Source: Thermodesulfovibrionales bacterium (GTDB taxonomy: Bacteria > Nitrospirota > Thermodesulfovibrionia > Thermodesulfovibrionales > UBA6898). From it: a stretch of 64,000 bases of DNA. Both the position numbers and the translations under genes were made by a program. The notes under the pieces were generated by a model, which saw only the letters and a program-made list of their open reading frames with translations, did no database searches and had not been told where the DNA came from. The stretch spans positions 1 to 64,000 of the forward strand of contig JBIOIY010000006.1 in the NCBI GenBank assembly GCA_044450345.1, written 5' to 3'. Numbering within the stretch: position 1 is the first letter of the stretch; every line of letters begins with the position of its first letter. Positions 1 to 64,000 of this stretch are shown piece after piece.

Positions 1-2
1 AT

Positions 3-78
3 TGGCGGTCCCAACGGGAATCGAACCCGTGTTTTAGCCTTGAGAGGGCCACGTCCTAGACCGCTAGACGATGGGACC
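3..78 (-). tRNA. tRNA-Glu (anticodon CTC)
   Basis: Reverse complement GGTCCCATCGTCTAGCGG...GGTTCGATTCCCGTTGGGACCGCCA folds as a cloverleaf; anticodon loop CT-CTC-AA; CCA encoded. Confidence 0.97.
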
Positions 79-99
79 TAAAAAAAGACAATAAATAGT

Positions 100-173
100 T
101 GGCTGGGGAGAGAGGATTCGAACCCCTATAAGCAGATCCAGAGTCTACCGTCCTGCCATTGGACGACTCCCCA
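100..173 (-). tRNA. tRNA-Gln (anticodon CTG)
   Basis: Reverse complement TGGGGAGTCGTCCAATGGCAGGAC...GGTTCGAATCCTCTCTCCCCAGCCA; anticodon loop CT-CTG-GA; CCA encoded. Confidence 0.97.
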
Positions 174-178
174 AGAAC

Positions 179-331
179 TTAATTTATATCATAAAACAGG
201 CCGATTTGTAAACTTACGAAGACCCGTCTTCTCCTTCGCAAGCGGACCTTTGACAGCAGTGCGCTGTCGAACATTCCGAGGTGGCCGCCGGCGGCGGCAA
301 GAAAGTCCTTAACCAGTTCCGGATATTCCAT
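179..331 (-). pseudogene. Possible truncated CheA Hpt (P1) N-terminal remnant, 50 aa
   Basis: Hand translation MEYPELVKDFLAAAGGHLGMFDSALLS resembles the first Hpt helix of CheA (ELxxDFLxEAxEHLxxxExxLLxLE); starts 8 nt after the cheY-like stop, then similarity is lost. Confidence 0.35.
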
Positions 332-339
332 GTATCACG

Positions 340-753
340 TCAGGCTTTTTTCAATGTTTCGAGAAACGGCGGCTTTTTTGCCTGGACCTTCTCTATGAGG
401 TCATAGAGCACATGCGGCTTGAAGGGCTTCACGACGTACCCCCATGCTCCAAGCTTAAGCGCCTTCAGGGTATCTTCCTCCTTGCCCTCGGTGCTGATGA
501 CGATTATCGGTATCTGCCGGTAAATGTTATCTCTTTTCAGTTTTTCCATGAACTGGATACCGTTCATGAGAGGCATATTGATGTCGAGGAGAATCATGTC
601 AAAGTCGTTTTCCCTCGAAAGGACATCGAGCGCTTCGAGACCGTTCATCGCGTCGATTATCCTGCATCCTTCATAGCGGTTGAGCACAAGTCTGTACATG
701 GAATGTATCAGATGGGAATCATCTACGACCAGTATTTTGCTTAATGCAGGCGT
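340..753 (-). CDS. CheY-like single-domain response regulator (apparent ACG start, or decaying gene)
   Basis: Receiver motifs KILVVDD (upstream of the first ATG), LLDINMP, IST, KPF; the frame opens just upstream of ACG at 753, behind an AGGGG SD. Confidence 0.8.
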   Translation of the reverse strand, partial: TPALSKILVVDDSHLIHSMYRLVLNRYEGCRIIDAMNGLEALDVLSRENDFDMILLDINMPLMNGIQFMEKLKRDNIYRQIPIIVISTEGKEEDTLKALKLGAWGYVVKPFKPHVLYDLIEKVQAKKPPFLETLKKA

Positions 754-813
754 ATATTACCCCTATTCTTCTTTGATGTGCCGGTCATCGCTGAGCTCCC
801 TGCGGTTTGGCCA

Positions 814-1278
814 TCATCTCTTGTCCCTATTTTCAAAAAGCGTTTTAACCTCATCCATCAGGTCGTTGATATCCTTGAACTGATGGTAGACCGAGGCGAA
901 GCGCACGTACGCGACCTTGTCGAGATGTTTGAGTTCGGACATTATCTGCTCCCCTATCCAAGTGCTCTGTATCTCCTTCACTCCGAGGCCGAGAAGCCTT
1001 TTCTCGATATTGTCCACAATGGCGTCGAGCCTTTCCGTTTCGATCGGTCTTTTCTTGCAGGCTATATGAAGCCCGTTTTTTATCTTGCCGTTGTCAAAGA
1101 GTTCCCTCCTGCCGTCTTTCTTGACGACCATCGGTACGACGTCCTCGACCCTCTCGTATGAAGTGAAACGTTTGCCGCATTTCAGACATTCTCTCCTGCG
1201 GCGGATGGCATTGCCTTCCTTGCTCGTCCTTGAATCAATGACTTTATCTTCAAGGTTCTCGCAAAAAGGACATTTCAT
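814..1278 (-). CDS. nrdR: Transcriptional repressor NrdR
   Basis: MKCPFC, VIDSR, RRRRECLKCGKRFTSYE zinc ribbon; ATP cone; VAYVRFASVY. Confidence 0.97.
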   Translation of the reverse strand: MKCPFCENLEDKVIDSRTSKEGNAIRRRRECLKCGKRFTSYERVEDVVPMVVKKDGRRELFDNGKIKNGLHIACKKRPIETERLDAIVDNIEKRLLGLGVKEIQSTWIGEQIMSELKHLDKVAYVRFASVYHQFKDINDLMDEVKTLFENRDKR

Positions 1279-1416
1279 ATCAAAATAGTGGCAGTGACTA
1301 GTGTCAGAATAAGACTCTCGTCAGATATCGAGGACCGCTTTATCAGTTTTATCATAAAAAGCATTACTGATTCTATCTTACATTTTTATACCGACCCTAA
1401 TCACGTACACTTTTAT

Positions 1417-2649
1417 TTACCGATAGATCGGAAATGTATCGCAGAGCATGGCGACACGCCCGGCGTTTGCCCTGATGGCCTCCGGTTCCTTGCTGTTATT
1501 GATAACGGCCGATATAAGATCGGCTATCTCGATCATCTCCGTTGTCCCCATTCCACGTGTCGTGACGCTCGGGGTGCCGAGCCGTATCCCGCTCGTTATT
1601 GCCGGGGGCCTCTCATCGTAAGGGATCGCGTTCTTGTTCACCGTAATTCCCGCCTGGTCCAGCGCGTTTTCTGCATCCCTGCCGGTAATACCCTTGCTCG
1701 TTAGGTCCACAAGCATGAGGTGATTGTCCGTACCGCCCGAGATGATCCTGAAACCCTTTTTGACGAGTTCGGAAGCGAGTGTTCCGGCGTTATCGATCAC
1801 TCCCTTTTGATATGACCGGAAATCCTCGCCCATCGCCTCTTTCAGCGCCACGGCCTTTGCGGCGATGACGTGGACGAGCGGCCCCCCCTGTATTCCAGGG
1901 AATATCATCTTGTCCACCGCCTTTGCAAATTCCACCCTGCACATGATCATCCCCCCCCTCGGGCCTCTCAGGGTCTTGTGCGTCGTTGTCGTGACAAAGT
2001 CCGCATACGGCACAGGGGAAGGGTGCAGACCGGCGGCGATCAAACCCGCTATATGTGCGATGTCAGCCATGAGATACGCGCCTGACTCTTTCGCAATGTC
2101 GGAGAATGTCTTGAAATCTATGACCCTCGAATAGGCGGATGCGCCGACGACGATCATCCTCGGCTTCTGCTCGCGTGCAAGCCTCCTGACCTCGTCATAG
2201 TCGATGAGCCCTTCTTTATTCACTCCGTAAGGAACGTTTTTATAAAGTACACCCGAGAAATTGACGGACGCCCCGTGGGAAAGGTGCCCGCCGTGGCTTA
2301 AGTTCATGCCGAGAATCTTGTCTCCGGGCTTGAGGACGGCGAAATAGACGGCCATGTTCGCCTGCGATCCGGAATGGGGCTGCACATTTACGTGCTCCGC
2401 ACCGAAGATCGCCTTCGCCCTTTCTATAGCGAGGTTCTCGACTATGTCCGCATATTCACACCCGCCGTAATATCTCCTGCCGGGATATCCTTCAGCGTAT
2501 TTGTTGGTAAAGATCGAACCCTGGGCATCGAGCACCGCTTTGCTTACGTAATTTTCAGAGGCGATGAGGACTATCTTCTCTTGCTCCCTGCATCGTTCCT
2601 TTTCGATCGCCTCGAAAACCTGCGGATCGGTCGTCTTGAGATCATCCAT
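1417..2649 (-). CDS. glyA: Serine hydroxymethyltransferase
   Basis: [25 protein letters not shown] motif [14 protein letters not shown]. Confidence 0.98.
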
Positions 2650-3103
2650 TTCCGTCTGTCCTTAAACTTTCCTCTATTTTTTTTATCTTATTCAGCCTTT
2701 TCATATGCCGGTCGCCCTCGAAAGGCGTAGACACCCATGTCTTCACGATTTCATGTGCGAGGTCTTTTCCGATTACCCTGCCGCCAAGGACCAGGACATT
2801 CGCGTCGTTGTGGAGACGGCTCATCTTTGCGGTAAAAAGGTCATTGCAAAGAGATGCCCTGACGTTGGGGAATTTGTTCGCGACCATGGACATGCCTAAG
2901 CCGGTGCCGCAGATCAGGATACCCCGTTCGATCTTCCCCGAAGAGACGAGTCCCGAGACTTTCTCTCCAAAATCGGGGTAATCCACGGACGCCGTGCTGT
3001 GTGTGCCGCAATCTACAAATTCGACGTTGAGTGTCTGGAGAAGGCTTACGATCTCTTCCTTCAGCCCGAATCCTGCGTGGTCACAACCTAAGGCAATTTT
3101 CAC
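2642..3103 (-). CDS. rpiB: Ribose-5-phosphate isomerase B
   Basis: [28 protein letters not shown]; usual rpiB-glyA linkage. Confidence 0.96.
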
Positions 3104-3225
3104 CGTAAAAGATACCTTCCTGAATCCCGTTTACCGATTACTACATAGGTCCGGGGGGATATTTTCAACCTGCATATTATCTTATCCGAGCGCCTGTTTC
3201 CAAGTCAAGAAAGCCGCGTTTCTGA

Positions 3226-4682
<1,457 letters not shown>

Positions 4683-4767
4683 TTTTGCGCATTAGGATAC
4701 CATGAACAGGGCCTCGTAGAAAAGAGAGGAAGAGTGGCGGTCGGGCCGATTTTTTTTCAGGGCCCTG

Positions 4768-5340
4768 TTATAAAATCCCTCTCCGCCGCAGTTCCCAGAA
4801 ACATTTTGCGCACGCCTCGATATCGACTACAGCGTTATGTGCCTCTGCGAATTCCTCGTTAAACAGTTTGAAGTGAAGTTCCGAAAGCTTCGGCCATTTA
4901 TAGTCGCCGTAATTGCCGGGGAGTTTACAAAAGTGTGTTGTCGCCGTCATGGTGCAGATTTTCTTGGTTTGGCAAAGTTTGTCCGTAACGCCCTCTCTCA
5001 GAAACTCGGCGCCGACTATTTTCTCATCGAAGCGCACATTGTGTGCCACCAGATACCTTGCCCGCCCTATTGATCCGGAAAAATCTTCGAGGACCGACCT
5101 TAGAGAGATTCCGTTTTTTTCAGCTTTTTCTGTGGTAATTCCGTGGATCCTTGCCGCGTCCCGCGGGATAGTGAATCCCTGAGGTTTTATAATGTAGTCC
5201 TGCCCCAGGACCTTCCTGCCGTCGGCATCGTAGAGCAGCCATGCGATTTGGACCAACCTCGGCCAATTCCCCAGGTCTGAGACAGGCGCGTTCCAGTTTC
5301 TCGGTAATCCGGTTGTTTCAGTGTCGAAAAAAAGATACAT
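4768..5340 (-). CDS. DEDDh 3'-5' exonuclease (DnaQ-like)
   Basis: FFDTETTG (ExoI), AHNVRFD (ExoII), HNAVVD (ExoIII). Confidence 0.9.
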   Translation of the reverse strand: MYLFFDTETTGLPRNWNAPVSDLGNWPRLVQIAWLLYDADGRKVLGQDYIIKPQGFTIPRDAARIHGITTEKAEKNGISLRSVLEDFSGSIGRARYLVAHNVRFDEKIVGAEFLREGVTDKLCQTKKICTMTATTHFCKLPGNYGDYKWPKLSELHFKLFNEEFAEAHNAVVDIEACAKCFWELRRRGIL

Positions 5341-5427
5341 TTCCCTCCGAATCTCACACTGACGCTATAGGTTACCATAAACGGCAGGAACAGACAAAGA
5401 GATCATCGGCGCCTTTCACCTCACCTG

Positions 5428-6180
5428 CTAAGCTTCCTTATATTCTTTTTGCAGGGGGCTCAGAACTGTTTCTTCCACCATCTTGCATATCTCAGCCGTC
5501 GTCTTTCCCTTATACTTTTCGATCGACACAGGATCATGGATGATTACCTTAAGGCGGACCCTTTTTTGCCGGCTGACCTTCTTCGCATTTTCCTTGAGCT
5601 TCTGCGGCCTATGCCATGCGATCTCCGCATCGTCCCTGTAATGAAGGGTCACCGGCAATAACGTGATCTCAGGGTTGAGCTCCATCACCTTGAAGATCCC
5701 TCTGTTGAAAGGCAGTCGCTCGGTGATGCAGCCGGTCGTGCCCTGGGGGAAGACTGCGATGGTCCCGCCCGGATACGTATGAGCGACAGTCTTAACCACT
5801 CTCAGCCTTTCCTTCGATGAGCCGCGGTCGAAAAAAAGCACGCCCATCAACCAGGCGATCTGCCCGATAATCGGGTAATACTTCACTTCCGTCTTGCTCA
5901 CGAATACCGTCGAGAACAGGGCAGAGAGCACGAAGATGTCGAGGAAACTGGAGTGGTTCGAGATGATTAGAAAACCTTTTTTATTATTCTTAAACGCACG
6001 GTAATTTTTCACCTTGTCAATTTTTACCCGATAGATGAGGAGGCAGATTCCGGAGTAGAACCGGACGAGCTTGGGGCCGATGAGCCGCCGCCATGGATAA
6101 AAGAAAAGGAGAAGAAAGAAATATAACGGTGCAAGCGCAATAGTCACAATCAGGAATAGGGCTGTTTTTAGAAAAAACAT
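5428..6180 (-). CDS. Lysophospholipid acyltransferase (PlsC family)
   Basis: NHSSFLD catalytic motif, FDR, VFPQGT, N-terminal TM helix. Confidence 0.9.
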   Translation of the reverse strand: MFFLKTALFLIVTIALAPLYFFLLLFFYPWRRLIGPKLVRFYSGICLLIYRVKIDKVKNYRAFKNNKKGFLIISNHSSFLDIFVLSALFSTVFVSKTEVKYYPIIGQIAWLMGVLFFDRGSSKERLRVVKTVAHTYPGGTIAVFPQGTTGCITERLPFNRGIFKVMELNPEITLLPVTLHYRDDAEIAWHRPQKLKENAKKVSRQKRVRLKVIIHDPVSIEKYKGKTTAEICKMVEETVLSPLQKEYKEA

Positions 6181-6285
6181 GTCCTAAGATACCACGTACG
6201 CGAGGAAGAGCGGAAGGCCGATCTTACTGCCCGCCTTTCATGCATTGCTCCCATCTTCCTTACTTCAAACTTCCGCGCTGATTCG

Positions 6286-6301
6286 TATGACCCCCGTCAT
6301 A
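6286..6301 (+). promoter_or_regulatory. CRP/FNR-family-like palindrome TATGA-N6-TCATA
   Basis: TATGAcccccgTCATA, centred at -41.5 if GATAAT (6323-6328) is the -10; the same motif recurs at 51075-51090. Confidence 0.6.
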
Positions 6302-6353
6302 GCATTTTACCGGCGCCCGTAGGATAATTAGTTATGATAAAGGAGGTACCGAT

Positions 6354-6668
6354 ATGGAAATTCTTGATCTGAAAAATTTGATAAAGTTCTACCCCGACAA
6401 GATAGGCAGGGAGATGCTCTCCGATAAACCGGAGATGAGGATCGCCCTTATGTGTCTTGAGCCCGGCCAGGAGCTCGCCCCTCACAAGGCCCCCCTTCGT
6501 CTTCTCATGTATGTCGTCGAGGGGAAAGGGACCGTCAAGATCGGGGAAGAGGAGATAGAGGCAGACGAAAAAACATGCATACTCTGCGACCCGCTTGTCC
6601 AGCACGGCTTCAAGGCAGACAAGGGAAGCAGGTTTGTGGTGATGGCTGTGGTGACGCCGGTAGATTGA
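6354..6668 (+). CDS. Cupin domain protein
   Basis: LEPGQELAPH...YVVEGKG...PLVQHGF cupin motifs; strong AAGGAGG SD. Confidence 0.9.
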   Translation: MEILDLKNLIKFYPDKIGREMLSDKPEMRIALMCLEPGQELAPHKAPLRLLMYVVEGKGTVKIGEEEIEADEKTCILCDPLVQHGFKADKGSRFVVMAVVTPVD

Positions 6669-6706
6669 ACTGGGAATAGATTAATTTCAGCAAACGGAGG
6701 TAACGA

Positions 6707-6895
6707 ATGTATCTGGTCAATGTAAACTTTGACTGCTGTACCGGCTGCGGTGAATGTGTAAACATCTGCCCGGTCGAAGTATACCGGATGGGGGACAACG
6801 GCAAGACCGACCCTTATCAGGCAGGCGAATGCGTCGGCTGCATGAGCTGCGTCGAGGTTTGCCCCGATAAATGCATAGAAGTCAGAGAGATGTAG
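6707..6895 (+). CDS. 2x[4Fe-4S] ferredoxin
   Basis: Two CxxCxxCxxxCP motifs in 62 aa; GGAGG SD. Confidence 0.93.
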   Translation: MYLVNVNFDCCTGCGECVNICPVEVYRMGDNGKTDPYQAGECVGCMSCVEVCPDKCIEVREM

Positions 6896-6900
6896 CTGTC

Positions 6901-6938
6901 TTAAGATACGGCGGACGGTCTTGCCCGCCGTGTCTTAA
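6901..6938 (+). terminator. Stem-loop after the ferredoxin gene
   Basis: TTAAGATACGGCGG / CCGCCGTGTCTTAA inverted repeat just after the stop codon; weak U-tract. Confidence 0.55.
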
Positions 6939-6987
6939 ATCCTGTCAAAGTGTATTCCAAACCTTGGCACCGGTATCAAGAGCATTC

Positions 6988-7109
6988 CGTATGGGACTGT
7001 ATTTGAGCGGCTTCAATTTCTCGTATTGACCCGCCAAAAGGCGGGGCGAGAAATTGCCTCGCAGGCCGCCCCGGGCGGCCGAGAACGAGCGAAAAGACAG
7101 TCCCATACG
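6988..7109. repeat. Multi-hairpin palindromic intergenic element (REP/MITE-like or ncRNA)
   Basis: Perfect 13-bp terminal IR CGTATGGGACTGT/ACAGTCCCATACG enclosing CAATTTCTCG/CGAGAAATTG, CCCGCC-AAAA-GGCGGG and GGCCGCC/GGCGGCC stems. Confidence 0.6.
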
Positions 7110-7215
7110 CAGTTCATAAACACAAGAATCCCTAATGTGGTCACTTCTCCCTTCCCCTCATGCTCTGTATCGTTTATAATAATTACCCGAATCCCCTCGA
7201 AAGGAAATTGAGAAG

Positions 7216-7779
7216 ATGAAAGAGCGTCTCATCGAACTGGTGCTGGAAAAGGCGTTTAAATACAGCGAAGAGCCTGTCTTCAAGCTCGTATCGGGAAGGA
7301 TGAGCAATTATTATTTCAACTGTAAGGCTGTCACCCTCCATCCCGAAGGCATGCACCTCATCGGGAACATCATCTTCGGGATGATTAAAGATTCGGGTGC
7401 GAAGGGGATCGGCGGGCTCACCCTCGGGGCCGACCCTATTGCTGATGCGGTCGCCTATACTTCTTTCCTGAAGGGCAGACCCTTTGAGGCATTTGTCGTC
7501 CGGAAGTCCGCAAAGTCCCACGGGACCATGCAGTGGATAGAGGGCAACATAACGGGCGGCGACAGGGTCGTGATCGTCGACGACGTCATCACAACCGGTA
7601 AGTCGACCATCGAGGCCATCAACAGGGCGAAGGAGGCCGGTCTCGGCGTTATTAAGGTAATCGCCCTCGTCGACAGACAGGAAGGGGGCAGGGAAAATAT
7701 CGAGGCCCTCGGGCATACGGTCGAGGCGGTCGTCACGCGGGAAGAGGTGATGGCGCTCTATAGGGTTAAGAACCGGTAA
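7216..7779 (+). CDS. pyrE: Orotate phosphoribosyltransferase
   Basis: FKLVSGRMSNYY, VRKSAKSHG, PRPP motif VIVDDVITTGKS. Confidence 0.95.
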   Translation: MKERLIELVLEKAFKYSEEPVFKLVSGRMSNYYFNCKAVTLHPEGMHLIGNIIFGMIKDSGAKGIGGLTLGADPIADAVAYTSFLKGRPFEAFVVRKSAKSHGTMQWIEGNITGGDRVVIVDDVITTGKSTIEAINRAKEAGLGVIKVIALVDRQEGGRENIEALGHTVEAVVTREEVMALYRVKNR

Positions 7780-10606
7780 GATATTTGTCTCTGAAGTCTT
7801 TTACCTCCTCTCTTTTTTTCTCAAGGGCGTCCACAAAGGCCCCGTCATGTTCGAACCCCAGAAAAGCAGCGGCATATTTCAGCTTCTCATTTTCCTTCTT
7901 GAGGACGTTTTCCCCCCTGAGCCTGAGAAAACTCTCAAGAGTGCGGTAAAAAATATATGCGTCCTTTATGGATTCCGCTTCTTCTCTCTGAATGTACCCT
8001 GCCCTTCGGAGCCTGTCCAGCGCCTTTACCGTGCCCTGCACGAGAACTTTTTCTTCGCGCCTGCAATGGGCGAGTTGGAGATATTGAGCAGTGAATTCGA
8101 TGTCCTCGATGCCGCCGGGACCGAGTTTGATATCATACCCCTGGGCCTCTTTCGAAAGTTCTCTCACTATCCTGTCTCTCATCTGCCTGATGTCGGACGC
8201 TGATATCTCCCATCCCCCGGCTATAAGGGTCTCCCTCGCGACGGCGATAAAAGACAAACCTGTTTTCTTATTCCCGCCAACTGGCCTCGCCTTCAGAAGG
8301 GCCTGGAACTCCCAGAAGGCAGCGGCCTTCGCATAGTATTTTTCGAAGCTCCCGAGGGATGAGACAAGAACACCCTTTTCCCCCTCCGGTCTGAGCCTTG
8401 TATCGATGCGGTATGCGACACCCTCTTTAGTATAGGAGATGAGTATCCTGAGCAGTTTTTCTGCGGCCCTGGTCGCCTCCTGACCCGGATCCTCCGGGCA
8501 GACGAATATAACGTCCAAGTCGGAACCGAAGGTTATCTCCCGTCCGCCGAGTTTGCCGAAGCCTATGACCGCCAGGCCCTCGGCCCCTGCACTGAGGTTT
8601 TTCATGCAGACGGACAATATAGCCTCGGCCGTCTTGGAAAGGCCCCTGCCCACCTCAGTCACCCCGACCTTCTTCTGCAAGAAAAGCATCCCCAGCCTGA
8701 TCTCTTCGGTCTGCTTCACGAGTCTCACTGCGTCGTTTACCGCCCTTCCCTCTGAGACGCTGTTGCGTATTTCTTCCTCCAACAGCCTCAAGGTCTTTCC
8801 GTGCCTCTCCTGCCATCCGATCAACTCAAGATACTGAGGTCTGCCGATCAGCATCTTTGAAAGATATTCAGACTGCGAAAAGACATAGGTAAGCATATCT
8901 ATCAGCCGCCTCTCCCCGCCGAAGGTCTCGATATAGGACTCGTTCGTGCTCAGGAGTCCTGCAAAAGACTGAAGGTAATTGAGGACCACATCCGGCGCAC
9001 CGCTCTTCAGCGCGGAGTCGACGAACAGCGGGAGTATCTCTCCGAGCAGCCTTCTGCCCCTCAGCGTCTGGAATGTGAAGGTGCTGTCTTTTATCGATTG
9101 GATATTACGGACCGCCCTGTCGATCTCCCTGAGCCCAGCGGCTGAAAGATACTCCCTGAGTTCGGCATCCGACAGTTCCTCGTCAAAGAAGGTCCCGCTC
9201 ACGGTCGGCTCTTCTTTTTTGCCTGAGAAGAGTGAATCGTATATGTTTCTGACCCTGGACCTCCTGCCCTCGAGGTCCGAGACAAAGGCCGCCGCGTCCG
9301 TAAACCCCATTTTCCTCCCGAGGACTTCCAGCTCGGCCCCGACCGAAGGCACCGTATGGGTCTGCAGGTTGTTCAGTTGCTGAAGTCTGTGCTCGAGCGT
9401 CCTCAGGTGTCGGTAATTATCCGAGAGGATGAAATAATCCTCCTGCCCGACAAGCGCCTTCTGCAGGAGCATATGCAGAACCTTAAGCGTACTCCTCTCC
9501 CTCAAAAGAGGCTCGCGCCCACCGTAGATCAGCTGAAGGGCCTGCGCAAAAAATTCAACCTCGCGTATGCCGCCGTATCCTCTTTTGATGTCCCCTTTTT
9601 TGAAGGTCGCATCGATCCGCGTCTTCAGACTCCTTATCTCGTCTATCGCACCGTAGTCCAGATATTTCCGGTAGACAAAAGGTCTTATCATCTCCATAAA
9701 GCCGCTGCCGAGTTCCGCATCACCTGCGGCCGGCCTCGCCCTTATCAGCATCGCCCTCTCCCATGCCCTGCCCCATGATTCGTAGTACATCTCGTACCCC
9801 CGCAAGGCAAGGGCGATATCGCCCCTCTGTCCCTCAGGCCTCAGTCTCAGGTCTACCCTGTAGGCAAAACCCTCGCCGGTATTAAGCGACAGGAAGCGCG
9901 TAAGCGTCTCTCCGACCTTGCAGTAATACTCGTGGCTGCTGATCCTGTTGACCTTCATCCCCTGGCCAGTCAGCACCCCGCCGGTCTCCCCCAGTTCGGT
10001 ACCGTATACATAGATAAGGTCCACGTCGGAACTGAAGTTCAATTCTTCTCCCCCGAGTTTGCCCAGCGCAATGACTGAAAAGGCGTCGACTGGAGGGGCG
10101 CCGTATGTTTCGCGCATCGATCCTCTTACGATTTCAAGAGAATTCTCCAAGACCACGTCGGCAAGCGCACTCAGTTCATACATGCCATCTACGAGGTCGG
10201 TCTTCTTCAGTATGTCCCTGAGCGTTATTCGCAGGGTCTCCCTCATCTTGAATTCACGGACCACGTCCATCTGAATGTCCAGGGACGGCTGCGACAACGA
10301 CCTGTAGGAGCGGGGCGCTGTTTCGCCTTTTTCTCCCAGAGACCCTTTTAAAGATGCCTTCAGCGCCTCTTTGTCCCGGGGCAGATCCAGGTCCTTCAGG
10401 ATATCGAAAAGAACGTCAGGGTTCGAAATGGAGTAATTCGCCAGAAACTGGCTAAAGCTGAAGAGCAGGGAAATGTTCCTGAGGTTCGCATCGAGTTCTT
10501 CTGTCCTTGCAGGGTTTTCAGAGATGAAGGTCGAAAGGTTGTTCAACGCCCGGTCAGGGTCCGGGGTCGCATATGCAGCATCTTTCAGCAACTCCTGTTT
10601 CATCAA
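7766..10606 (-). CDS. glnE: Glutamine synthetase adenylyltransferase/adenylyl-removing enzyme
   Basis: Two nucleotidyltransferase domains (GKLGGEELNFSSDVDL and GKLGGREITFGSDLDV), RVDLRLRPEG, GGIREVEF. Confidence 0.96.
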   Translation of the reverse strand: MMKQELLKDAAYATPDPDRALNNLSTFISENPARTEELDANLRNISLLFSFSQFLANYSISNPDVLFDILKDLDLPRDKEALKASLKGSLGEKGETAPRSYRSLSQPSLDIQMDVVREFKMRETLRITLRDILKKTDLVDGMYELSALADVVLENSLEIVRGSMRETYGAPPVDAFSVIALGKLGGEELNFSSDVDLIYVYGTELGETGGVLTGQGMKVNRISSHEYYCKVGETLTRFLSLNTGEGFAYRVDLRLRPEGQRGDIALALRGYEMYYESWGRAWERAMLIRARPAAGDAELGSGFMEMIRPFVYRKYLDYGAIDEIRSLKTRIDATFKKGDIKRGYGGIREVEFFAQALQLIYGGREPLLRERSTLKVLHMLLQKALVGQEDYFILSDNYRHLRTLEHRLQQLNNLQTHTVPSVGAELEVLGRKMGFTDAAAFVSDLEGRRSRVRNIYDSLFSGKKEEPTVSGTFFDEELSDAELREYLSAAGLREIDRAVRNIQSIKDSTFTFQTLRGRRLLGEILPLFVDSALKSGAPDVVLNYLQSFAGLLSTNESYIETFGGERRLIDMLTYVFSQSEYLSKMLIGRPQYLELIGWQERHGKTLRLLEEEIRNSVSEGRAVNDAVRLVKQTEEIRLGMLFLQKKVGVTEVGRGLSKTAEAILSVCMKNLSAGAEGLAVIGFGKLGGREITFGSDLDVIFVCPEDPGQEATRAAEKLLRILISYTKEGVAYRIDTRLRPEGEKGVLVSSLGSFEKYYAKAAAFWEFQALLKARPVGGNKKTGLSFIAVARETLIAGGWEISASDIRQMRDRIVRELSKEAQGYDIKLGPGGIEDIEFTAQYLQLAHCRREEKVLVQGTVKALDRLRRAGYIQREEAESIKDAYIFYRTLESFLRLRGENVLKKENEKLKYAAAFLGFEHDGAFVDALEKKREEVKDFRDKYLTGS

Positions 10607-10684
10607 CTATCATGATACACGATTCGCGCCGACTGCGGACAGATCCACACGCCCTTAACCAAGAGAATGCCTTCAAAGCGAAAA

Positions 10685-10832
10685 ATGCAGAGACGTGCGG
10701 AAAAACAACGTTATCTGCGCCACCTTTGTAAGATCATTGCTACTTAGACAGGCATAATGTTCAAGAAAAAGGGTCGATAACGTAAGCAGCAAATTGCGGC
10801 ATTGTAAAGTTTTTTGGAGTATGTCTCTGCAT
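10685..10832 (+). ncRNA. Candidate rod-shaped structured RNA (6S-like shape) or IR-bounded element
   Basis: 14-bp closing stem ATGCAGAGACGTGC/GTATGTCTCTGCAT with two G-U pairs; nested AAAAAC/GTTTTT, ACGTTATC/GATAACGT and ACCTTT/AAGGGT stems; one large asymmetric bulge. Confidence 0.35.
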
Positions 10833-10873
10833 CAGATGGCCTTTTTGGTTAATTTATAGAGTGCGGCGAAAAA

Positions 10874-11734
10874 TTACCTTCTCTCTGATTCCCAAAGCCT
10901 CGGGTCTATCGAATCCCGTATGCCCTCACCCAACAAATTGTAGCCGAGCACCGTGATCAATATCGCAAGGCCCGGGAAGACCGAAAGCCACCAGGCAAGC
11001 TCTATATAGTCCTTGCCCAGACTGAGGATGTTGCCCCAACTCGGTGTCGGGGGCTGTACCCCAATGCCCAGAAAGCTCAGGGCGGATTCGACAAGCACTG
11101 CGCCCGCCACATTCAAGACAGCCGATACGAGCACAGGGGCCATGCTGTTTATCATAACGTGCCTGAAGATTATCCTCAAGTCGCTTGCGCCTACGGCCCG
11201 CGCGGCCAGAACGAACTCACGCTCTTTCAAAGACAGGAACTCGGCGCGCACGAGCCGGGCCACGCTCATCCAGGAGGTGAGTCCGATCACGATCATGATA
11301 TTCCATATGCTTGAGCCTATGAAGGCTATGACAGCAAGGATGAGAAAGAACGTCGGGATCGAGAGCATGATATCGATGAACCTCATGATTATCCGGTCAG
11401 TCCAGCCGGAGTAATATCCTGCAACGGCGCCCAGGATCATGCCTATAACAGTGGCGATAACTACTGCGACAAAGCCGACAGCCAACGATATCCGCGCCCC
11501 AAAGATCATCCTGCTTAAGACATCTCTCCCAAGGTCATCGGTGCCGAGGGGGTGATGGATGTCGGGTGGTGCCAGGACGTGATGTCTGTCGATCAGGTCA
11601 GGGTCATAGGGCGACACCAAGGGCGCAAAGACGGCCATAAAAAATAATGAGAGCACGATAATGCCGCCGCTTAACGCAAGGCCGTTTCTCTTAAACCGCT
11701 TCCAAAAGAGATTACGCAAGCTCTTTGTTGCCAT
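10874..11734 (-). CDS. Peptide/nickel ABC transporter permease (OppC/DppC-like)
   Basis: LGTDDLGRD, EAA-loop FVLAARAVGAS, ESALSFLGIG. Confidence 0.93.
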   Translation of the reverse strand: MATKSLRNLFWKRFKRNGLALSGGIIVLSLFFMAVFAPLVSPYDPDLIDRHHVLAPPDIHHPLGTDDLGRDVLSRMIFGARISLAVGFVAVVIATVIGMILGAVAGYYSGWTDRIIMRFIDIMLSIPTFFLILAVIAFIGSSIWNIMIVIGLTSWMSVARLVRAEFLSLKEREFVLAARAVGASDLRIIFRHVMINSMAPVLVSAVLNVAGAVLVESALSFLGIGVQPPTPSWGNILSLGKDYIELAWWLSVFPGLAILITVLGYNLLGEGIRDSIDPRLWESERR

Positions 11735-12733
11735 TTATCTCGCCCTTATCCTAGGATCGGCCAGCATATATCCGACATCCGCCAAGAGGTTCCCAAGGAG
11801 AGTCAGGAAAGCGCCTATCGTCAATATTCCCATGACCGTCGGGTAGTCCCTCGTCATCACGCTCATATAAAAAAGCTGCCCCATGCCTGGAATACCAAAG
11901 ATATTTTCGAAGATGACGCTTCCGCCGATCAGGCCCCCTACGCTCAGTCCCAGAAGCGTAATAATGGGAAGGAGGGCGTTTCTGAAGGCATGCCGGTAGA
12001 TGACCGTCCTTTCCGGAAGTCCTTTCGCCCTGGCAACCGTCACATAGTCCTGCCTTATCACCTCAAGCATGCTGCTTCGCATAAACCTCGAATCAGATGC
12101 AAGCCCGGTAAATGCCGATACGAAGATCGGCAGGATGAGATGTCTGGCCAGGTCCCATGCCTTTCCGGCAAAGGTGAGTGAATCATAATTCATCGACTTG
12201 AGCTGTGATATAGGCAGCCATCGGAGCTCAACGCCGAAGAGAATCATAAGAAGCAGTGCGAGCCAGAACGTCGGCATCGCAAACCCTATAAATACTGTTG
12301 TGGTCGCGATCTTGTCGTACATGGTGTTCTGGTGCGTCGCCGAGAAAATGCCGAGCGGCAAGGCGATAAGCAGGATAACGACCATCGAAAGAATATTGAT
12401 CATAAAGGTGACAAAGAGCCTCCGCTCTATGAGGGGCTTCTTGCCGTTCCAGATCTTTTCGATCACGGGCCTGTGGTCCGAGGAAAAAGACTCGCCGAAA
12501 TCTAACCTTCCAATCCTCTTCAGCCACAGCCCGTACTGGACGATGACCGGCTTGTCGAGGCCGTAATATTTTTCGAGCTTCTCTCTCGCCTCGGGCGTGA
12601 TCTTCGGATTCAGCTCGGTGAATATGTCGGTCGGCTTGCCCGGCGCAAGGTGGATAATGAAGAACGAAATCAAAGTGATGCCGAACAGTGTAGGGATGAT
12701 CTCAAGAAGTCGTTTAATCAGATAGGTCGGCAT
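11735..12733 (-). CDS. Peptide/nickel ABC transporter permease (OppB/DppB-like)
   Basis: [26 protein letters not shown]; start MPTYLIKR overlaps the upstream stop codon. Confidence 0.93.
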
Positions 12734-14367
12734 CAGGGCTCCAGATGGTGCCGCTGGATCTGTTTCGGCACATACCACTTGGGCAGGTTGTACGTAATGC
12801 CTATCGGGGCGGGCTTGATACCCTTGAACCTTCCGTGAACTATCGGCGTTGCATCAGGGACGTAGAGGAAGATATAAGGCAGCTCATCGGCGAGTATCTC
12901 CTGGATAAGGTTATATGCCTTCTTCCTCTCCGCAATATCATAAGTCCTCCGCCCTTTTTCGAGAAGCGCGTCCACTTCGGGATTTTTGTAGCCGACGAAG
13001 TTAAACTCCTTCTCCTTCGTTTTTCCCGAATACCAGATGTCGTACTGGTCCGGATCAAGACCGATAGACCATCCGAGGATCACCACCTCAAACCGTCTCT
13101 TGTCGATGAACTCGTTTACGAAGGTAGACCACTCAATGGCTTCAATTTTGACTTTGATGCCGACCTTAGCGAGCCTCCACTGGATAATGGTCGCCGTATT
13201 CATGCGGAGCGTATTACCCATATTAGTGCGGATTGTGAATTCGAAAGGCCTGCCGTCCTTCTCCATGACACCATTGCTGTTTGGCTCCCATCCCGCCTCT
13301 TTCAAAAGCTGCTTCGCCTTCTCCGGGTCATATTTATATTCTTTGACGTTTGGGTTATAGGGCCAGGTATTAGGCACATAAGGGCCTGTGGCAGGGCTCC
13401 CCAGACCGAAGAGTACGACATCTACGATCTCGCTCTTATCAATTGCATAGGCTATCGCCTGCCTTATGCGCTTGTCTTTGAAGAACGGGTGCTTCAGGTT
13501 GAACCCCATATAGGTATAGACGAACTGGGGGAAGCGGTACTTCTGGAAGTTATTTCTAAAATACTCGCTCTCTGTCTGTTTGGTATACTGGATCGGCGTA
13601 AGATCCATCATATCCACTCCCCCTGTCTGGAGTTCCAGGAACATGGTCGCGCGGTCGGGAATGATCCGGTAAATAAACCGGTCTATATACGGCCTACCTT
13701 CGAAATATTCATGGTTCGAATCAAGAAGCAGTTCCTGTCCCGTGACCCATTTTGTGAGTTTGTACGGTCCGAGACCTATGGGATTCCTGCCGAAATCAGT
13801 CTTGGTGATATCCTTGCCTTCGAGCAGGTGTTTCGGGAGGATGACGAGTCCCCCCCATGAAGTCAGTGCGGGCGCAAACGGTTTATCATAGGTAGCTTTG
13901 AACGTATATTTATCGACCACCTCCGCCCTCTTCACCTGCAGGAAATCCTCGCTGTACGCGGTCGGCGTTTTTTTGTCCGTGATCGTATCGAAGCCGAACT
14001 TAACATCATCGGCCGTGAATTCAACACCGTCAGTCCACCTGACGCCTTTCCTCAGATGAAATGTGATCGTTAGCCCGTCGGAAGAGACGTCCCATGATTC
14101 TGCTAGATCGCCGATCACACTCAGGTCGGTATCATATTTGACAAGGCCGTTAAACATCATCCCCGCCACCTCGTGTGAGGCGCTGTCCCCGGCGAGCATA
14201 GGGACAAGGATGGTAGGCTCGCCGATAGAACCATTGACGAGGGCATCTCCGTAGGCGGGCTCTCCTGTTGTCCTGACCGGTGATTCCTGGGCCGCATTCT
14301 CGGACCTGCCTTTGCAGGCGGTGGCCATGATGACCAGGAAGAAAAGAAAGAAAAAAATCTTATTCAT
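12733..14367 (-). CDS. Peptide ABC transporter substrate-binding lipoprotein (OppA/AppA-like)
   Basis: Lipobox [32 protein letters not shown]. Confidence 0.93.
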
Positions 14368-14421
14368 ATTTTGTTAAGAATACTGCAATTATCCTGATTT
14401 TTCAATTCAGCGTAGGGTGTC

Positions 14422-17184
14422 TCACTTGTAATGCCTGAGATACTCCCCGGTGAATGACTTTTTTGATTTGACGATCTGCGCAGGCGTGCCTTCGAAGATG
14501 ATACTGCCGCCCTTGTCTCCTCCTTCAGGGCCGAGGTCGATTATCCAGTCCGCCACCCTGACCACATCAAGGTTGTGCTCTATCACCAGCACCGTATTCC
14601 CCGCCTCGACAAGCCTGTTGAGGACATCGAGGAGGGCCTGGACATCGGCGAAATGGAGTCCGACCGTCGGTTCGTCCAGGATATAAAGCAGGCCCCGGGT
14701 TCCTGTCGCACCCATCTCGGCGCATATCTTGAGCCTCTGGGCCTCGCCGCCGGAGAGCGTTGTTGCGGGCTGCCCGAGCCGCAGATAGCCAAGACCGGTA
14801 TCGACCAGCAATTGAAGCTGCGACCTTATCTTCGGCTGATCTGAGAAGAACGTATATGCCTCATCGACGGTCATATTCAAGACATCGCTTATATTCTTGT
14901 TCCTGTATTTTATCCTCAGGGCCTCGGGTCCATATCTCTTCCCATCGCACTTTTCGCATCGTATATAGAGGTCCTCGAAAAAATACATCTCCATAAGCTC
15001 ATATCCTTCTCCCTTGCAGGTCTCACATCTTCCGCCGCGGACGTTGAACGAGAAAAAGCCCGGACTGTAGCCATAGGCCCTTGATTCACGCAGCTCGGAG
15101 AAGAGTTTTCTTATCTGATCGAAGATCTTGAGGTAGGTGACAGGGTTCGAACGGGGACTTCTCCCTATTGGAGATTGGTCGATCAATTTAACGCCCTTCA
15201 GGTAAATATCGCCCTCCATCTTCCCGTAGGGAAGGGGAGGCTCGTTCTCGGACTTGAACTTCTTTGAAAGGGCCCTGTAGAGCGTCTCAACAACGAGACT
15301 GCTCTTGCCGGAACCCGACACCCCGGTGACAGCGGTTAAACTATTCAACGGCACCCTGAAATCAACCCCTTTCAGGTTATTCCCCCGGGCGCCCAAAACC
15401 GACAGGGTCGAACTGGAAACCCTTCCCGACCTGACAGGGATCCCTACCTTCTTAATTCCCCTCATATACCGGGAGGTGAGCGTGTCGGCCTTGAGAAAAT
15501 TTCCGACAGGTCCCGAGAAAACGACTTCCCCTCCCTTCTGGCCGCCGCCCGGGCCGAGTTCGACAATCCATTCAGCCGCACTTATAATCCCCCTGTCGTG
15601 TTCAACGACAATGACCGTATTCCCAAGGGCGGAAAGCTGGTCCATTATTGCGGCGATCCTCTGCGTGTCCCTGGCGTGCAGTCCTACGGTGGGCTCATCA
15701 AGGACGTACAGGGTCCCAGTCAATAAAGAGGCGAGCTGGTTTGAAAGATTGATCCTCTGATATTCTCCGCCTGAGAGGGTCTTGCCGTAACGGTCGAGGG
15801 TAAGATAATCGAGGCCGACCTTTTCGAGGAACCGGAGCTTCATCGCTATCTGCCTCAAGAGCTCCTTTGCTATATTTCTCTTAAACGGAGACAAGTCCAG
15901 ATCGGCAAAGAACTTCACGGCCTCTGAAATGGACATCCGGCAGAGTTCGGCGATATCGAGACCGGAGACCTTATAGGCGAGCGCTTCTTTTTTGAGCCTC
16001 TTCCCCTGGCATTCAGGACAGGTGAATCCCCTCCTGTAGCGGCTCAGGAAGACCCTCACGTGGAGTTTGTACCTGCGTCCCTCCATATCTTCAAAGAAAT
16101 CGTCGATACCGTAAAAACCGCTTGCCCCCTTGAAGAGGAGACTCTTTTCTTCACGCGAAAAATCTCCGTAGGGCTTGCGTATATCGAGCCCTGATTTCTT
16201 ACCCTTGTCAAGAAGCTGTTTCTTCCACCATCTATAAGCCGGTTTGTTCCAGGGGTCCACTGCCCCGTCTGCCAGGGAGAGCGTCTTGTCCGGGATGATT
16301 AATTCTTCGTCGTAAAGAAGCGTATTGCCGAAGCCCTTGCATACCTTGCACGCTCCCACCGGATGATTAAAGGAAAAAAGAATCGCTGCCGGCAAAGGCA
16401 ACTCTATGCCGCACTCTTCACAGGCGTTTTCAGCGGAAAACGACAGAATAAGATAAGGGCCGAGGGGCGAGGGGTGATTACCGACCGCTGTTGATTGCCG
16501 GCTGACTATGACCACTTTCAGCATACCCTTCCCTTCTTTCCAGGCCATCTCAATCGAATCGGCAAGCCTCGGCTCGTCGAGAATCACGAGCCTGTCGAGG
16601 ACCACGCTGTAAGTAGTGGGCGACGCCCCGGCCTTCAGTTCTTCAATGTCCTTTATCCCGCCATCGATCCAGACCCTGAGAAACCCCCTCCTTCTCAGCC
16701 CCTCCATGGAATCTTCAGTATTGAAAATGATGACCGCCTTCTCACCCTGGTATTTCTCTAAAAGCTCCGATACTATCTGTGCAGTGTCCCATCTCCTTAT
16801 TTCTTTGCCGCAATTCGGACAATAGGGAGTCGAGACCTTCGCATAAAGGAGCCTGAAAAGCTCGTAACCCTCTGTAAGCGTGCCGACCGTGGAGCGCGAA
16901 CCGCGCACAGGGTTTTTCTGTTCGAGGGCGATGGCAGGTCTGATATTATGAATAGCGTCTACGTCAGGTCTGTCGAGTTTTTCGAGGAAAAGCCGCGCAT
17001 AGGTCGAAAGGGACTCTATAAAACGCCATTGGCCTTCCGCGAATATGGTATCAAATGCAAGGGATGACTTTCCGGAACCGGAAACTCCTGTGACCGCAAT
17101 TACCTTGTTGTGAGGAAGACTGAGGGTAATGTTTTTGAGGTTGTTCTGCCTCGCACCTTCGATAATCAATTCTTTGCCGGACAT
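14422..17184 (-). CDS. uvrA: Excinuclease ABC subunit A
   Basis: Two ABC cassettes (GVSGSGKSSL twice, LSGGE, LDEPT) with zinc fingers; may be a second paralogue. Confidence 0.93.
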   Translation of the reverse strand: MSGKELIIEGARQNNLKNITLSLPHNKVIAVTGVSGSGKSSLAFDTIFAEGQWRFIESLSTYARLFLEKLDRPDVDAIHNIRPAIALEQKNPVRGSRSTVGTLTEGYELFRLLYAKVSTPYCPNCGKEIRRWDTAQIVSELLEKYQGEKAVIIFNTEDSMEGLRRRGFLRVWIDGGIKDIEELKAGASPTTYSVVLDRLVILDEPRLADSIEMAWKEGKGMLKVVIVSRQSTAVGNHPSPLGPYLILSFSAENACEECGIELPLPAAILFSFNHPVGACKVCKGFGNTLLYDEELIIPDKTLSLADGAVDPWNKPAYRWWKKQLLDKGKKSGLDIRKPYGDFSREEKSLLFKGASGFYGIDDFFEDMEGRRYKLHVRVFLSRYRRGFTCPECQGKRLKKEALAYKVSGLDIAELCRMSISEAVKFFADLDLSPFKRNIAKELLRQIAMKLRFLEKVGLDYLTLDRYGKTLSGGEYQRINLSNQLASLLTGTLYVLDEPTVGLHARDTQRIAAIMDQLSALGNTVIVVEHDRGIISAAEWIVELGPGGGQKGGEVVFSGPVGNFLKADTLTSRYMRGIKKVGIPVRSGRVSSSTLSVLGARGNNLKGVDFRVPLNSLTAVTGVSGSGKSSLVVETLYRALSKKFKSENEPPLPYGKMEGDIYLKGVKLIDQSPIGRSPRSNPVTYLKIFDQIRKLFSELRESRAYGYSPGFFSFNVRGGRCETCKGEGYELMEMYFFEDLYIRCEKCDGKRYGPEALRIKYRNKNISDVLNMTVDEAYTFFSDQPKIRSQLQLLVDTGLGYLRLGQPATTLSGGEAQRLKICAEMGATGTRGLLYILDEPTVGLHFADVQALLDVLNRLVEAGNTVLVIEHNLDVVRVADWIIDLGPEGGDKGGSIIFEGTPAQIVKSKKSFTGEYLRHYK

Positions 17185-17303
17185 CTAAATATTTTAACAC
17201 AGCAGCCCGGAGCCAAGGTACGTATGGGGCAAGGTCAGGTAAGGATATGCTAAACCGTTGTTTCTCATCCGACTCGATACACCGAGCTACTGCCTGGTAT
17301 TAG

Positions 17304-18269
17304 TTATGCTTGGCCGGCATTTCTCAGCACAGATTCGAAATAGGCGATAGTCTTCTTAAGCCCTTCCTCCAGCTGGATCTTAGGCTCCCAGAGAAGCGTC
17401 TCTTTAGCAAGTCTTATATCGGGCTGCCGCTGCGTCGGGTCGTCTTGCGGCAAAGGGGCGTGGATGATCTTTGATCTTGACCCTGTTAGGGAAATGACCT
17501 TCTCGGCAAGCTCAAGGATCGAAAACTCGCCTGGATTCCCCATATTGACAGGTCCGATTACCTCATCGGGGGCGTTCATGAGCCTTATAAGACCGTCAAT
17601 AAGGTCATCCACATAACAAAAACTCCTGGTCTGACTCCCGTCGCCGTAAACGGTGATATCATCGTTGCGAAGCGCCTGGACGATAAAGTTGCTCACCACC
17701 CGGCCATCGTTGGGGTACATCCTCGGTCCGTAGGTGTTAAATATCCGTGCCACCCTAATCTGCAGCTTGTGCTGGCGGTAATAATCGAAGAAAAGGGTCT
17801 CCGCGCACCTCTTCCCTTCGTCATAACAGGACCTTGGGCCGATGGGGTTAACGTTCCCCCAATAGGATTCGGTCTGTGGATGCACGCTGGGGTCGCCGTA
17901 AACCTCGCTGGTGGAAGCCTGCAATATTTTGGCCTTTACCCTCTTTGCGAGACCGAGCATGTTGATAGCTCCGTGCACCGATGTCTTCGTTGTCTGGACG
18001 GGGTCGAACTGATAATGTATTGGAGAGGCAGGACATGCAAGGTTATATATTTCGTCGACCTCCACATATAGGGGGAAGCAGATATCGTGCCTCAACACCT
18101 CAAAAAAGGGGTTCCCGATAAGGTACGCGATGTTGCCCCTTCTCCCGGTGTAGAAATTATCCGCGCAGATCACTTCATTGCCCTCATTCAGGAGCCTCTC
18201 GCAAAGATGCGACCCGAGGAAACCCGCCCCGCCCGTCACAAGAATTCTTTTACCTAAATAGTTTTTCAA
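17304..18269 (-). CDS. UDP-glucuronate decarboxylase (UDP-xylose synthase family)
   Basis: [41 protein letters not shown]. Confidence 0.92.
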
Positions 18270-18445
18270 GATGTCTCGTCCTGTCTATTTCACCGGCGGA
18301 TTTCCTGCCGCCATCGCGCAAATAGTTCTTTCACCCGAGGTTATTATACCGCATGAACCCGACGAGCAACAACTTAGTGTTGAAGGTCGGGTACGACCTT
18401 CACGGGAACCACGGTACGCATAGGGCAAGATCAGGTTAGATATGT

Positions 18446-19474
18446 TCAATACCAGACAATTTCTCCTGACTTTTTCTTCACAGGGACTTTTCTCATGGCC
18501 ATCTGTTTTTCCCATGATCCCTTATTGTTCTTATACCACTCGACGGTCCTCAGCAGACCCTCGTCAAACGCAGTGTGCGCATTGAACCCCACTATCCTTT
18601 CGGCCTTTTCGGTAGAAGAGATATGGCTCTGGACCTGGCCGAATCTCTCATCGATATAAGTCATATGGCCTTGACCAAGACCGAATATTTCGATAATTTT
18701 TTTTGCGATATCCAGGACACTTATGCTGATCCCCGTTCCGAGATTAAGCACTTCTCCCTTAACGTCGCTGAGGGGCGCGTGCACGACCCTGTCAAGGGCA
18801 TCGGCAGTGTCTTCGACAAAGAGCCAGTCCCGTGCAGCAGAACCGTCGCCGTGAATCGTAAGCGGCTCTCCCAAAATCGCACTCGTGATAAAACGGGGGA
18901 CCGCCTTCTCCAGATGCTGACGGGGGCCATAATTATTGAACGGCCTTACGATAACTGCCGGAATGTCATAAGACTCCACATAAGAGGAGACCAGCCTGTC
19001 CGCTCCCGCCTTCGCCGCTGCGTAAGGCGTTGTGGGATTAATCGGATGGTCCTCATCCATGGGTTCCCGCAGTGCGGTGCCGTACACTTCGGAAGTCGAT
19101 ACATGGACGAACCTTTCGACCTTGTCCGAATGCCTTAATATTGCATTCGCAATCGCCTGAGTCCCCAGGACATCCGTAATAAAAAACACTCTATTCAAAT
19201 AAAGAGAGCGGGCTACGTGCGTCTCGGCCGCAAAATGGACGATGATCTCCGACCTTTCAACAAGGTCATCGACCAGATCAAGATTATTCAGATTACCATA
19301 CCAGAATTCGAACCTGTTCGAATCGCGGATCTCGGCAGGGACATTCTCGATATTTCCGGCGTAAGTCAGTGCGTCAAGAACAACAATCTTATATTCAGGA
19401 TACTTATAAAAAATGTGCTCTATAAAATTGCTGCCGATAAAGCCGGCCCCGCCGGTCACGAGAATGGTTCTCAT
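18446..19474 (-). CDS. NDP-glucose 4,6-dehydratase (RffG/RmlB-like)
   Basis: GGAGFIGSNF, DALTYAG, HFAAETHV, YAAAK, NNYGPRQHLEK. Confidence 0.88.
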   Translation of the reverse strand: MRTILVTGGAGFIGSNFIEHIFYKYPEYKIVVLDALTYAGNIENVPAEIRDSNRFEFWYGNLNNLDLVDDLVERSEIIVHFAAETHVARSLYLNRVFFITDVLGTQAIANAILRHSDKVERFVHVSTSEVYGTALREPMDEDHPINPTTPYAAAKAGADRLVSSYVESYDIPAVIVRPFNNYGPRQHLEKAVPRFITSAILGEPLTIHGDGSAARDWLFVEDTADALDRVVHAPLSDVKGEVLNLGTGISISVLDIAKKIIEIFGLGQGHMTYIDERFGQVQSHISSTEKAERIVGFNAHTAFDEGLLRTVEWYKNNKGSWEKQMAMRKVPVKKKSGEIVWY

Positions 19475-19482
19475 TGTACCTC

Positions 19483-20616
19483 CTAAGAATTATTTAGTTC
19501 TTCCCTCAAAACTTGTACGACGTATTTGAGATCACTTTCGCGCAAAGACGGATACAGCGGCAGTGACAAGGTGCTTCTCCCGATCTCCTCCGCCACAGGG
19601 AAGTCGCCATCCTTATATCCGAACGTCTTCCTGTAATAGGCGAGCAGATGAATCGGCCGGTAATTCACCGCAATCCCTATGCCGCGATTCTGGACCCTCC
19701 AGAGGAGCGGGTCTCTCATCGCCGGCGGGACCAGAACCGTGAAAAGGTGCCTTGCATGCCGTACCCCCGGGACCGTGCTTAATATTCTGACGTTTTCCAT
19801 TCCTTGCAATTGTTTCTCATACAACCTCCACAGGACATCTCTTTTCTCCCAGAGAGCTTCAATGCGTGCAAGCTGCCCTATCAGGAGCGCTGCCTGGATA
19901 TTGTCCATGTTGTATTTCCATCCTAACAGCGGCATGTCCCAGTGCTGATATTTCTTCGTATACCTGTCGGCGGCCCCCTTGTCTATCCCGTGGAGCCTCA
20001 ACATCCGCAGGTCCTCGGCGAGCTGTAGATTGTTCGTAGTCACCGCGCCGCCTTCGCCGGATGTTATATTTTTTGTGGCATAAAAACTGAAACACGCCGT
20101 GTCCGATAATTGCCCCACCTTGCTTCCATCCCTTGAGGCCTCGATGGCATGTGCGGCATCTTCGATGATTTTAAGATTGTGCTTGTACGCAAGCTCCCTG
20201 ATCCGTTTCATATCACACATCTGACCGTAAAGGTGCACCGGGATGATGGCCCTGGTCTTTTCGGTAATGGCCGATTCAACGAGCTCTGCGTTTAAGTTCC
20301 CTGTTTCCTCTTCAACATCCACAAACACAGGACGGGCCCCTGCATGCATGACCGCGTTTGACGTGGCGCAAAAGCTCATCGGCGTTGTGATGACCTCGTC
20401 CCCCGGGCCGATGCCGAGTGCAATAAGGCTCAGGTGGAGGGCAGCGGTACAACTGGTGAGCCCTATGGCATTGTCGGCGGAAAGGTACGCCGCGAAGGAC
20501 TTCTCAAACTCCTCGACCAATTTCCCGGTGGTCAAAAATATCGACTTAAGAATGCCCCTCGCCCGTTCTATATCTTCATCGTTAATAGAATGTTCAAAAA
20601 ACTCTATCTTTTTCAT
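19483..20616 (-). CDS. DegT/DnrJ/ArnB-family PLP sugar aminotransferase
   Basis: SCTAALHL, GPGDEVI, IEDAAHA, SFYATKNITSGEGG. Confidence 0.93.
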   Translation of the reverse strand: MKKIEFFEHSINDEDIERARGILKSIFLTTGKLVEEFEKSFAAYLSADNAIGLTSCTAALHLSLIALGIGPGDEVITTPMSFCATSNAVMHAGARPVFVDVEEETGNLNAELVESAITEKTRAIIPVHLYGQMCDMKRIRELAYKHNLKIIEDAAHAIEASRDGSKVGQLSDTACFSFYATKNITSGEGGAVTTNNLQLAEDLRMLRLHGIDKGAADRYTKKYQHWDMPLLGWKYNMDNIQAALLIGQLARIEALWEKRDVLWRLYEKQLQGMENVRILSTVPGVRHARHLFTVLVPPAMRDPLLWRVQNRGIGIAVNYRPIHLLAYYRKTFGYKDGDFPVAEEIGRSTLSLPLYPSLRESDLKYVVQVLREELNNS

Positions 20617-20651
20617 AGTATTATTTTTCTTTGACGCAGAATCGCCATATG

Positions 20652-22220
20652 CTATTGCGATATAGCGGACTTATAGATATGCACTCCTCCAATTTGTTTT
20701 ACGAATTCGAATCCAGGCAAAAATTCCTTCTTTTCCATGGGCGATAACGTCCTCGTCAACACGATTCGAAACTTTTTTAACACATTTTTTGTTATTTGAT
20801 AAATAAAAGGCCTCTTTTGAGCAAAAGTATTGGTAAGCGATAACCATCCTGGTTCTTTAGCCGTATAGTATAACAGTGGTGATTTATCTCCATATGGCCA
20901 GTACAATTCGAAAGGTGCAACGAGATTCAGCACCTCGGCTGAATCTCGGATTCCCAAACCATATAACTCGCCTGCAATGACGCCATTAAATGCCACGAGA
21001 CGATTGCTTTCTAAGGTTAGCACGGCTGAACGAACTTGGAACATTGAAACAACGGACAAACAGATGATCAAGACGCCGAGCACCAGTTTGTTATTACTGG
21101 CAAGTTTGACAATCGGAATTGCCACGATCATAAACGATATACATAATAGCAAGGGCATAACATAATAAGGCAGAGGCTGTCTCAATGAAATGGGAATGAG
21201 GAGTACAGCTTCAAATACCAACAGCGCAATAAGTTCCCTGCGAATAAGGGCATTCACCTTCTCTTGCTTCAGTGCCGTCCCAATTTCTTCAGTGAACCAC
21301 CAAACAGCTGCCGGGACTATAACAAAAATCGTAACATTATAGGCGTATGTATACCCCCATGCGTACAAGATTTCGCCAACGTGATTTGTGAGATATTCGA
21401 AAGTCGAGGGCATATTTCGAAGTTGGGTGCCGGTCATCAAAAAATCAGCTTCTCCAACCAGAAGCGTCAGATAATATTTTGAAGAATTCTGGAATGGAAT
21501 ATGGCCAGCCCGCAGTGCAAATATTATTTCAGGAAGTAGGCCAACTGTCAGACCTGCAGCGATGATCAACGCTTCCCGAATACGTTTGCCCCATGGTACA
21601 GGATGAGAAAACAATAACAGTAATATCGTCAGGGGGACTACACTTTGAATAAAAGTATAACGAGTACTGCAGGCAAGTCCTGCAAATAAAGCACTGAGAA
21701 TTAAAATACGTGATGAGCGATCGGGCTTGAATGCCAGTACCATCAAAGGCATTGCCATTGATAAAGCAACAATGTCAGGTAATGGTGTGGCTAACGTCAA
21801 CAAAAAGTGATAAGACGTCGCTGTAAGCAGCCATGCAACAGGACCTGCCCAAGGCAATTCTCCCCATCGAGATGCTCCTTTCCAAATAAAGACAAGGAAA
21901 GGTACGGCTGTTATAAGCGGCAGTAAACGACCTGCATCCATATATTGAAGACCCAATGAATGAAAAAAGTTCAAGAGAATGGGATATCCTGCCGGTATGA
22001 CACTGTTCGTAGAGCTTCCCAATCCGCCTTCCCGATCTTCAAGCGCCATCCATACATGGCCGAAAAAATCATTGACGACCAACTGATGATGTGCAGCAAA
22101 AAAATAGAACCCGTAAAGCGAAACGACTGATATCGAAGCAAGCCAGGGCAGGCCTTTCCAGCGAAGAATGGGCGGCACGGTCTCCAGAATATCTTTCTGT
22201 CGATTAAATTGCTTTTCCAT
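20652..22220 (-). CDS. Polytopic membrane protein, putative GT-C glycosyltransferase
   Basis: Many TM segments; N-terminal loop NDFFGH...PAGYPILL like ArnT/PMT-type GT-C; sits in a sugar cluster. Confidence 0.6.
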   Translation of the reverse strand: MEKQFNRQKDILETVPPILRWKGLPWLASISVVSLYGFYFFAAHHQLVVNDFFGHVWMALEDREGGLGSSTNSVIPAGYPILLNFFHSLGLQYMDAGRLLPLITAVPFLVFIWKGASRWGELPWAGPVAWLLTATSYHFLLTLATPLPDIVALSMAMPLMVLAFKPDRSSRILILSALFAGLACSTRYTFIQSVVPLTILLLLFSHPVPWGKRIREALIIAAGLTVGLLPEIIFALRAGHIPFQNSSKYYLTLLVGEADFLMTGTQLRNMPSTFEYLTNHVGEILYAWGYTYAYNVTIFVIVPAAVWWFTEEIGTALKQEKVNALIRRELIALLVFEAVLLIPISLRQPLPYYVMPLLLCISFMIVAIPIVKLASNNKLVLGVLIICLSVVSMFQVRSAVLTLESNRLVAFNGVIAGELYGLGIRDSAEVLNLVAPFELYWPYGDKSPLLYYTAKEPGWLSLTNTFAQKRPFIYQITKNVLKKFRIVLTRTLSPMEKKEFLPGFEFVKQIGGVHIYKSAISQ

Positions 22221-22229
22221 TTAAAGTCC

Positions 22230-22919
22230 TTACGGCTTTTTGCCGGTTATCAGTATATGAGGTGCGAAGTCTATGTGCCTGACCTGGGTAACGCAAGGCC
22301 GAAAGCCGCATTCCGAAAGAAGCGACACCCATCCGGACTGGGAACGATAATATCCGACCTTACCCTGAGTAATGTGCGTAACTCGCGTCATCGCATCGAA
22401 GACATAACAATACCAGAATTTCATGACCGGCGTGGATCCGACATCTTTAATCAGCACCATACCGCCATGATCGAGCAACTCGAAAGCATGCGATAGCATC
22501 TTTATTTGCAAGTCGTAGTCCATATGATGCAGGACGTCGACGAAAACTACAGCCGTCAGATCTCTTTCGCCATTCTCTTGTCCGAAAGGCTGAAGGCGAA
22601 GGTCTATACGACCATCTACTGCGAGCCTGCCGCACACCTGTTTTCCCAACGCGACACGGCGGGAATCGATCTCCATACCTATTAATTGTCGTTTGTCATT
22701 TTTCTGGCCGAGAGCGAGCCACTGCAGAAGCAAGCCGGCGCCGCAGCCCACATCTATCAACTTGCCCGTTGCGGGCAAAGACCTTTCGATATCGAGAAGG
22801 GGACAAAGTGCCATTCTGATTTTTGCGTAGGCTCCGCTCCACCTTCCGAAGTTCCGGTATGCATTCGCAATCAGGCTATAACGCGGGTCGATTACTGAGG
22901 GCCACCATGAACCGGTCAT
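22230..22919 (-). CDS. Class I SAM-dependent methyltransferase
   Basis: IDVGCGAG, DVLHH. Confidence 0.88.
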   Translation of the reverse strand: MTGSWWPSVIDPRYSLIANAYRNFGRWSGAYAKIRMALCPLLDIERSLPATGKLIDVGCGAGLLLQWLALGQKNDKRQLIGMEIDSRRVALGKQVCGRLAVDGRIDLRLQPFGQENGERDLTAVVFVDVLHHMDYDLQIKMLSHAFELLDHGGMVLIKDVGSTPVMKFWYCYVFDAMTRVTHITQGKVGYYRSQSGWVSLLSECGFRPCVTQVRHIDFAPHILITGKKP

Positions 22920-23734
22920 TCCATCTCACCGGTAATGGGGCATTGAGCGACAATAACGATATTCCAGCACAGATATCTGACCGGCGGTATGTATTTGCAT
23001 AGGAAACCGTCCATTTTAATCAAGGGTTCCATCCAACGGCGGGTGGTCTCGGGTTCCCTCAGAATTCTCTTCCAATAGCGATCATTATTGGGATGAATTC
23101 CATCGATAAAAAAATATTTCAAAAAAATGACTAACGATAAAAACCACATAGTGCTGCATTGTATGTCGCCGAAATATTTTTCCATTTGTTTAAGAATATC
23201 AAATCCGACAGGACGCTCATCTTTTGTGCGGACATTATCGGCCATACTCCGGTATATATTAATCACAGGATTATATCGCAGAGGCTCGGTAAAAAAGGCC
23301 TTACCGCCGGGCTTCAAAACCATTGCGACTTTCCTTATTAAATCCCGGGGTCGTTCAAGGTGATGAAGGACATTTGCTATGTAAACCACATCATATTTTT
23401 CACTTCCGGTCTCCAGGTCTTCTGCCGAACTTGTTATGCCCCTGATATCCAACCCTTCACCCTTGGCTGCAGTAACAGAGTGTTTCACCATTTCCTCCGA
23501 AAGATCGACTGCAGTTACACATGCCCCCCTGCGAGCAAAAAAAAGACTTGCCTCTCCCAACCCGCATCCTATATCCAAAATTTTGAGTCCGGCAAGGGGC
23601 GGAAGATGTTGAATGATCCATCTGTTTTCAAGGGCTAGAAAGTGATCAAAGTCACTGGACACATCAGATATTTTCTCCTGTGCCCATTTGTTGTGGTGTA
23701 TACGTTCGCGTTCAATTCGTCCCATAAGTTTCAA
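22916..23734 (-). CDS. Class I SAM-dependent methyltransferase
   Basis: LDIGCGLG, VDLS, NVLHHL, LKPGG. Confidence 0.9.
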   Translation of the reverse strand: MKLMGRIERERIHHNKWAQEKISDVSSDFDHFLALENRWIIQHLPPLAGLKILDIGCGLGEASLFFARRGACVTAVDLSEEMVKHSVTAAKGEGLDIRGITSSAEDLETGSEKYDVVYIANVLHHLERPRDLIRKVAMVLKPGGKAFFTEPLRYNPVINIYRSMADNVRTKDERPVGFDILKQMEKYFGDIQCSTMWFLSLVIFLKYFFIDGIHPNNDRYWKRILREPETTRRWMEPLIKMDGFLCKYIPPVRYLCWNIVIVAQCPITGEME

Positions 23735-24747
23735 AGGAGGCGGGCATCCTCAGTAGTCTCCCGAAGTACAAAATGAGGACGCTGTTTGGTATCGTCATAG
23801 ATCCGGGCGACGTATTCACCGATCACTCCGAGCATGATCATGATCAAAGATCCAAAGGTAACAATAGCCAGCAAAAGCGAAGCCCAGCCGGGAACCATAC
23901 TGACGTTGTACCATTCCCATGCGATAAAGCTCCCCAATAAGAAAAGTAAAAAAGGGAAACTTCCGAGTAGGGCAAACATATAAGCCAACTTTAAGGGCCG
24001 GCTCGACATGGATACGATTCCATCCAAAGAAAACTTTATCATCTTTGACAGAGAAAATTTCGTTTCACCAGCCACCCTCTGTTGACGTTCGTACTCGATG
24101 ATCTTTGTGGGAAGTCCAATCCAGCCTACCAAGCCGCGGAGGTACCGAGAACGTTCCGGCATGTCTTTTAGAATCTTGTTTGCGCGACTGCTGAGGAGAC
24201 GAAAATCTCCCACATCCATCGGCAACTTTACCGGAGAAAGAAAACTTAACAGGCGATAAAAAGCGTGTGCGGTGATGCGTTTAAAAGAACTCTCACCTTG
24301 GCGGACTTTTCGTTTCGCCAATACGATATCCGCTCCGCCCCTCCATTCAAGGAGCATCCGCTCCATTATTTCGGGGGGATCCTGCAGATCTGCATCCATA
24401 GTTAAGATTGCATCGCCCTTCGCATACTCATGCCCGCACGTCAGCGCGATTTGATGACCAAAATTACGTGCAAATGAAAATCCCCGGATATAAGTATGTC
24501 TGCCGGCCGCAGCCTTTATCATGTTCCATGTCTCGTCGGTACTGCCATCATCTATGAGCAATACCTCCACATCATACGAACTCGCCATTTTTAAATGCAT
24601 ACTGCCAATCCGGGTCAGAAGTTCCGGAAAAACCTTTTCTTCGTTCAGAAGAGGAATGATGATAGACACTAATGGCTTAACGGAATCAGTGTTCAGCCGC
24701 GTTTTCTGCATAGTTTTAGATAAGTCTTCCATCATTGGACGTAGCAT
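23731..24747 (-). CDS. GT2 polyprenol-phosphate glycosyltransferase (ArnC/GtrB-like)
   Basis: IIPLLNEE, DDGSTD, RNFGHQ, MDADLQDPPE, two C-terminal TM helices; start uncertain. Confidence 0.92.
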   Translation of the reverse strand: MLRPMMEDLSKTMQKTRLNTDSVKPLVSIIIPLLNEEKVFPELLTRIGSMHLKMASSYDVEVLLIDDGSTDETWNMIKAAAGRHTYIRGFSFARNFGHQIALTCGHEYAKGDAILTMDADLQDPPEIMERMLLEWRGGADIVLAKRKVRQGESSFKRITAHAFYRLLSFLSPVKLPMDVGDFRLLSSRANKILKDMPERSRYLRGLVGWIGLPTKIIEYERQQRVAGETKFSLSKMIKFSLDGIVSMSSRPLKLAYMFALLGSFPFLLFLLGSFIAWEWYNVSMVPGWASLLLAIVTFGSLIMIMLGVIGEYVARIYDDTKQRPHFVLRETTEDARLL

Positions 24748-24792
24748 TTTCAGAAATCTTCTTTTCGATCACATCCGCCATCAAATACTACT

Positions 24793-25488
24793 TTATTTTT
24801 TCAAAATCAGTCCCATCGTAGTGTCCATATATTTTACTCTAAATCCCAGTCCCGCGTAAAAATTCATCGCTCTCGTGTTCGTCGCCTGCGTTCGGACGGT
24901 AACATTAGTCAGGCCCTCGTTACTAAACCAGTCGAATGCCTTACTCGTAAGATTATGCCCGATGCCCTTCCCCTGCTTCTGTGAAACCACTCCTATAAGG
25001 GATATATCTCCATCATTATCAGAAAGTTTTTTGCAAGTTATAAAGCCGCTGCCGTCCACGAGAAAGGTCTTTTGAAGCTTGTCCCTCAGAGCATTATCGA
25101 CCCATCTGTGGTAAGCCTTTTCCGCATCTTCACCCGTAAAAAACGGGTCGTGGTAAAAGCGGCTGTCAAGAAAAAGCCCGCTTGCCATGGATTTAAGGGC
25201 TGCTGCGTCCCTCTTATCCGCAACTCTTACAGGATCCCCTTCCCTCAGCGCTATCCCGTCGGTTTTCCGTTCCCATACAATGCCTATGTCGGTCGTATAA
25301 AAACGAAAGGCCTCCAGCCGTTGTATGTCTGCAATCCTCCCTTCAATGATCCTGCATGTGAGATATGAGTACCCTTCTTCATATGCCTGATTTATCAGTC
25401 TTTTCAACCGCATTTCAGATGGGACTTTGGTCAGTTTACCGATCTTCTTTTTGAAAAGCTTACTGTCCCATACAAGCTCAACTATCAA
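24793..25488 (-). CDS. GNAT acetyltransferase, WecD/RffC-like (NDP-4-amino sugar N-acetyltransferase)
   Basis: LVWDSKLF, SRFYHDP, QGKGIG, VRTQATNTRAMNFY. Confidence 0.85.
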   Translation of the reverse strand: MIVELVWDSKLFKKKIGKLTKVPSEMRLKRLINQAYEEGYSYLTCRIIEGRIADIQRLEAFRFYTTDIGIVWERKTDGIALREGDPVRVADKRDAAALKSMASGLFLDSRFYHDPFFTGEDAEKAYHRWVDNALRDKLQKTFLVDGSGFITCKKLSDNDGDISLIGVVSQKQGKGIGHNLTSKAFDWFSNEGLTNVTVRTQATNTRAMNFYAGLGFRVKYMDTTMGLILKK

Positions 25489-26411
25489 AGCAACTGATCC
25501 TTCAAAATATAGATAGGTCTTGCCTGGACCTCCTGATAGACCCTTCCCAGATATTCTCCCATGATGCCGAGTATCAATAGCTGAACGCCGCCGACAAAGA
25601 GAACAGCTACAATAATAGAAGCATACCCGAGCACTGGTATGCCGAGAAATATCTTTTTATACAAAAAATAGAAAGCATAACAAAGGCCGATCCCTGCACT
25701 GAGAAGACCCAGATACGTTGCAAGCCTGAGCGGCACCACTGAAAAAGAGGTGACGGCATTGAACGCAAGCCTGAAGAGCTTCACCGTATTATATTTACTG
25801 ACACCGCGTTCACGCGGGGCATGCTCGACTTCAAGAAGTGCGGTACGGAACCCTGTCCATGAAATCATTCCGTGAATAAACCTTGCACGCTCCCTCATAT
25901 TCCTTAGCACGTCCAGTATCTTCTTGTCGAACATCCTCAGGAGGGTCTGATCCCTGGGAATATGGATACCTGACAATTTGTTCAGGAACCACCAGAATAA
26001 AAAGGAATTAAGACGCTTCGGCAAAGAATCTTTTTTCACTTTCCTGATACCATAAACAAGGTCATAGCCTTCTCGTAACTTTTCCCATAATTTTGGTATC
26101 TCTTCAGGCTGGTCCTGGAGATCACCGTCCATAAGGATTATTGTCTGCCCGTTTGTATGGTCGAGCCCGGCAGTGATTGCGATATGATGTCCGAAGTTCC
26201 TCGAAAAGCTGACGCCTTTGACCCGCCTGTCCTTTCCATGGAGGTCTTTTATAATCGGCCAACTATTATCCCTGCTGCCGTCGTCTACAAGAATGATTTC
26301 ATAAGTCCCGAGTTTCTCCATGACAGAGGAAAGTCTTGCGTAAAGGTGCGCAAGATTTTCCTCTTCATTGCAGACAGGTATTATTACGGAAAAATCAGGG
26401 ACGGCTGTCAT
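25485..26411 (-). CDS. GT2 polyprenol-phosphate glycosyltransferase (ArnC/GtrB-like)
   Basis: DDGSRD, RNFGHH, MDGDLQDQPEE, GEYLGRVY, two TM helices. Confidence 0.92.
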   Translation of the reverse strand: MTAVPDFSVIIPVCNEEENLAHLYARLSSVMEKLGTYEIILVDDGSRDNSWPIIKDLHGKDRRVKGVSFSRNFGHHIAITAGLDHTNGQTIILMDGDLQDQPEEIPKLWEKLREGYDLVYGIRKVKKDSLPKRLNSFLFWWFLNKLSGIHIPRDQTLLRMFDKKILDVLRNMRERARFIHGMISWTGFRTALLEVEHAPRERGVSKYNTVKLFRLAFNAVTSFSVVPLRLATYLGLLSAGIGLCYAFYFLYKKIFLGIPVLGYASIIVAVLFVGGVQLLILGIMGEYLGRVYQEVQARPIYILKDQLL

Positions 26412-27004
26412 CAGAAGTTTCTATTATTGTTGCAGTCTATGGCAAAGGTCTCACCCTTGTTCCTCCCGGCCGTATTCCCCTGGGCAAAGGCGACATAGCA
26501 GGGAGGGTCAGTAGCAGCATTAACTGTCACATTGGGTGGCGTAGTAATAGGAAGAGTTAGCTTCTCACCATTGACTATCCAGTAACTGAAGGTCGTCCCG
26601 GTTCCCGGCCTAAAGCCGGTAAGCGCATTATTTATATCAATGTTATTTGCCGCGACTGCATTTACACTACAGCTTCCTCTCTGTATGAGGCCGCGACCGT
26701 TGGCATCTGCTGTATCATACGCATTTGTCAAATGATCTTTCCCCGCTGTCCCGAGAATCACAGTCACCCCTGCGGCAGGGGAGCTGTATGGGGGAACGGT
26801 AGCTGGATCACATGGCGAATATCTTCCCCTGTCCGCGAAAAACTGCTGTTCAAGCAGCGCCAGATTTTGTAGATTCGTGTACGCTTCAGTCCTCGCGGCA
26901 TTTTTTTGCTGTCCGATATAAGCGGGTATTCCAATTGCGGTCAGGATGCCGATGATCGCTATAGTGATGAGAAGTTCGATTAATGTAAAACCGTTTTTAT
27001 TCAT
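26411..27004 (-). CDS. Type IV minor pilin (PilE-like)
   Basis: Class III signal MNKNG/FTLIE; LEQQFFADRGRY resembles PilE. Confidence 0.88.
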   Translation of the reverse strand: MNKNGFTLIELLITIAIIGILTAIGIPAYIGQQKNAARTEAYTNLQNLALLEQQFFADRGRYSPCDPATVPPYSSPAAGVTVILGTAGKDHLTNAYDTADANGRGLIQRGSCSVNAVAANNIDINNALTGFRPGTGTTFSYWIVNGEKLTLPITTPPNVTVNAATDPPCYVAFAQGNTAGRNKGETFAIDCNNNRNF

Positions 27005-28803
27005 TTCTTCACCTCAGTTTTTTCTTTCATGAGTTTGTCTAATTTCGCCTGGATTCGAGAATTAGCCGGCAACCGTTTGAGGCTGTACTCATATGCCTTG
27101 ATAGCATCTTCCCGCTTTCCCATCTTTTCAAAGATATCTCCCAGACTCTCCAGGTAATACGGATTTTGCCTGTTAAGCTGAGCGGGCAAAGTAGTCCTCA
27201 GGATCATCATGTTGTATACCTGATCCTCGGTCAGTCTGAATTTTTCTATTATCTGACTATTTTCAGGTGAGTTCTTCACGAAAACTACGGCCATCACCTG
27301 GGCAGAGACCGGGACCCAGCTATCGTCATCGAGAAGCATAAAGAAAAGAGGCAATATATTGCCATATACATCCACCGGGCTGAATACGATGAGGTTTATA
27401 TTATAATTTTTGAGCAGCCTCTTCCACAATGGGGTCTTGCCGGCAGGAAGAGATTCGCTCTTGATTGATTCGACAGCCTTCATCATCCAAGTATATTCCT
27501 TCATCACCGTAAGGTTCAAGGCCCTGGTATCAACAAAGGTCTTGACCTCCGGATAGAGCCGCCAGTCAAGGTATCCTCCCGATGCCATATCGTTAAGCAT
27601 ATTGCCTTTGATATGGTTTTTCTGTATGAAATCTGCCGCTGCCTTCGGAACAGTCCATGTAGATTCTTTCGTCTTAAACACATCAAGATTTGTCTTCGCA
27701 CTCAGGAAAAGGAGCGAGGATGCCAGCATGACTATGGAAAATACGGCATTAAGGTGGGACTGTTTGATTAAGATTCTGTCCTCGTGTTCTTTCAGCCAGA
27801 GGCTCAGCTCGTTTCCCAGGACCAGTGACGCAATGAGGCCGTAATAAACCGTATACCTGCCGGCCGATACGCTGCCCGCAGCAAGGCAGAGAAGAAGTAT
27901 AAGATGCGTACGGTCAAACTTCTTGTTCCGCAGGATGAGGACAACAGGGAACAAAAATAATGCAGTGAGATACCCGTAGTCAGGGGGAGCGACTTGCATC
28001 TTGAACGCATAAAACGGAGACGCGTACTCCTGTATACCGCTATAAAAAGGAGCAAATTCATCAGAAAAGGCGATCTGGAACCCGAAAAAACCGTTCGGAT
28101 TTATCCCGGATGCACCTAACGCAATGAATATAACTGATAAGAAGATTACTTTTTCCCTCGTCGAAAAACCGCTCCTCTTAAACAGCATTTTTATTGCCTC
28201 TGCCACTGCAAAAACGAGAATTATTGCGGCCCCCATGATAAAGCCGCCGTGCAGGTTCGCCCATATCAACAGAAGAACAGGGAGAAAATAAAAGACCTTG
28301 CTTCTCTTTCGAATATAATCGTCGACCATAACGAAACATACAACGCTAAGGCTGATAGTATAGAGGACAGGCCGGTCCCCAAAAAACCTCAACAGGTTGC
28401 AGGAGGCAAGGAAAAGTGCAAGAAAATTGATATAGGGGTATACGCCTCTGCTTCTTAACGCCCTGAACATTACATACAGCGATCCGAGCAGCAATATCGT
28501 CCTCAAGGCCCCGATACCCATAGGCCCGAATTTATTATAAAGCAGATAGGAGATGATCTGCGCCAGCCAATACTGCGACAGGATAAAGCGCTCCCTGTCG
28601 GGGTAAAGGTTGCTGTTTTCGGGCAGGGTGGATGTAAAAGAAAAGGGGTCCGAATCAGGGATGTGTCCGTTCTCAACAATATATCTCCCGGTCGCTATAT
28701 GCCACCAGAAGTCATAATCCCATACGGTCTGCGACAGAAATATAAGTCCGACGGAAAAAAACAGGCAGATTAACGCAAGGTAAAAAAAACCACCAGGGAA
28801 CAT
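27001..28803 (-). CDS. Polytopic membrane protein with C-terminal TPR, putative GT-C protein glycosyltransferase
   Basis: DYDFWWHIATG...IPDSDPFSFT, WANLHGGF, many TM segments, terminal TPR (LGDIFEKMGKREDAIKAYEYSLKRLP); start placed at MFPGG. Confidence 0.65.
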   Translation of the reverse strand: MFPGGFFYLALICLFFSVGLIFLSQTVWDYDFWWHIATGRYIVENGHIPDSDPFSFTSTLPENSNLYPDRERFILSQYWLAQIISYLLYNKFGPMGIGALRTILLLGSLYVMFRALRSRGVYPYINFLALFLASCNLLRFFGDRPVLYTISLSVVCFVMVDDYIRKRSKVFYFLPVLLLIWANLHGGFIMGAAIILVFAVAEAIKMLFKRSGFSTREKVIFLSVIFIALGASGINPNGFFGFQIAFSDEFAPFYSGIQEYASPFYAFKMQVAPPDYGYLTALFLFPVVLILRNKKFDRTHLILLLCLAAGSVSAGRYTVYYGLIASLVLGNELSLWLKEHEDRILIKQSHLNAVFSIVMLASSLLFLSAKTNLDVFKTKESTWTVPKAAADFIQKNHIKGNMLNDMASGGYLDWRLYPEVKTFVDTRALNLTVMKEYTWMMKAVESIKSESLPAGKTPLWKRLLKNYNINLIVFSPVDVYGNILPLFFMLLDDDSWVPVSAQVMAVVFVKNSPENSQIIEKFRLTEDQVYNMMILRTTLPAQLNRQNPYYLESLGDIFEKMGKREDAIKAYEYSLKRLPANSRIQAKLDKLMKEKTEVKK

Positions 28804-28837
28804 GTCCCTGGTGGAGAGATCGGCTAATCGTTTCAAA

Positions 28838-29416
28838 TTAATCCGAGTAGATCGACTTCTTATGAAGGACACCGCCAGCCTTGTCCGCAGCGTATAGGTC
28901 TATCCTGGTGCTGTCATGTGCACAATTTATGCGGGACATATAGTTGGCGACTGTATCGGCGATCATAGTGGCGTCGACGTTTGCCCCAACAACCGCGAAG
29001 CCAGCATTACGCCAGAGGCTTATTGTCGGGTCCCAGGGGGACAACTCCCTGCTCAGATTCCATTTGGCAGAGATATATGCGGAGCAGAGGTTTCCAGCAA
29101 TTAACATGGCCCCTAACGAACCATTATTAACGTCGGTGCCGTCGGAGAGAATCTTGCCATCGCCGTTGGAATCAACCTCGACTACATTTTCCTGCGTTTT
29201 GGCCAAGCCCTTTTTTGCCGAGTTAAGCCATGCCTGGAGCTCAGGCTCCGACGCGCCGGTAGCCCTTATGACCGCACCCTTCCTCGACCTTTCCTGCATG
29301 CCGATATACCCCGGTATTGCAATAGCTGCAAGAATACCGATAATCGCTACGACTATCAAAAGTTCAATAAGGGTAAAACCTTTTTGCTCCTTCAAATTAT
29401 TCACTGCCTTATACAT
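28838..29416 (-). CDS. pilA: Type IV major pilin PilA-like
   Basis: QKG/FTLIELLIVVAIIGILAAIAIP; AAGGAGG SD; upstream sigma-54 promoter. Confidence 0.85.
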   Translation of the reverse strand: MYKAVNNLKEQKGFTLIELLIVVAIIGILAAIAIPGYIGMQERSRKGAVIRATGASEPELQAWLNSAKKGLAKTQENVVEVDSNGDGKILSDGTDVNNGSLGAMLIAGNLCSAYISAKWNLSRELSPWDPTISLWRNAGFAVVGANVDATMIADTVANYMSRINCAHDSTRIDLYAADKAGGVLHKKSIYSD

Positions 29417-29526
29417 AATCAAACCTCCTTTGGAATATTACGACCAATGGTCGCAGAATTCACCATAAAAATAAAGCCTTAATCATCACCTCCTTAAATA
29501 ATTTAAAGAATCATTGCGAATATTTA

Positions 29527-29543
29527 AGCAGTTAGCATGCCAA
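29527..29543 (-). promoter_or_regulatory. Sigma-54 (-24/-12) promoter of the pilin gene
   Basis: Minus strand TTGGCATGCTAACTGCT, exact GG-N10-GC spacing. Confidence 0.8.
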
Positions 29544-29625
29544 TCTGCATTTTTTTGTTGAAATCTTAACAGGTTAGTATAAACACATATAAATTATTCA
29601 AAAGGATATCAAAAGTCAAGAGGAA

Positions 29626-29640
29626 TGACATTTTTTGTCA
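29626..29640. promoter_or_regulatory. Candidate enhancer (UAS) for a sigma-54 activator
   Basis: Palindrome TGACA-N5-TGTCA about 85-100 bp upstream of the -24 box. Confidence 0.5.
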
Positions 29641-29884
29641 CTTAAAGACCAAGAAAAACAATTCATGGCAGTCAAAGGCAATCTGGGATCAATACAGACC
29701 GGCCATCCAGTTTGCCATATAATACCTTCACCATCATCAAGCGACAATAACGATGTTCCCAGGACCGAATTTCGCCAAATAATCATCATGGATACTTTTC
29801 TCGATCGATTCAATAATGCTATAGTCAATCATGGGAAATCAATTTTATGAAATTATGTGCCAAGGCATATAATTTCTATGGCAG

Positions 29885-30646
29885 TTGATGAATACAAACT
29901 TTTGTCAAGATCAATTCGAAAATGCATATCCAGACGGCATAGAGCACCACTGGTGGCAGTTGGCGCGAAACAGCGTTATCGCACATGCGGTAAAGACGCT
30001 TGCTGTGCCTGATTCCGTTGTTCTGGATATAGGATGCGGGCGAGGGATTACAGTCAAATACCTGAGAGATAAAGGCATAAACTGTTCGGGCGTAGAGATA
30101 GCAAGAACCTCCCCTGTTCCCGGTGCCGGGGAGTTTATTCGGGTCGGGGCCGATGTCATGGACCTCTCTCCCGCCGACCGACAGCGGTATGACACGCTTC
30201 TCTTGCTTGATGTCATTGAACATGTCCCTGATCCTATCTCTTTTCTCCAGAACCTGGCCGATGCATTTCCAAATATAGCCCATGTGATCTTTACTGTTCC
30301 TGCCCGCCAGGAGTTGTGGTCGAATTATGATGAATTTTACTGCCATTTCAGGAGATACTCGCTGAAGATGGTCGAAGATCTCGCCGGCCGGCTCGGCTGG
30401 AAGATCAGATGGCGAGGATACTTCTTCCGGTTGGTGTACCCCGCTGCGTATGTGCTCGCCAAGCTTGGGATAAAAAGGGAGACGAAGCTTACAGGACCAG
30501 GCGGTATAAGGAAGCTGGGACATAAGCTGATTTCATATATTATGATCCTTGACCGTCACATACTTCCGAGCCAATTGAGAGGCACAAGTATTCTCGCATG
30601 CTTCTGCCCTCATAAGAACGTAACCGAGACATCACCTTCCATCTGA
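29885..30646 (+). CDS. Class I SAM-dependent methyltransferase
   Basis: EHHWW, LDIGCGRG, LDVIEHV, TVPA...HFRRY; type often found in glycan clusters. Confidence 0.88.
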   Translation: MMNTNFCQDQFENAYPDGIEHHWWQLARNSVIAHAVKTLAVPDSVVLDIGCGRGITVKYLRDKGINCSGVEIARTSPVPGAGEFIRVGADVMDLSPADRQRYDTLLLLDVIEHVPDPISFLQNLADAFPNIAHVIFTVPARQELWSNYDEFYCHFRRYSLKMVEDLAGRLGWKIRWRGYFFRLVYPAAYVLAKLGIKRETKLTGPGGIRKLGHKLISYIMILDRHILPSQLRGTSILACFCPHKNVTETSPSI

Positions 30647-30793
30647 TCGGAAACGGAGGTTATAAAAGCCGGACGTCAATTTACGGCACGGCCGATTCAC
30701 TTATATTTGTGCCGTAGACCACCCCATACCTGAGTCATATGAATGTAAAAAATCTGTGGTATAATCTAAGAAATTTTAATCGCCAAAAATCTA

Positions 30794-33700
30794 ATGAAAT
30801 ACATCGGTCTTGACGCAGGCTCGGTAAGTGTCAAACTTGTTGTCTTCGATGAGGACGGCAAGATGCTGCATAGTTTTTATCAGCGGCATAAGGGACAACC
30901 CCTGGTGCGCGCGCTTGAAATATTAATAAAAGTCTCAGAACATGATGCAGAAGCAGGGGGTAAGGACCTTTCACTCTCCCTTACCGGTTCGGCAGGCAGG
31001 CTGATCGGCCAAATACTCGCCATCGAACCTGTCAACGAAGTCGTAGCATATGCCTATGCCACCCGCAGGCTTTATCCCCACGTCAAATCGATAATCGAAC
31101 TCGGCGGCGAAGATTCAAAACTCATCATCGTGGACGAAGACTCCCTTTCAGCAAAAGATTTCGCGATGAATTCCGTCTGCGCGGCAGGCACGGGCTCTTT
31201 CCTCGACCAGCAGGCAGAGAGGCTCAGGCTTTCCATCGAGGAATTCAGCGCGCTCTGCCTGAAATCGAAAAAGCCGCCGCGGATCGCCGGGAGATGCAGT
31301 GTCTTCGCAAAATCCGATATGATCCATCTCCAGCAGATCGCAACCCCCGTAGAGGACATCGTCGCAGGACTCTGTTTCGCCGTTGCAAGAAACTTCAAGG
31401 GTTCCATCGCCAGGGGGAGAGAGATACTTTCCCCTGTATCTTTCCAGGGTGGTGTCGCCGCAAACTCCGGCATGGTCAGGGCATTTAAGGAGGTGTTCGG
31501 TCTTGAAGACCTCGTTGTGCCCGAAGAGCATGCATTGATGGGGGCCATCGGAGCAGCGTTAAGGAACATGGAGGCAAAGAGACCTCAGCCTTTCGATTTG
31601 CGGAAGTTAGAGGAATTCGTGAATTCGAGCAGGCCCTCTGAAAAAGGGCATAAACCTCTGGTACAAAAGGGGGAAGACTTCTTTGAAAGGCACCATAAAG
31701 CAGATGAAGAGATGGAAAGAAAGATCGAAAAGCTGGAAAATGGAGGTCCTTCACGAATAAATGCCTATCTCGGCGTAGATATCGGCTCGATAAGCACGAA
31801 CCTCGCGGTCATAGATGAGAATTGCCGGTTGTTGGCCAAGCGTTATCTGATGACCGCCGGCAGGCCGATCGAGGCGGTCAAACAAGGGCTGGAGGAAATA
31901 GGCGATGAATTAGGGGAAGAAGTGGTGATCTGTGGTGTCGGGACAACGGGGTCGGGGAGATATATGATCGCGGATTACGTGGGGGCAGACATCGTAAAAA
32001 ACGAGATCACGGCGCAGGCGACTGCGGCTGTCTTCATTGATAATAACGTCGACACTATTTTCGAGATCGGCGGCCAGGACTCCAAGTACATATCCCTCAA
32101 AAACGGCGTGATAGTCGATTTCGAGATGAACAAAGCCTGCGCTGCAGGCACAGGCTCTTTTCTCGAGGAACAGGCCGAAAAACTCAACATCCCTATAAAG
32201 AAAGAATTTGAGCGACTTGCATTGAAGGCATCGAGTCCTTGCAGACTCGGGGAGAGGTGCACGGTCTTCATGGAGAATTCACTGATGGCCAGCCTTCAGC
32301 GCGGCGCCAACAGGGAAGACCTGCTGGCAGGACTTTCATATTCTATTGTGCAAAATTATATCAACCGCGTTGTCGTCAAGCGGCCGATCGGGCAGAAGAT
32401 TTTTTTCCAGGGCGGAGTAGCATTCAATAAATCGGTAGTCGCGGCTTTCGAAAAATACCTTGACAGGCAGATTACCGTGCCGCCGAACCATGATGTGACG
32501 GGCGCCATAGGCATGGGGCTGATCGCGATGAAGCATATGAGGGAAAGGAACACGGTCGCCACGAATTTTAAGGGTTTCGGGTTATCAAAGAGGCCCTATG
32601 AGATATCCTCCTTCGAATGCAAAGGATGCCCGAACGTATGTGAGATCAACCGGGTAAAAATCGAAGGTGAGAAGGGCTATCTCTTTTACGGCGGCAGGTG
32701 CGAGAAGTATGATGTGAAAAAGGACCGGAAAGAAAATAACCTCCCCGACCTCTTCGCCTTGAGGGAGGGATGGCTCTGGAAGGCTCATCTTGAGAGACAG
32801 GCCAGTATGGGCGCTGTCACCTCTGCCGTACATTCAATAACTAAAAGTGGGGCTCCGCGAACAAAAATAGGTATTCCCTATATATTCTATTTTCATGACT
32901 ACCTCCCCTTCTGGACAACGCTTTTATGGGAACTGGGATTCGAGGTAGAAGTGTCCGGCAAGACCGACAGAAACATCGTAGACCTAGGGCTTGAGAGCGT
33001 GCTTTCCGAGACATGTTTCCCTGTAAAAACCGCTCATGGGCATATCAAGCATCTTCTTGATCGGGGGGTGGAAACGATATTTGTCCCGAGCTTCGTTAAT
33101 CTGAATGTACCGGGAGACGCTTTCGAGAGGGGATTTGCCTGTCCCTACACCCAGACGATCCCGTATTCTGCCCGGATCGCATTTAAGAAAGCGCGTCTTC
33201 TGACGCCGGTCATCGATATGAGCAGAGGAAAAGCCTTCCTTAAAAAAGAACTTCTGAAGGTCCTCAAGCCTTTTAAGATCAGCTCGTCGCAGATATCGAA
33301 AGCCCTCACGACTGCGCAGGGGGCGCAGGAAAAATTCCAGAGGCAGGTCAGGAACGAGGGAGAAAAAATCCTTTCGTCTTTAAAGGAACGGGCCGTAGTT
33401 ATCACGGGAAGGGCATACAATTCCTTTGACAAAGGCATGAACCTGAACATCCCGAAGAAGCTTGCGGACCTTGGAGTACTCTCGATACCCATGGATTTCC
33501 TTCCCCTTGAATCTTCCGATATCGACCGGGATTGGCCCAACATGTATTGGCGGGCCGGCCAGAGGATATTGAGCGCAGCGAGGACCGTGAGGGACAACCC
33601 CTTGCTCCACTCGGTCTATATAGGCAACTTTTCCTGCGGCCCCGACTCTTTCATCATCAAGTTCTATGAGGAGGAGATGTCCGGAAAACCATATCTTCAT

Positions 33701-35047
33701 CTCGAGATAGATGCACACAGCGCCGATGCCGGGGCCGTCACACGGTGCGAGGCGTTCCTCGACAGCATCGAAAATGAAGGGGTCAGAAATCAGGGGGCGG
33801 GGGGCCGGAGAGCCGCTGCGACAAAAAAATCGCTTCACTCCTCGCCTCTTACTCGTCACTCAAAACGGACTATTTACATCCCCCGGATGTCAGACCATGC
33901 CTTCGCCCTTGCTGCGGCATTCGAATACTGCGGGGTTGATGCCGAGGTACTCCCGGAATCTTCAAAGGATGCCGTGGACCTCGGCAAGAAATTCGTCTCG
34001 GGTAAAGAGTGCTACCCCTGCGCGGTGACGACCGGCGACATGGTGAAAAAGATATCGGGACCCGGTTTTGTTCCGGAGAGATCGGCCTTCTTTATGCCCT
34101 CCGGCGCCGGTCCCTGCAGATTCGGTCAGTACAATGTATTTCACAGGCTCGTAATAAAAGAACTGGGGTATGAAGATGTCCCCGTATTTTCGCCCAACCA
34201 GGACGAAAACTTCTATGAACATCTCGGCGCAATCAGCAGGAATTTTGCTATGAGGTCCTGGAAGGGCATTATCGCCCTCGAACTTCTTCATAAATGTCTG
34301 CACGAAACACGCCCTTATGAAATCGACAGAGGTTCCTCTGATGCGATATACGGCAACTACCTCCGGCGGGCCTGCCAATCCATTAAAGGCGCCGACGGCG
34401 CTATCGGGAAACTCCTCGGAAAAGCCAGGGCCGACTTCGAAAACGTCCGGAAGACCCGGGACAGGAAACCACTCATAGGGATCGTGGGCGAAATATTCGT
34501 GCGGTCCAATAGGTTCTCCAATGAAGACCTGGCAAGAAAGATCGAGGCCCTCGGCGGCGAGGCATATCTCGCACCGGTTGAAGAATGGATATCGTACGTC
34601 AACTATATGGCCCTGCGGAGGGTCTTGATAAAAAAAGATTGGTCTGGTATCATTAGTCTTCTGTTGAAGAGGTTCTTTCAAAAGAGGATCGAGCACGGAC
34701 TAGGAAGGCAATTCGCGGGTTTTCTGCAAAACCCGGACGAGCCGGATACAAAAGAGATATTGGCAAAAGCGGGTCCTTACCTCCACTCCTCCTTTGAGGG
34801 GGAGGCAATCCTCAGCATAGGCAAGAGCATCGACCTCATACATAGGGGGGCATCCGGCCTTGTAAATGCCATGCCCTTTGGATGTATGCCGGGCACGATC
34901 GTCAGCGGGTTGATGCGCGGCATCAGTACGGACTTTGGCGTCCCGTGTCTCAGCATACCCTATGACGGCACGGAGTCTCTGACAACGGAGATCCAGTTAG
35001 AGGCGTTCATGGACCAGGCCAGAGAATATAAAAGCAAAAAAAGATAA
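30794..35047 (+). CDS. Fused CoA-substrate enzyme activase / 2-hydroxyacyl-CoA dehydratase-like protein
   Basis: Two ASKHA activator domains (GLDAGSVS and GVDIGSIS; CAAGTGSFL twice) plus DUF2229-like domains (CFPVK, FSCGPDSF, ECYPC, PFGCMPG). Confidence 0.88.
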   Translation: MKYIGLDAGSVSVKLVVFDEDGKMLHSFYQRHKGQPLVRALEILIKVSEHDAEAGGKDLSLSLTGSAGRLIGQILAIEPVNEVVAYAYATRRLYPHVKSIIELGGEDSKLIIVDEDSLSAKDFAMNSVCAAGTGSFLDQQAERLRLSIEEFSALCLKSKKPPRIAGRCSVFAKSDMIHLQQIATPVEDIVAGLCFAVARNFKGSIARGREILSPVSFQGGVAANSGMVRAFKEVFGLEDLVVPEEHALMGAIGAALRNMEAKRPQPFDLRKLEEFVNSSRPSEKGHKPLVQKGEDFFERHHKADEEMERKIEKLENGGPSRINAYLGVDIGSISTNLAVIDENCRLLAKRYLMTAGRPIEAVKQGLEEIGDELGEEVVICGVGTTGSGRYMIADYVGADIVKNEITAQATAAVFIDNNVDTIFEIGGQDSKYISLKNGVIVDFEMNKACAAGTGSFLEEQAEKLNIPIKKEFERLALKASSPCRLGERCTVFMENSLMASLQRGANREDLLAGLSYSIVQNYINRVVVKRPIGQKIFFQGGVAFNKSVVAAFEKYLDRQITVPPNHDVTGAIGMGLIAMKHMRERNTVATNFKGFGLSKRPYEISSFECKGCPNVCEINRVKIEGEKGYLFYGGRCEKYDVKKDRKENNLPDLFALREGWLWKAHLERQASMGAVTSAVHSITKSGAPRTKIGIPYIFYFHDYLPFWTTLLWELGFEVEVSGKTDRNIVDLGLESVLSETCFPVKTAHGHIKHLLDRGVETIFVPSFVNLNVPGDAFERGFACPYTQTIPYSARIAFKKARLLTPVIDMSRGKAFLKKELLKVLKPFKISSSQISKALTTAQGAQEKFQRQVRNEGEKILSSLKERAVVITGRAYNSFDKGMNLNIPKKLADLGVLSIPMDFLPLESSDIDRDWPNMYWRAGQRILSAARTVRDNPLLHSVYIGNFSCGPDSFIIKFYEEEMSGKPYLHLEIDAHSADAGAVTRCEAFLDSIENEGVRNQGAGGRRAAATKKSLHSSPLTRHSKRTIYIPRMSDHAFALAAAFEYCGVDAEVLPESSKDAVDLGKKFVSGKECYPCAVTTGDMVKKISGPGFVPERSAFFMPSGAGPCRFGQYNVFHRLVIKELGYEDVPVFSPNQDENFYEHLGAISRNFAMRSWKGIIALELLHKCLHETRPYEIDRGSSDAIYGNYLRRACQSIKGADGAIGKLLGKARADFENVRKTRDRKPLIGIVGEIFVRSNRFSNEDLARKIEALGGEAYLAPVEEWISYVNYMALRRVLIKKDWSGIISLLLKRFFQKRIEHGLGRQFAGFLQNPDEPDTKEILAKAGPYLHSSFEGEAILSIGKSIDLIHRGASGLVNAMPFGCMPGTIVSGLMRGISTDFGVPCLSIPYDGTESLTTEIQLEAFMDQAREYKSKKR

Positions 35048-35152
35048 ATGATGGATAATAGAAGTAGCAGTAAAGAGAGATTTGTCATACTTTTTCTTAT
35101 TTTTCTGCTTGCTGCTTACTCTAAATTTTAACTATAAAAAGGAGGTGAGTCC

Positions 35153-35251
35153 GTGGGGAGCGTTGTAAAATGGCGTAAGAAAAAAATGAGCAAGCACAAA
35201 CACAAGAAGCTGCTCAAGAAGACCAAACATCAAAGAAGAAGGAATAAATAA
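35153..35251 (+). CDS. Small basic ribosomal protein bS22 / AURKAIP1-COX24 family, 32 aa
   Basis: GTG start after AAGGAGGTG; MGSVVKWRKKKMSKHKHKKLLKKTKHQRRRNK; below the ORF-track length cutoff. Confidence 0.88.
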   Translation: MGSVVKWRKKKMSKHKHKKLLKKTKHQRRRNK

Positions 35252-35304
35252 AGGTTGGACATCTTGTCGCTTTCATACTTTATTTCATTATTTCAGGATA
35301 AGCT

Positions 35305-36054
35305 CTATTCGGACCTCTGCACGTCCGCAGGGAAACGGGTCACTCTTATCCCCGCAAACGGCATTCTCGATAGGTAATCCCTAAAGAGGACTTTTTTTAC
35401 GCTGCCGCCTGTCTCTTTTCTACCGTTCGCATGGATCAGATAGACTTTGCCGGCCTCTTTCTTGATGATCCCGATGTGACCAACAATCACTCCGGCCGCG
35501 ATCTTCTCCGGAGGATTTACAAAGAAGACGATATCGCCGCTCCTGAGACCGCCGAAGGATCCGGCGGCATCGCCCGGCACGATGAATGCGGTCGCCTTCC
35601 CCGAAGGCCCCGCAACAGTGAGGGTCTCCCCCAGAGTCGGCGTTATCTCTTTCCCCCACTTGCCGCTCTCGATCATCTCTTCGCCGTATTGAAACCTGTC
35701 TCCATAGTTGACAACCTTGCCGTCCTCAACCTTGCCGCCGTGAAGAAAACGAATGTCGAGAGCAATGCGCAGGGAATCGTCGGGATCTTTCCCAAGGGCG
35801 AGTTCGACGGCCCTGAAGGTCAGATACATGCAGTCCACCCTGTCATCCGCGACGATAACACTTTTCCTCACATACTCTCCAAGCGGGTCCGTGTCATAGG
35901 GTGTTCCGACAAACTGCTCTCCCCAGAAGGCGATGCGCTCGCCCGCCGGCAACACCCTGGTTTCCCTCTGAAGGGCCGCCACATCGACTCCCGACGTAAA
36001 GGCCGCTGCCAGAGAGCATGGCGCAAGAAGCATGAAAAGGAGCAACCGTAACAT
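35305..36054 (-). CDS. Exported NlpC/P60-like amidase (DUF1460-like)
   Basis: Signal peptide, FVGTPY, VDC catalytic Cys, GDIVFF, HIGI, IHA. Confidence 0.78.
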   Translation of the reverse strand: MLRLLLFMLLAPCSLAAAFTSGVDVAALQRETRVLPAGERIAFWGEQFVGTPYDTDPLGEYVRKSVIVADDRVDCMYLTFRAVELALGKDPDDSLRIALDIRFLHGGKVEDGKVVNYGDRFQYGEEMIESGKWGKEITPTLGETLTVAGPSGKATAFIVPGDAAGSFGGLRSGDIVFFVNPPEKIAAGVIVGHIGIIKKEAGKVYLIHANGRKETGGSVKKVLFRDYLSRMPFAGIRVTRFPADVQRSE

Positions 36055-36116
36055 TTCTTATTATAATCGCAACAAAACTTTTGAAACAACGCGGCCCGAT
36101 AGGGTATTATTCATAG

Positions 36117-37121
36117 ATGATCAAACCTTTTTCTACGACGGGGATAGGCAGCCTGCCACACGTAAATGCTGAAGATGCGTGCAGGCTCATCCTTGACACG
36201 TTCGACATCCCCTTCTGGCCTCAGCTTCCGCGGACATCATTCAGGGAATTCATGGTCCCTCAGTATTCCGAGGGTATGCCTTTTGTCAAGACAGACCCGG
36301 AGAAGCAGACGGTCTGGGTCGAAAGAGGCCCTTCTGATGAACTCGAACGGTTCTATGAAGGATGGAAAGAAGAAAGCCGTATAGCGATATCAGAAGACTA
36401 TGCAAAGGGCCTTCACGCCTTTCTGCATATCATCAAAAACAAGAAATTTGAATTCCTGAAAGGCCATGTGACCGGCCCCCTGACATTCACGCTTGGGCTG
36501 AAGGATACAGGGGGAAAACCGATATATTTCGACGAGGAACTGCGGGAGATAGCCCTGATGCTTCTGAAGGCCAAAACGAGGTGGCAGATCGATACCCTGA
36601 AGGTCCACGCCGGAAAGGTGATCGTATTTATCGATGAGCCGATCCTCTCTGCCCTTGGCGGTTCGGCCTATCTCGGCGTCAGTGAAGTAGAAAGTATGAG
36701 GCTGATCGCAGAGATGGCGGAAGTCATACGCTTCGAAGGCGGCATACCGGGCATTCATTGCTGCGGCAACGCAAACTGGCCGCTCGTGATCCGATGCGGG
36801 GCGGACATCATCAACTTCGACGCCTATGACTATGTCGATACGATCGCCCTGTACCCCGAAGAGTTCAGGAGATTTCTCGAAAGGGGTGGGTCACTCGCAT
36901 GGGGGATCGTCCCCACATCGGATGCGATAACCCTTGAAACCCCGGATTCGGTGATCAAACGGTTTCGTGAAGGAATCGAGAAGCTTTCCCGGCATTACCC
37001 GGAGGAACTCCTCCTTTCGCGCATACTCATAACGCCTTCGTGCGGCACCGGGTCGCGGACCGTTGAAGAAACACTCAAGGTCTTTCAGATCCTGATGAGG
37101 CTGAAAGAGGCCTTAGCGTGA
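36117..37121 (+). CDS. Single-barrel core methionine synthase (MesB-like)
   Basis: TGIGSLPH, PFWPQLP, zinc ligands HCC and TPSCG, WGIVP; 334 aa, no N-terminal MetE barrel. Confidence 0.75.
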   Translation: MIKPFSTTGIGSLPHVNAEDACRLILDTFDIPFWPQLPRTSFREFMVPQYSEGMPFVKTDPEKQTVWVERGPSDELERFYEGWKEESRIAISEDYAKGLHAFLHIIKNKKFEFLKGHVTGPLTFTLGLKDTGGKPIYFDEELREIALMLLKAKTRWQIDTLKVHAGKVIVFIDEPILSALGGSAYLGVSEVESMRLIAEMAEVIRFEGGIPGIHCCGNANWPLVIRCGADIINFDAYDYVDTIALYPEEFRRFLERGGSLAWGIVPTSDAITLETPDSVIKRFREGIEKLSRHYPEELLLSRILITPSCGTGSRTVEETLKVFQILMRLKEALA

Positions 37122-37750
37122 AGGGCATCTTCATATCTTTAGAGGGAATCGAGGGCACCGGCAAATCTACGCAGACAGAGCTCCTTGCGGAATACCTCAG
37201 GAGCAAAGGGTACGGGGTCACAAAGACGGCGGAGCCCGGAGGCACCAGGATAAGCCTCAAGATAAGGGATCTCCTTCTTTCCACCGACAGTACCGACATG
37301 GACCCTCTCACAGAGTTGCTGCTCTACAACGCCGCGCGGGTCCAGCATATAAAAGAGATTATCATGCCGGCGTTGCTAAGGGGAGACGTGGTGGTTACCG
37401 ACAGGTTCAGCGATTCGACAACGGCCTATCAGGGATACGGCAGAGGCATCGACCTTAAACTCATCGATGCCCTCGATGCCGTCACCACTAATAGATTGAG
37501 GCCGCATCTTACGGTACTCCTGGATATCGACGTCGAAACCGGATTAGCGAGGAACCGAAAGATACAGAAATACGATCGGCTCGAACTTGAAGAAGTCTCC
37601 TTTCATGAAAGAGTGAGGAAGGGGTTTATAAGTATCGCTGCAAAGGAACAGGAGCGGGTAACGCTGATCGACTGCTCCGGGGACATAGAAACAGTGCACA
37701 AAAAAGTCGTCGGTATTGTGGAAGCTTTTCTGGAAACGTTTCGCAAATGA
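37118..37750 (+). CDS. tmk: Thymidylate kinase
   Basis: EGIEGTGKST, EPGG, DRFSDSTTAYQG. Confidence 0.96.
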   Translation: MKGIFISLEGIEGTGKSTQTELLAEYLRSKGYGVTKTAEPGGTRISLKIRDLLLSTDSTDMDPLTELLLYNAARVQHIKEIIMPALLRGDVVVTDRFSDSTTAYQGYGRGIDLKLIDALDAVTTNRLRPHLTVLLDIDVETGLARNRKIQKYDRLELEEVSFHERVRKGFISIAAKEQERVTLIDCSGDIETVHKKVVGIVEAFLETFRK

Positions 37751-37786
37751 ACCACGAAGGCGCAATGCCCACAGGGTGTAAAAGCC

Positions 37787-38770
37787 GTGTCGCTTAAAGA
37801 TATCGTCGGGCAGGAAAAGGCGGTCCTGATGCTTTTGGGGATTCTCAGGAGACAGAAGGTCGCATCTTCCTATCTTTTCTGCGGAGAGGCCGGAGTGGGC
37901 AAGAAAACCGCCGCGATCGATTTCGCAAAGGCGGTAAACTGTCTCAGTCCGAGATCCCCCGGTCCGCAATTTCCGGCTGACGGCCCTGTTGATGCCTGTG
38001 ACGGATGCGAATCGTGTGAAAAGATCAATGCGGGCGTCCATCCTGATTTTCTCCTTGTATCTCCGGAGGAGAGACTCATAAGGATAGAGGAGATCCGCAT
38101 GGTGGACGAGACGCTTTCTTATAAACCTTTCGAGGGAAGAAAAAAAACAGTCATCGTCGACGATGCCGAGACAATGAACATCTCGGCCGCAAACGCATTT
38201 TTGAAAACGCTTGAAGAGCCTCCGGAGGACAGCGTCATTATCCTAATCTCTTCCAAGCCTGACCTGCTCCCCGCGACGATACGGTCGCGCTGTTCCCGGA
38301 TCAACTTCTCCCCCCTGCCGACGGACGCCTGCATGCGGGTGCTTTCCGGTAAAGAAACAGACACTGAAAAACTTTCCCTGGCGGTCAGACTATCGATGGG
38401 TCGGCCGGGGACTGCACTGTCCGCCGATCTCGCGGAGGAAAGGACGTGGTTTCTGAACCTCTTCAGGGGGATGTTGCACGCTGAAAAAGACGGGTGGTCG
38501 TCGCGTGACGATATGGAACGCTGGTTCGACCATGTGCTGGTCTTCTTCAGGGACATGACCGTCCTGAAGATAACGAAAGATCCCGCACGTCTGATCAATG
38601 CCGACCTTGAAGCGTATTTCTCAGACTTGAGCAAATCCGTTGACGTAAAAGTTATAATATATATTTATCAGGAATTGAGCCGGATAAGAAGGCTGTTGTC
38701 GTTCAATCTCAACAAGTCAATCACATGGAATTACACAGCCTCGATGTTGAGAAAGGTACTGGTGTTTTAG
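37787..38770 (+). CDS. holB: DNA polymerase III delta-prime subunit
   Basis: Zn cluster CDGCESC, HPDF, AANAFLKTLEEP, TIRSRC; follows tmk. Confidence 0.94.
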   Translation: MSLKDIVGQEKAVLMLLGILRRQKVASSYLFCGEAGVGKKTAAIDFAKAVNCLSPRSPGPQFPADGPVDACDGCESCEKINAGVHPDFLLVSPEERLIRIEEIRMVDETLSYKPFEGRKKTVIVDDAETMNISAANAFLKTLEEPPEDSVIILISSKPDLLPATIRSRCSRINFSPLPTDACMRVLSGKETDTEKLSLAVRLSMGRPGTALSADLAEERTWFLNLFRGMLHAEKDGWSSRDDMERWFDHVLVFFRDMTVLKITKDPARLINADLEAYFSDLSKSVDVKVIIYIYQELSRIRRLLSFNLNKSITWNYTASMLRKVLVF

Positions 38771-38771
38771 A

Positions 38772-39638
38772 ATGCCGAATGTAATCGGAATACGATTTAA
38801 GAGCTGCGGGAAAATATATGATTTCGAGGTGGACGGACTTGAAGTCACCAAGGGAGACCGCGTTATCGTGGAGTCCGAATTCGGACTGAGCATAGGCCAG
38901 GTAATCACGGGCCCCGTTTCCATTGATATGCCTGAAAAAGACCTGAAAAAAGTCCTTCGTGTGGCGACTGAAGAGGACCTCAGGCAGAAGCAGGACAATG
39001 AAAAGTTCGAGCGCGAAGCCAGGAGTTTCTGCATCGAGAGGATCATGGCGCGGGGGCTTCCTATGAAGCTGGTCTGTTCTGAGGTGACGCTCGACCGTAA
39101 AAGGATCGTTTTTTATTTTACCGCCGACGGCAGGATAGATTTCAGGGAACTCGTAAAAGACCTCGCCGCAAAATTCAAGACACGGATCGAGATGCGACAG
39201 ATCGGCGTACGCGATAAGGCAAAAATGGTGGGGGGGCTCGGCCTCTGCGGAAAAGAGCTTTGCTGCAAGCTGTTCCTAACCTCCTTCGAGCCCATTTCGA
39301 TAAAGATGGCAAAGCAGCAGGAACTTGTTCTGAATACCGGTAAACTCTCGGGCATCTGCGGGAGGTTGATGTGCTGTCTGGGATATGAGTATAACGAAGG
39401 CGGCGATGCTACCGCGCGGACGGACGAGAAGGCCATCCTCCTGAAGGAAGAGGAAGTGGCGTCCGATTCCGTTGCGGAATCCTTGATCGGCCCTGAAGTC
39501 CCCTGCTGCACCGACGTGCAGCCTGCGGGCATCGCTCCGGCCCAGCCGGAGAAACAGGGTGAAAAGAAAAAGCCCGAGGGGTTCAGAAAACATAAGAGAA
39601 GAAGGAGATACAGGAAGAAGGCCCACAAGGATGAATAA
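38772..39638 (+). CDS. ricT: PSP1-domain protein RicT/YaaT
   Basis: FYFTADGRIDFRELVKDL, CGKELCC, CGRLMCC; holB-ricT-metG context. Confidence 0.9.
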   Translation: MPNVIGIRFKSCGKIYDFEVDGLEVTKGDRVIVESEFGLSIGQVITGPVSIDMPEKDLKKVLRVATEEDLRQKQDNEKFEREARSFCIERIMARGLPMKLVCSEVTLDRKRIVFYFTADGRIDFRELVKDLAAKFKTRIEMRQIGVRDKAKMVGGLGLCGKELCCKLFLTSFEPISIKMAKQQELVLNTGKLSGICGRLMCCLGYEYNEGGDATARTDEKAILLKEEEVASDSVAESLIGPEVPCCTDVQPAGIAPAQPEKQGEKKKPEGFRKHKRRRRYRKKAHKDE

Positions 39639-41607
39639 GAAATTCTATGTAACCACGCCGATTTATTATGTCAACGACGTCCCGCATATAGGACATGCCT
39701 ATACGACGGTGGCTGCCGATATCCTCGCCAGACACAACCGGCTTTTGGGGAACGAAGTGTTCTTCCTTACCGGGACCGATGAACACGGCCAAAAGGTCGA
39801 AAAGGCGGCTAAAGAAAATGGTCGTTCTCCCAAAGAGCATGCCGACCTGATGGTCGGCAACTTCAAGGAGCTCTGGAAGAGATTGAACATATCGAACGAC
39901 GGTTTCATTCGCACTACCGATGACGCTCATATCAAGACCGTGCAGGGGCTCCTTCAACTGTTACTGGACAGGGGAGAGATCGAAAAGAGGGAATATTCGG
40001 GCTGGTATTGCACACCTGACGAGAGGTTCTGGACTGAGAAAGACCTTATCAACGGTCAGTGTCCGGACTGCGGCCGTCCTGTCGAACAGATACATGAGGA
40101 GAATTATTTTTTCCTCATGTCCAGATATCAGGAGAGGCTGATCGAATATATAGAAAAAAATCCTGACTATATCCTGCCCGAGACCCGAAGAAACGAAGTC
40201 CTCGGGTTTCTGAGAAACAATGCCCTCGGCGACCTCTGCATCTCCCGGCCGAAGAGCAGGCTCTCGTGGGGCATCCCCCTTCCCTTTGACGAGAACTTCG
40301 TCACCTACGTCTGGTTCGACGCTCTCGTCAACTATTTTTCGGCGACGCGCTATCTGGCGCCTGAGGCCTGCAAGGCGCGCGAGGGCAATTTCTGGTGGCC
40401 TGCGAATCATCACCTTGTCGGAAAAGACATCCTCACCACCCATGCGGTGTATTGGTCCACGATGCTAATGGCCCTGAACCTGCCATTGCCGCGCAATATC
40501 TTTGCCCACGGCTGGTGGACAATTGAGGGGAAGAAGATGTCAAAATCCCTCGGCAATGTGGTTGATCCGAACGCGATCATTGAAAAATATGGGGCCGATG
40601 CCTTAAGATATTTCCTCTTCAGGGAAGTTTCGTTCGGCCTTGACGGAGATTATTCCGAAGACGCGTTGATACGGCGCATAAACACTGACCTTGCCAACGA
40701 CCTGGGAAATCTTCTTTCACGGTTCCTTACCATGTCAGAGAAGTATTACGGCGGGCAAATTCCATTGCCTTCCGGAGCCTCGAATGATCTTGCCCGCGCG
40801 TGCATTGGCGAAATAGGGCACATTGTCGATGAAGATAATTTTACCCATTGGTCTCATCTTCGCTTTACCGTAATCCTAGATCATATTTGGGGGATCATCA
40901 GCGCCGCCAATAACTTCATTGCGTCGCAGGAGCCATGGAAACTGCAAAAAACAAATCCGCAATTGCTCGAAACGGTGATGTTCAGCCTCTGGAACGCCCT
41001 CCGGCTCAGCGCAATTTTTCTTTCACCATTCATGCCGGAAACTGCTGAGAAGATATGGAAACAGATAGGCTTTAGAGAGACGATGTTCGACAAGATATCC
41101 GGAAGTCGTTCCCGGTCCGCCGGCCGAAAGTACCCCGATATCTTCACCTGGGAGTGGCGGCCTGATTATGAAATAAGAGTTTCCAAGGGGGAGCAGCTCT
41201 TCCCGAGGATCGAAAAGAAAAGGGGTGAAGAGGAGAAGGGGTTGACGGAAAAGACTGTGGAAGAGAAGGCGAAGTCGGCTGAAAATGCTATATCCATACA
41301 GGACTTTATGAAGGTCGAGATGAAGATTGGGAAAGTAGTGAGCGCCGAAAGAGTAAAAAAATCAGAAAAACTTCTGAAACTGCAGGTGGACACCGGTGAA
41401 ATGAGGCAGGTCGTTGCAGGCATCGGCAAGGCATACGCCCCTGAGGACCTCTTAGGCAGAAAGATAGTAGTCGTGACGAACCTTCAGCCGGCAAAGCTGA
41501 TGGGCAATGAATCAAACGGGATGCTCCTTGCAGCAACGGGGGCCGACGGAACGCCTGTAATTCTCGTCCCTGAAAAAGACGTCGAAGAAGGCTCCCGGAT
41601 AAAGTAG
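39631..41607 (+). CDS. metG: Methionine--tRNA ligase
   Basis: TTPIYYVN, HIGH, KMSKS, C-terminal tRNA-binding domain. Confidence 0.97.
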   Translation: MNKKFYVTTPIYYVNDVPHIGHAYTTVAADILARHNRLLGNEVFFLTGTDEHGQKVEKAAKENGRSPKEHADLMVGNFKELWKRLNISNDGFIRTTDDAHIKTVQGLLQLLLDRGEIEKREYSGWYCTPDERFWTEKDLINGQCPDCGRPVEQIHEENYFFLMSRYQERLIEYIEKNPDYILPETRRNEVLGFLRNNALGDLCISRPKSRLSWGIPLPFDENFVTYVWFDALVNYFSATRYLAPEACKAREGNFWWPANHHLVGKDILTTHAVYWSTMLMALNLPLPRNIFAHGWWTIEGKKMSKSLGNVVDPNAIIEKYGADALRYFLFREVSFGLDGDYSEDALIRRINTDLANDLGNLLSRFLTMSEKYYGGQIPLPSGASNDLARACIGEIGHIVDEDNFTHWSHLRFTVILDHIWGIISAANNFIASQEPWKLQKTNPQLLETVMFSLWNALRLSAIFLSPFMPETAEKIWKQIGFRETMFDKISGSRSRSAGRKYPDIFTWEWRPDYEIRVSKGEQLFPRIEKKRGEEEKGLTEKTVEEKAKSAENAISIQDFMKVEMKIGKVVSAERVKKSEKLLKLQVDTGEMRQVVAGIGKAYAPEDLLGRKIVVVTNLQPAKLMGNESNGMLLAATGADGTPVILVPEKDVEEGSRIK

Positions 41608-41696
41608 CTTATTTAATTTTATAATAGATTTATTAAAGGCCCAAAAAACATCAGTTCGGCGTTATCATAATGATTATTCCGTAGCGAGAGGACTAT

Positions 41697-41903
41697 ATGT
41701 CATTCAGGTGTAAGAATATGGAAGGCTGCCCCATGTATGATCTCCTCACCACAGCGGTGCGGATAATCCAGCTTCAGCCTTTTTTGATCGGCTATTGTGA
41801 AAACCCCGCGAATTGCCGCGAGTGCGCCAGATATAAGCTTATTGAAATCGGCAAGGAACCGCCAATCGACCTCCTGCCCGATGGCAAGAAGCTGCCTTCT
41901 TAG
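41697..41903 (+). CDS. Small cysteine-rich hypothetical protein
   Basis: GAGG SD; C-x5-CP...YC...CxxCARY...PIDLLPDG. Confidence 0.7.
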   Translation: MSFRCKNMEGCPMYDLLTTAVRIIQLQPFLIGYCENPANCRECARYKLIEIGKEPPIDLLPDGKKLPS

Positions 41904-42199
41904 CCTTCATCCCCTTTCAGTCTTTCGATATATTCTTCCCATTCGAGCGGCAGCATATGCTTTTTTTTGTTGTTGCATTCCTTGCACGAAGGGACGACGT
42001 TGCCCTTCGTCGACTTTCCCCCTCTGATTAGAGGGACGATATGGTCCATCGTGAGTTCTTTCGGAAGAAATTTATTATTACAGAAATAACAGACACCCTC
42101 CGACCGTTTCCTTTTCCACCATTGTGACTGCCTCAACTCCCGCGCCCTGGCGCGCTCCCTTCTGACTTCTTCCTCGGCCACCTCCGGGACAAATGCCAT
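41900..42199 (-). CDS. Small HNH endonuclease-family protein
   Basis: CYFC...DHIVP...GG...N...CKECNNKK. Confidence 0.9.
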   Translation of the reverse strand: MAFVPEVAEEEVRRERARARELRQSQWWKRKRSEGVCYFCNNKFLPKELTMDHIVPLIRGGKSTKGNVVPSCKECNNKKKHMLPLEWEEYIERLKGDEG

Positions 42200-42201
42200 C
42201 G

Positions 42202-44280
42202 CTATGGGAGGCCCGACCAGAGCATGCTTTGGTCCCTTCCGTTCTGCTTTGCATAGTAGAGGGCCTGGTCCGCCTTTTCTATAAGCTCTTCCTTGCTCTT
42301 CGCGTCGGAAGGAGAGGTAGCGATGCCTATGCTTACTGAGACCTCAATCTGCCTGCCGTTTGCAGAAAAGGGATTTTCTTTGACTTTACGTCTTAACCTC
42401 TCTGCGATGTTCTTTGCCCCTTCGCCGGAGGTCCCCGGGAGGACGACGGCAAACTCCTCTCCCCCGTATCTTGCGGGAATGTCTATGTCGCGGATCGTCT
42501 CCCTTATCACTGATGCAACCCCCTTAAGTACGAGGTCACCTATGGGATGGCCGTATGTGTCATTCACCTTCTTGAAATAGTCGATGTCCGTAAGGATGAG
42601 GGAGATAGGTTCAGCAAACCTCTTCATGCGTTTGAACTCGTCCGCTAGCTCCTCTTGAAACTTCCTATGGTTGAAGAGGCCCGTGAGACCATCTGTCGCA
42701 GCCATCTTTTCGATCCTGGCATGCAGCTGTGCATTTGCTATCGAAGTCGAAGCCTGATTGGAGAAAATATCCAGCAGATTTATGCGGGAGCTGTCGAGAA
42801 AATCCTTTTCCTCGGAAAGCATGACCAGCAGCCCCAGGAGATTGCGCTCATATATCATGGGAATAGCCATGACCGAAAGAACATTTTCCGTCTCGAACGG
42901 CATAATTTTAATTGAGGGGTATTCCCGCAGGTCGGGGACATAATGTCTGTGCCTGTTCTCAATTGCAAAATTGACGATGGTCCCCCTGAAATCGACAATG
43001 GCGGCCGCGCCGGATACGACGCCGGTATGGTACTTCAACTCAAAATTCCTGCCCTGACTGATAAAAAAAAATGATCGGGCCCCGGATATCTTCTCAGCCA
43101 CCTTGCAGAGCTTCTCGGAAATCTCATCGATCTTCAGAGAGGTTACGAGGGATGAACTCTCCCGCTCCAGCATCTTCAACCCGGATAATTCACGGTTGAG
43201 CGCCATGGATATCCTCTGTCTTTCGAGGATCCTGATAAGGTGGTCTGCAAACATCTTGACCGTTTTTTCCGTGCCCTCTATCCCGCTGAAGGCCTGGTAG
43301 CGGGAGCTGTCGACGGTCAACACCCCGGTTACGGCTGACCCTTCCATGATCGGCGCTGCGATAACAGAGGTGATCTTCATCTTTCCTGTTTTGTGATAGC
43401 CAAGGTCTGCGCCTTTGTCGTCAAGCTCACCGGACGAGAAAGTCTTCCTATCGCTCAGGCATTTGGCGATGACTCCACCATTTTTTGTAACAACAACATC
43501 CTTTCCCTCTGTAGTGCACCTCAGTTCGATGCCTTCGCTGCAAGGAACGAAAAAATTGACGGAGTCGGCAAGGACGGCCTTTTTAATGGTGAGGAGGAGC
43601 TCTTTTATTTCCTCGTCGGTACTGCGGGCAAAAGCCACATAATGGACCATCATCTCGTCGTTGCTCAAAGATTCCATCTCGGCCTCACGCGTGATGCCTT
43701 TTGCCTTGTCCCTGATCGCATTCAGCGATCTTTCAAGTTCTTCTTTCCCCTTTTTCGACTTATCGAACACTACTCCTGCCGTCAGCGCCGTAAGCATAAG
43801 GAACAAAGAAAATGCCGCCTCTTCAATGAGTATCTCGGAAGAAAATGATGCCTTATGCAGCAGATAAGAAGCAAATGCCGAGAGAGAACCCTTTAATCCA
43901 ACGACAGGGATAAGCAAAGACAGACGAAGAATGGCCTTAACCGGAAAAAAATAAACTGCGGCAATAATAAGAGGGAAAAAGACCAGTTTAAGCCAAGGCA
44001 GCTTCAGTGCCGAAATAATACCAGCCAGGGCCACTAATACCACAAATAAAAACTCCGCAGACAATTCCCTTTTGTCAGCGCTGAAAACCAGAAAGGCATA
44101 GAGCAAGGCCGTCGCAACAGACAGCGGGAACCAGATGATAGGGCGTGTTACAGGGATATCAGTCAGCAGGAAAAGCCAGGAGACAACGAGCAAAAGGAGC
44201 GCCGTGCTCCTCTTCAGCCAGTAGCTCTGCCTTTCTTTATCTCCTCTTCCCGGAAGAATTTTTTGTAGAGTACTTCCCAT
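42202..44280 (-). CDS. Membrane-anchored GAF-GAF-GGDEF diguanylate cyclase
   Basis: N-terminal TM helices, two GAF-like regions, TDGLTGLFN, I-site RxxD, ARYGGEEF; start uncertain. Confidence 0.9.
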   Translation of the reverse strand: MGSTLQKILPGRGDKERQSYWLKRSTALLLLVVSWLFLLTDIPVTRPIIWFPLSVATALLYAFLVFSADKRELSAEFLFVVLVALAGIISALKLPWLKLVFFPLIIAAVYFFPVKAILRLSLLIPVVGLKGSLSAFASYLLHKASFSSEILIEEAAFSLFLMLTALTAGVVFDKSKKGKEELERSLNAIRDKAKGITREAEMESLSNDEMMVHYVAFARSTDEEIKELLLTIKKAVLADSVNFFVPCSEGIELRCTTEGKDVVVTKNGGVIAKCLSDRKTFSSGELDDKGADLGYHKTGKMKITSVIAAPIMEGSAVTGVLTVDSSRYQAFSGIEGTEKTVKMFADHLIRILERQRISMALNRELSGLKMLERESSSLVTSLKIDEISEKLCKVAEKISGARSFFFISQGRNFELKYHTGVVSGAAAIVDFRGTIVNFAIENRHRHYVPDLREYPSIKIMPFETENVLSVMAIPMIYERNLLGLLVMLSEEKDFLDSSRINLLDIFSNQASTSIANAQLHARIEKMAATDGLTGLFNHRKFQEELADEFKRMKRFAEPISLILTDIDYFKKVNDTYGHPIGDLVLKGVASVIRETIRDIDIPARYGGEEFAVVLPGTSGEGAKNIAERLRRKVKENPFSANGRQIEVSVSIGIATSPSDAKSKEELIEKADQALYYAKQNGRDQSMLWSGLP

Positions 44281-44498
44281 TCGGGGCTGCCTTCTATCAA
44301 CTTCTTCGAAAACGACTGGAGTTTCTTTCTGACAATCTGATCTATATCCTCCCCTATCTTCAGTTCCGAAACGATCGTGCGTTTTATCTCGCGCCGTATT
44401 GCGCCCTCGTCCTCAACCAGTTCGACCAGGCCCTGCTGCATCAGGCCCTTGAGGAGTACATGACTGAGATGAGATATCTTATCCTCGGAGAGCATCAT
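44214..44498 (-). CDS. DUF507-family protein
   Basis: LSEDKISHLSH...VRKKLQS...EGSPEWEVLY; tandem partner of the next gene. Confidence 0.75.
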   Translation of the reverse strand: MMLSEDKISHLSHVLLKGLMQQGLVELVEDEGAIRREIKRTIVSELKIGEDIDQIVRKKLQSFSKKLIEGSPEWEVLYKKFFREEEIKKGRATG

Positions 44499-44776
44499 AG
44501 GACCAGGTTTCTCTCCTTCACAAGCTTATGTTTCGTGAGTTCAAAAAGCTTCCGGTAGTCCATCCTGCCCCGTTCGATATCCGTGGAGTGCTTTTTCAAC
44601 AGTTCCCGCACCTCGTCATTGAGCCTGTCTTCCACCATGAGCTCTTCCATGACGATCTCTTCCGTCTTCGCGATGAACTTGTCCATGGGGACCGTGATCT
44701 TCACAACCTCCCTTGAAGTCAGGTTCTCGGCCACCTTCCTGGCCAGTATCTGCACCCAGGACTTCGGGACCCTCAT
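44495..44776 (-). CDS. DUF507-family protein
   Basis: EDRLNDEVRELL...DYRKLFELTKHKLVKER. Confidence 0.78.
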   Translation of the reverse strand: MRVPKSWVQILARKVAENLTSREVVKITVPMDKFIAKTEEIVMEELMVEDRLNDEVRELLKKHSTDIERGRMDYRKLFELTKHKLVKERNLVL

Positions 44777-44777
44777 C

Positions 44778-45008
44778 TTATTTCTCTACGAAGGAAAGGA
44801 GCGCTATATTCCTGCCTCTCATGATCGCTTCGTTCAGTTCCCTCTGGTGCTTCGCGCACGTGCCTGTCATCCTCCTTGAAAGTATCTTCCCTCTTTCGGT
44901 CAGATATGACCTGAGGAGCCTGATGTCCTTATAATCTATAAACTCCGTCTTCTCAGAGCAGAACTTGCAGAACTTTCTCCTCTGGAACCTTTTCTGTTGA
45001 TACGCCAT
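44778..45008 (-). CDS. rpsR: 30S ribosomal protein S18 (zinc-binding type)
   Basis: CKFC, IDYKD, TERGKI, TCAKHQR. Confidence 0.97.
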
Positions 45009-45063
45009 GATGTCTCCTTTCGAATGTATATCTAAGTAATTAGTTTGTCAGATCGATCTATCG

Positions 45064-45459
45064 TTAAAACGGTTCTAAATCGGTCGTTTCTTCCGGCGGA
45101 GCGAAATCCTCTCCTCCGCCTCCGCTCTGTGCCCCGCTCTTTTTAGATGAAAGGAACTTGACAGATTGGGCAACGACCTCAAATTTTCTCCGCTGCTGTC
45201 CGTCCGATTCCCATCGTCTTTCCTGGAGCCTGCCTTCGACAAGGGCAGAACTGCCCTTGTTCAGGTACTGGCCGCAGGACTCGGCCTGCTTGCCGAAGAC
45301 AACGATATCGATAAAGGTCGTCTCCTTTTTCCATTCATCACCCTGTTTGTAAGAGTAGTTTATGGCAAGACTGAATGTGGCCACAGGCGTTCCCTGCGGG
45401 GTATATCTCAGTTCGGGGTCTTTGGTAAGATTTCCGATGAGTATTACCTTGTTATACAT
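45064..45459 (-). CDS. ssb: Single-stranded DNA-binding protein
   Basis: NKVILIGNLTKDPELRYT; acidic tail ending DLEPF. Confidence 0.97.
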   Translation of the reverse strand: MYNKVILIGNLTKDPELRYTPQGTPVATFSLAINYSYKQGDEWKKETTFIDIVVFGKQAESCGQYLNKGSSALVEGRLQERRWESDGQQRRKFEVVAQSVKFLSSKKSGAQSGGGGEDFAPPEETTDLEPF

Positions 45460-45810
45460 TTAGGCCTCGCTTTTCGGTTGTTCGGCCTCGGCGGCCTGGA
45501 TGGCCTCAAAGTGTTTTACCTGCTTCGGCCCGAGCTTGATCACCATATACTTGATAACCGGATCGAAGACCTTGTAAAACTCCTCGAGTTTCTTGACAGT
45601 CGCAGGCGGGGTCTTGAAGATGAGAAGCGTATACATACCCTTGTTCTGCTTCTTGATCTCGTAGGCCAGTTTTCTCCTGCCCCACATGTCGGTCTTGAGG
45701 ATCTCTCCTCCCGAATTGACGATCAAGTCCTTGATCTTCTGGAGTGATGCGTTGATTTCTTCGTCGGGGAGCGCAGCGTTAAGGATAACGATATTTTCGT
45801 AGATGTTCAT
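45460..45810 (-). CDS. rpsF: 30S ribosomal protein S6
   Basis: YENIVI, WGRRKLAYEI; rpsF-ssb-rpsR order. Confidence 0.96.
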   Translation of the reverse strand: MNIYENIVILNAALPDEEINASLQKIKDLIVNSGGEILKTDMWGRRKLAYEIKKQNKGMYTLLIFKTPPATVKKLEEFYKVFDPVIKYMVIKLGPKQVKHFEAIQAAEAEQPKSEA

Positions 45811-45815
45811 TCAAA

Positions 45816-45884
45816 CACCTCCTTATGGATTTTTCCCCACCGTGGCAGGGACTAAAGCCCTTCCCAAAGGAAAGAGCAAGGAGC
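45816..45884 (-). promoter_or_regulatory. S6:S18-type autoregulatory mRNA leader
   Basis: Minus strand CTCCTT can pair with SD AAGGAG; inner hairpin GCTCTTTCC/GGGAAGGGC followed by TTAGTCC, as recalled for Firmicute rpsF leaders. Confidence 0.65.
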
Positions 45885-45889
45885 ATTAA

Positions 45890-45919
45890 TTTATACCACA
45901 TATGTACAAGATCCGTCAA
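45890..45919 (-). promoter_or_regulatory. Sigma-70 promoter of the rpsF operon
   Basis: TTGACG-N18-TATAAA with extended -10 TG. Confidence 0.6.
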
Positions 45920-46050
45920 CAAAACCGCGCCGCCTAATCCACCATCACCTTTCCGCGGAGACGCATTCGATCGGCTTCATCAGGTCCTGCATCGCGGGAT
46001 CCTCGCAGTTGAGCGCTCCCTGTCGTCAATATCCCTAATGAGATGACTTC

Positions 46051-46359
46051 TTAATTTCCCCTCACCCGTATGACCACAGTGTTGATTTTGTCGATCACCA
46101 CCACGGCGTCATAGAAGTCCCTGCCCGACAACTTTGTGATGTGAACCAGGTGGCTGCCGACCTTTGTAACAGTCCCCTCTAATGCCTCCCCGGTGTCTGT
46201 CCTAACCGACACTCGCTTTCCAATATATGAGTTCAAGACATCCTTGATCCCATATGACTCGTTAAGCTCGAATTTGCTCTCCTCTGCAAAAAGATTCACG
46301 GTAAAAACCAAACAAAAAATCACCGCTACTGCCACCGACACTGTCTTTTTGGTTTTCAT
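46051..46359 (-). CDS. Small exported hypothetical protein (possible Sm-like beta fold)
   Basis: Signal peptide ending LFA; YIGKRVSVRTDTGEALEGTV; GAGGAG SD. Confidence 0.75.
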   Translation of the reverse strand: MKTKKTVSVAVAVIFCLVFTVNLFAEESKFELNESYGIKDVLNSYIGKRVSVRTDTGEALEGTVTKVGSHLVHITKLSGRDFYDAVVVIDKINTVVIRVRGN

Positions 46360-46506
46360 TCTCTCCTCCTCTTGTAACGCATTAGGACATTATTGCTTCT
46401 TTCTGTACGGTTCTCACACGCAGTTAACTTATCACTTCGGCAAATAAATATCAAAAGCTTCTTTCGACTTTTGGTCTTCCCGATGCCATTTGATTTATAA
46501 TTAAGA

Positions 46507-47574
46507 GTGGTCAAAAAGATAGAAGAAAAGATCCTCTCCGGCAAGCGCCTAACAGAGCGTGACGCGCTCAAGCTCTTTGAGACTGATGATATCTTTTCCC
46601 TGGGCAGGCTCGCATCTTCCATAGCGGAAAAGAAAAACGGGAACAAGGCCTACTTCATACGCAACAGGCATATCAACCCGACGAACATCTGCGTAAACAG
46701 ATGCAGGTTCTGTGCATTCAGCAGGTCTGCCGGGCAGGAAGGCGCCTTTGAACTGACTATCGAAGAAATTGTCAACAAACTTCGGCCGCTGGTCCGCACT
46801 GGTCGTCCTATTTCCGAGGTCCACATTGTGGGCGGACTCCATCCAGACTGGCCTTTCGAATATTACCTCGAGATGATCTCGACGATTAAAAAACACTTCC
46901 CGCAGTTGCATATCAAGGCATTTACGGCGGTCGAGGTCGACTATATGGCCGGGATAAGCGGCCTCGGACTTGGAGAAACACTCACGGCCCTGAAGTCGAA
47001 CGGCCTCGGATCGATGCCAGGAGGGGGGGCCGAGATATTCGCCCCTGCAATCAGGGGCCGTCTCTGCCCGGAAAAAATATCCGGCACGAGATGGCTTGAA
47101 GTGATGATGGCAGCCCACCGCGCCGGAATTAGGACAAACGCCACTATGTTGTACGGACACATCGAAAAATATGAGGACCGTGCCGACCATCTCGTCAGGC
47201 TCAGAAAACTCCAGGACAGGACAGGAGGGTTCCAGGCGTTTATTCCCCTTGCGTATCATCCTAAGAATACAAGAATAAAAGGGAGATACACATCCGGGAT
47301 CGATGACCTAAAGACTATTGCGATAAGTCGTTTGTTTCTGGATAATTTCGATCACATCAAGGCATATTGGATCATGCTCGGAGAAAAGATATCCCAGCTC
47401 GCACTGAAATTCGGTGCCGACGACATCGACGGAACGATCATCGAGGAAAAGATCACGCACTCGGCCGGAGCGATGACAGGGGAACAGCTTTCGGCTGATC
47501 AGCTTATATTCTTGATAAAGAGGGCCGGGAAGGTCCCGGTTGAAAGAGATTCGTTTTATCGGAAGGTCCGATGA
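46507..47574 (+). CDS. mqnE: Aminofutalosine synthase (radical SAM)
   Basis: HINPTNICVNRCRFCAF, EVHIVGG, HIKAFTAVE, HIKAYW. Confidence 0.92.
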   Translation: MVKKIEEKILSGKRLTERDALKLFETDDIFSLGRLASSIAEKKNGNKAYFIRNRHINPTNICVNRCRFCAFSRSAGQEGAFELTIEEIVNKLRPLVRTGRPISEVHIVGGLHPDWPFEYYLEMISTIKKHFPQLHIKAFTAVEVDYMAGISGLGLGETLTALKSNGLGSMPGGGAEIFAPAIRGRLCPEKISGTRWLEVMMAAHRAGIRTNATMLYGHIEKYEDRADHLVRLRKLQDRTGGFQAFIPLAYHPKNTRIKGRYTSGIDDLKTIAISRLFLDNFDHIKAYWIMLGEKISQLALKFGADDIDGTIIEEKITHSAGAMTGEQLSADQLIFLIKRAGKVPVERDSFYRKVR

Positions 47575-48629
47575 AGAAGAGGGAACGCGGTAGGATTTCT
47601 AAGAGGCGCGCGCTCACCATGCTGAAAAATGCCGACCTGCTCGAACTTGGTGCCGAGGCGGACGGTATAAGAAAGGCGATCCATCCGGAAGGCATCGTTA
47701 CTTTTATAGTCGACAGGAACATTAACTATACGAATGTATGCATCAACAAGTGCAGGTTCTGCGCCTTCTGGAGGGACGAGGACGCGCCGGATGCCTACCT
47801 TCTCGATGAAAAAACTCTCTTTGCAAAGATCGAGGAGACCATAAAACTCGGCGGTACCCAGATACTGATACAGGGCGGGCTTCACCCTTCACTCGACATC
47901 AATTACTACGTGAAATTACTGACATCGATTAAACAAAGATTCAACATTAATGTGCATGGCTTTTCACCTCCTGAAATATGCTATATCGCTGATACCTCCG
48001 ACCTTACGATAAGAGAGACCCTCAGCATATTGAGAGGGGCAGGGCTTGATTCGGTCCCCGGCGGCGGTGCGGAAATCCTTTCGGACAGGGTGAGGGAGAT
48101 ACTCAGCCCTAAAAAGATAAAGTCCTCCCGCTGGCTAGCCGTCATGGAAAGCGCCCACAGAATCGGTATGAGGACCACCGCAACCATGATGTTCGGCAGC
48201 ATCGAAAGCCCGGAGGACATCATCGAACATCTCGATTCCATCAGGAAACTGCAGGACAGGACCGGGGGCTTTACCGCCTTCATCCCATGGTCGTTCCAGC
48301 CGGGGAACACCGAATTAAGTAGGAGCTTATCGCACTACACCTCTGTTACCGCTGTCGATTATCTCAGGGTGCTCGCCCTTTCGAGGATCTATCTTGACAA
48401 CGTTGATAACATTCAGGCCTCCTGGGTAACACAGGGGCTTAAACTGGCCCAGGTCAGTCTGAGATTCGGGGCGAACGACTTCGGCTCGACGATGATAGAG
48501 GAAAATGTGGTCGCGTCTACAGGCGTCAGCTACCAGGTGTCGAAAGACGATATTCTCAACGCCATCAAAACATCGGGATTTAAACCGGCACAGAGAGACA
48601 CCTACTACAACCTGATTAAAAGATTTTAA
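47571..48629 (+). CDS. mqnC: Cyclic dehypoxanthine futalosine synthase (radical SAM)
   Basis: DRNINYTNVCINKCRFCAF, FSPPEI, QASWVTQG, GSTMIEENVV. Confidence 0.93.
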   Translation: MKKRERGRISKRRALTMLKNADLLELGAEADGIRKAIHPEGIVTFIVDRNINYTNVCINKCRFCAFWRDEDAPDAYLLDEKTLFAKIEETIKLGGTQILIQGGLHPSLDINYYVKLLTSIKQRFNINVHGFSPPEICYIADTSDLTIRETLSILRGAGLDSVPGGGAEILSDRVREILSPKKIKSSRWLAVMESAHRIGMRTTATMMFGSIESPEDIIEHLDSIRKLQDRTGGFTAFIPWSFQPGNTELSRSLSHYTSVTAVDYLRVLALSRIYLDNVDNIQASWVTQGLKLAQVSLRFGANDFGSTMIEENVVASTGVSYQVSKDDILNAIKTSGFKPAQRDTYYNLIKRF

Positions 48630-48653
48630 AGCTTCCCTGATCCCTGTAACCCT

Positions 48654-48681
48654 TTAGTATTGTCGAGTTAGTATTGTCGAG
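48654..48681. repeat. Perfect 14-bp tandem duplication
   Basis: TTAGTATTGTCGAG twice. Confidence 0.85.
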
Positions 48682-48915
48682 GAAAAAGCCGGCGACGGGC
48701 TCGATCTCGATGACTCCTTAGATAATCCTAAATTGCTTGTCTAATCTCTTCTTTTTCCATCCGATGCCCCTTATTAAACCGGAATCTCCCTCTTACTTTA
48801 TATGGGGGCTTGGATCGGCGTGCAACGGGCGGTTTCCGAAGGCCCTTCATGCTGACAAGTCCTCATGGAGTATGGTTAAATAATTATTAAATGAGTGGAG
48901 ATTTCCGGAGGAGAT

Positions 48916-49863
48916 ATGACCGAATCTGAAGAAATATACGATGTAGTTATCATAGGCGGTGGTCCAGGCGGACTTTCCGCGGCGCAATATGCTTCCAGGT
49001 CGAGACTCAGAACGATAGTCCTCGACAAGTCAGCCACGGCAGGGGCACTTGCATATACCAGTCACATAGAGAACTATCCGGGACTTTTATCCCCGATATC
49101 CGGCAAAGAGCTTCTCGACATCTTCCGCCGGCAGGCTATCAATTTCGGGACAGAGTACATTGAAACGCAGGTTGTCGGGGTAAAACTCGACTCTGATGTC
49201 AAAGAAGTCTTCACCATGGAACAGAGCTACCGAGGGAAGGCGGTAATCATCGCAACAGGCTCAATGGGGCGGAAGGCCACCATAAAAGGAGAGGCCGACT
49301 TCCTCGGCAAAGGGGTAAGTTACTGCGCCGTCTGCGACGCCGCATTCTATAAGGGCAAAACAGTATGCGTCATCGGCAACTCGGAGGAGGCGGTAAAAGA
49401 AGCGGGGTACTTAACGAGGTTTGCCGAAATTGTCTATCTGATTTCACCAACCCCAAAACTCAAGATCGAAAGCCATCCCTCGCTTGCAGCAGAAAATCTC
49501 AAGGTCATACCGGAAAGTTCCGTAATCGCTATCGAGGGCAGCGAGACCGTCGAAAAGATCAGGGTCGTCGGTCCCGATAGACAAGAGAAGGAAATCCCGC
49601 TGTCAGGCGTCTTCGTGTATATCCATGGCAGCAGGCCGATAGTTGACTTCCTTTACGGGTCCCTTGAACTGACCGAAACGGAATGCATCGAGACAAGCCG
49701 TATGATGGAAACGTCCATGCCGGGAGTTTTCGCAGTTGGCGACGTGACCTGCACTGAGGTAAGACAGGTAGTGATCGCTGCTGCCAACGGCTGCCTCGCA
49801 GCACTCTCGGCTGAAAAATATATCCACCACCGGTCGAGACTCAAGTCTGACTGGGGGAAATAG
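48916..49863 (+). CDS. Flavin thioredoxin reductase, DTR/ferredoxin-dependent type
   Basis: GGGPGG FAD motif, CAVC, AVGD; NADPH motifs replaced (GNSEEA, SPTPK); C-terminal DWGK. Confidence 0.85.
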   Translation: MTESEEIYDVVIIGGGPGGLSAAQYASRSRLRTIVLDKSATAGALAYTSHIENYPGLLSPISGKELLDIFRRQAINFGTEYIETQVVGVKLDSDVKEVFTMEQSYRGKAVIIATGSMGRKATIKGEADFLGKGVSYCAVCDAAFYKGKTVCVIGNSEEAVKEAGYLTRFAEIVYLISPTPKLKIESHPSLAAENLKVIPESSVIAIEGSETVEKIRVVGPDRQEKEIPLSGVFVYIHGSRPIVDFLYGSLELTETECIETSRMMETSMPGVFAVGDVTCTEVRQVVIAAANGCLAALSAEKYIHHRSRLKSDWGK

Positions 49864-49873
49864 GGTTCCCGGC

Positions 49874-50413
49874 TCAGAACCAATATTCCGGGTATTTTCT
49901 GGACTTTGAGAGATTATTCACGACGAGTGCAATGAGCAAGAGGAGAACGGCGCCGAGACCTGCGGGAACAAGTGCATAGAGGAAGCCCAGGTCATGCACC
50001 TTTTTCCCGCCTATGACCGCTATCAAGGCAGTTGCACCGCCGGGCGGATGGAGCGTCTTCGTGCACAGCATCACCACAATAGAGAGGGAGACCGACATCG
50101 CAGAGGCTATCCAAAGCGTATCTCCGAAGAATTTATAGCATACGACTCCGACAAGTCCTGAAAGGATATGCCCCCCGAGGAGATTTCTCGGCTGCGCAAG
50201 GGGGCTCTTTATTGCGGCATAAACAAGGACGGCAGAAGCACCGAAGGAACCTATTATCAGACTCATATCCCTCGGTTCAAAATATTTTGCAGAAATATAT
50301 CCACATAATGCTATCCCCACTGAGGAGCCGAGCCATGCCCACAGTATTTCGGTCATTCCGACGCCGGGAGGGCTCTTTGCCCCGCCTTTTATCTTCACAA
50401 AGAAGCCTGTCAT
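49874..50413 (-). CDS. HPP-family membrane protein
   Basis: SFGASAVL, SPLAQPRN, HPPGGA. Confidence 0.92.
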   Translation of the reverse strand: MTGFFVKIKGGAKSPPGVGMTEILWAWLGSSVGIALCGYISAKYFEPRDMSLIIGSFGASAVLVYAAIKSPLAQPRNLLGGHILSGLVGVVCYKFFGDTLWIASAMSVSLSIVVMLCTKTLHPPGGATALIAVIGGKKVHDLGFLYALVPAGLGAVLLLLIALVVNNLSKSRKYPEYWF

Positions 50414-50994
50414 TTTTTTGCGACCGCCCTCACGATATCGGTCCTTGAGACGATGCCGACCAGCACGCCCCTGGAGTCTACCACGGGAAGTCTCTTGATC
50501 CTTCGTTCTTCCAATATTCCTGCGATCTCCAGTATGAGTGCGTCGGGTGTGGTCGATATAGCGGGAGATGACATAACTTGCCTAACGGTATTTCCGGCCT
50601 TGTTTCCCGGCACAGACTCACCAAGCAGGCGCGCCACGATATCCTTGAAGGTGTGCCCCCTTTTCATCCCCATGACAGAGAGGATGTCGGCCTCTGTGAT
50701 TACACCTAGGACACGATTTTCCTTATCTACGACTGGCAATCCGCTCACCCTGTGACCTGAAAGGAGCATTATCGCCTCTTCGATATCGGCATCCTCATTT
50801 ACAGCCACCGCCTCGATCGTCATCACTTCGGACACCTTCCTATGAAGGGCCGGCCTCTCCTTCGCATGCCGGAGGGCGAGAGAATAGATCTTGAGGAGAT
50901 CTTCTTCGGTCACATCGACATACGTCTTCATATCGCTGAGGGCCGCCCTCAGATCCTCTCCGGAAATCTCTGATTCCTCTGTCCTATCGTCCAT
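50410..50994 (-). CDS. CBS-pair protein
   Basis: VSGLPVVD...GVITEADI and IKRLPVVD...GIVSRTDI; start uncertain (GTG at 51009 possible). Confidence 0.9.
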   Translation of the reverse strand: MDDRTEESEISGEDLRAALSDMKTYVDVTEEDLLKIYSLALRHAKERPALHRKVSEVMTIEAVAVNEDADIEEAIMLLSGHRVSGLPVVDKENRVLGVITEADILSVMGMKRGHTFKDIVARLLGESVPGNKAGNTVRQVMSSPAISTTPDALILEIAGILEERRIKRLPVVDSRGVLVGIVSRTDIVRAVAKK

Positions 50995-51074
50995 AGCCCA
51001 AATGCTCACTCCGAAACTGCGGCATGACCAAAAAACGTCTATGTTTTAGCTTAGTACAAAACTCAGGCTAAGGA

Positions 51075-51090
51075 TATGACGTGCATCATA
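51075..51090 (-). promoter_or_regulatory. CRP/FNR-family-like palindrome TATGA-N6-TCATA
   Basis: TATGAcgtgcaTCATA, centred at -41.5 if minus-strand TAAGCT (51053-51048) is the -10. Confidence 0.6.
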
Positions 51091-51099
51091 CGGAGCAGA

Positions 51100-51133
51100 T
51101 AAAAAAAGGGCGATGGAAATTCCATCGCCCTTT
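51100..51133 (-). terminator. Intrinsic terminator of dsrTMKJOP-ferredoxin
   Basis: GGGCGATGGA/TCCATCGCCC stem followed by a T-run on the minus strand. Confidence 0.85.
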
Positions 51134-51155
51134 CAAAAAATTAGAGATTCTTTTC

Positions 51156-51341
51156 TTACATTTCAGTAAGAGTGACCGCGCTCGTTGAGCATACACTAGT
51201 ACAGGTCTCGCAGCCTTCGCAGAGATCAGCCTGCTCAGCAAATGCCTTTCCGTCCTTCATTACAAAAACACTGACAGGACAGTTATTTACACACTCTTCG
51301 CAAGCCTCGCATTTTGATGCGTCCACAGAAACTTGATACAT
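51156..51341 (-). CDS. 2x[4Fe-4S] ferredoxin
   Basis: CEACEECVNNCP and CEGCETCTSVC; AAGGAGG SD. Confidence 0.93.
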   Translation of the reverse strand: MYQVSVDASKCEACEECVNNCPVSVFVMKDGKAFAEQADLCEGCETCTSVCSTSAVTLTEM

Positions 51342-51423
51342 GATACAATCCTCCTTTAAGTCATTAGCCAGAGAGTTCTGGTTTTTCTAATTATAAATAA
51401 TTTTCTTTATAAAATCCAGTAAT

Positions 51424-52587
51424 TTATTCGTGGTATCCGCCTTCTTCCCTGACAGAGATAGCAACCTTATAGAGTACGGTCAGGACCAGGAACCCGATCG
51501 CCCAGACACCGAGCGTAATCATCGCCTCAGGCGCGGTCGGCCAATACTCCGTGATGCCCTCGAACATGTTGGGCACAAACCCGCCGATGACCAACCCAAA
51601 CCCTTTATCTATCCAGAGAGAGATGAAAAGTGATGCGCAGGCAACTGCAAGCAGGTTTTCGTTCTTGCGGAAACCGGGGAAAACCAGAAGAAACAGCGCG
51701 ACCACCGCAAGGATACTGGAAGTCCACATGATCGGCACGAGTTTATCATGCCCTTCAATCCCGGCATAGAGGTACCTGAAGGGACTAATGTGACCGGGGA
51801 TATTGCTATAGAAAGCAGTAAAGAACTCGAGCCCAAGGAGAAACACGTTGGCGAACATGGCATACGTTACGATCTTTCCGAGCGCCTGGATCGGCTCCTG
51901 TCCCGGATCGAATTTCGTCAGCTTTCTGACGAGAAGGGCCAGGATGATCAGCAGCGCCGGGCCTCCGGCAAAAGCGGATGCGAGAAACCGGGCTGCCATC
52001 ACGGCCGTCAGCCAGAAATGCCTGCCGGGGATACCCGCATACAGGAAGGCCGTAACCGTATGGATACTGACCGCCCACGGTACCGAAAGATAGATAAGGG
52101 GCTTTACCCATTGGGGCGGATGCACTCCTTTGCTGTCTGCGGCCAGCGTAGTCCAACCGATCACGATATTCAGCACGAGGTAGCCCATTAACACAACGCT
52201 ATCCCAGAACATAACCGAGTTTGGTGTGGGATGAAGAATAACGTTTGTTATCCTCATCGGCTGTCCCATGTCGACAAAGATAAAGAGGATGCACATGATC
52301 ACGGCCGAGACTGCGAGGAATTCACCCAATATAACTATCTTCCCGAATTTCTTGAAATCATGGAGATAGTACGGAATGACGAGCATCACCGCAGAGGCGG
52401 CAACCCCGACCAGAAAGGTGAACTGGCCGATATAGAGTCCCCAAGACACGTCGCGGCTCAGTCCGGTGATACCCAGACCATAGCTGAACTGTCTGAGGTA
52501 CTGGGTCATGGCTATGCCGATGACTACCAGCAACACGCCTATCCACAGCCAATATCGTTTACTTCCAATAAGAGCTTTCTCGAGCAT
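51424..52587 (-). CDS. dsrP: DsrP (NrfD/PsrC-family membrane subunit)
   Basis: SWGLYI, VDMGQP, SIHTVTAFL, WIDKG; position after dsrO. Confidence 0.95.
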   Translation of the reverse strand: MLEKALIGSKRYWLWIGVLLVVIGIAMTQYLRQFSYGLGITGLSRDVSWGLYIGQFTFLVGVAASAVMLVIPYYLHDFKKFGKIVILGEFLAVSAVIMCILFIFVDMGQPMRITNVILHPTPNSVMFWDSVVLMGYLVLNIVIGWTTLAADSKGVHPPQWVKPLIYLSVPWAVSIHTVTAFLYAGIPGRHFWLTAVMAARFLASAFAGGPALLIILALLVRKLTKFDPGQEPIQALGKIVTYAMFANVFLLGLEFFTAFYSNIPGHISPFRYLYAGIEGHDKLVPIMWTSSILAVVALFLLVFPGFRKNENLLAVACASLFISLWIDKGFGLVIGGFVPNMFEGITEYWPTAPEAMITLGVWAIGFLVLTVLYKVAISVREEGGYHE

Positions 52588-53381
52588 TATTCCTTACCTC
52601 CTATCACGTAGTAAATACTGGGCTGTGTTCCTAGTTCGGGTTTACGCCTGATCGTATACTTCGACTCTATGATCTTTCTCACCTCGGAATTCGGGTCTCC
52701 GAGATCTCCGAATACGATAGCCCCGTTCGATGCCTCAACACATGCCGGCATCTGCCCGATTGCCAGCCGTTCGTAACACATGGTACATTTCTCGACAACA
52801 CCGATCGTGCGAGTAGGGAACTGCTTGTTTTCCTTCTTGATGAAGGGCCGGGGATCACGGTAGTTGAAGCTCCTCGCCCCAAACGGACAGGCCGCCATAC
52901 AGAACCTGCAGCCGATGCACCGGTGCATATCCATCATCACTATTCCGTCTTTGCGCTTAAAAGTGGCCTTGGTGGGACACACCCTGACACACGGCGGCTG
53001 TTCGCAATGGTTGCATAAAAGAAGGAAATTCTTCTCCTTCATCTCCTTGTTCATATACTCGTCTTCCGTGGATGTGGGGAACGTACGCTCGTAGTTGTCC
53101 TTCCAGATCCACTTCACCTCGTCTTTGGGATTGCCGATGTCGGGCACGTTGTGGATGCTGTGGCAGGCGTCGACGCACTTCTGATAATCTTCAGGCGTCC
53201 TCAACTTGCTCACGTCGATGACAAAACCCCATCGTTTGGCCGTAAGGGACCTGGGATCAGGATGCGTCTGTGTCGCCTCCAATATCTTTCCTCCCATGCC
53301 GTTAAGGACAGCGGGGCCGCCGATCCCGAGCACGGTCGAAACTCCGGCTAGTTTTAAAAATTGTCTTCTATTTATGCTCAT
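52587..53381 (-). CDS. dsrO: DsrO periplasmic iron-sulfur subunit
   Basis: Tat signal NRRQFLK, CNHCEQPPCVRVCP, CIGCRFCMAACP, EKCTMC. Confidence 0.95.
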   Translation of the reverse strand: MSINRRQFLKLAGVSTVLGIGGPAVLNGMGGKILEATQTHPDPRSLTAKRWGFVIDVSKLRTPEDYQKCVDACHSIHNVPDIGNPKDEVKWIWKDNYERTFPTSTEDEYMNKEMKEKNFLLLCNHCEQPPCVRVCPTKATFKRKDGIVMMDMHRCIGCRFCMAACPFGARSFNYRDPRPFIKKENKQFPTRTIGVVEKCTMCYERLAIGQMPACVEASNGAIVFGDLGDPNSEVRKIIESKYTIRRKPELGTQPSIYYVIGGKE

Positions 53382-53788
53382 GACTCTTTCTCCTTCGGTG
53401 CGATGTGGCAACTGAAGCAGTATGGGTTCACCCCGATATAATTGTGGCATTTATCGCAGAACTCTTTTTTATTCGAATGGCAGTTCAAGCATGTGTTCTG
53501 AAGACTCATGGTGAAACTCTTGCCTCCGGAATTCACATAGATACGATCGCCGTTCCGGACGACCGAGTCACGCCACTGGTTGATCATCTGCATATGTTCC
53601 GCCCTCATAAACGCCTTGGGTTCAACACATTCCTTCTTGCCATGCTCTTTTTCCCATTGGAGTATCGCCGGCGTGTCGAACTTCAGCTCGGGCTTTGCAT
53701 TGGCCTTGCCGAGGTTATAATAAAAGGGGAACGCGAAGATTGCCACGAAGGCAATCACCACCCCGATGACTATTTTTCCTGAGTTCAT
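53378..53788 (-). CDS. dsrJ: DsrJ triheme cytochrome c
   Basis: Three CxxCH motifs plus CVE...MRAEHM. Confidence 0.95.
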   Translation of the reverse strand: MNSGKIVIGVVIAFVAIFAFPFYYNLGKANAKPELKFDTPAILQWEKEHGKKECVEPKAFMRAEHMQMINQWRDSVVRNGDRIYVNSGGKSFTMSLQNTCLNCHSNKKEFCDKCHNYIGVNPYCFSCHIAPKEKES

Positions 53789-53789
53789 C

Positions 53790-55409
53790 TCAGTTGCCCT
53801 CCTTTCCCGGCAGGGGATCACCGCGTAAGTTGGTCTCCCTCTCCTTTTCGCCTTTCATAATCAGGGCATTGGCAACCATTTCGTGTATGCCCGTGACCCG
53901 CACACCCGGGACCCAGTAATCCATGGAGGCCGAAAGCGTGGCCCTGTCTATCGCACAGATATTCGCAAGCATATTGACGCCATGCTTGTCCTTGACGTGC
54001 TTCACTGCATTGGCCCTCGGGAATCCGCCTCTCATCCTGAGTTCCATATTTTCACTTGCGTTGAGGCCCGTACCACTGCCGCAGCAGAACGTCTGCTCCC
54101 TGATGGTATTCTCAGGCATCTCATGGAAGTGGTTGCAGACGTTCCTGATAATATAGCGCGGCTCTTCCAGAAGCCCCATTCCCCTTGCGGTATTGCAGGA
54201 ATCATGGTATGTCACCACGAGGTCATCGTTCCTCGAAGGGTCGAGTTTCAGTTTGCCGTGTTTGATAAGGTCTGCCGTGAACTCAGCGACATGGATCATC
54301 TTGGTTGACCTGGCATTTTCAAACTTAGTCCCGGTTATAGGGGAAACCGGCACCTCCATGAAATCGGTCGGGCCATTCCAGGTATCCATATATTGATGAA
54401 GGACACGCCACATATGTCCGCACTCCCCGCCGATGATATATTTCACGCCAAGCCGTTTGGCCTCGGCGTATATTTTTGAGTTGAGCCTTTTAGCCATATC
54501 ATTAGACGTGAAGAAGCCGAAATTGCCGCCTTCGGATGCATAGGTAGACCACGTGTAGTCAAGACCAAGTTCGTGAAAGAGTGCGAGGTAGCCCATGCAG
54601 GTGAAGGTGCCGGGATCGGCAAAGAGGTCGCCCGAGGGGGTAACAAAGAGTATCTCTGCGCCCTTCCGGTTGAAAGAGGGGTTCACCCTGACCCCAGTGA
54701 CGGTCTCTATGTCGTCGATCATGCCCTCGATGCTGTTCATGATGGCGTGGGGCTCGAGACCCAGGTGATTGCCCTTCATATAACAGTTGGCCACAGGCCC
54801 TGATATCCAGTCAGTATTCAATCCAAGCAGGTTCAGAAGCTCCCTGCACATTATCGTTATCTCAGCGGTATCAATACCGTAGGGACAGTAGAGCGAACAG
54901 CGGCGGCACTCGGTGCACTGGTATGCATAGTACCAAAGCTCTTTCAGCACATCGACGGTCAGTTCCCTGGCGCCCGCGGTCTTTCCGAGGATCTTTCCTG
55001 ATGTTGTGAAATATTTCCTGTAGACCGACCTTAGGAGTTCAGCCCTCCCCACGGGCATGTTTTTGGGGTCCCCCGAGCCGATGAAGAAGTGGCACTTGTC
55101 GGCGCATGCACCGCACCTGACACAGATGTCCATGAAGACTTTGAAGGAACGGTATTTACTAAGGAGGTCCTGCATCCCTTTTAAGAATATCTCCTGCCAG
55201 TTCTCCGGGAGTTTCCAGTCCTCATCGGACGGGTTCCAGTCCCTCGCGTTTGGGAACTCTACGGTAGCGAGGTTCTTTCCCTTTGCGCCCCAGCAGAATG
55301 TCCCCGGTTTTATTACCGTCGGGGTGTCCATCCACTCGGTCTTGGGCGGGGTAAAATCTATAGAAGTTACCAGTTCAGCGGGTTTTGGAGTAGTTACTTT
55401 TGTCGCCAT
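53790..55409 (-). CDS. dsrK: DsrK (HdrD-like) subunit
   Basis: CVRCGACADKC, CTECRRCSLYCP, GECGH, HDSC, CCGSG. Confidence 0.96.
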   Translation of the reverse strand: MATKVTTPKPAELVTSIDFTPPKTEWMDTPTVIKPGTFCWGAKGKNLATVEFPNARDWNPSDEDWKLPENWQEIFLKGMQDLLSKYRSFKVFMDICVRCGACADKCHFFIGSGDPKNMPVGRAELLRSVYRKYFTTSGKILGKTAGARELTVDVLKELWYYAYQCTECRRCSLYCPYGIDTAEITIMCRELLNLLGLNTDWISGPVANCYMKGNHLGLEPHAIMNSIEGMIDDIETVTGVRVNPSFNRKGAEILFVTPSGDLFADPGTFTCMGYLALFHELGLDYTWSTYASEGGNFGFFTSNDMAKRLNSKIYAEAKRLGVKYIIGGECGHMWRVLHQYMDTWNGPTDFMEVPVSPITGTKFENARSTKMIHVAEFTADLIKHGKLKLDPSRNDDLVVTYHDSCNTARGMGLLEEPRYIIRNVCNHFHEMPENTIREQTFCCGSGTGLNASENMELRMRGGFPRANAVKHVKDKHGVNMLANICAIDRATLSASMDYWVPGVRVTGIHEMVANALIMKGEKERETNLRGDPLPGKEGN

Positions 55410-55411
55410 TT

Positions 55412-56404
55412 TCACTCCTTCTCGACCGGCAGACCGGCCTTTTTCATTTTTTCTCTGAAGTCGTTTTCATACTCTTCATAAGTATGGACATGCACCGGAT
55501 GGTTCCACGGGTTGATGTGTCTTACCTCCCTGCTGTTGTTGGCCATGTTCCTCGTCGGGCTGAGGAAAACACCGCCCATGTGCATGAGCTTGCTCATAGG
55601 GAAGTAGGCAAGCAGGGTGCTGACGAGGAAGAGGTGGATATAAAAGACAGGGCTGATGCCTTCCGGGATCGTCGGACTAAAAGAGAGAAGCCCCATCACA
55701 AGTTCTTTTACGCCCACTACGTGCACCTTGGTAAAATACCGCATAAAAATGCCCGAGATGGCGATACCGAGTATGAGAAACAGGGGGAAATAATCAGCAG
55801 GAAGGGATATATACTTTATCTGGGGCATTAAGACTCTTCTTAAAAACAGAAACGTCACCGCCCCCACAAGGACAACGTCTGTCATATAGAGCAGCGGGGC
55901 GCCGATTTGCAAGAAACTGTCCAGCCCCTCTATCGTCTTTATGACGAATGGTACATCCAGCATGAAGAACCTAAAATGTCTTACAAAGATAATAAGAAAC
56001 GACCAGTGGAACGCGAGCCCCGCGAGCCAGAGGAACTTCTCTGACCCGTAGGCGAGCTTAGTGCCGGGATAGAGCTGCGTCTTCGTGTTCCTGAAAAGAG
56101 AACGGAAAAAGAACACTTCGAGCACCATTCTCACAAACACAGCCCCGGGCGTCGACGGGTTGTCGATCTTATTCGCCTTGATCCAGGGCGCGAAGGACTT
56201 CATCTGCCCGGCAGTAGTCGGGATGCGGTAAGGCACCGGCGAGTTTCCCCACTTAAACACTCGGACCACAAATCCTATGATGAAGATCGCAACGGCAATA
56301 TATGGGATAATAATCCCGAACACGGACTGGAGGTTCGCCTGCACCCCCACAAATGCGATCACGACAAGCGCTATGACGGTAAATAAGGGCAGCAAGATTT
56401 TCAT
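55412..56404 (-). CDS. dsrM: DsrM membrane cytochrome b
   Basis: FFRSLFRN, FH...RH, H...FPMSKLMH, SPTRN. Confidence 0.96.
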   Translation of the reverse strand: MKILLPLFTVIALVVIAFVGVQANLQSVFGIIIPYIAVAIFIIGFVVRVFKWGNSPVPYRIPTTAGQMKSFAPWIKANKIDNPSTPGAVFVRMVLEVFFFRSLFRNTKTQLYPGTKLAYGSEKFLWLAGLAFHWSFLIIFVRHFRFFMLDVPFVIKTIEGLDSFLQIGAPLLYMTDVVLVGAVTFLFLRRVLMPQIKYISLPADYFPLFLILGIAISGIFMRYFTKVHVVGVKELVMGLLSFSPTIPEGISPVFYIHLFLVSTLLAYFPMSKLMHMGGVFLSPTRNMANNSREVRHINPWNHPVHVHTYEEYENDFREKMKKAGLPVEKE

Positions 56405-56442
56405 TGAGTTACCTCTTTTTCTTTTGCGTTATCATCATTGCT

Positions 56443-56970
56443 TTAGGTGAGACCGTCTTTTTTATCCTCGCCCTCACCAATATCGTTAACTCTCTGCAAT
56501 AACCTGAAGGTCATATTCCTCAATTCGTTTGCCTTGATATCGTATAGCTTCTCACGGCACTTCATAAACAGGTCGAACGAGGAAAGCGCCAGGGCATCGA
56601 TTCCGGCCTCAAGCGAAAGAACCTCCTCATAAGGGATGTTTCCCTGGAAACTCTGTCTAAGCTCCTCCCGTATCACCTTCTTCAGGGAGAAGATAAAGGA
56701 AATCGCCTTGGACGGCGAGAAATCCTGGACAGCCCTGACCCTGATAATGTCGTCCAGAAATTCGAAAAGATCGCCGGAAACCGGACTGATCAGCTCGTCA
56801 AAGATTTTTTCTATCCCCTGATAAATGGTATGCCCTACAGGATTGGCAAAGGGATTCTTTTGGTTTCTCAGGAAAGTTGAAGTATCAGCTGGATACGTTT
56901 CCAGTACAAGATCGAACCACTTCTTAAGGATATCGGCTCTTTTCTCAGAGAGGAACTTCTCAAGTGTCAT
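56443..56970 (-). CDS. dsrT: DsrT (RsbRD N-terminal-like)
   Basis: FANPVG, IIRVRAVQDFSPSKA, CREKLY; directly upstream of dsrM. Confidence 0.9.
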   Translation of the reverse strand: MTLEKFLSEKRADILKKWFDLVLETYPADTSTFLRNQKNPFANPVGHTIYQGIEKIFDELISPVSGDLFEFLDDIIRVRAVQDFSPSKAISFIFSLKKVIREELRQSFQGNIPYEEVLSLEAGIDALALSSFDLFMKCREKLYDIKANELRNMTFRLLQRVNDIGEGEDKKDGLT

Positions 56971-57097
56971 ACGATGTGAACGCCGCTCCTGAGGATTTCG
57001 AAACTATCGTATCCCTTGTAAGAGCACTTTCCCGGTGTCTTGTCAAATGTCGAGTGTCGTACCTTCTCTTTCATCGTTATCAATTGAGACAGAACGT

Positions 57098-57173
57098 TTC
57101 TCCCCTCATCCGACCCTCGGGGTCTCGACGAGTGAGAGAACGGCACCCCACCGGGTTAACGATGGAGTGCCGC
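57098..57173 (-). other. Two tandem strong hairpins 3' of dsrC
   Basis: 14-bp stem GCGGCACTCCATCG/CGGTGGGGTGCCGT (3 G-U pairs), then a long bulged stem TTCTCTC...GACC/GGTC...GGGAGAA. Confidence 0.65.
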
Positions 57174-57196
57174 GTCAAATACTGCTTACACAAGAA

Positions 57197-57532
57197 CTAT
57201 ACGCAGCCAGTAGGTTTCGGAAGGCCAGCATACCTACAAGCCTGTTTTGCGGGTCCGGCCGGATAGAGCTCGTACAGGTATTTTGTATTGCCTTTTTCAG
57301 GCCCCATAGCCTTTCCGATCTCTTTGACAAGGATCTTGATCATCGGAGCTATCTGATACTGCTTGTAATATTCTCTCAGAAAGTTGATGACTTCCCAATG
57401 AGCATCGGTAAGGGCAAGTCCATCTCCCTTAGCCAGTTCTTCGGCCAAATCCTTGGTCCAGTCGTCGAGGTTCAAAAGATAACCATCATCATCAACCTCG
57501 ATCTGTTTTCCTTGAAAATCCATAGTCGGCAT
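57197..57532 (-). CDS. dsrC: DsrC sulfur carrier
   Basis: HWEVINFLREYY, GPAKQACRYAGLPKPTGCV with both C-terminal Cys. Confidence 0.97.
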   Translation of the reverse strand: MPTMDFQGKQIEVDDDGYLLNLDDWTKDLAEELAKGDGLALTDAHWEVINFLREYYKQYQIAPMIKILVKEIGKAMGPEKGNTKYLYELYPAGPAKQACRYAGLPKPTGCV

Positions 57533-57711
57533 TTTTTCTTCCCCCTTTCTTCATTAAATATTAGGTTTCCAAATTTTGAAGGGACCAACTCCCAACAATT
57601 CGAAACAAAAAACTCTCTGTAAACGACACACCTCTGTTCAAAATACCAGAATCAATATAATCTCACAATTATCAAATCGAGCTATAAAAAATAATACAGA
57701 TACCCATGCCC

Positions 57712-57754
57712 GGTCAAATAAAAAAAACTTATCGATCAATCACCTTTATTTATT
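57712..57754 (-). promoter_or_regulatory. Conserved dsr promoter element (copy upstream of dsrC)
   Basis: 34/43 ungapped identity with 63182-63224; ends in -35-like TTGACC. Confidence 0.65.
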
Positions 57755-57825
57755 TCTTTAAAATCCATTGGTTTTTCAATTACTCACCGCTCCGAAACTG
57801 ATCCGTTTGCCAACAAGACAGATGG

Positions 57826-58182
57826 CTACGCCACAGGTTTATTGATGAGAAGAAATAAAAAAACAGGAGAATTTTTCCTGCGTTTCGGGTCTCCACCTAA
57901 CTTGTTACGCCTGCGGTCAAAACCAAGCTCCATAACCGTGTAGTCTTTATCAGGGATAAGGCTCCAGGCCTTGTCCATGTCATCATTACATGCAAGCCCG
58001 AGCGCATCTATATATGCGTCACCAAGACTATGCCCGGTACTGTCATACACATAGACCGCCCCGCATTGGCACTTTCCGCCTTCAAAGGAACTCCCGAACC
58101 TCGCCTTTATTTCGCCGGGAGGATCCAAAGGGCGGCTGCAAAACGGACAATCCAACGATGAACCATTAGCAATTCCTGCCAT
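57826..58182 (-). CDS. Small Cys (CxxC/CxC) zinc-ribbon-like hypothetical protein
   Basis: CPFC...CQCGAVY; abuts the upstream HEAT gene. Confidence 0.8.
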   Translation of the reverse strand: MAGIANGSSLDCPFCSRPLDPPGEIKARFGSSFEGGKCQCGAVYVYDSTGHSLGDAYIDALGLACNDDMDKAWSLIPDKDYTVMELGFDRRRNKLGGDPKRRKNSPVFLFLLINKPVA

Positions 58183-58833
58183 CTATTTACCTTTCAGAGT
58201 AAGTAGTATAACAGTTTCTTCTGCAATTTTTCCGACGGCGATGCTTTCGAAATCTCCATGAGAATACATGCTCACGATCGCACGGTCGTGCATAAGCGCC
58301 TCTGCAGCCGCAAGAAATTCCTTCAACATTAAGTTACGCACGAGTTCCAGCGCATAGGCCCTCGTAACCGCGTCGCTGTGTCCGAGATATAACCCGGCAA
58401 CTGCAGATGACCCTTCCACAAGGTCGGCCCTTACCTCGCTGATCCTCACCAGCGCCCTCAACACGCCCCGCCTAAGTATTTCCTCATCATGGAAAGAAGC
58501 AATGATCGGCGCGATGTCTGCGAATTCTTCAGGCGCGTTCCTCACTATCTCACCGAGCATTTCGGGAGCGCTCCACGGATTGTTCCCTGATTCTTCACGC
58601 ATCATCCAGAGGATTCTCTGCACAAGGTTCCTGATGAGACCGGGCTCGGTCCTCGCCCTTTCTCCAGCTATGATGCCGATAGCCTCCATCGCCCTCCAGG
58701 AAATAACGGACTCCTTGTCGTACGAAAGGGAGATGAGGGTCCTGAAAATGCTATTGTCTTTTCCTGCTTGCGCCACAAGCCCTGCGATATCACCTTCTTT
58801 GAGCAGTCTTGATATCTTTTCTCTCTTCGACAC
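58183..58833 (-). CDS. HEAT/PBS-lyase-like repeat protein
   Basis: WRAMEAIG, LWMMREESG, APEMLGEI, helical repeats; GTG start overlapping the end of dsrN. Confidence 0.8.
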   Translation of the reverse strand: MSKREKISRLLKEGDIAGLVAQAGKDNSIFRTLISLSYDKESVISWRAMEAIGIIAGERARTEPGLIRNLVQRILWMMREESGNNPWSAPEMLGEIVRNAPEEFADIAPIIASFHDEEILRRGVLRALVRISEVRADLVEGSSAVAGLYLGHSDAVTRAYALELVRNLMLKEFLAAAEALMHDRAIVSMYSHGDFESIAVGKIAEETVILLTLKGK

Positions 58834-60232
58834 CTTTATCTTTTTCTTTTTTATATAGAGCAGCTCTATTGACGAGTCCCTCGGCCCATTCGGGCGCTCC
58901 ATACGCATGCAAATGAGTGTAGGTCGCCAAAACATTCTTATAACATACTCCGTCCGACTTCTGCTTTATCCCCTGACCGCGTTTCATCGTGAACGAAAAA
59001 GTCACCCCATCCTTGTTCCTGCAGTCTGCAACTCGTGAATAATGGAACTCATGGCCTTTCAGCAACGTCCCCTTAGCGTAGAAAGGGTTTTTCCCAGATA
59101 CTTCGACTACGGTATACCCGTGGGCCTGAGGTTTCTTCTCCAGGCAGAAAGTTATCGGGAAGACCCCGGTCATCGGATATTTTTTGCCGTCTATAAGCAA
59201 AACCTCGCCTAGGTACATCAATCCCCCGCATTCCGCGTAGACGGGCAGCCCCCTTTCGACCGCAACAAGAACCGATCTTCTGAATGAGTTGTTTTTTGCC
59301 AGGGGTATGGCGTTTGTCTCGGGGAAACCACCCCCTATATAGAGGGCATCGATATCGGGAAGTTCTTTCCCGGTCAGTGCGCTGACCTCCAAAAGTTCAG
59401 CACCACGGTTGAGGAGTTCTTCCATGTTTTCGGGGTAATAGAATTGGAAAGCCGAATCCCTTAAGACACCGATCACGGGTCTCCCGGATGTCTCACTTCT
59501 CTGCCGCGGAGGTTCCCCCCGTCCGGCACTGAGATATCTCGCCCCCTTGGCTATATCCTCGATCGCGGCAATATCCACATATTTCGCGGCAATATCGCCG
59601 GCCAGAGAAATCGCCTTTTCCACATCGGGATGCTCCTGAAAAGAGGTGAGTCCCATATGTCTCTCCGAAATTAATTCATCTTCAAGTCGAGGGATAGCTC
59701 CGACGACAGGCACCCCGCAGTAGCGTTCAATCGCTTCTCTCACAATTCTTTCATGTCTTGACCCTGCGATCCTGTTCAAGACTACCCCTTTTACTTCGAT
59801 CTCCCTGTCGAACTTCTGTACGCCTAGAACCAGAGCCGCAGCAGTCCTCGTGACCTTGGTGCAGTCGATAATCAGCACAACAGGGGCCTTCAGTATTTTT
59901 GCAAGTTCCGCAGTACTGAATGTTCCGGCAGAATCCATGCCGTCATACAAACCCCGGTTCCCTTCTATCACCGCGTATTCGGCGTCTTGAAAATGCTCCC
60001 TGAAGGACGACATGATTTTTTCCTTACCTATCAGGAAGGGGTCGAGGTTATAGCATAAACGCCCCGCTGCCAAAGACAGCCACCCCGCATCAATATAGTC
60101 CGGGCCTTTCTTGTACGGAATTACGGCACGACCTCTCTTTCTCCAGGCCGCTATCAGTCCGAGAGAGAGCGTGGTTTTACCTGCGCCGCCCTTAAGACCG
60201 GCGATCACAAGTCTTGGAAATGGAGATTTCAT
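58790..60232 (-). CDS. dsrN: DsrN siroheme a-amide synthase (CbiA/CobB family)
   Basis: GGAGKT, KGPDYID, EGNRGLYDG, YAECGG, GHEFHYS; follows dsrABD. Confidence 0.92.
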   Translation of the reverse strand: MKSPFPRLVIAGLKGGAGKTTLSLGLIAAWRKRGRAVIPYKKGPDYIDAGWLSLAAGRLCYNLDPFLIGKEKIMSSFREHFQDAEYAVIEGNRGLYDGMDSAGTFSTAELAKILKAPVVLIIDCTKVTRTAAALVLGVQKFDREIEVKGVVLNRIAGSRHERIVREAIERYCGVPVVGAIPRLEDELISERHMGLTSFQEHPDVEKAISLAGDIAAKYVDIAAIEDIAKGARYLSAGRGEPPRQRSETSGRPVIGVLRDSAFQFYYPENMEELLNRGAELLEVSALTGKELPDIDALYIGGGFPETNAIPLAKNNSFRRSVLVAVERGLPVYAECGGLMYLGEVLLIDGKKYPMTGVFPITFCLEKKPQAHGYTVVEVSGKNPFYAKGTLLKGHEFHYSRVADCRNKDGVTFSFTMKRGQGIKQKSDGVCYKNVLATYTHLHAYGAPEWAEGLVNRAALYKKEKDKGVEERKDIKTAQRR

Positions 60233-60354
60233 CCTATAAATTTTTGCATCGCACCACGCCGAAATATATGCACATCTTTTTTTTATATTGCCTTAATTAG
60301 GAGGAGATTATCAAGGCTGCAACCGGCGCGGGAACTTACTTCGGCTATTTCAGC

Positions 60355-60400
60355 AAAAAAAGATAAGGCTACAGAGGGGCTGAATAGGAAACCCCTCTGT
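60355..60400 (-). terminator. Probable terminator after dsrD
   Basis: ACAGAGGGG/CCCCTCTGT stem with a T-run a few nt downstream on the minus strand. Confidence 0.55.
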
Positions 60401-60423
60401 TATTCCTGCAAGATGAAGCTGTT

Positions 60424-60672
60424 TTACTTTATAAGACCTTTTTCTCTGAGGTACTCATCGCTGGGTATCTCGACGGAACTCGCACCGCCTCCATATGAAT
60501 ACATGAGCCTTCCTACGTCTATCATACCTCTCATTGCCTTCTTTACTTCATCTCCGGGCAGGCTCTGCTCTTCAGATACGCCTTTGATGATGTCTTTCTC
60601 TTTCAGTTTTTTCTTACCCTTTGCCGCTAGTACGAAGGCAAAAATCTTGTCTTGAAGCTCAGCTGTTTCCAT
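60424..60672 (-). CDS. dsrD: DsrD
   Basis: 82 aa basic winged-helix-like protein (VKKAMRGMIDVGRLMYSYGG) directly after dsrB. Confidence 0.85.
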   Translation of the reverse strand: METAELQDKIFAFVLAAKGKKKLKEKDIIKGVSEEQSLPGDEVKKAMRGMIDVGRLMYSYGGGASSVEIPSDEYLREKGLIK

Positions 60673-60706
60673 ACTTACCCCCGTTTTTTGAAATGTCGTT
60701 TATACG

Positions 60707-60735
60707 AAGGCAGTCCCGAATATCGAGACTGCCTT
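60707..60735 (-). other. 13-bp hairpin between dsrB and dsrD
   Basis: AAGGCAGTCTCGA-TAT-TCGGGACTGCCTT; no U-tract. Confidence 0.6.
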
Positions 60736-60754
60736 ACCGATCATTATACAACAA

Positions 60755-61825
60755 CTACCACTTGAAGGTTGAAGCAGTCCTTAACGTGTCCCTCATGAAC
60801 GTGAAGTCGTCGATGGACTGGAACGTGAATTCTATGCCGGTAAGAGAGAAGAACCTCTCCCAGCCTACCCTCTCTATCCACTCGCCTATCCTTTCATGCT
60901 TTCTTGCATTCGCGGCATAGACCTCAACGATATGCTTTACCGCGGCGACGACCTTCGGCCATCTCGGCGGCTCATTAGAGATATAAGGAATAACAAGCTT
61001 CGAGAACTTAGGATTACTTCTGAGGCTGTTTACCTTTCCGCCTACGACTATGGCAATGCCGTCGCGCTCGGGGTCCTTGATACTGATGGGCGGGCATACG
61101 GTGAAACAGTTACCGCAGTACATGCACTTGTCAGGGTTTATCTTCACGCTCTTGTTCGCAGGATCAGGGCTGATCGCGCGGGTCGGGCATGAACCGATGA
61201 CCGTCGGCAGTTCGCACATATTCTTAAAGTTCGCATGGTTGACCACAGGCACCTTCGTATGAACCGCGACGATTGCGATATCGGAACAATGCACTGCGCC
61301 GCACATATTCACGCAGCATGCGACCGCGAGCCTGACCTTGTTGGGAAGCCTCTTCGACTCGAAATACTCAAAGAGTTCATCCATCATCGCCTTCACGATG
61401 CCGGATGCGTCGGTCGCTGCACTGTGGCAGTGTACCCAGCCCTGTGTATGGACGACGTTCGTTATGCCATAGCCGATACCGCCCATCTTGAAGCCGCGGG
61501 CTGAGAGGTCTTTCTTTATCGGCTCGAGGTTCTTCTCGTCGGATACGAGAAACTCCACGTTGTTTCTCGTTGTGAAGCGGAGGTGGCCGCCGCAGAATTT
61601 CTCCGCAACGTCGCAGATCTCGCGGATCGTGGTCGTTGATAAAATCCTCGGGGAAGCAACCCTGACCGTCCAGAGTTTATCGCCGCTTTCGGCCACGTGG
61701 ACCATGGTGCCGGGCGTAAGCACCTCATGATATTTCCACTTCCCGTAATTCTTATCTATTACAGGCGGCATGAACTGCCTATAATGGGGCGGCCCTATGT
61801 CTGTTTTTCTCTGTGGTAATGCCAT
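60755..61825 (-). CDS. dsrB: Dissimilatory sulfite reductase beta subunit
   Basis: [39 protein letters not shown]. Confidence 0.98.
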
Positions 61826-61859
61826 TTTTATGTATCCTCCTTATTTAAATTTTTAAAAG

Positions 61860-63089
61860 TTAAAACTTATATTTACCGGTCTTCTTCTCTTCGGCTTCCT
61901 TCGCCTTATATGATGCGATATCAGCCTCCGTGTAGAACATGAACGGATCTTTCCTCGGCTCCTTGATCTGCTGCGGCGCCGGCGGCACGCCGATAGCCTC
62001 CAGGAACGACCTCATGCCCTTCACCTCGATGACCTCGCCGATCCTCTCTCTGGGCTTCCCGTTATCATCCCACCAGTCCCATATCTTGCGGAGCAGGTCT
62101 TTCAGCTCCGTATACGGCGGCTCGATTTTGATGAACGGAATGATGACCCATGAGAGCAGCGAACCGACGACGATAGGGGCCTTGCTTCCCATACAGATTG
62201 TGGCTCCCCTTTCACCGCTCGGCTTCAACGCCTTTGTCATCCTCGTTATGCAGTGCATGCACCTGCTGCATTCTTTGTTATCTATCTTAAGTTCCTTGCC
62301 GTCATAACTCATGCACTGTGTCGGACACATACCGACGATTTCGGACATTATATTCATGCCTTTTTTGGCATAATTCTGGACCTCTTTCTGGTCGATCAAT
62401 ATGTCGCCCTTCCAGGTCCCGATTATGGAGAAGTCCGAACGTGCGATCGAGGCAACACAGTCACAAGCGCAGCCCGCTGCCTTTATCTTGAACTTGTAAG
62501 AGAACATCGGCCTGTGCAGCTCGTCCTGGAATTCCTGCGTTAAATTGTAGACGAGGTCGAGGGTATCATAATTTGTCCATTCGCAGCGGCCTGGTCCTAC
62601 ACAGCAGCTTGGGGTCCTGAGGTCTGAACCTGAACCACCGAGGTCCCATCCGCGGGACGAATATTCAGCAAATATCGCTTCGAGGGCATCGGTCTTCGTT
62701 CCGAGAAGAACGATATCGCCCGTGGATCCGTGCATGTTCGTCAGCCCGCTTCCATATTTATCCCAGATATCGCAAATCTCCCTTAATGCCTTGCTGGTAT
62801 AGAAAAACCCGCTGGGCTGGTTCAACCTGACAGTGTGGAAATGAGCGACACCCGGGAATTCTGCCCCGAGTTCCGAATACCTTCCGATAATTCCACCACC
62901 GTAGCCGAGGACCCCGACTATTCCACCGTGCTTCCAGTAGCCCACCTTGGTAGAGTAACACTTCTCAAGATGTCCTACTGCATCGTTTGACATCTCGTTG
63001 TTTTTGCCGGCCTTCTTCATCTCGGTGACGAAGCTCGGCCATGGACCTTTTTCCAACTCATCGATCAACGGCGTATTATACTTCTTCAT
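61860..63089 (-). CDS. dsrA: Dissimilatory sulfite reductase alpha subunit
   Basis: [27 protein letters not shown]5C...CX3C, RCMHC. Confidence 0.98.
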
Positions 63090-63181
63090 CTAATCCTCCT
63101 TCTTTATGGTGATTTTTTTTTCGTAGCCCAATAAATGCAAAACTGCAAGCGCTAAAAAGCTTAAAACACCTTTTATCTGTT

Positions 63182-63224
63182 GGTCAAATAAAATAAATTA
63201 ATCTGTTAATCATAATTATTTATT
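63182..63224 (-). promoter_or_regulatory. Conserved dsr promoter element (copy upstream of dsrA)
   Basis: 34/43 ungapped identity with 57712-57754; TTGACC-N18-TAAGCT. Confidence 0.65.
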
Positions 63225-63361
63225 AACCTGATACTGAAAATATTAAAAATGGCCTTCGTGATGCGCTCTTGTCCCATTTTCTTATTTACTTTCCCCCCTA
63301 TCCAAGTGCTATACTTATCGAGTTTTCAGTCTTAGCCGTACTATAGGCCATGGAGAGAAAT

Positions 63362-64000
63362 ATGCGAAGACCGTTATTTATATTATTGTTTATTATTCTT
63401 ACCTCTGGTATCGCCTTCGCAGAGGCACTGCCTGTTGTCAATAAGATCGATATCCAAGGTCTAAAGCGCATAGAGGAAGGTGCAATCAAGGCCAAGGTCA
63501 CTCAGAAAATAGGTGATCCCGTCTCTCAGGACAAAATAAACGAGGACATCAAGTCTATTTTCAAGATGGGGTACTTCGACGATGTGAGAGTCGAGATCGA
63601 ACCGTTTGAAGGCGGCGTCAGACTCATTTATATCGTAAAGGAGAAGCCCACGATCATCAAGGTCGATTTCCAGGGCAATAAGGAAATCGATGACACCAAG
63701 CTGAAGGAAAAGATAACAATCACCGCAGGGGCGATCGCCGATACGGTCCTGATACAGGATAATGCCCTTAAATTAAAGAGTTTTTATGAGGAGGAAGGCT
63801 ATTGGCTCGCAAATATAGTCCCGGTCACGAAGAAGATATCCGAAGACGAGATAGGCCTCACTTACCAGATCGACGAAGGCCCGAAGATAAAGATAAGGAA
63901 AATCTTTGTTGAAGGTAACAAGAACATTTCTTCGTCGAAGATCAAGAAGGCGATGGAAACAAAGGAATGGTGGCTTTTTTCATTTGTGACCTCGTCGGGA
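63362..64000 (+). CDS. bamA: Outer membrane protein assembly factor BamA (N-terminal part, runs off the window)
   Basis: Hand translation: signal peptide, then POTRA repeats (IQGLKRIE, DIKSIFKMGYFDDV, VKEKPTI, FQGNKEI, YEEEGY, IDEGPK). Confidence 0.92.
   Translation, partial: MRRPLFILLFIILTSGIAFAEALPVVNKIDIQGLKRIEEGAIKAKVTQKIGDPVSQDKINEDIKSIFKMGYFDDVRVEIEPFEGGVRLIYIVKEKPTIIKVDFQGNKEIDDTKLKEKITITAGAIADTVLIQDNALKLKSFYEEEGYWLANIVPVTKKISEDEIGLTYQIDEGPKIKIRKIFVEGNKNISSSKIKKAMETKEWWLFSFVTSSG

Follow-up and report, generated by a model that had tools for sequence, protein, structure and literature searches.

What does the row of genes behind the pilin gene pilA do in an uncultured sulfur-cycling bacterium of the Thermodesulfovibrionales (phylum Nitrospirota)? 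We analysed a stretch of 64,000 nucleotides (the window) from its genome, which we call G000 and which is 91% complete. The initial annotation had proposed a self-contained locus for the glycosylation and methylation of type IV pilin. We think that the locus is probably a pilin O-glycosylation island that uses a lipid-phosphate-sugar and GT-C route, as TfpW does. If so, then unusual sugars are made, loaded onto a membrane lipid, and put on the pilus protein. Relatives differ in which sugar genes they bear at this site. The features, by position in the window, are:

17304..18269, minus: UDP-glucuronate decarboxylase (UDP-xylose synthase, UXS), a doubtful member (human UXS1, 4e-125)
18446..19474, minus: NDP-glucose 4,6-dehydratase, RmlB-like (TIGR01181, 304 bits; cut-off 365)
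19483..20616, minus: DegT-family nucleotide-sugar aminotransferase (DegT_DnrJ_EryC1, 414 bits)
20652..22220, minus: predicted second GT-C glycosyltransferase, 522 aa, PMT_2-like (PMT_2, 28.8 bits; cut-off 26.1)
22230..22919, minus: class I SAM methyltransferase, 229 aa (Methyltransf_23, 40 bits)
22916..23734, minus: class I SAM methyltransferase, 272 aa (Methyltransf_25 and Methyltransf_11, about 77 bits)
23731..24747, minus: GT2b, second polyprenyl-phosphate-type GT2 (PgfS 260 bits, ArnC 134 bits, full length)
24793..25488, minus: WecD-like GNAT N-acetyltransferase for a 4-amino sugar (PRK10975, 101 bits)
25485..26411, minus: GT2a, GtrB/ArnC-type polyprenyl-phosphate glycosyltransferase (Glycos_transf_2; PgfS 243 bits, ArnC 207 bits)
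26411..27004, minus: second type IV pilin, 197 aa, with a 5-aa leader (N_methyl, 33.7 bits)
27001..28872, minus: predicted pilin-linked GT-C glycosyltransferase with a C-terminal TPR tail, 623-aa ORF (predicted fold, loop-1 motif, synteny)
28780..28814, minus: terminator-like hairpin (10-bp stem with 7 G-C pairs, then T8)
28838..29416 (likely; the ORF is 28838-29422), minus: pilA, type IV pilin (N_methyl 38.7 bits, TIGR02532 39.1 bits)
29527..29542, minus: element resembling a sigma-54-type promoter, TGGCAY-N6-TGCW, some 110 nt ahead of pilA (pattern search)
29885..30646, plus: divergent class I SAM methyltransferase, 253 aa (Methyltransf_23, 60.5 bits)

The ORF coordinates, together with Pfam and NCBIfam profile searches of the 13 locus proteins, yield every gene that the initial annotation had listed, in a co-directional row on the minus strand and with the third methyltransferase divergent. 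Genes overlap by 4 nt at four junctions (623-aa ORF/second pilin, GT2a/GNAT, GT2b/methyltransferase, and methyltransferase/methyltransferase) and by 1 nt where the second pilin meets GT2a; the remaining junctions are gaps of 8 to 45 nt, or of 176 nt before UXS. As had also been stated, none of the 13 proteins matches Wzx, Wzy, Wzy_C (the PglL/TfpO type), or a phosphoglycosyltransferase at E <= 0.01, which was our threshold for absences. By the same searches, the locus has no DprE1 or DprE2, no ArnA, ArnD, or ArnE/F, and no Leloir glycan-building glycosyltransferases. It was wrong to call the locus self-contained: it contains no nucleotidyltransferase, UDP-glucose dehydrogenase, or flippase, and we found no GtrA family member in the 91%-complete genome. 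UXS had been counted as part of the locus and is probably a mere neighbor of the island. Besides being set off by the gap, it is absent from the corresponding operon of the nearest relative (G004), and it is on a different contig in all six relatives that have both UXS and a pilin-linked GT-C.

For the 623-aa protein encoded behind pilA, Pfam gives sub-threshold TPR matches only and NCBIfam gives no match. (Its true start is probably codon 13, at 28836, or codon 24, at 28803.) Its predicted structure (pLDDT 88.7, pTM 0.86) has a confident and full GT-C fold. At E <= 1e-3, the Foldseek matches listed (29 of 30) are all GT-C enzymes. Compared by VIA, the model matches STT3 with a Z of 18.1 over 444 residues, and the best 26 rows are protein-glycosylating GT-Cs, including Pmt4 (15.8), DPY19 (15.5), AglB (15.4), and PglB (14.6); Emb and ArnT rank below these, at 13.8 each. 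Residues 548-620 are a TPR (VIA Z of 12). D52, D54, W56, W57, and H58 are invariant across 32 sequences that are 40-86% identical, and the acidic D52-x-D54 motif sits in loop 1. The 522-aa protein is also predicted to have a GT-C fold (pLDDT 76.5), and its best Foldseek matches are ALG12, AftB, ArnT, and AftD. So the earlier view that both membrane proteins are GT-Cs agrees with the predicted models and with Foldseek, and for the 623-aa protein with VIA as well.

The gene arrangement is not due to chance, because the pairing of pilin and GT-C recurs in relatives. Immediately upstream of the orthologue of the 623-aa protein, on the same strand, there is a pilin gene in 10 of 11 relatives' loci and, among species-representative loci with E <= 1e-83, in 12 of 12 (these two sets share genomes). 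As an internal control, we used 66 other loci, from remoter paralogues in the wider family, and none of these has a pilin on the same strand within 1 kb. Thus the co-occurrence with pilin genes that the initial annotation had named as a check does hold for the 623-aa GT-C. The island has conserved flanks, a CoA-activase gene and uvrA, and the sugar genes between them differ among relatives: there are at least six cassette architectures in the 13 genomes that we compared (G000 and 12 relatives), always with pilin and GT-C first. At the pilA loci of 20 further relatives, pilA is followed by a polytopic ORF of 598 aa or more on its own strand in 15 of the 19 that could be assessed, and 10 of those 15 are TMEM260-like protein O-mannosyltransferases according to Pfam. 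Conversely, TMEM260-like loci of the same order have an upstream pilin in 10 of 12 cases. That GT-C families are swapped at one site behind pilA points to a pilin-dedicated role. Our best reading is that the 623-aa enzyme represents a distinct, unannotated GT-C family in Thermodesulfovibrionales, different from TfpW's.

What would it transfer? Both GT2s have hydrophobic C-terminal segments (two of them in GT2b) and GtrB-type architecture, which fits the initial proposal that they load single sugars on polyprenol phosphate. GT2a matches PDB 5ekp (GtrB sll0501) at 2.6e-83 and ArnC at about 5e-54, both over its full length, and is 79-87% identical to its counterparts in five other genomes. PgfS is the best NCBIfam match of both GT2s, with 243 and 260 bits, far below the equivalog cut-off of 500, and GT2a is below the cut-off for ArnC too. 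The GNAT adjoins or is near GT2a in all five other loci that have GT2a. It aligns to PRK10975 over residues 2-219 of 231, with 101 bits versus a cut-off of 219, and matches TDP-fucosamine acetyltransferase (PDB 2fs5) at 1.7e-10. The DegT enzyme scores 362 bits for PseC and 291 bits for ArnB, each under the NCBIfam cut-off, and its matches in the PDB are perosamine synthetase, ArnB, and QdtB. The best ten PDB matches of the RmlB-like dehydratase are all dTDP-glucose 4,6-dehydratases; it is 94% identical in G004 and 81% identical in G010 and adjoins uvrA in both. Since the sugar-enzyme matches are all under the curated equivalog cut-offs of NCBIfam, the identity of the sugar is a guess. To our knowledge, GtrB-type enzymes take UDP or GDP sugars as donors, not dTDP sugars, which counts against our explanation.

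We propose that, in the cytoplasm, the RmlB-like enzyme would dehydrate an NDP-glucose whose nucleotidyltransferase is encoded elsewhere, the DegT enzyme would aminate the product at C4, and the GNAT would N-acetylate it to give a 4-acetamido-4,6-dideoxyhexose. GT2a would load this single sugar on polyprenyl phosphate, and a putative flippase, absent from the locus, would bring the loaded lipid to the periplasmic side of the membrane. Before assembly, the 623-aa GT-C would then move the sugar to a Ser or Thr of one or perhaps both pilins. A further sugar, probably methylated, may be added by the second module (GT2b, two methyltransferases, and the 522-aa GT-C), most likely onto the first sugar or else at another site. 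As to which GT2 would serve which GT-C, the loci of G024 and G031 have one of each, a GT2a-type enzyme with a 623-type GT-C, and G000, G004, and G006 have two of each. G010 has one GT2 and two GT-Cs, which breaks a one-to-one pairing.

The likely ATG of pilA, at 29416, has an AAGGAGG ribosome binding site in front. The prepilin has 192 aa, with a 13-aa leader that ends in G and is followed by FTLIELL; it scores best among the 15 TIGR02532 matches in the genome, and 49 of 61 relatives have PilA homologues. TGGCAY-N6-TGCW, which we take to be a sigma-54-type consensus, has a single match in the whole window; because at least one match arose in 22 of 100 shuffles, the element is only suggestive of a sigma-54-like promoter of pilA's own. 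The hairpin begins 24 nt past the pilA stop, within the 5' end of the annotated 623-aa ORF, and its loop holds the in-frame ATG that is codon 24. Of 12 loci, 7 have a strong hairpin and T-run 18-27 nt past the pilA stop, and their stems differ in sequence. Given such a promoter and terminator, the enzyme genes would be expressed by read-through transcripts, at levels far below that of the pilin.

Because of the hairpin, too, expression of pilA need not entail expression of the genes after it. Perhaps the 623-aa GT-C glycosylates pilin, and the second module, or all of the sugar cassette, works as ArnC/ArnT or GtrB/GtrC do and modifies something else in the envelope (for example, lipid A/LPS core or a polysaccharide), so that the island is merely shared. 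We consider this improbable, albeit worth keeping in mind. The 522-aa enzyme is structurally nearest to GT-Cs that act on lipids or glycans and could act on another acceptor, ArnC models match both GT2s (at 207 and 134 bits), and the module is sporadic, with just 2 of 61 relatives having its 522-aa protein. On the other hand, it is in the pilin island both times, the module lies within a tight row from the second pilin to the amino-sugar genes, with 4-nt overlaps, and the locus lacks the Arn proteins listed above.

Somewhat less probable still is a general system, in which the GT-C modifies many periplasmic or surface proteins and pilin is just one of them, as with PglL in Neisseria or GtrB-PgtC2 in streptococci. 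The available part of one report describes a streptococcal GtrB and GT-C that glycosylate many membrane-associated proteins (10.1101/2024.05.05.592596), and the 623-aa protein belongs to a huge wider family (16,292 cluster representatives at E <= 1e-10) that is mostly not linked to pilin, as the control loci show. But the orthologous subgroup is adjacent to pilin, G000 encodes only one protein of the family, and different GT-C families interchange behind pilA.

It is very unlikely, in our view, that the 623-aa enzyme transfers en bloc a polyprenyl-diphosphate-linked glycan that is made elsewhere (for example, an O-antigen unit), as TfpO or PglL do, with the local GT2s serving otherwise. Its nearest structures are indeed oligosaccharyltransferases (STT3, AglB, and PglB), and some relatives' islands contain GT4 enzymes, short GT2s, and Wzx/MATE-like transporters. 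However, two users of monophosphate donors, Pmt4 and DPY19, are at most 3 Z units from STT3, minimal loci conserve GT2a together with the GT-C, and an initiating phosphoglycosyltransferase, Wzx, and Leloir glycan-building enzymes are all missing from the G000 locus. Finally, it is hardly credible that the 623-aa protein is a non-catalytic accessory or assembly factor, like the non-enzymatic proteins encoded near pilA in Pseudomonas (according to excerpts of PMC11841053), given the complete GT-C fold of the model and the invariance of the acidic motif and other polar residues.

We return to the proposed pilin glycosylation island. Its likeness to TfpW, which had been described as loose, is closer than that. 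The accessible portion of 10.1101/2020.04.19.049825 describes TfpW, from P. aeruginosa group IV strains, as a GT-C pilin arabinosyltransferase that is encoded just after pilA, with acidic residues in its first periplasmic loop and a TPR domain, likewise periplasmic, at its C-terminus. The 623-aa protein resembles it in predicted fold, gene position, acidic loop-1 motif, and TPR tail, and in that account TfpW also uses a single sugar on polyprenyl phosphate and is clustered in some species with lipid-linked-sugar genes. Y277-x8-PF-x8-P296 is loosely like the Tyr/Pro-Phe/Pro motif before TfpW's C-terminal domain. We compared described features rather than aligned sequences: the acidic motif is DxD here and DDx in TfpW, and the spacing of the proline motif differs. 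Also unlike TfpW, the sugar route runs through RmlB, DegT, and GNAT without DprE1/DprE2, the lipid-sugar synthases are GtrB/ArnC-type GT2s, and the island, which is in another phylum (Nitrospirota), adds a second GT-C, three methyltransferases, and a second pilin. Our literature searches found no description of such a system in Thermodesulfovibrionales, in agreement with the initial annotation.

A polyprenyl-phosphate-sugar synthase with an extracytoplasmic GT-C is also the plan of the GtrA/GtrB/GtrC, ArnC/ArnT, and GT136 systems, as outlined in the available text of PMC11127046. Their acceptors are O antigen or lipid A, whereas here the presumed acceptor is a protein, and our locus has no GtrA, MATE, or ArnE/F flippase. 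The streptococcal GtrB-PgtC2 pair and the Pgf system, in the portions of the sources at hand, carry out protein O-glycosylation (10.1101/2024.05.05.592596), the latter with PgfS, PgfM1, PgfE, and PgfM2 (PMC5856776). There too, a GT2 makes a lipid-linked monosaccharide and a GT-C moves it to Ser/Thr of exported proteins; unlike the case proposed here, the substrates described are Ser/Thr-rich disordered regions of many proteins rather than pilin, the sugars are glucose or GalNAc, and the genes are unlinked to a substrate gene. TfpO/PilO and PglL (Wzy_C family) modify pilin, and tfpO is likewise directly downstream of pilA (same portion of 10.1101/2020.04.19.049825), but our locus has a predicted GT-C fold instead of a Wzy_C match and no visible pathway for a diphosphate-linked oligosaccharide. 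Human TMEM260 is a protein-specific O-mannosyltransferase, according to excerpts of PMC10214176, and TMEM260-like GT-Cs (PF11028, formerly DUF2723) hold the same position behind pilA in sister genomes. The 623-aa protein has no PF11028 match and no profile-level similarity to TMEM260-like proteins (hhalign probability of 15.7% against a mixed alignment).

The methylation that the initial annotation proposed may be part of the pilin modification, which might serve for phage evasion. In G004, the equivalents of the 272-aa (same position) and 229-aa enzymes are 83% and 93% identical, and the copy of the 253-aa enzyme is 90% identical and likewise divergent from pilA; relatives of the latter, at 27-31% identity, are within the cassettes of five other genomes. 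The invariant Ser of the pilin SPW motif does not track the GT-C, as it is also present in G009, whose locus has no GT-C; this counts against our explanation. The second pilin, perhaps a minor one as the initial annotation had it, has a conserved C-terminus that is rich in cysteine and asparagine, and its homologues come after the GT-C in several related loci.

The island is real and well delimited. All 13 genes that the initial annotation had listed here were recovered (ORF coordinates, Pfam, and NCBIfam agree), and a co-directional row on the minus strand runs from pilA to an RmlB-like gene, with 4-nt overlaps at four junctions, a 1-nt overlap at one, and otherwise gaps of 8-45 nt. One methyltransferase is divergent from pilA. 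The features that matter most for our argument are:

28838-29416, minus strand: pilA, start of the row
27001-28872, minus strand: 623-aa protein directly behind pilA, GT-C candidate
26411-27004, minus strand: second pilin
25485-26411, minus strand: GT2a, one of two GT2 enzymes
23731-24747, minus strand: GT2b, the other GT2 enzyme
20652-22220, minus strand: 522-aa protein, PMT_2-like, second GT-C candidate
18446-19474, minus strand: RmlB-like dehydratase, end of the row
17304-18269, minus strand: UXS, set off from the row by a 176-nt gap

The island is flanked by a BcrAD_BadFG/DUF2229 CoA-activase gene and by uvrA, and the same flanks recur in relatives. Its G+C content is 0.44-0.47 (window positions 20000-30000), as compared to 0.50-0.53 on either side. 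As had been read from the sequence, the locus has no Wzx, Wzy, Wzy_C, or phosphoglycosyltransferase (no family match at E <= 0.01 in Pfam or NCBIfam), and Wzy_C, which marks PglL and TfpO, matches neither the 623-aa nor the 522-aa protein at E <= 0.01 in Pfam. Going by its genes, the island most likely performs O-glycosylation of pilin, via a lipid-phosphate-sugar and a GT-C enzyme.

Both membrane proteins are GT-C enzymes by their predicted folds, which is what the initial annotation had proposed. The model of the 623-aa protein, built from an alignment of 32 sequences, has a pLDDT of 88.7 and a pTM of 0.86. Foldseek gave 30 matches at E <= 1e-3, and all 29 of the matches listed are GT-C enzymes. 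With VIA-align, the best 26 rows are all protein-glycosylating enzymes (STT3 with Z = 18.1 over 444 residues at 4.2 A, Pmt4 15.8, DPY19 15.5, AglB 15.4, and PglB 14.6); Emb and ArnT come after these, each with Z = 13.8. The differences in Z are modest. Right behind the first hydrophobic helix (residues 28-46), D52, D54, W56, W57, and H58 are invariant in the 32 sequences. At the other end, residues 548-620 match TPR proteins (Z = 12), with TPR_2 and TPR_21 from Pfam below threshold. The membrane domain has no model in Pfam or NCBIfam, even though a profile of the family matches 25,796 cluster representatives at E <= 1e-3, 16,292 at 1e-10, and 3,670 at 1e-30. The 522-aa protein scores 28.8 bits against PMT_2 (cut-off 26.1), and its model has a pLDDT of 76.5. 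All five of its Foldseek matches at E <= 1e-3 are GT-C enzymes (best ALG12, AftB, ArnT, and AftD). Among 24 sequences, its D51 is invariant and its E61 nearly so. D52/D54 of the 623-aa protein and D51/E61 of the 522-aa protein would be the acidic motif of the first extracytoplasmic loop, given the membrane side that we infer. The 522-aa protein is found in 2 of the 61 genomes compared (this genome, G000, and its relative G004), inside the island both times.

The link to pilin comes from gene neighborhoods across genomes. Some member of the 623-aa family is present in 48 of the 61 genomes, often in several copies; G000 has just one. Of the 11 best loci from other genomes, 10 have a same-strand pilin ORF directly upstream of the GT-C gene, and in the eleventh (G005) the pilin is 1.5 kb downstream instead. 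We also took 78 species-representative loci from many phyla. A pilin on the same strand lies 48-140 bp upstream in every one of the 12 with E <= 1e-83, and in the 66 remaining loci there is no such pilin within 1 kb (two have opposite-strand ORFs with the motif). The two sets share genomes, and related genomes are not independent. Even so, pilins and 623-type GT-Cs are still paired where identity has dropped to 33-40%. So the co-occurrence with pilA that the initial annotation had suggested checking does hold for this type of GT-C (10/11 and 12/12 loci).

pilA itself has the look of a major pilin gene: of the 15 matches to the prepilin motif in the genome it scores highest, its ribosome-binding site is strong, and it has a match to a sigma-54 -24/-12 pattern that occurs nowhere else in the window (weak evidence, as 22 of 100 shuffled sequences also match). 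pilA scores higher than the second pilin against N_methyl (38.7 vs. 33.7 bits) and TIGR02532 (39.1 vs. 35.0 bits), and both have a class III signal peptide (G-1, F+1, E+5, and a hydrophobic N-terminal helix). We considered the invariant Ser126 of the pilin, which lies in an E-x-SPW motif, as the acceptor site, and we dropped it as specific evidence because most PilA homologues have this motif regardless of the gene that comes next, including that of G009, a relative whose locus has no GT-C. Low-complexity stretches that are rich in Pro, Ser, and Ala are frequent targets of O-glycosylation systems. The second pilin of G000 has an 18-residue insertion of this kind, which is absent from the eight other homologues that we aligned.

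The glycosylation genes may be expressed differently from pilA. Beginning 24 nt past the pilA stop codon, there is a terminator-like hairpin (10 bp, G+C-rich) followed by T8 (window 28780-28840, minus strand). Of the 12 loci that we compared, 7 have a similar hairpin and T-run at 18-27 nt past the stop codon of pilA, and the stem sequences differ. Given this hairpin, the glycosylation genes are likely to be expressed by low-level read-through and would not necessarily be co-expressed one-to-one with the pilin. The hairpin falls inside the annotated 5' end of the 623-aa ORF, whose longest start overlaps pilA. Residues 1-22 of this ORF lack structure in the model and have no counterpart in homologues, so the real start is probably codon 13 or codon 24, which would place it 1 to 34 nt downstream of the pilA stop. 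The in-frame ATG at codon 24 sits in the loop of the hairpin, so the hairpin might couple termination to the start of translation of the glycosyltransferase. In the two nearest relatives, this ATG is TTG.

What sugar would be transferred? GT2a resembles the polyprenyl-phosphate glycosyltransferase GtrB (sll0501; PDB 5ekp) with E = 2.6e-83 over residues 3-305 of 308, with ArnC (about 5e-54) and an archaeal Dol-P-Man synthase also among its matches. Both GT2s have hydrophobic C-terminal segments, as in GtrB-type enzymes. The ten best PDB matches of the RmlB-like protein are dTDP-glucose 4,6-dehydratases; the DegT aminotransferase is closest to perosamine synthetase, ArnB, and QdtB; and the GNAT protein is closest to WecD. 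These matches suggest a 4-acetamido-4,6-dideoxyhexose. The families are the right ones for the synthesis of dTDP-Fuc4NAc and the PDB neighbors agree in kind, yet all of the scores are below the equivalog cut-offs (TIGR01181, 304 vs. 365; PRK11706, 250 vs. 375; PRK10975, 101 vs. 219). Other contigs encode a UDP-glucose dehydrogenase and an RmlA-like protein, the latter also below its cut-off. The three methyltransferases do not belong to a specific family; similar proteins are encoded in the cassettes of other genomes, which fits methylation of a sugar. No GtrA-family flippase (PF04138) was found in the 91%-complete genome, nor any small membrane ORF in the locus.

Other sugar routes fit less well. 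Despite the similarities to ArnC and ArnB, the lipid A pathway of ArnC and ArnT is not a good match: the ArnC model gave 207 and 134 bits vs. 529 and the ArnB model 291 vs. 631, and, as to ArnA and ArnD, the locus has no formyltransferase or deformylase. A D-arabinofuranose donor would call for DprE1/DprE2-type genes, and none are among the 13 locus proteins, which include RmlB-like, DegT, and GNAT proteins instead. Finally, UXS is a true UDP-xylose synthase by sequence match, and the initial annotation included it in the system. We do not, because it is missing from the operon of G004, where the dehydratase abuts uvrA, and because it is on another contig in all six relatives that have both UXS and a pilin-linked GT-C.

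Between the fixed flanks, the sugar genes vary. Among 13 genomes (G000 and 12 relatives) we found at least six architectures, and the type of cassette tracks the genus in the sampled genomes.

Sugar cassettes between the CoA-activase gene and uvrA in G000 and its relatives
G000, G004: GT2a, GNAT, GT2b, two methyltransferases, 522-aa GT-C, aminotransferase, dehydratase
G006, G024, G031: GT2a, GNAT, GFO-type oxidoreductase, hexapeptide acetyltransferase, two aminotransferases, SDR
G010: GT2a, aminotransferase, GNAT, another PMT_2 protein, dehydratase
G012, G014, G026, G047: sets with nucleotidyltransferase, SDRs, methyltransferase, GT2
G022: a set without GT2
G020: paralogous GT-C and extra pilins
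G003, G005: further layouts

G024 and G031 have one GT2 and one GT-C, and these are a GT2a-type enzyme and a 623-type GT-C. G000, G004, and G006 have two of each. From these counts, we pair GT2a with the 623-aa protein and GT2b with the 522-aa protein; an exception is G010, with one GT2 and two GT-Cs. Across genera, GT2a (window 25485-26411; relatives' loci L013-L017 and L022) is 79-87% identical, as compared to 39-69% for the GT-C and 64-84% for uvrA and the CoA-activase, which suggests strong constraint or else lateral exchange of a GT2a and GNAT module. The variable cassette and the low G+C content of the island would fit a diversifying pressure on the surface of the pilus. Phages are one candidate source of such pressure, as phages that use the pilus are blocked by glycans on the pilin in P. 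aeruginosa (in the accessible part of 10.1101/150227).

The cassettes have other unusual members. In G006, a B12-binding radical SAM enzyme, which may be a sugar C-methylase, is encoded between a GT2 and a PMT_2-type GT-C (L014:3103-4617). Also, small ComP-like pilins close several cassettes, with a gene for a protein of about 610 aa behind each one (L016:12621-14465, L018:889-2790, L021:13804-15633, and L024:5392-7212). The C-terminal third of these proteins is TPR-rich and the N-terminal 430 aa have no Pfam match (E <= 1). When we compared the profile of the 623-aa family to the TPR-rich 609-aa protein of G014, the TPR part alone aligned. Possibly, these proteins represent a third class of membrane proteins linked to pilins.

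The GT-C behind pilA is itself replaced in some relatives. We looked at the pilA loci of 20 further relatives, of which 19 could be assessed, and in 15 of the 19, pilA (or pilA plus a second pilin) is followed on the same strand by an ORF of 598-705 aa. We scanned 14 of these 15 ORFs with Pfam (G025 was left out). Ten match TMEM260-like protein O-mannosyltransferase (PF11028; 1.6e-19 to 2.7e-29), for example L108:2054-4015 and L111:4783-6789 among the sister-genome loci L108-L124. The other four are TPR-rich with no significant GT-C model from Pfam (G042 has a sub-threshold PMT_2 match). In the three cases that we checked, the gene after the TMEM260-like GT-C encodes a Polysacc_synt/MatE transporter. 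Of 30 TMEM260-like loci sampled across the phylum, 11 have a same-strand pilin upstream; 12 of the 30 come from the same order, and these account for 10 of the 11. In a comparison of the 623-aa family to a mixed alignment of the pilA-adjacent proteins of other genomes, the profile probability was 15.7%, with no similarity that would link the families. Several relatives have other arrangements. G002, G003, and G005 have a pair of pilA and a TMEM260-like gene; in addition, a second pilin is encoded together with a 623-type GT-C 18-24 kb away, beside uvrA. In G018 (L125), all that is left of the 623-type gene behind pilA is a 203-aa remnant, and the gene after it encodes a sigma-54 activator. The paralogues in G028 and G035 are convergent. 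The site in G009 (L126) is "empty": pilA, pilA, the second pilin, and uvrA, without GT-C or glycosylation genes.

Putting these results together, it is quite possible, if we lean slightly against it as a whole, that the Thermodesulfovibrionales have a "pilin serotype locus" akin to an O-antigen locus, with pilA, a replaceable pilin-dedicated GT-C, and a swappable rare-sugar cassette. The major pilin gene would, as a rule, be followed by a GT-C protein O-glycosyltransferase dedicated to that pilin; at least two families without detectable similarity (623-aa and TMEM260-like) would be swapped at one site; and GtrB-type synthases would load N-acetylated amino-dideoxy and methylated sugars onto polyprenyl phosphate. 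We know of no precedent for GtrB-type synthases loading such sugars.

To our knowledge, pilin glycosylation by a GT-C from a pilA-adjacent gene has been worked out so far for one Pseudomonas lineage (TfpW). Of the known systems, that of TfpW comes nearest. In the accessible part of its description, TfpW shares with the 623-aa protein the gene position behind pilA, the fold class, the acidic loop-1 motif, and a TPR tail, while the sugar route differs. In the 623-aa protein there is Y277-x8-PF-x8-P296; the proline-rich motif in periplasmic loop 4 of TfpW is Y-x6-PF-x7-P, with different spacing. Among the 78 loci, which were found with the 623-aa family's own motifs, none is a pilin-linked gammaproteobacterial gene. 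The swaps of GT-C families behind pilA mirror the pilin groups of P. aeruginosa, in which tfpO or tfpW comes after pilA (accessible part of 10.1101/2020.04.19.049825). As far as the accessible texts go, the putative mechanism of the island matches three-component periplasmic glycosylation (PMC11127046) and the protein glycosylation by streptococcal GtrB with PgtC2 and Pgf (10.1101/2024.05.05.592596). The initial annotation knew of no description in this lineage, and our searches for pilin glycosylation in Nitrospirae or Thermodesulfovibrio likewise gave nothing relevant, by title; searches for DUF2723 with pilin found nothing.

If pilin is the substrate, then the logic of TfpW would also operate in a distant and mostly uncultured phylum, via a different GT-C family that lacks a Pfam or NCBIfam model. 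It would give a first plausible substrate to the large orphan 623-aa family (about 16,000 cluster representatives at E <= 1e-10). TMEM260 is a human disease gene, and its bacterial relatives, the TMEM260-like enzymes, would have a natural and genetically linked substrate. The natural swaps of sugar cassettes would also be a useful set for glycoengineering.

The genome assembly is 3.19 Mb in 86 contigs and is 91% complete, and the window covers the opening 64 kb of its contig 6. There is no pilus machinery within the 64-kb window; PilB-like ATPases are encoded on contigs 5 and 10, each beside other pilin-like genes. The named homologues of the proteins in the window are from Nitrospirota/Thermodesulfovibrionales, and the closest one to the 623-aa protein is from Candidatus Sulfobium mesophilum (65% identity). 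The remainder of the window contains housekeeping genes and genes like dsrAB and dsrMKJOP. Two NIR_SIR genes (dsrAB-like) and the dsrMKJOP-like genes (NrfD, 4Fe-4S, CCG, and nitrate-reductase-gamma-like) are at 51424-63089, and by their similarities they indicate dissimilatory sulfur metabolism.

Follow-up and report, generated by a model that had tools for sequence, protein, structure and literature searches.

The reading frame that follows mqnC in the window (the whole 64,000-nucleotide stretch analysed here) encodes a flavin thioredoxin reductase whose assignment to the DTR type (the 'cyanobacterial' FFTR, discovered in the cyanobacterium Gloeobacter) is strongly supported by its sequence, by phylogeny and by a structural model, and which is predicted to be NADPH-independent and probably ferredoxin-dependent (Table 1). 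We put at about 0.8 the probability of the fuller reading, that of a homodimeric DTR-type housekeeping thioredoxin reductase working through FAD and a CxxC disulfide, with a small acidic [4Fe-4S] ferredoxin as its most likely donor; within it, the analysis itself shows the motifs, the family, the fold and the distribution, whereas we infer that the enzyme depends on ferredoxin, which type of ferredoxin this is, and that thioredoxin is what it reduces. A DTR-type enzyme in Nitrospirota is already known as a kind, and this protein is another member. The discoverers of DTR counted Nitrospirae among its holders in one line of text (PMC8154056), and a search of the literature on FFTR or thioredoxin reductase in Nitrospirota, Thermodesulfovibrio and sulfate reducers returned nothing beyond that mention.

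Table 1. Features of the window around the reductase gene, with the strand and the basis or context of each.
Feature	Position	Strand	Basis or context
mqnE (aminofutalosine synthase, radical SAM)	46507-47574	+	TIGR03700, 512 bits, cut-off 434.55
mqnC (cyclic dehypoxanthinyl futalosine synthase, radical SAM)	47571-48629	+	TIGR03699, 497 bits, cut-off 428.1
mqnC-reductase spacer, 286 bp	48630-48915	+	GGAGGAG before ATG
DTR-type (tail-Trp) flavin thioredoxin reductase, 315 aa	48916-49863	+	motifs, profile match, fold, tree
HPP-family membrane protein	49874-50413	-	convergent with reductase, 10-bp gap
Protein with CBS domain pair	50410-51009	-	
61-aa acidic ferredoxin, two Cys clusters, pI 4.1	51156-51341	-	last gene after dsrP
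dsrMKJOP block	51424-56404	-	context; judged outside the reductase system
dsrP	51424-52587	-	
dsrO	52587-53450	-	
dsrJ	53378-53821	-	
dsrK	53790-55415	-	
dsrM	55412-56404	-	
dsrC	57197-57532		7.3 kb from reductase

The reductase frame translates without a stop, its ATG is preceded by GGAGGAG and alignments with orthologues start at residue 1. Pyr_redox_2 covers residues 8-292, and the protein carries both FAD motifs, N-terminal GGGPGG (GxGxxG, residues 13-18) and C-terminal GVFAVGD, together with a CxxC in the second domain (CAVC, residues 137-140), of which C137 never varies and C140 is retained by 90% or more of the 68 sequences aligned. At the aligned positions of the NTR motifs GGGDxA and HRRxxxR stand GNSEEA and ISPTPKLK, and this combination of lost nucleotide motifs and retained CxxC is the same as in the tail-bearing representatives of the DTR type. 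Since both pyridine-nucleotide motifs are absent, NAD(P)H is probably not used. The chain ends in a basic tail, HHRSRLKSDWGK, whose last residues KSDWGK include Trp313, aligned to the Trp of the Gloeobacter DTR structure 5J60; this Trp is kept in all 76 of the 76 aligned orthologues, in a tail that is always Arg/Lys-rich. The first-pass annotation had read the CxxC, FAD and terminal motifs and the replaced NADPH sites in the same way, and the GALA...NYPG and GVFVY..G..P segments that it had ascribed to cyanobacterial DTR-type enzymes do match those of Gloeobacter DTR in alignment.

Among solved structures, the closest relative is Gloeobacter DTR (5J60/6XTF; 289 bits, E 2.6e-85), with an alignment that runs from residue 8 to residue 314 and so takes in the tail Trp. 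Lower scores were obtained for the next NTR (198 bits), the clostridial FFTRs (111-130 bits) and Desulfovibrio TRi (5NII, 108 bits), and the likeness to DTR is not a matter of chance, given this E value and the invariance of the Trp. In a tree of 73 rows and 287 columns, from which the tail and NADPH-motif columns had been taken out, the reductase falls in a clade of 28 rows with support 100/100, which includes a cyanobacterial DTR proxy (P0010, scoring 480 bits against 5J60) but not one of the 29 rows with NTR motifs; the canonical TrxB of the same genome (contig C72) lies outside it, among the NTRs. A template-free AlphaFold2 model (pLDDT 91.8) superposes on 5J60 and 6XTF with TM 0.92 over 314-316 columns, as against about 0.55 for NTRs, and shares their open two-domain arrangement, unlike NTR crystal forms, although this match may partly be memory of 5J60, the training of AlphaFold2 being later than the release of that structure. 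Residues 311-315 of the model, a monomer in which FAD is absent, are of low confidence (pLDDT about 60). Sequence, fold and phylogeny are thus in agreement with the DTR-type assignment first proposed for this gene, including its separation from canonical TrxB.

The DTR of Gloeobacter violaceus (5J60; 6XTF with Fdx1; Buey et al. 2017, 2021) and the present enzyme agree in length, in the two-domain TrxR fold and its FAD motifs, in having a CxxC but no NADPH motifs, in the segments GALA..NYPG and GVFVY, and in a basic tail at the C-terminus whose Trp is conserved, and they fall in one clade, yet they are just 43% identical. Their settings differ as well, Gloeobacter being a phototroph and the host of the present reductase an anaerobic, dsr-bearing member of the Nitrospirota (Thermodesulfovibrionales), not a deltaproteobacterium, in which, unlike in the Gloeobacter setting, the enzyme coexists with a canonical NTR. 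The clostridial FFTRs (C. acetobutylicum and C. pasteurianum; 6GNA-6GND) are likewise driven by ferredoxin and devoid of NADPH motifs, and their donor, a 2x[4Fe-4S] ferredoxin, is of the type available in this genome; they are, however, far more distant in sequence and shorter (288-294 aa), and they have no C-terminal Trp tail. Ferredoxin-NADP+ reductases of the TrxR-like kind (Bacillus YumC, Chlorobaculum FNR; 3LZW, 2ZBW) also interact with ferredoxin and place a C-terminal aromatic residue over the flavin re-face, a parallel with the DTR tail that was drawn by Buey et al. (PMC8154056), but they have no CxxC, bind NADP(H) and score just 60-68 bits to the reductase. TRi of Desulfovibrio vulgaris (5NII; Valette et al. 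2017), from a sulfate reducer, is described as an NAD(P)H-independent TR homologue; it is distant from the present enzyme, has another reductant pocket and is reported without mention of a Trp tail.

The proposed mechanism is taken by homology from Gloeobacter DTR (5J60/6XTF), which is ferredoxin-dependent, NAD(P)H-independent and tail-dependent according to PMC8154056. Reduced ferredoxin would pass electrons to FAD in two one-electron transfers, with Trp313 of the partner subunit's basic tail stacking on the flavin and stabilising the neutral semiquinone; the tail would then swing off and the disulfide domain rotate, the Cys137-Cys140 pair would be reduced by FADH2, and the resulting dithiol would reduce thioredoxin. 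A canonical WCGPC thioredoxin is encoded in the same genome (G000 C2:102657-102959). The one DTR that has been studied accepts electrons from a plant-type [2Fe-2S] ferredoxin, a partner for which its tail evolved, as the authors suggest (PMC8154056); such a partner belongs to the member studied and need not be common to the family. In the present genome (91% complete) no stand-alone ferredoxin of this type was found, all of its Fer2 domains lying within frames of 286-931 aa, and across the order the matches listed for 31 genomes include no Fer2 frame below 158 aa; nor was FTR found in the genome. The donor therefore probably differs from that of Gloeobacter DTR. Elimination, with the genome being 91% complete, makes a small acidic [4Fe-4S] ferredoxin the most likely donor; four of these are encoded, at 51156-51341 and 6707-6895 of the window and at G000 C8:26969-27160 and G000 C18:1262-1453 (candidate pI about 4.1). 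The 61-aa ferredoxin of the window is one candidate; a prediction of its complex with the reductase dimer, including two FAD and two [4Fe-4S] clusters, gave a score of 0.00 and a mark of 0.32, values that speak no more against binding than for it.

It is very unlikely that the protein is an ordinary NAD(P)H-dependent TrxB with no more than drift at its nucleotide site. Public sources do name its relatives 'thioredoxin reductase (NADPH)' or 'thioredoxin-disulfide reductase', and it has the superfamily, overall fold, FAD and CxxC chemistry and presumably the thioredoxin substrate in common with TrxB (TIGR01292), at 33-41% identity. However, its TIGR01292 score of 306.2 bits lies under the curated cut-off of 343.45, it has neither GGGDxA nor HRRxxxR, it carries the extra tail, it groups apart from all rows with NTR motifs, and a separate TrxB with both NADPH motifs is present in the same genome; in addition, the reference DTR does not use pyridine nucleotides, as stated in PMC8154056. 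On score, motifs and tree position we rejected a canonical TrxB, and on its lower scores and the presence of the tail a clostridial FFTR. A DTR-type enzyme with a donor other than ferredoxin, be it rubredoxin, a flavodoxin-like domain protein, F420H2 or an unrecognised carrier, is also unlikely, if less remote, and it would account for the failure to find the only proven DTR donor in this genome or among the matches listed for the 31 genomes; F420 or unknown donors do serve other TR-like enzymes (PMC5627308). No match to CofD (F420 synthesis) was found in the 91%-complete genome, however, and its flavodoxin domains are confined to two frames of 423 and 290 aa. The genome has one rubredoxin gene, but rubredoxins are much too high in potential to reduce thioredoxin. 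The basic tail would suit any acidic ferredoxin, as the candidates are, and 2x[4Fe-4S] ferredoxins feed the clostridial FFTRs of the same superfamily (PMC8154056). We note that the idea of F420 arose from two CofH-like radical-SAM genes upstream of the reductase, both of which exceed the MqnE and MqnC cut-offs; with these genes being MqnE/MqnC rather than CofG/CofH, and CofD not found in the 91%-complete genome, a deazaflavin-dependent TR (DFTR) was rejected.

The position of the gene suggests two more specific roles, neither of which we consider at all probable. The first-pass annotation had placed the reductase beside a dsr cluster and a ferredoxin gene, which is correct: the 61-aa ferredoxin gene is 1.29 kb away, and beyond it follow dsrMKJOP, dsrC, dsrN, dsrD and dsrAB, with dsrA at 12 kb. 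Such an arrangement, seen also in 10 related loci and in genome G127, would fit a disulfide reductase dedicated to dsr, fed by the ferredoxin that follows dsrP and reducing oxidised DsrC or another Dsr protein. Linkage in other genomes does not support such a functional tie. The reductase lies on the strand opposite to the entire dsr block and converges on the HPP/CBS gene pair, and dsr genes lie downstream of it in just 10 of 51 related loci with a flank of at least 5 kb, 8 of these 10 being the closest relatives. This adjacency fades with distance, from 8/12 loci at 74% identity or more to 1/16 at 70-74% and 1/23 at 60-70%; the two are at least 137 kb apart in 7 of the 9 genomes of the order that have both on one contig, and G003, a 100%-complete genome, keeps the reductase with no dsrA match. 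To our knowledge the cyanobacterial and Aquificota relatives of the reductase are not known for dsr, and re-reduction of DsrC is done by DsrK of DsrMKJOP. It looks like an accident of gene order that the reductase stands next to dsr genes. The suggestion that the neighbouring ferredoxin is the donor likewise gains nothing from proximity, since this ferredoxin is found only where dsrP is also present, and its occurrence follows that of dsrMKJOP, not that of the reductase. The HPP gene is beside the reductase in just 3 of 80 related loci, and differently arranged CBS proteins lie directly upstream of the reductase in 10 other loci. The sole public RNA run that holds part of positions 46500-51400 is a peat metatranscriptome (7% of sampled words), from which two short contigs, 95-99% alike, cover parts of the CBS gene (50406-50894) and of the ferredoxin gene (51178-51373), and no contig lies over the reductase or mqnC.

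On the other side, no genes keep their place upstream of the reductase as persistently across the order as mqnE-mqnC, which precede it in the same orientation in 34 of the 65 loci that have at least 2.5 kb of flank, 22 of them within 400 bp and some at 12-16 bp, and the link holds in the most distant orthologues (11/29 loci at 60-70% identity). The spacer behind mqnC, which in many relatives is just 12-45 bp, is longer here, and a crude scan of 48400-50100 found neither a promoter-like (sigma-70-like) site on the + strand nor a terminator after the reductase gene. These observations would be consistent with one operon in which the reductase serves MqnE and MqnC, keeping the enzymes or their products reduced, but we give this little credence: inherited gene order suffices to account for the link, as all cases are within one order, about half of the reductase loci lack mqn and have other housekeeping neighbours (ParAB, pyrR-pyrB-pyrC, DUF72, CBS), and Aquificota pair the reductase with a peroxiredoxin instead. 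We know of no chemistry by which a thioredoxin reductase would be connected with MqnE or MqnC. A conserved thioredoxin or ferredoxin gene beside the reductase was not found in any of 80 Nitrospirota loci, in which housekeeping genes are its neighbours.

The distribution of the gene, a housekeeping one in the order Thermodesulfovibrionales, agrees with the DTR-type reading. All 19 sampled genomes of the order (19/19) contain an orthologue with 54-72% identity that extends to the C-terminus, while no match above 41% identity was found in any of 101 Nitrospirota genomes outside it. In a wider set, 45 of 46 genomes of the order have a TrxB-model match of 294-336 bits in a frame of 313-377 aa (48 in all), a count that rests on score and frame length in the range of this gene, with the tail Trp and NADPH motifs partly checked. 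No other TrxB-model match at E <= 1e-50 was found in 10 of the 46, and a further stand-alone TrxB of canonical type was counted in 10/46. The genome of the present reductase also holds an AhpF-like fusion besides its canonical NTR, and the reductase is therefore not the sole route to reduced thioredoxin in this organism; in those members where it is the sole TrxB-family enzyme, the thiol redox state would be tied to the low-potential ferredoxin pool. Tail-bearing DTRs are also carried by genomes of Aquificota, Chloroflexota, Chlorobiota and Firmicutes. In the independent lineage of Aquificota, 20 of 30 loci have an AhpC/TSA peroxiredoxin gene immediately before the reductase in the same orientation, which fits a role of the DTR family in the thioredoxin system.

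These results correct the annotation of proteins that sources name "thioredoxin reductase (NADPH)", and remove as unsupported a tempting link between the reductase and the DsrC cycle. A whole order of anaerobic sulfur-cycling bacteria relies on a DTR-type enzyme, which in some members appears to be the only one of the TrxB family. On balance we lean, with some reserve, towards the view that the tail-Trp DTR is the ancestral thioredoxin reductase of the entire order, the sole one in about one fifth of sampled genomes, and that it is driven by a bacterial [4Fe-4S] ferredoxin rather than a plant-type [2Fe-2S] one. Were this so, the Trp tail would be a general device for taking single electrons from any low-potential ferredoxin and would not have arisen for photosynthetic ferredoxin, as its discoverers proposed, and these sulfate/sulfite reducers would draw on the ferredoxin pool, not on NADPH, to control their thiol redox state. 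Since the tail is present in these genomes while a plant-type ferredoxin was not found in them, they offer natural test cases of whether it serves that ferredoxin only or one-electron donors generally.

The reductase gene is open over 315 codons and carries GGAGGAG directly 5' of its ATG; an alternative in-frame GTG lies 21 bases 5' of this ATG, and orthologue alignments of the ATG form start at residue 1. The FAD motifs, CxxC, replaced NADPH motifs and C-terminus claimed for its product in the first-pass annotation are all present (see table). By Pfam the protein is a Pyr_redox_2 member, and it scores 306 bits against the NCBIfam TrxB model TIGR01292, under the cut-off of 343.45. Four lines of evidence (solved-structure match, representative search, tree and model) place it with the Gloeobacter DTR, the 'cyanobacterial' class among flavin thioredoxin reductases that depend on ferredoxin (FFTR). 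In a sequence search of solved structures its best relative by a wide margin was the Gloeobacter violaceus DTR (5J60/6XTF; 289 bits, E 2.6e-85), with an alignment that spans residues 8-314, tail Trp included, and shows in both the GALA..NYPG and GVFVY..G..P segments that the first-pass annotation named as typical of such enzymes. Scores were lower for the best NADPH-thioredoxin reductase (NTR; 198 bits), for the clostridial FFTRs 6GNA-6GND (111-130) and for Desulfovibrio TRi 5NII (108).

Among 1.84 billion sequence-cluster representatives, the top match was one cluster at 61% identity, followed by about 20 representatives at 241-315 bits with matches reaching query residues 312-315, and then by a long plateau at 190-230 bits where most matches stop near residue 304. 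In a motif table, the 241-315-bit proteins lack both NADPH motifs and have a basic tail end with Trp or Tyr, and most plateau proteins carry GGGxxA and HRRxxxR. For the maximum-likelihood tree (73 rows, 287 columns), four source-genome paralogues were combined with 69 sequences, query counted in, out of 118 representatives 285-345 aa long; the choice took every id as far as P0070 and one in four beyond it, with fragments P0071 and P0117 dropped. The tail and both NADPH-motif regions were taken out, so that these traits could not drive the grouping. The query lies in a 28-row clade with support 100/100, which also contains P0010, a stand-in for marine cyanobacterial DTRs that matches 5J60 at 480 bits over its whole length. 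None of the 29 rows with NTR motifs falls in this clade, and the canonical TrxB of the source genome (contig C72) lies outside it, beside an NTR; the DTR-like identity proposed earlier thus held in phylogeny, and a quick tree on all columns gave the same outcome. A template-free AlphaFold2 model (mean pLDDT 91.8, pTM 0.81) reached TM 0.92 to 5J60 and 6XTF at 43% identity and only ~0.55 to NTR structures, because the NTR domains are arranged differently; the domain arrangement in the model may itself come from AlphaFold2 having learned from 5J60. On sequence and phylogeny, every feature that defines a DTR-type FFTR is present in the reductase. As its class, canonical TrxB, clostridial FFTR and F420-dependent DFTR were each rejected on their own criteria, the last for want of a CofD match in the 91% complete source genome.

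Three other representatives suggest that the DTR-like tail may have had more than one origin or loss: both NADPH motifs are present in P0123 and P0147, which still end ...DW(K), and P0124 ends ...DWGIKK without NADPH motifs, outside the DTR clade. A 1427-aa representative, P0007, contains a TR-like region at 879-1191 with 287 bits to the query.

Every one of the 80 related loci drawn from genome records belongs to Nitrospirota, and most carry the label Thermodesulfovibrionales or Candidatus Sulfobium. Among 120 other Nitrospirota genomes sampled, all 19 of the order had an orthologue at 54-72% identity whose match extends to the C-terminus, and none of the 101 from outside it had a match above 41%. 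Across an alignment of 76 sequences (the query plus 75 orthologues), the tail keeps its Trp without exception and is always Arg/Lys-rich, and the Asp before this Trp shows at least 90% conservation. In a 46-genome sample of the order that includes the source genome, a TrxB-model match scoring 294-336 bits, in a frame of 313-377 aa, was present in 45 genomes (48 matches in total); the reductase itself scores within this range, and tail Trp and NADPH-motif loss were checked in only some of these matches. Stand-alone canonical TrxB above the cut-off occurred in 10 of the 46, and an AhpF-resembling fusion of ~545 aa in many. A second TrxB-model match at E <= 1e-50 was absent from 10 of the 46, and the reductase counterpart therefore appears to be the sole TrxB-family enzyme there.

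Several further relatives are encoded in the source genome (see table). The TR-like proteins that lack CxxC are two: one shows a Cys-rich N-terminal segment that we take to be YHS/TRASH-like, and the other follows a long N-terminal region resembling a cyclic-nucleotide-binding domain. Two short paralogues lie on contigs C18 and C1; a search with the C18 copy ranked 5JRI and 5N0J, diflavin-linked disulfide oxidoreductases of cyanobacteria (112 bits), highest among solved structures, so that this genome holds a second 'cyanobacterial' TR-family oddity.

Features of the reductase, its relatives and neighbouring genes (C, source-genome contigs; L, loci from genome or metagenome records)
Feature	Location	Strand	Remark
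Reductase	window 48916-49863	+	315 aa
N-terminal FAD motif	reductase protein		GGGPGG
Distal FAD motif	reductase protein		GVFAVGD
Redox CxxC	reductase residues 137-140		CAVC
NADPH motif 1, replaced	reductase protein		GNSEEA at NTR GGGDxA position
NADPH motif 2, replaced	reductase protein		ISPTPKLK at NTR HRRxxxR position
C-terminus	reductase protein		HHRSRLKSDWGK
Canonical NTR	source genome		GGGDTA, HRKKTLR
AhpF-like fusion	source genome
TR-like, without CxxC	C7:25735-26628	-
TR-like, without CxxC	C19:22389-23348	+
Short TR-like paralogue	C18:42833-43690 (L006:1483-2400)	-	CxxC kept, no NADPH motifs
Short TR-like paralogue	C1:232273-233130 (L007:1483-2373)	+	CxxC kept, no NADPH motifs
Small acidic [4Fe-4S]-type ferredoxin	window 6707-6895	+	62 aa, 2x[4Fe-4S], 46% identical to dsr-linked one
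Small acidic [4Fe-4S]-type ferredoxin, dsr-linked	window 51156-51341	-	61 aa
Small acidic [4Fe-4S]-type ferredoxin	C8:26969-27160
Small acidic [4Fe-4S]-type ferredoxin	C18:1262-1453
dsrC	window 57197-57532	-	C-terminus ...PKPTGCV, presumably the DsrC signature
dsrD-like ORF	window 60424-60672	-	82 aa, between dsrB and dsrN; taken as DsrD-like by signature
AhpC/TSA peroxiredoxin gene (example)	L104:3379-3978		directly upstream of tail-bearing reductase, same strand

By homology to the Gloeobacter enzyme (PMC8154056), reduced ferredoxin would dock in the interdomain groove against the partner subunit's tail and pass one electron to FAD, the neutral semiquinone being stabilised by the tail Trp; a second ferredoxin would complete FAD reduction, upon which the tail would shift away and the disulfide domain swing in, so that the CxxC could be reduced and in turn reduce thioredoxin. 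In that paper, the Gloeobacter DTR lost ferredoxin binding as well as its ferredoxin-driven activity once the tail was deleted (PMC8154056). A canonical WCGPC thioredoxin is encoded in the source genome, and none of the 80 Nitrospirota loci has a thioredoxin gene adjoining the reductase. One representative cluster, P0006, includes Hydrogenivirga (Aquificota), and among the Aquificota-lineage DTR loci (L101-L135), 20 of the 30 metagenome loci with upstream sequence carry a same-strand AhpC/TSA peroxiredoxin gene immediately upstream of the reductase. This pairing is an independent hint that the DTR family may serve the thioredoxin system, and it points to an operon for peroxide removal driven by ferredoxin in these Aquificota.

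For the Gloeobacter DTR, a plant-type [2Fe-2S] ferredoxin is the proven donor, and the authors of that work suggest that the tail evolved to suit it (PMC8154056). In contrast, no such partner was detected for the reductase here: stand-alone Fer2 was not found in the source genome (91% complete), where the domain occurs only within 286-931-aa frames, and in 31 genomes from the order no Fer2 frame among the matches listed was shorter than 158 aa, with 12 weaker matches beyond that list. FTR and CofD were likewise not found in this 91% complete genome, and flavodoxin domains occur in it only within 423- and 290-aa frames. Its one rubredoxin gene encodes a protein whose potential is too positive for a donor role. 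By elimination, we therefore infer with moderate confidence that the donor is one of four small acidic [4Fe-4S]-type ferredoxins. The first-pass annotation had named the dsr-linked one as a possible donor; the 62-aa ferredoxin is an equally plausible candidate.

The reductase lies 3' of mqnE and mqnC, all on the + strand; both upstream products pass their own curated cut-offs, and CofG/CofH was rejected as their identity on that ground. It is convergent with a pair of HPP and CBS genes, past which the - strand carries, in order, the 61-aa ferredoxin gene, dsrP, dsrO, dsrJ, dsrK, dsrM, an RsbRD_N-domain gene, dsrC, orf118, a DVU0298-family gene, dsrN, the dsrD-like ORF, dsrB and dsrA. The earlier description of the gene as beside the dsr cluster is true of its position here, but a functional tie is not supported by the gene order of relatives. 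Linkage to dsr in other genomes is a minority arrangement, mostly of close relatives: dsr genes lie downstream at 10 of the 51 loci (of 80) with at least 5 kb of flank, that is, 8/12 at >=74% identity, 1/16 at 70-74% and 1/23 at 60-70%. Taking as counterpart any match in the reductase's score range, nine genomes of the 46-genome sample have it on one contig with dsrA, at 11-12 kb in two (the source genome and G127) and at 137 kb or more in seven; G003 (100% complete) and G131 (93% complete) have no dsrA match, though both have the enzyme. Orthologues of the dsr-linked ferredoxin were found only where dsrP is also present (10 loci).

We note that L016 and L020, without dsr nearby, each carry another small ferredoxin-like ORF (+), which lies ~2.6 kb upstream of the reductase and shares 42-46% identity with the dsr-linked ferredoxin. 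In a closed genome of the order (G062:C1:1668205-1669267) the dsrA match runs over two consecutive frames (148 and 228 aa), which may reflect a broken or frameshifted gene. Peat metatranscriptome contigs of a near relative, 95-99% alike, lie over window 50406-50894 (CBS gene) and 51178-51373 (dsr-linked ferredoxin gene). DUF507 is represented by two adjacent overlapping ORFs (window 44214-44776, -; model positions 1-93 and 95-181), and the halves are again separate matches in 15 related loci; the split therefore seems natural rather than a frameshift.

Of the 65 loci whose flank spans 2.5 kb or more, 34 have an upstream, same-strand mqnC (12/16 at >=74% identity, 11/20 at 70-74%, 11/29 at 60-70%), in 22 cases within 400 bp, and the mqnE-mqnC link may be gene order inherited within one order. 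Loci without mqn genes have ParA/ParB, pyrR-pyrB-pyrC, DUF72 or CBS-domain genes immediately next to the reductase.

The presence of DTR in the phylum Nitrospirota is already in print, as a mention in PMC8154056, beyond which our literature search found no further study of DTR in this phylum. What is new is that the enzyme is conserved across a whole order, that it is apparently the sole TrxB-family enzyme in some members, that a plant-type ferredoxin partner was not detected, and that the dsr link gave a negative result. A testable consequence bears on the part played by the Trp tail.
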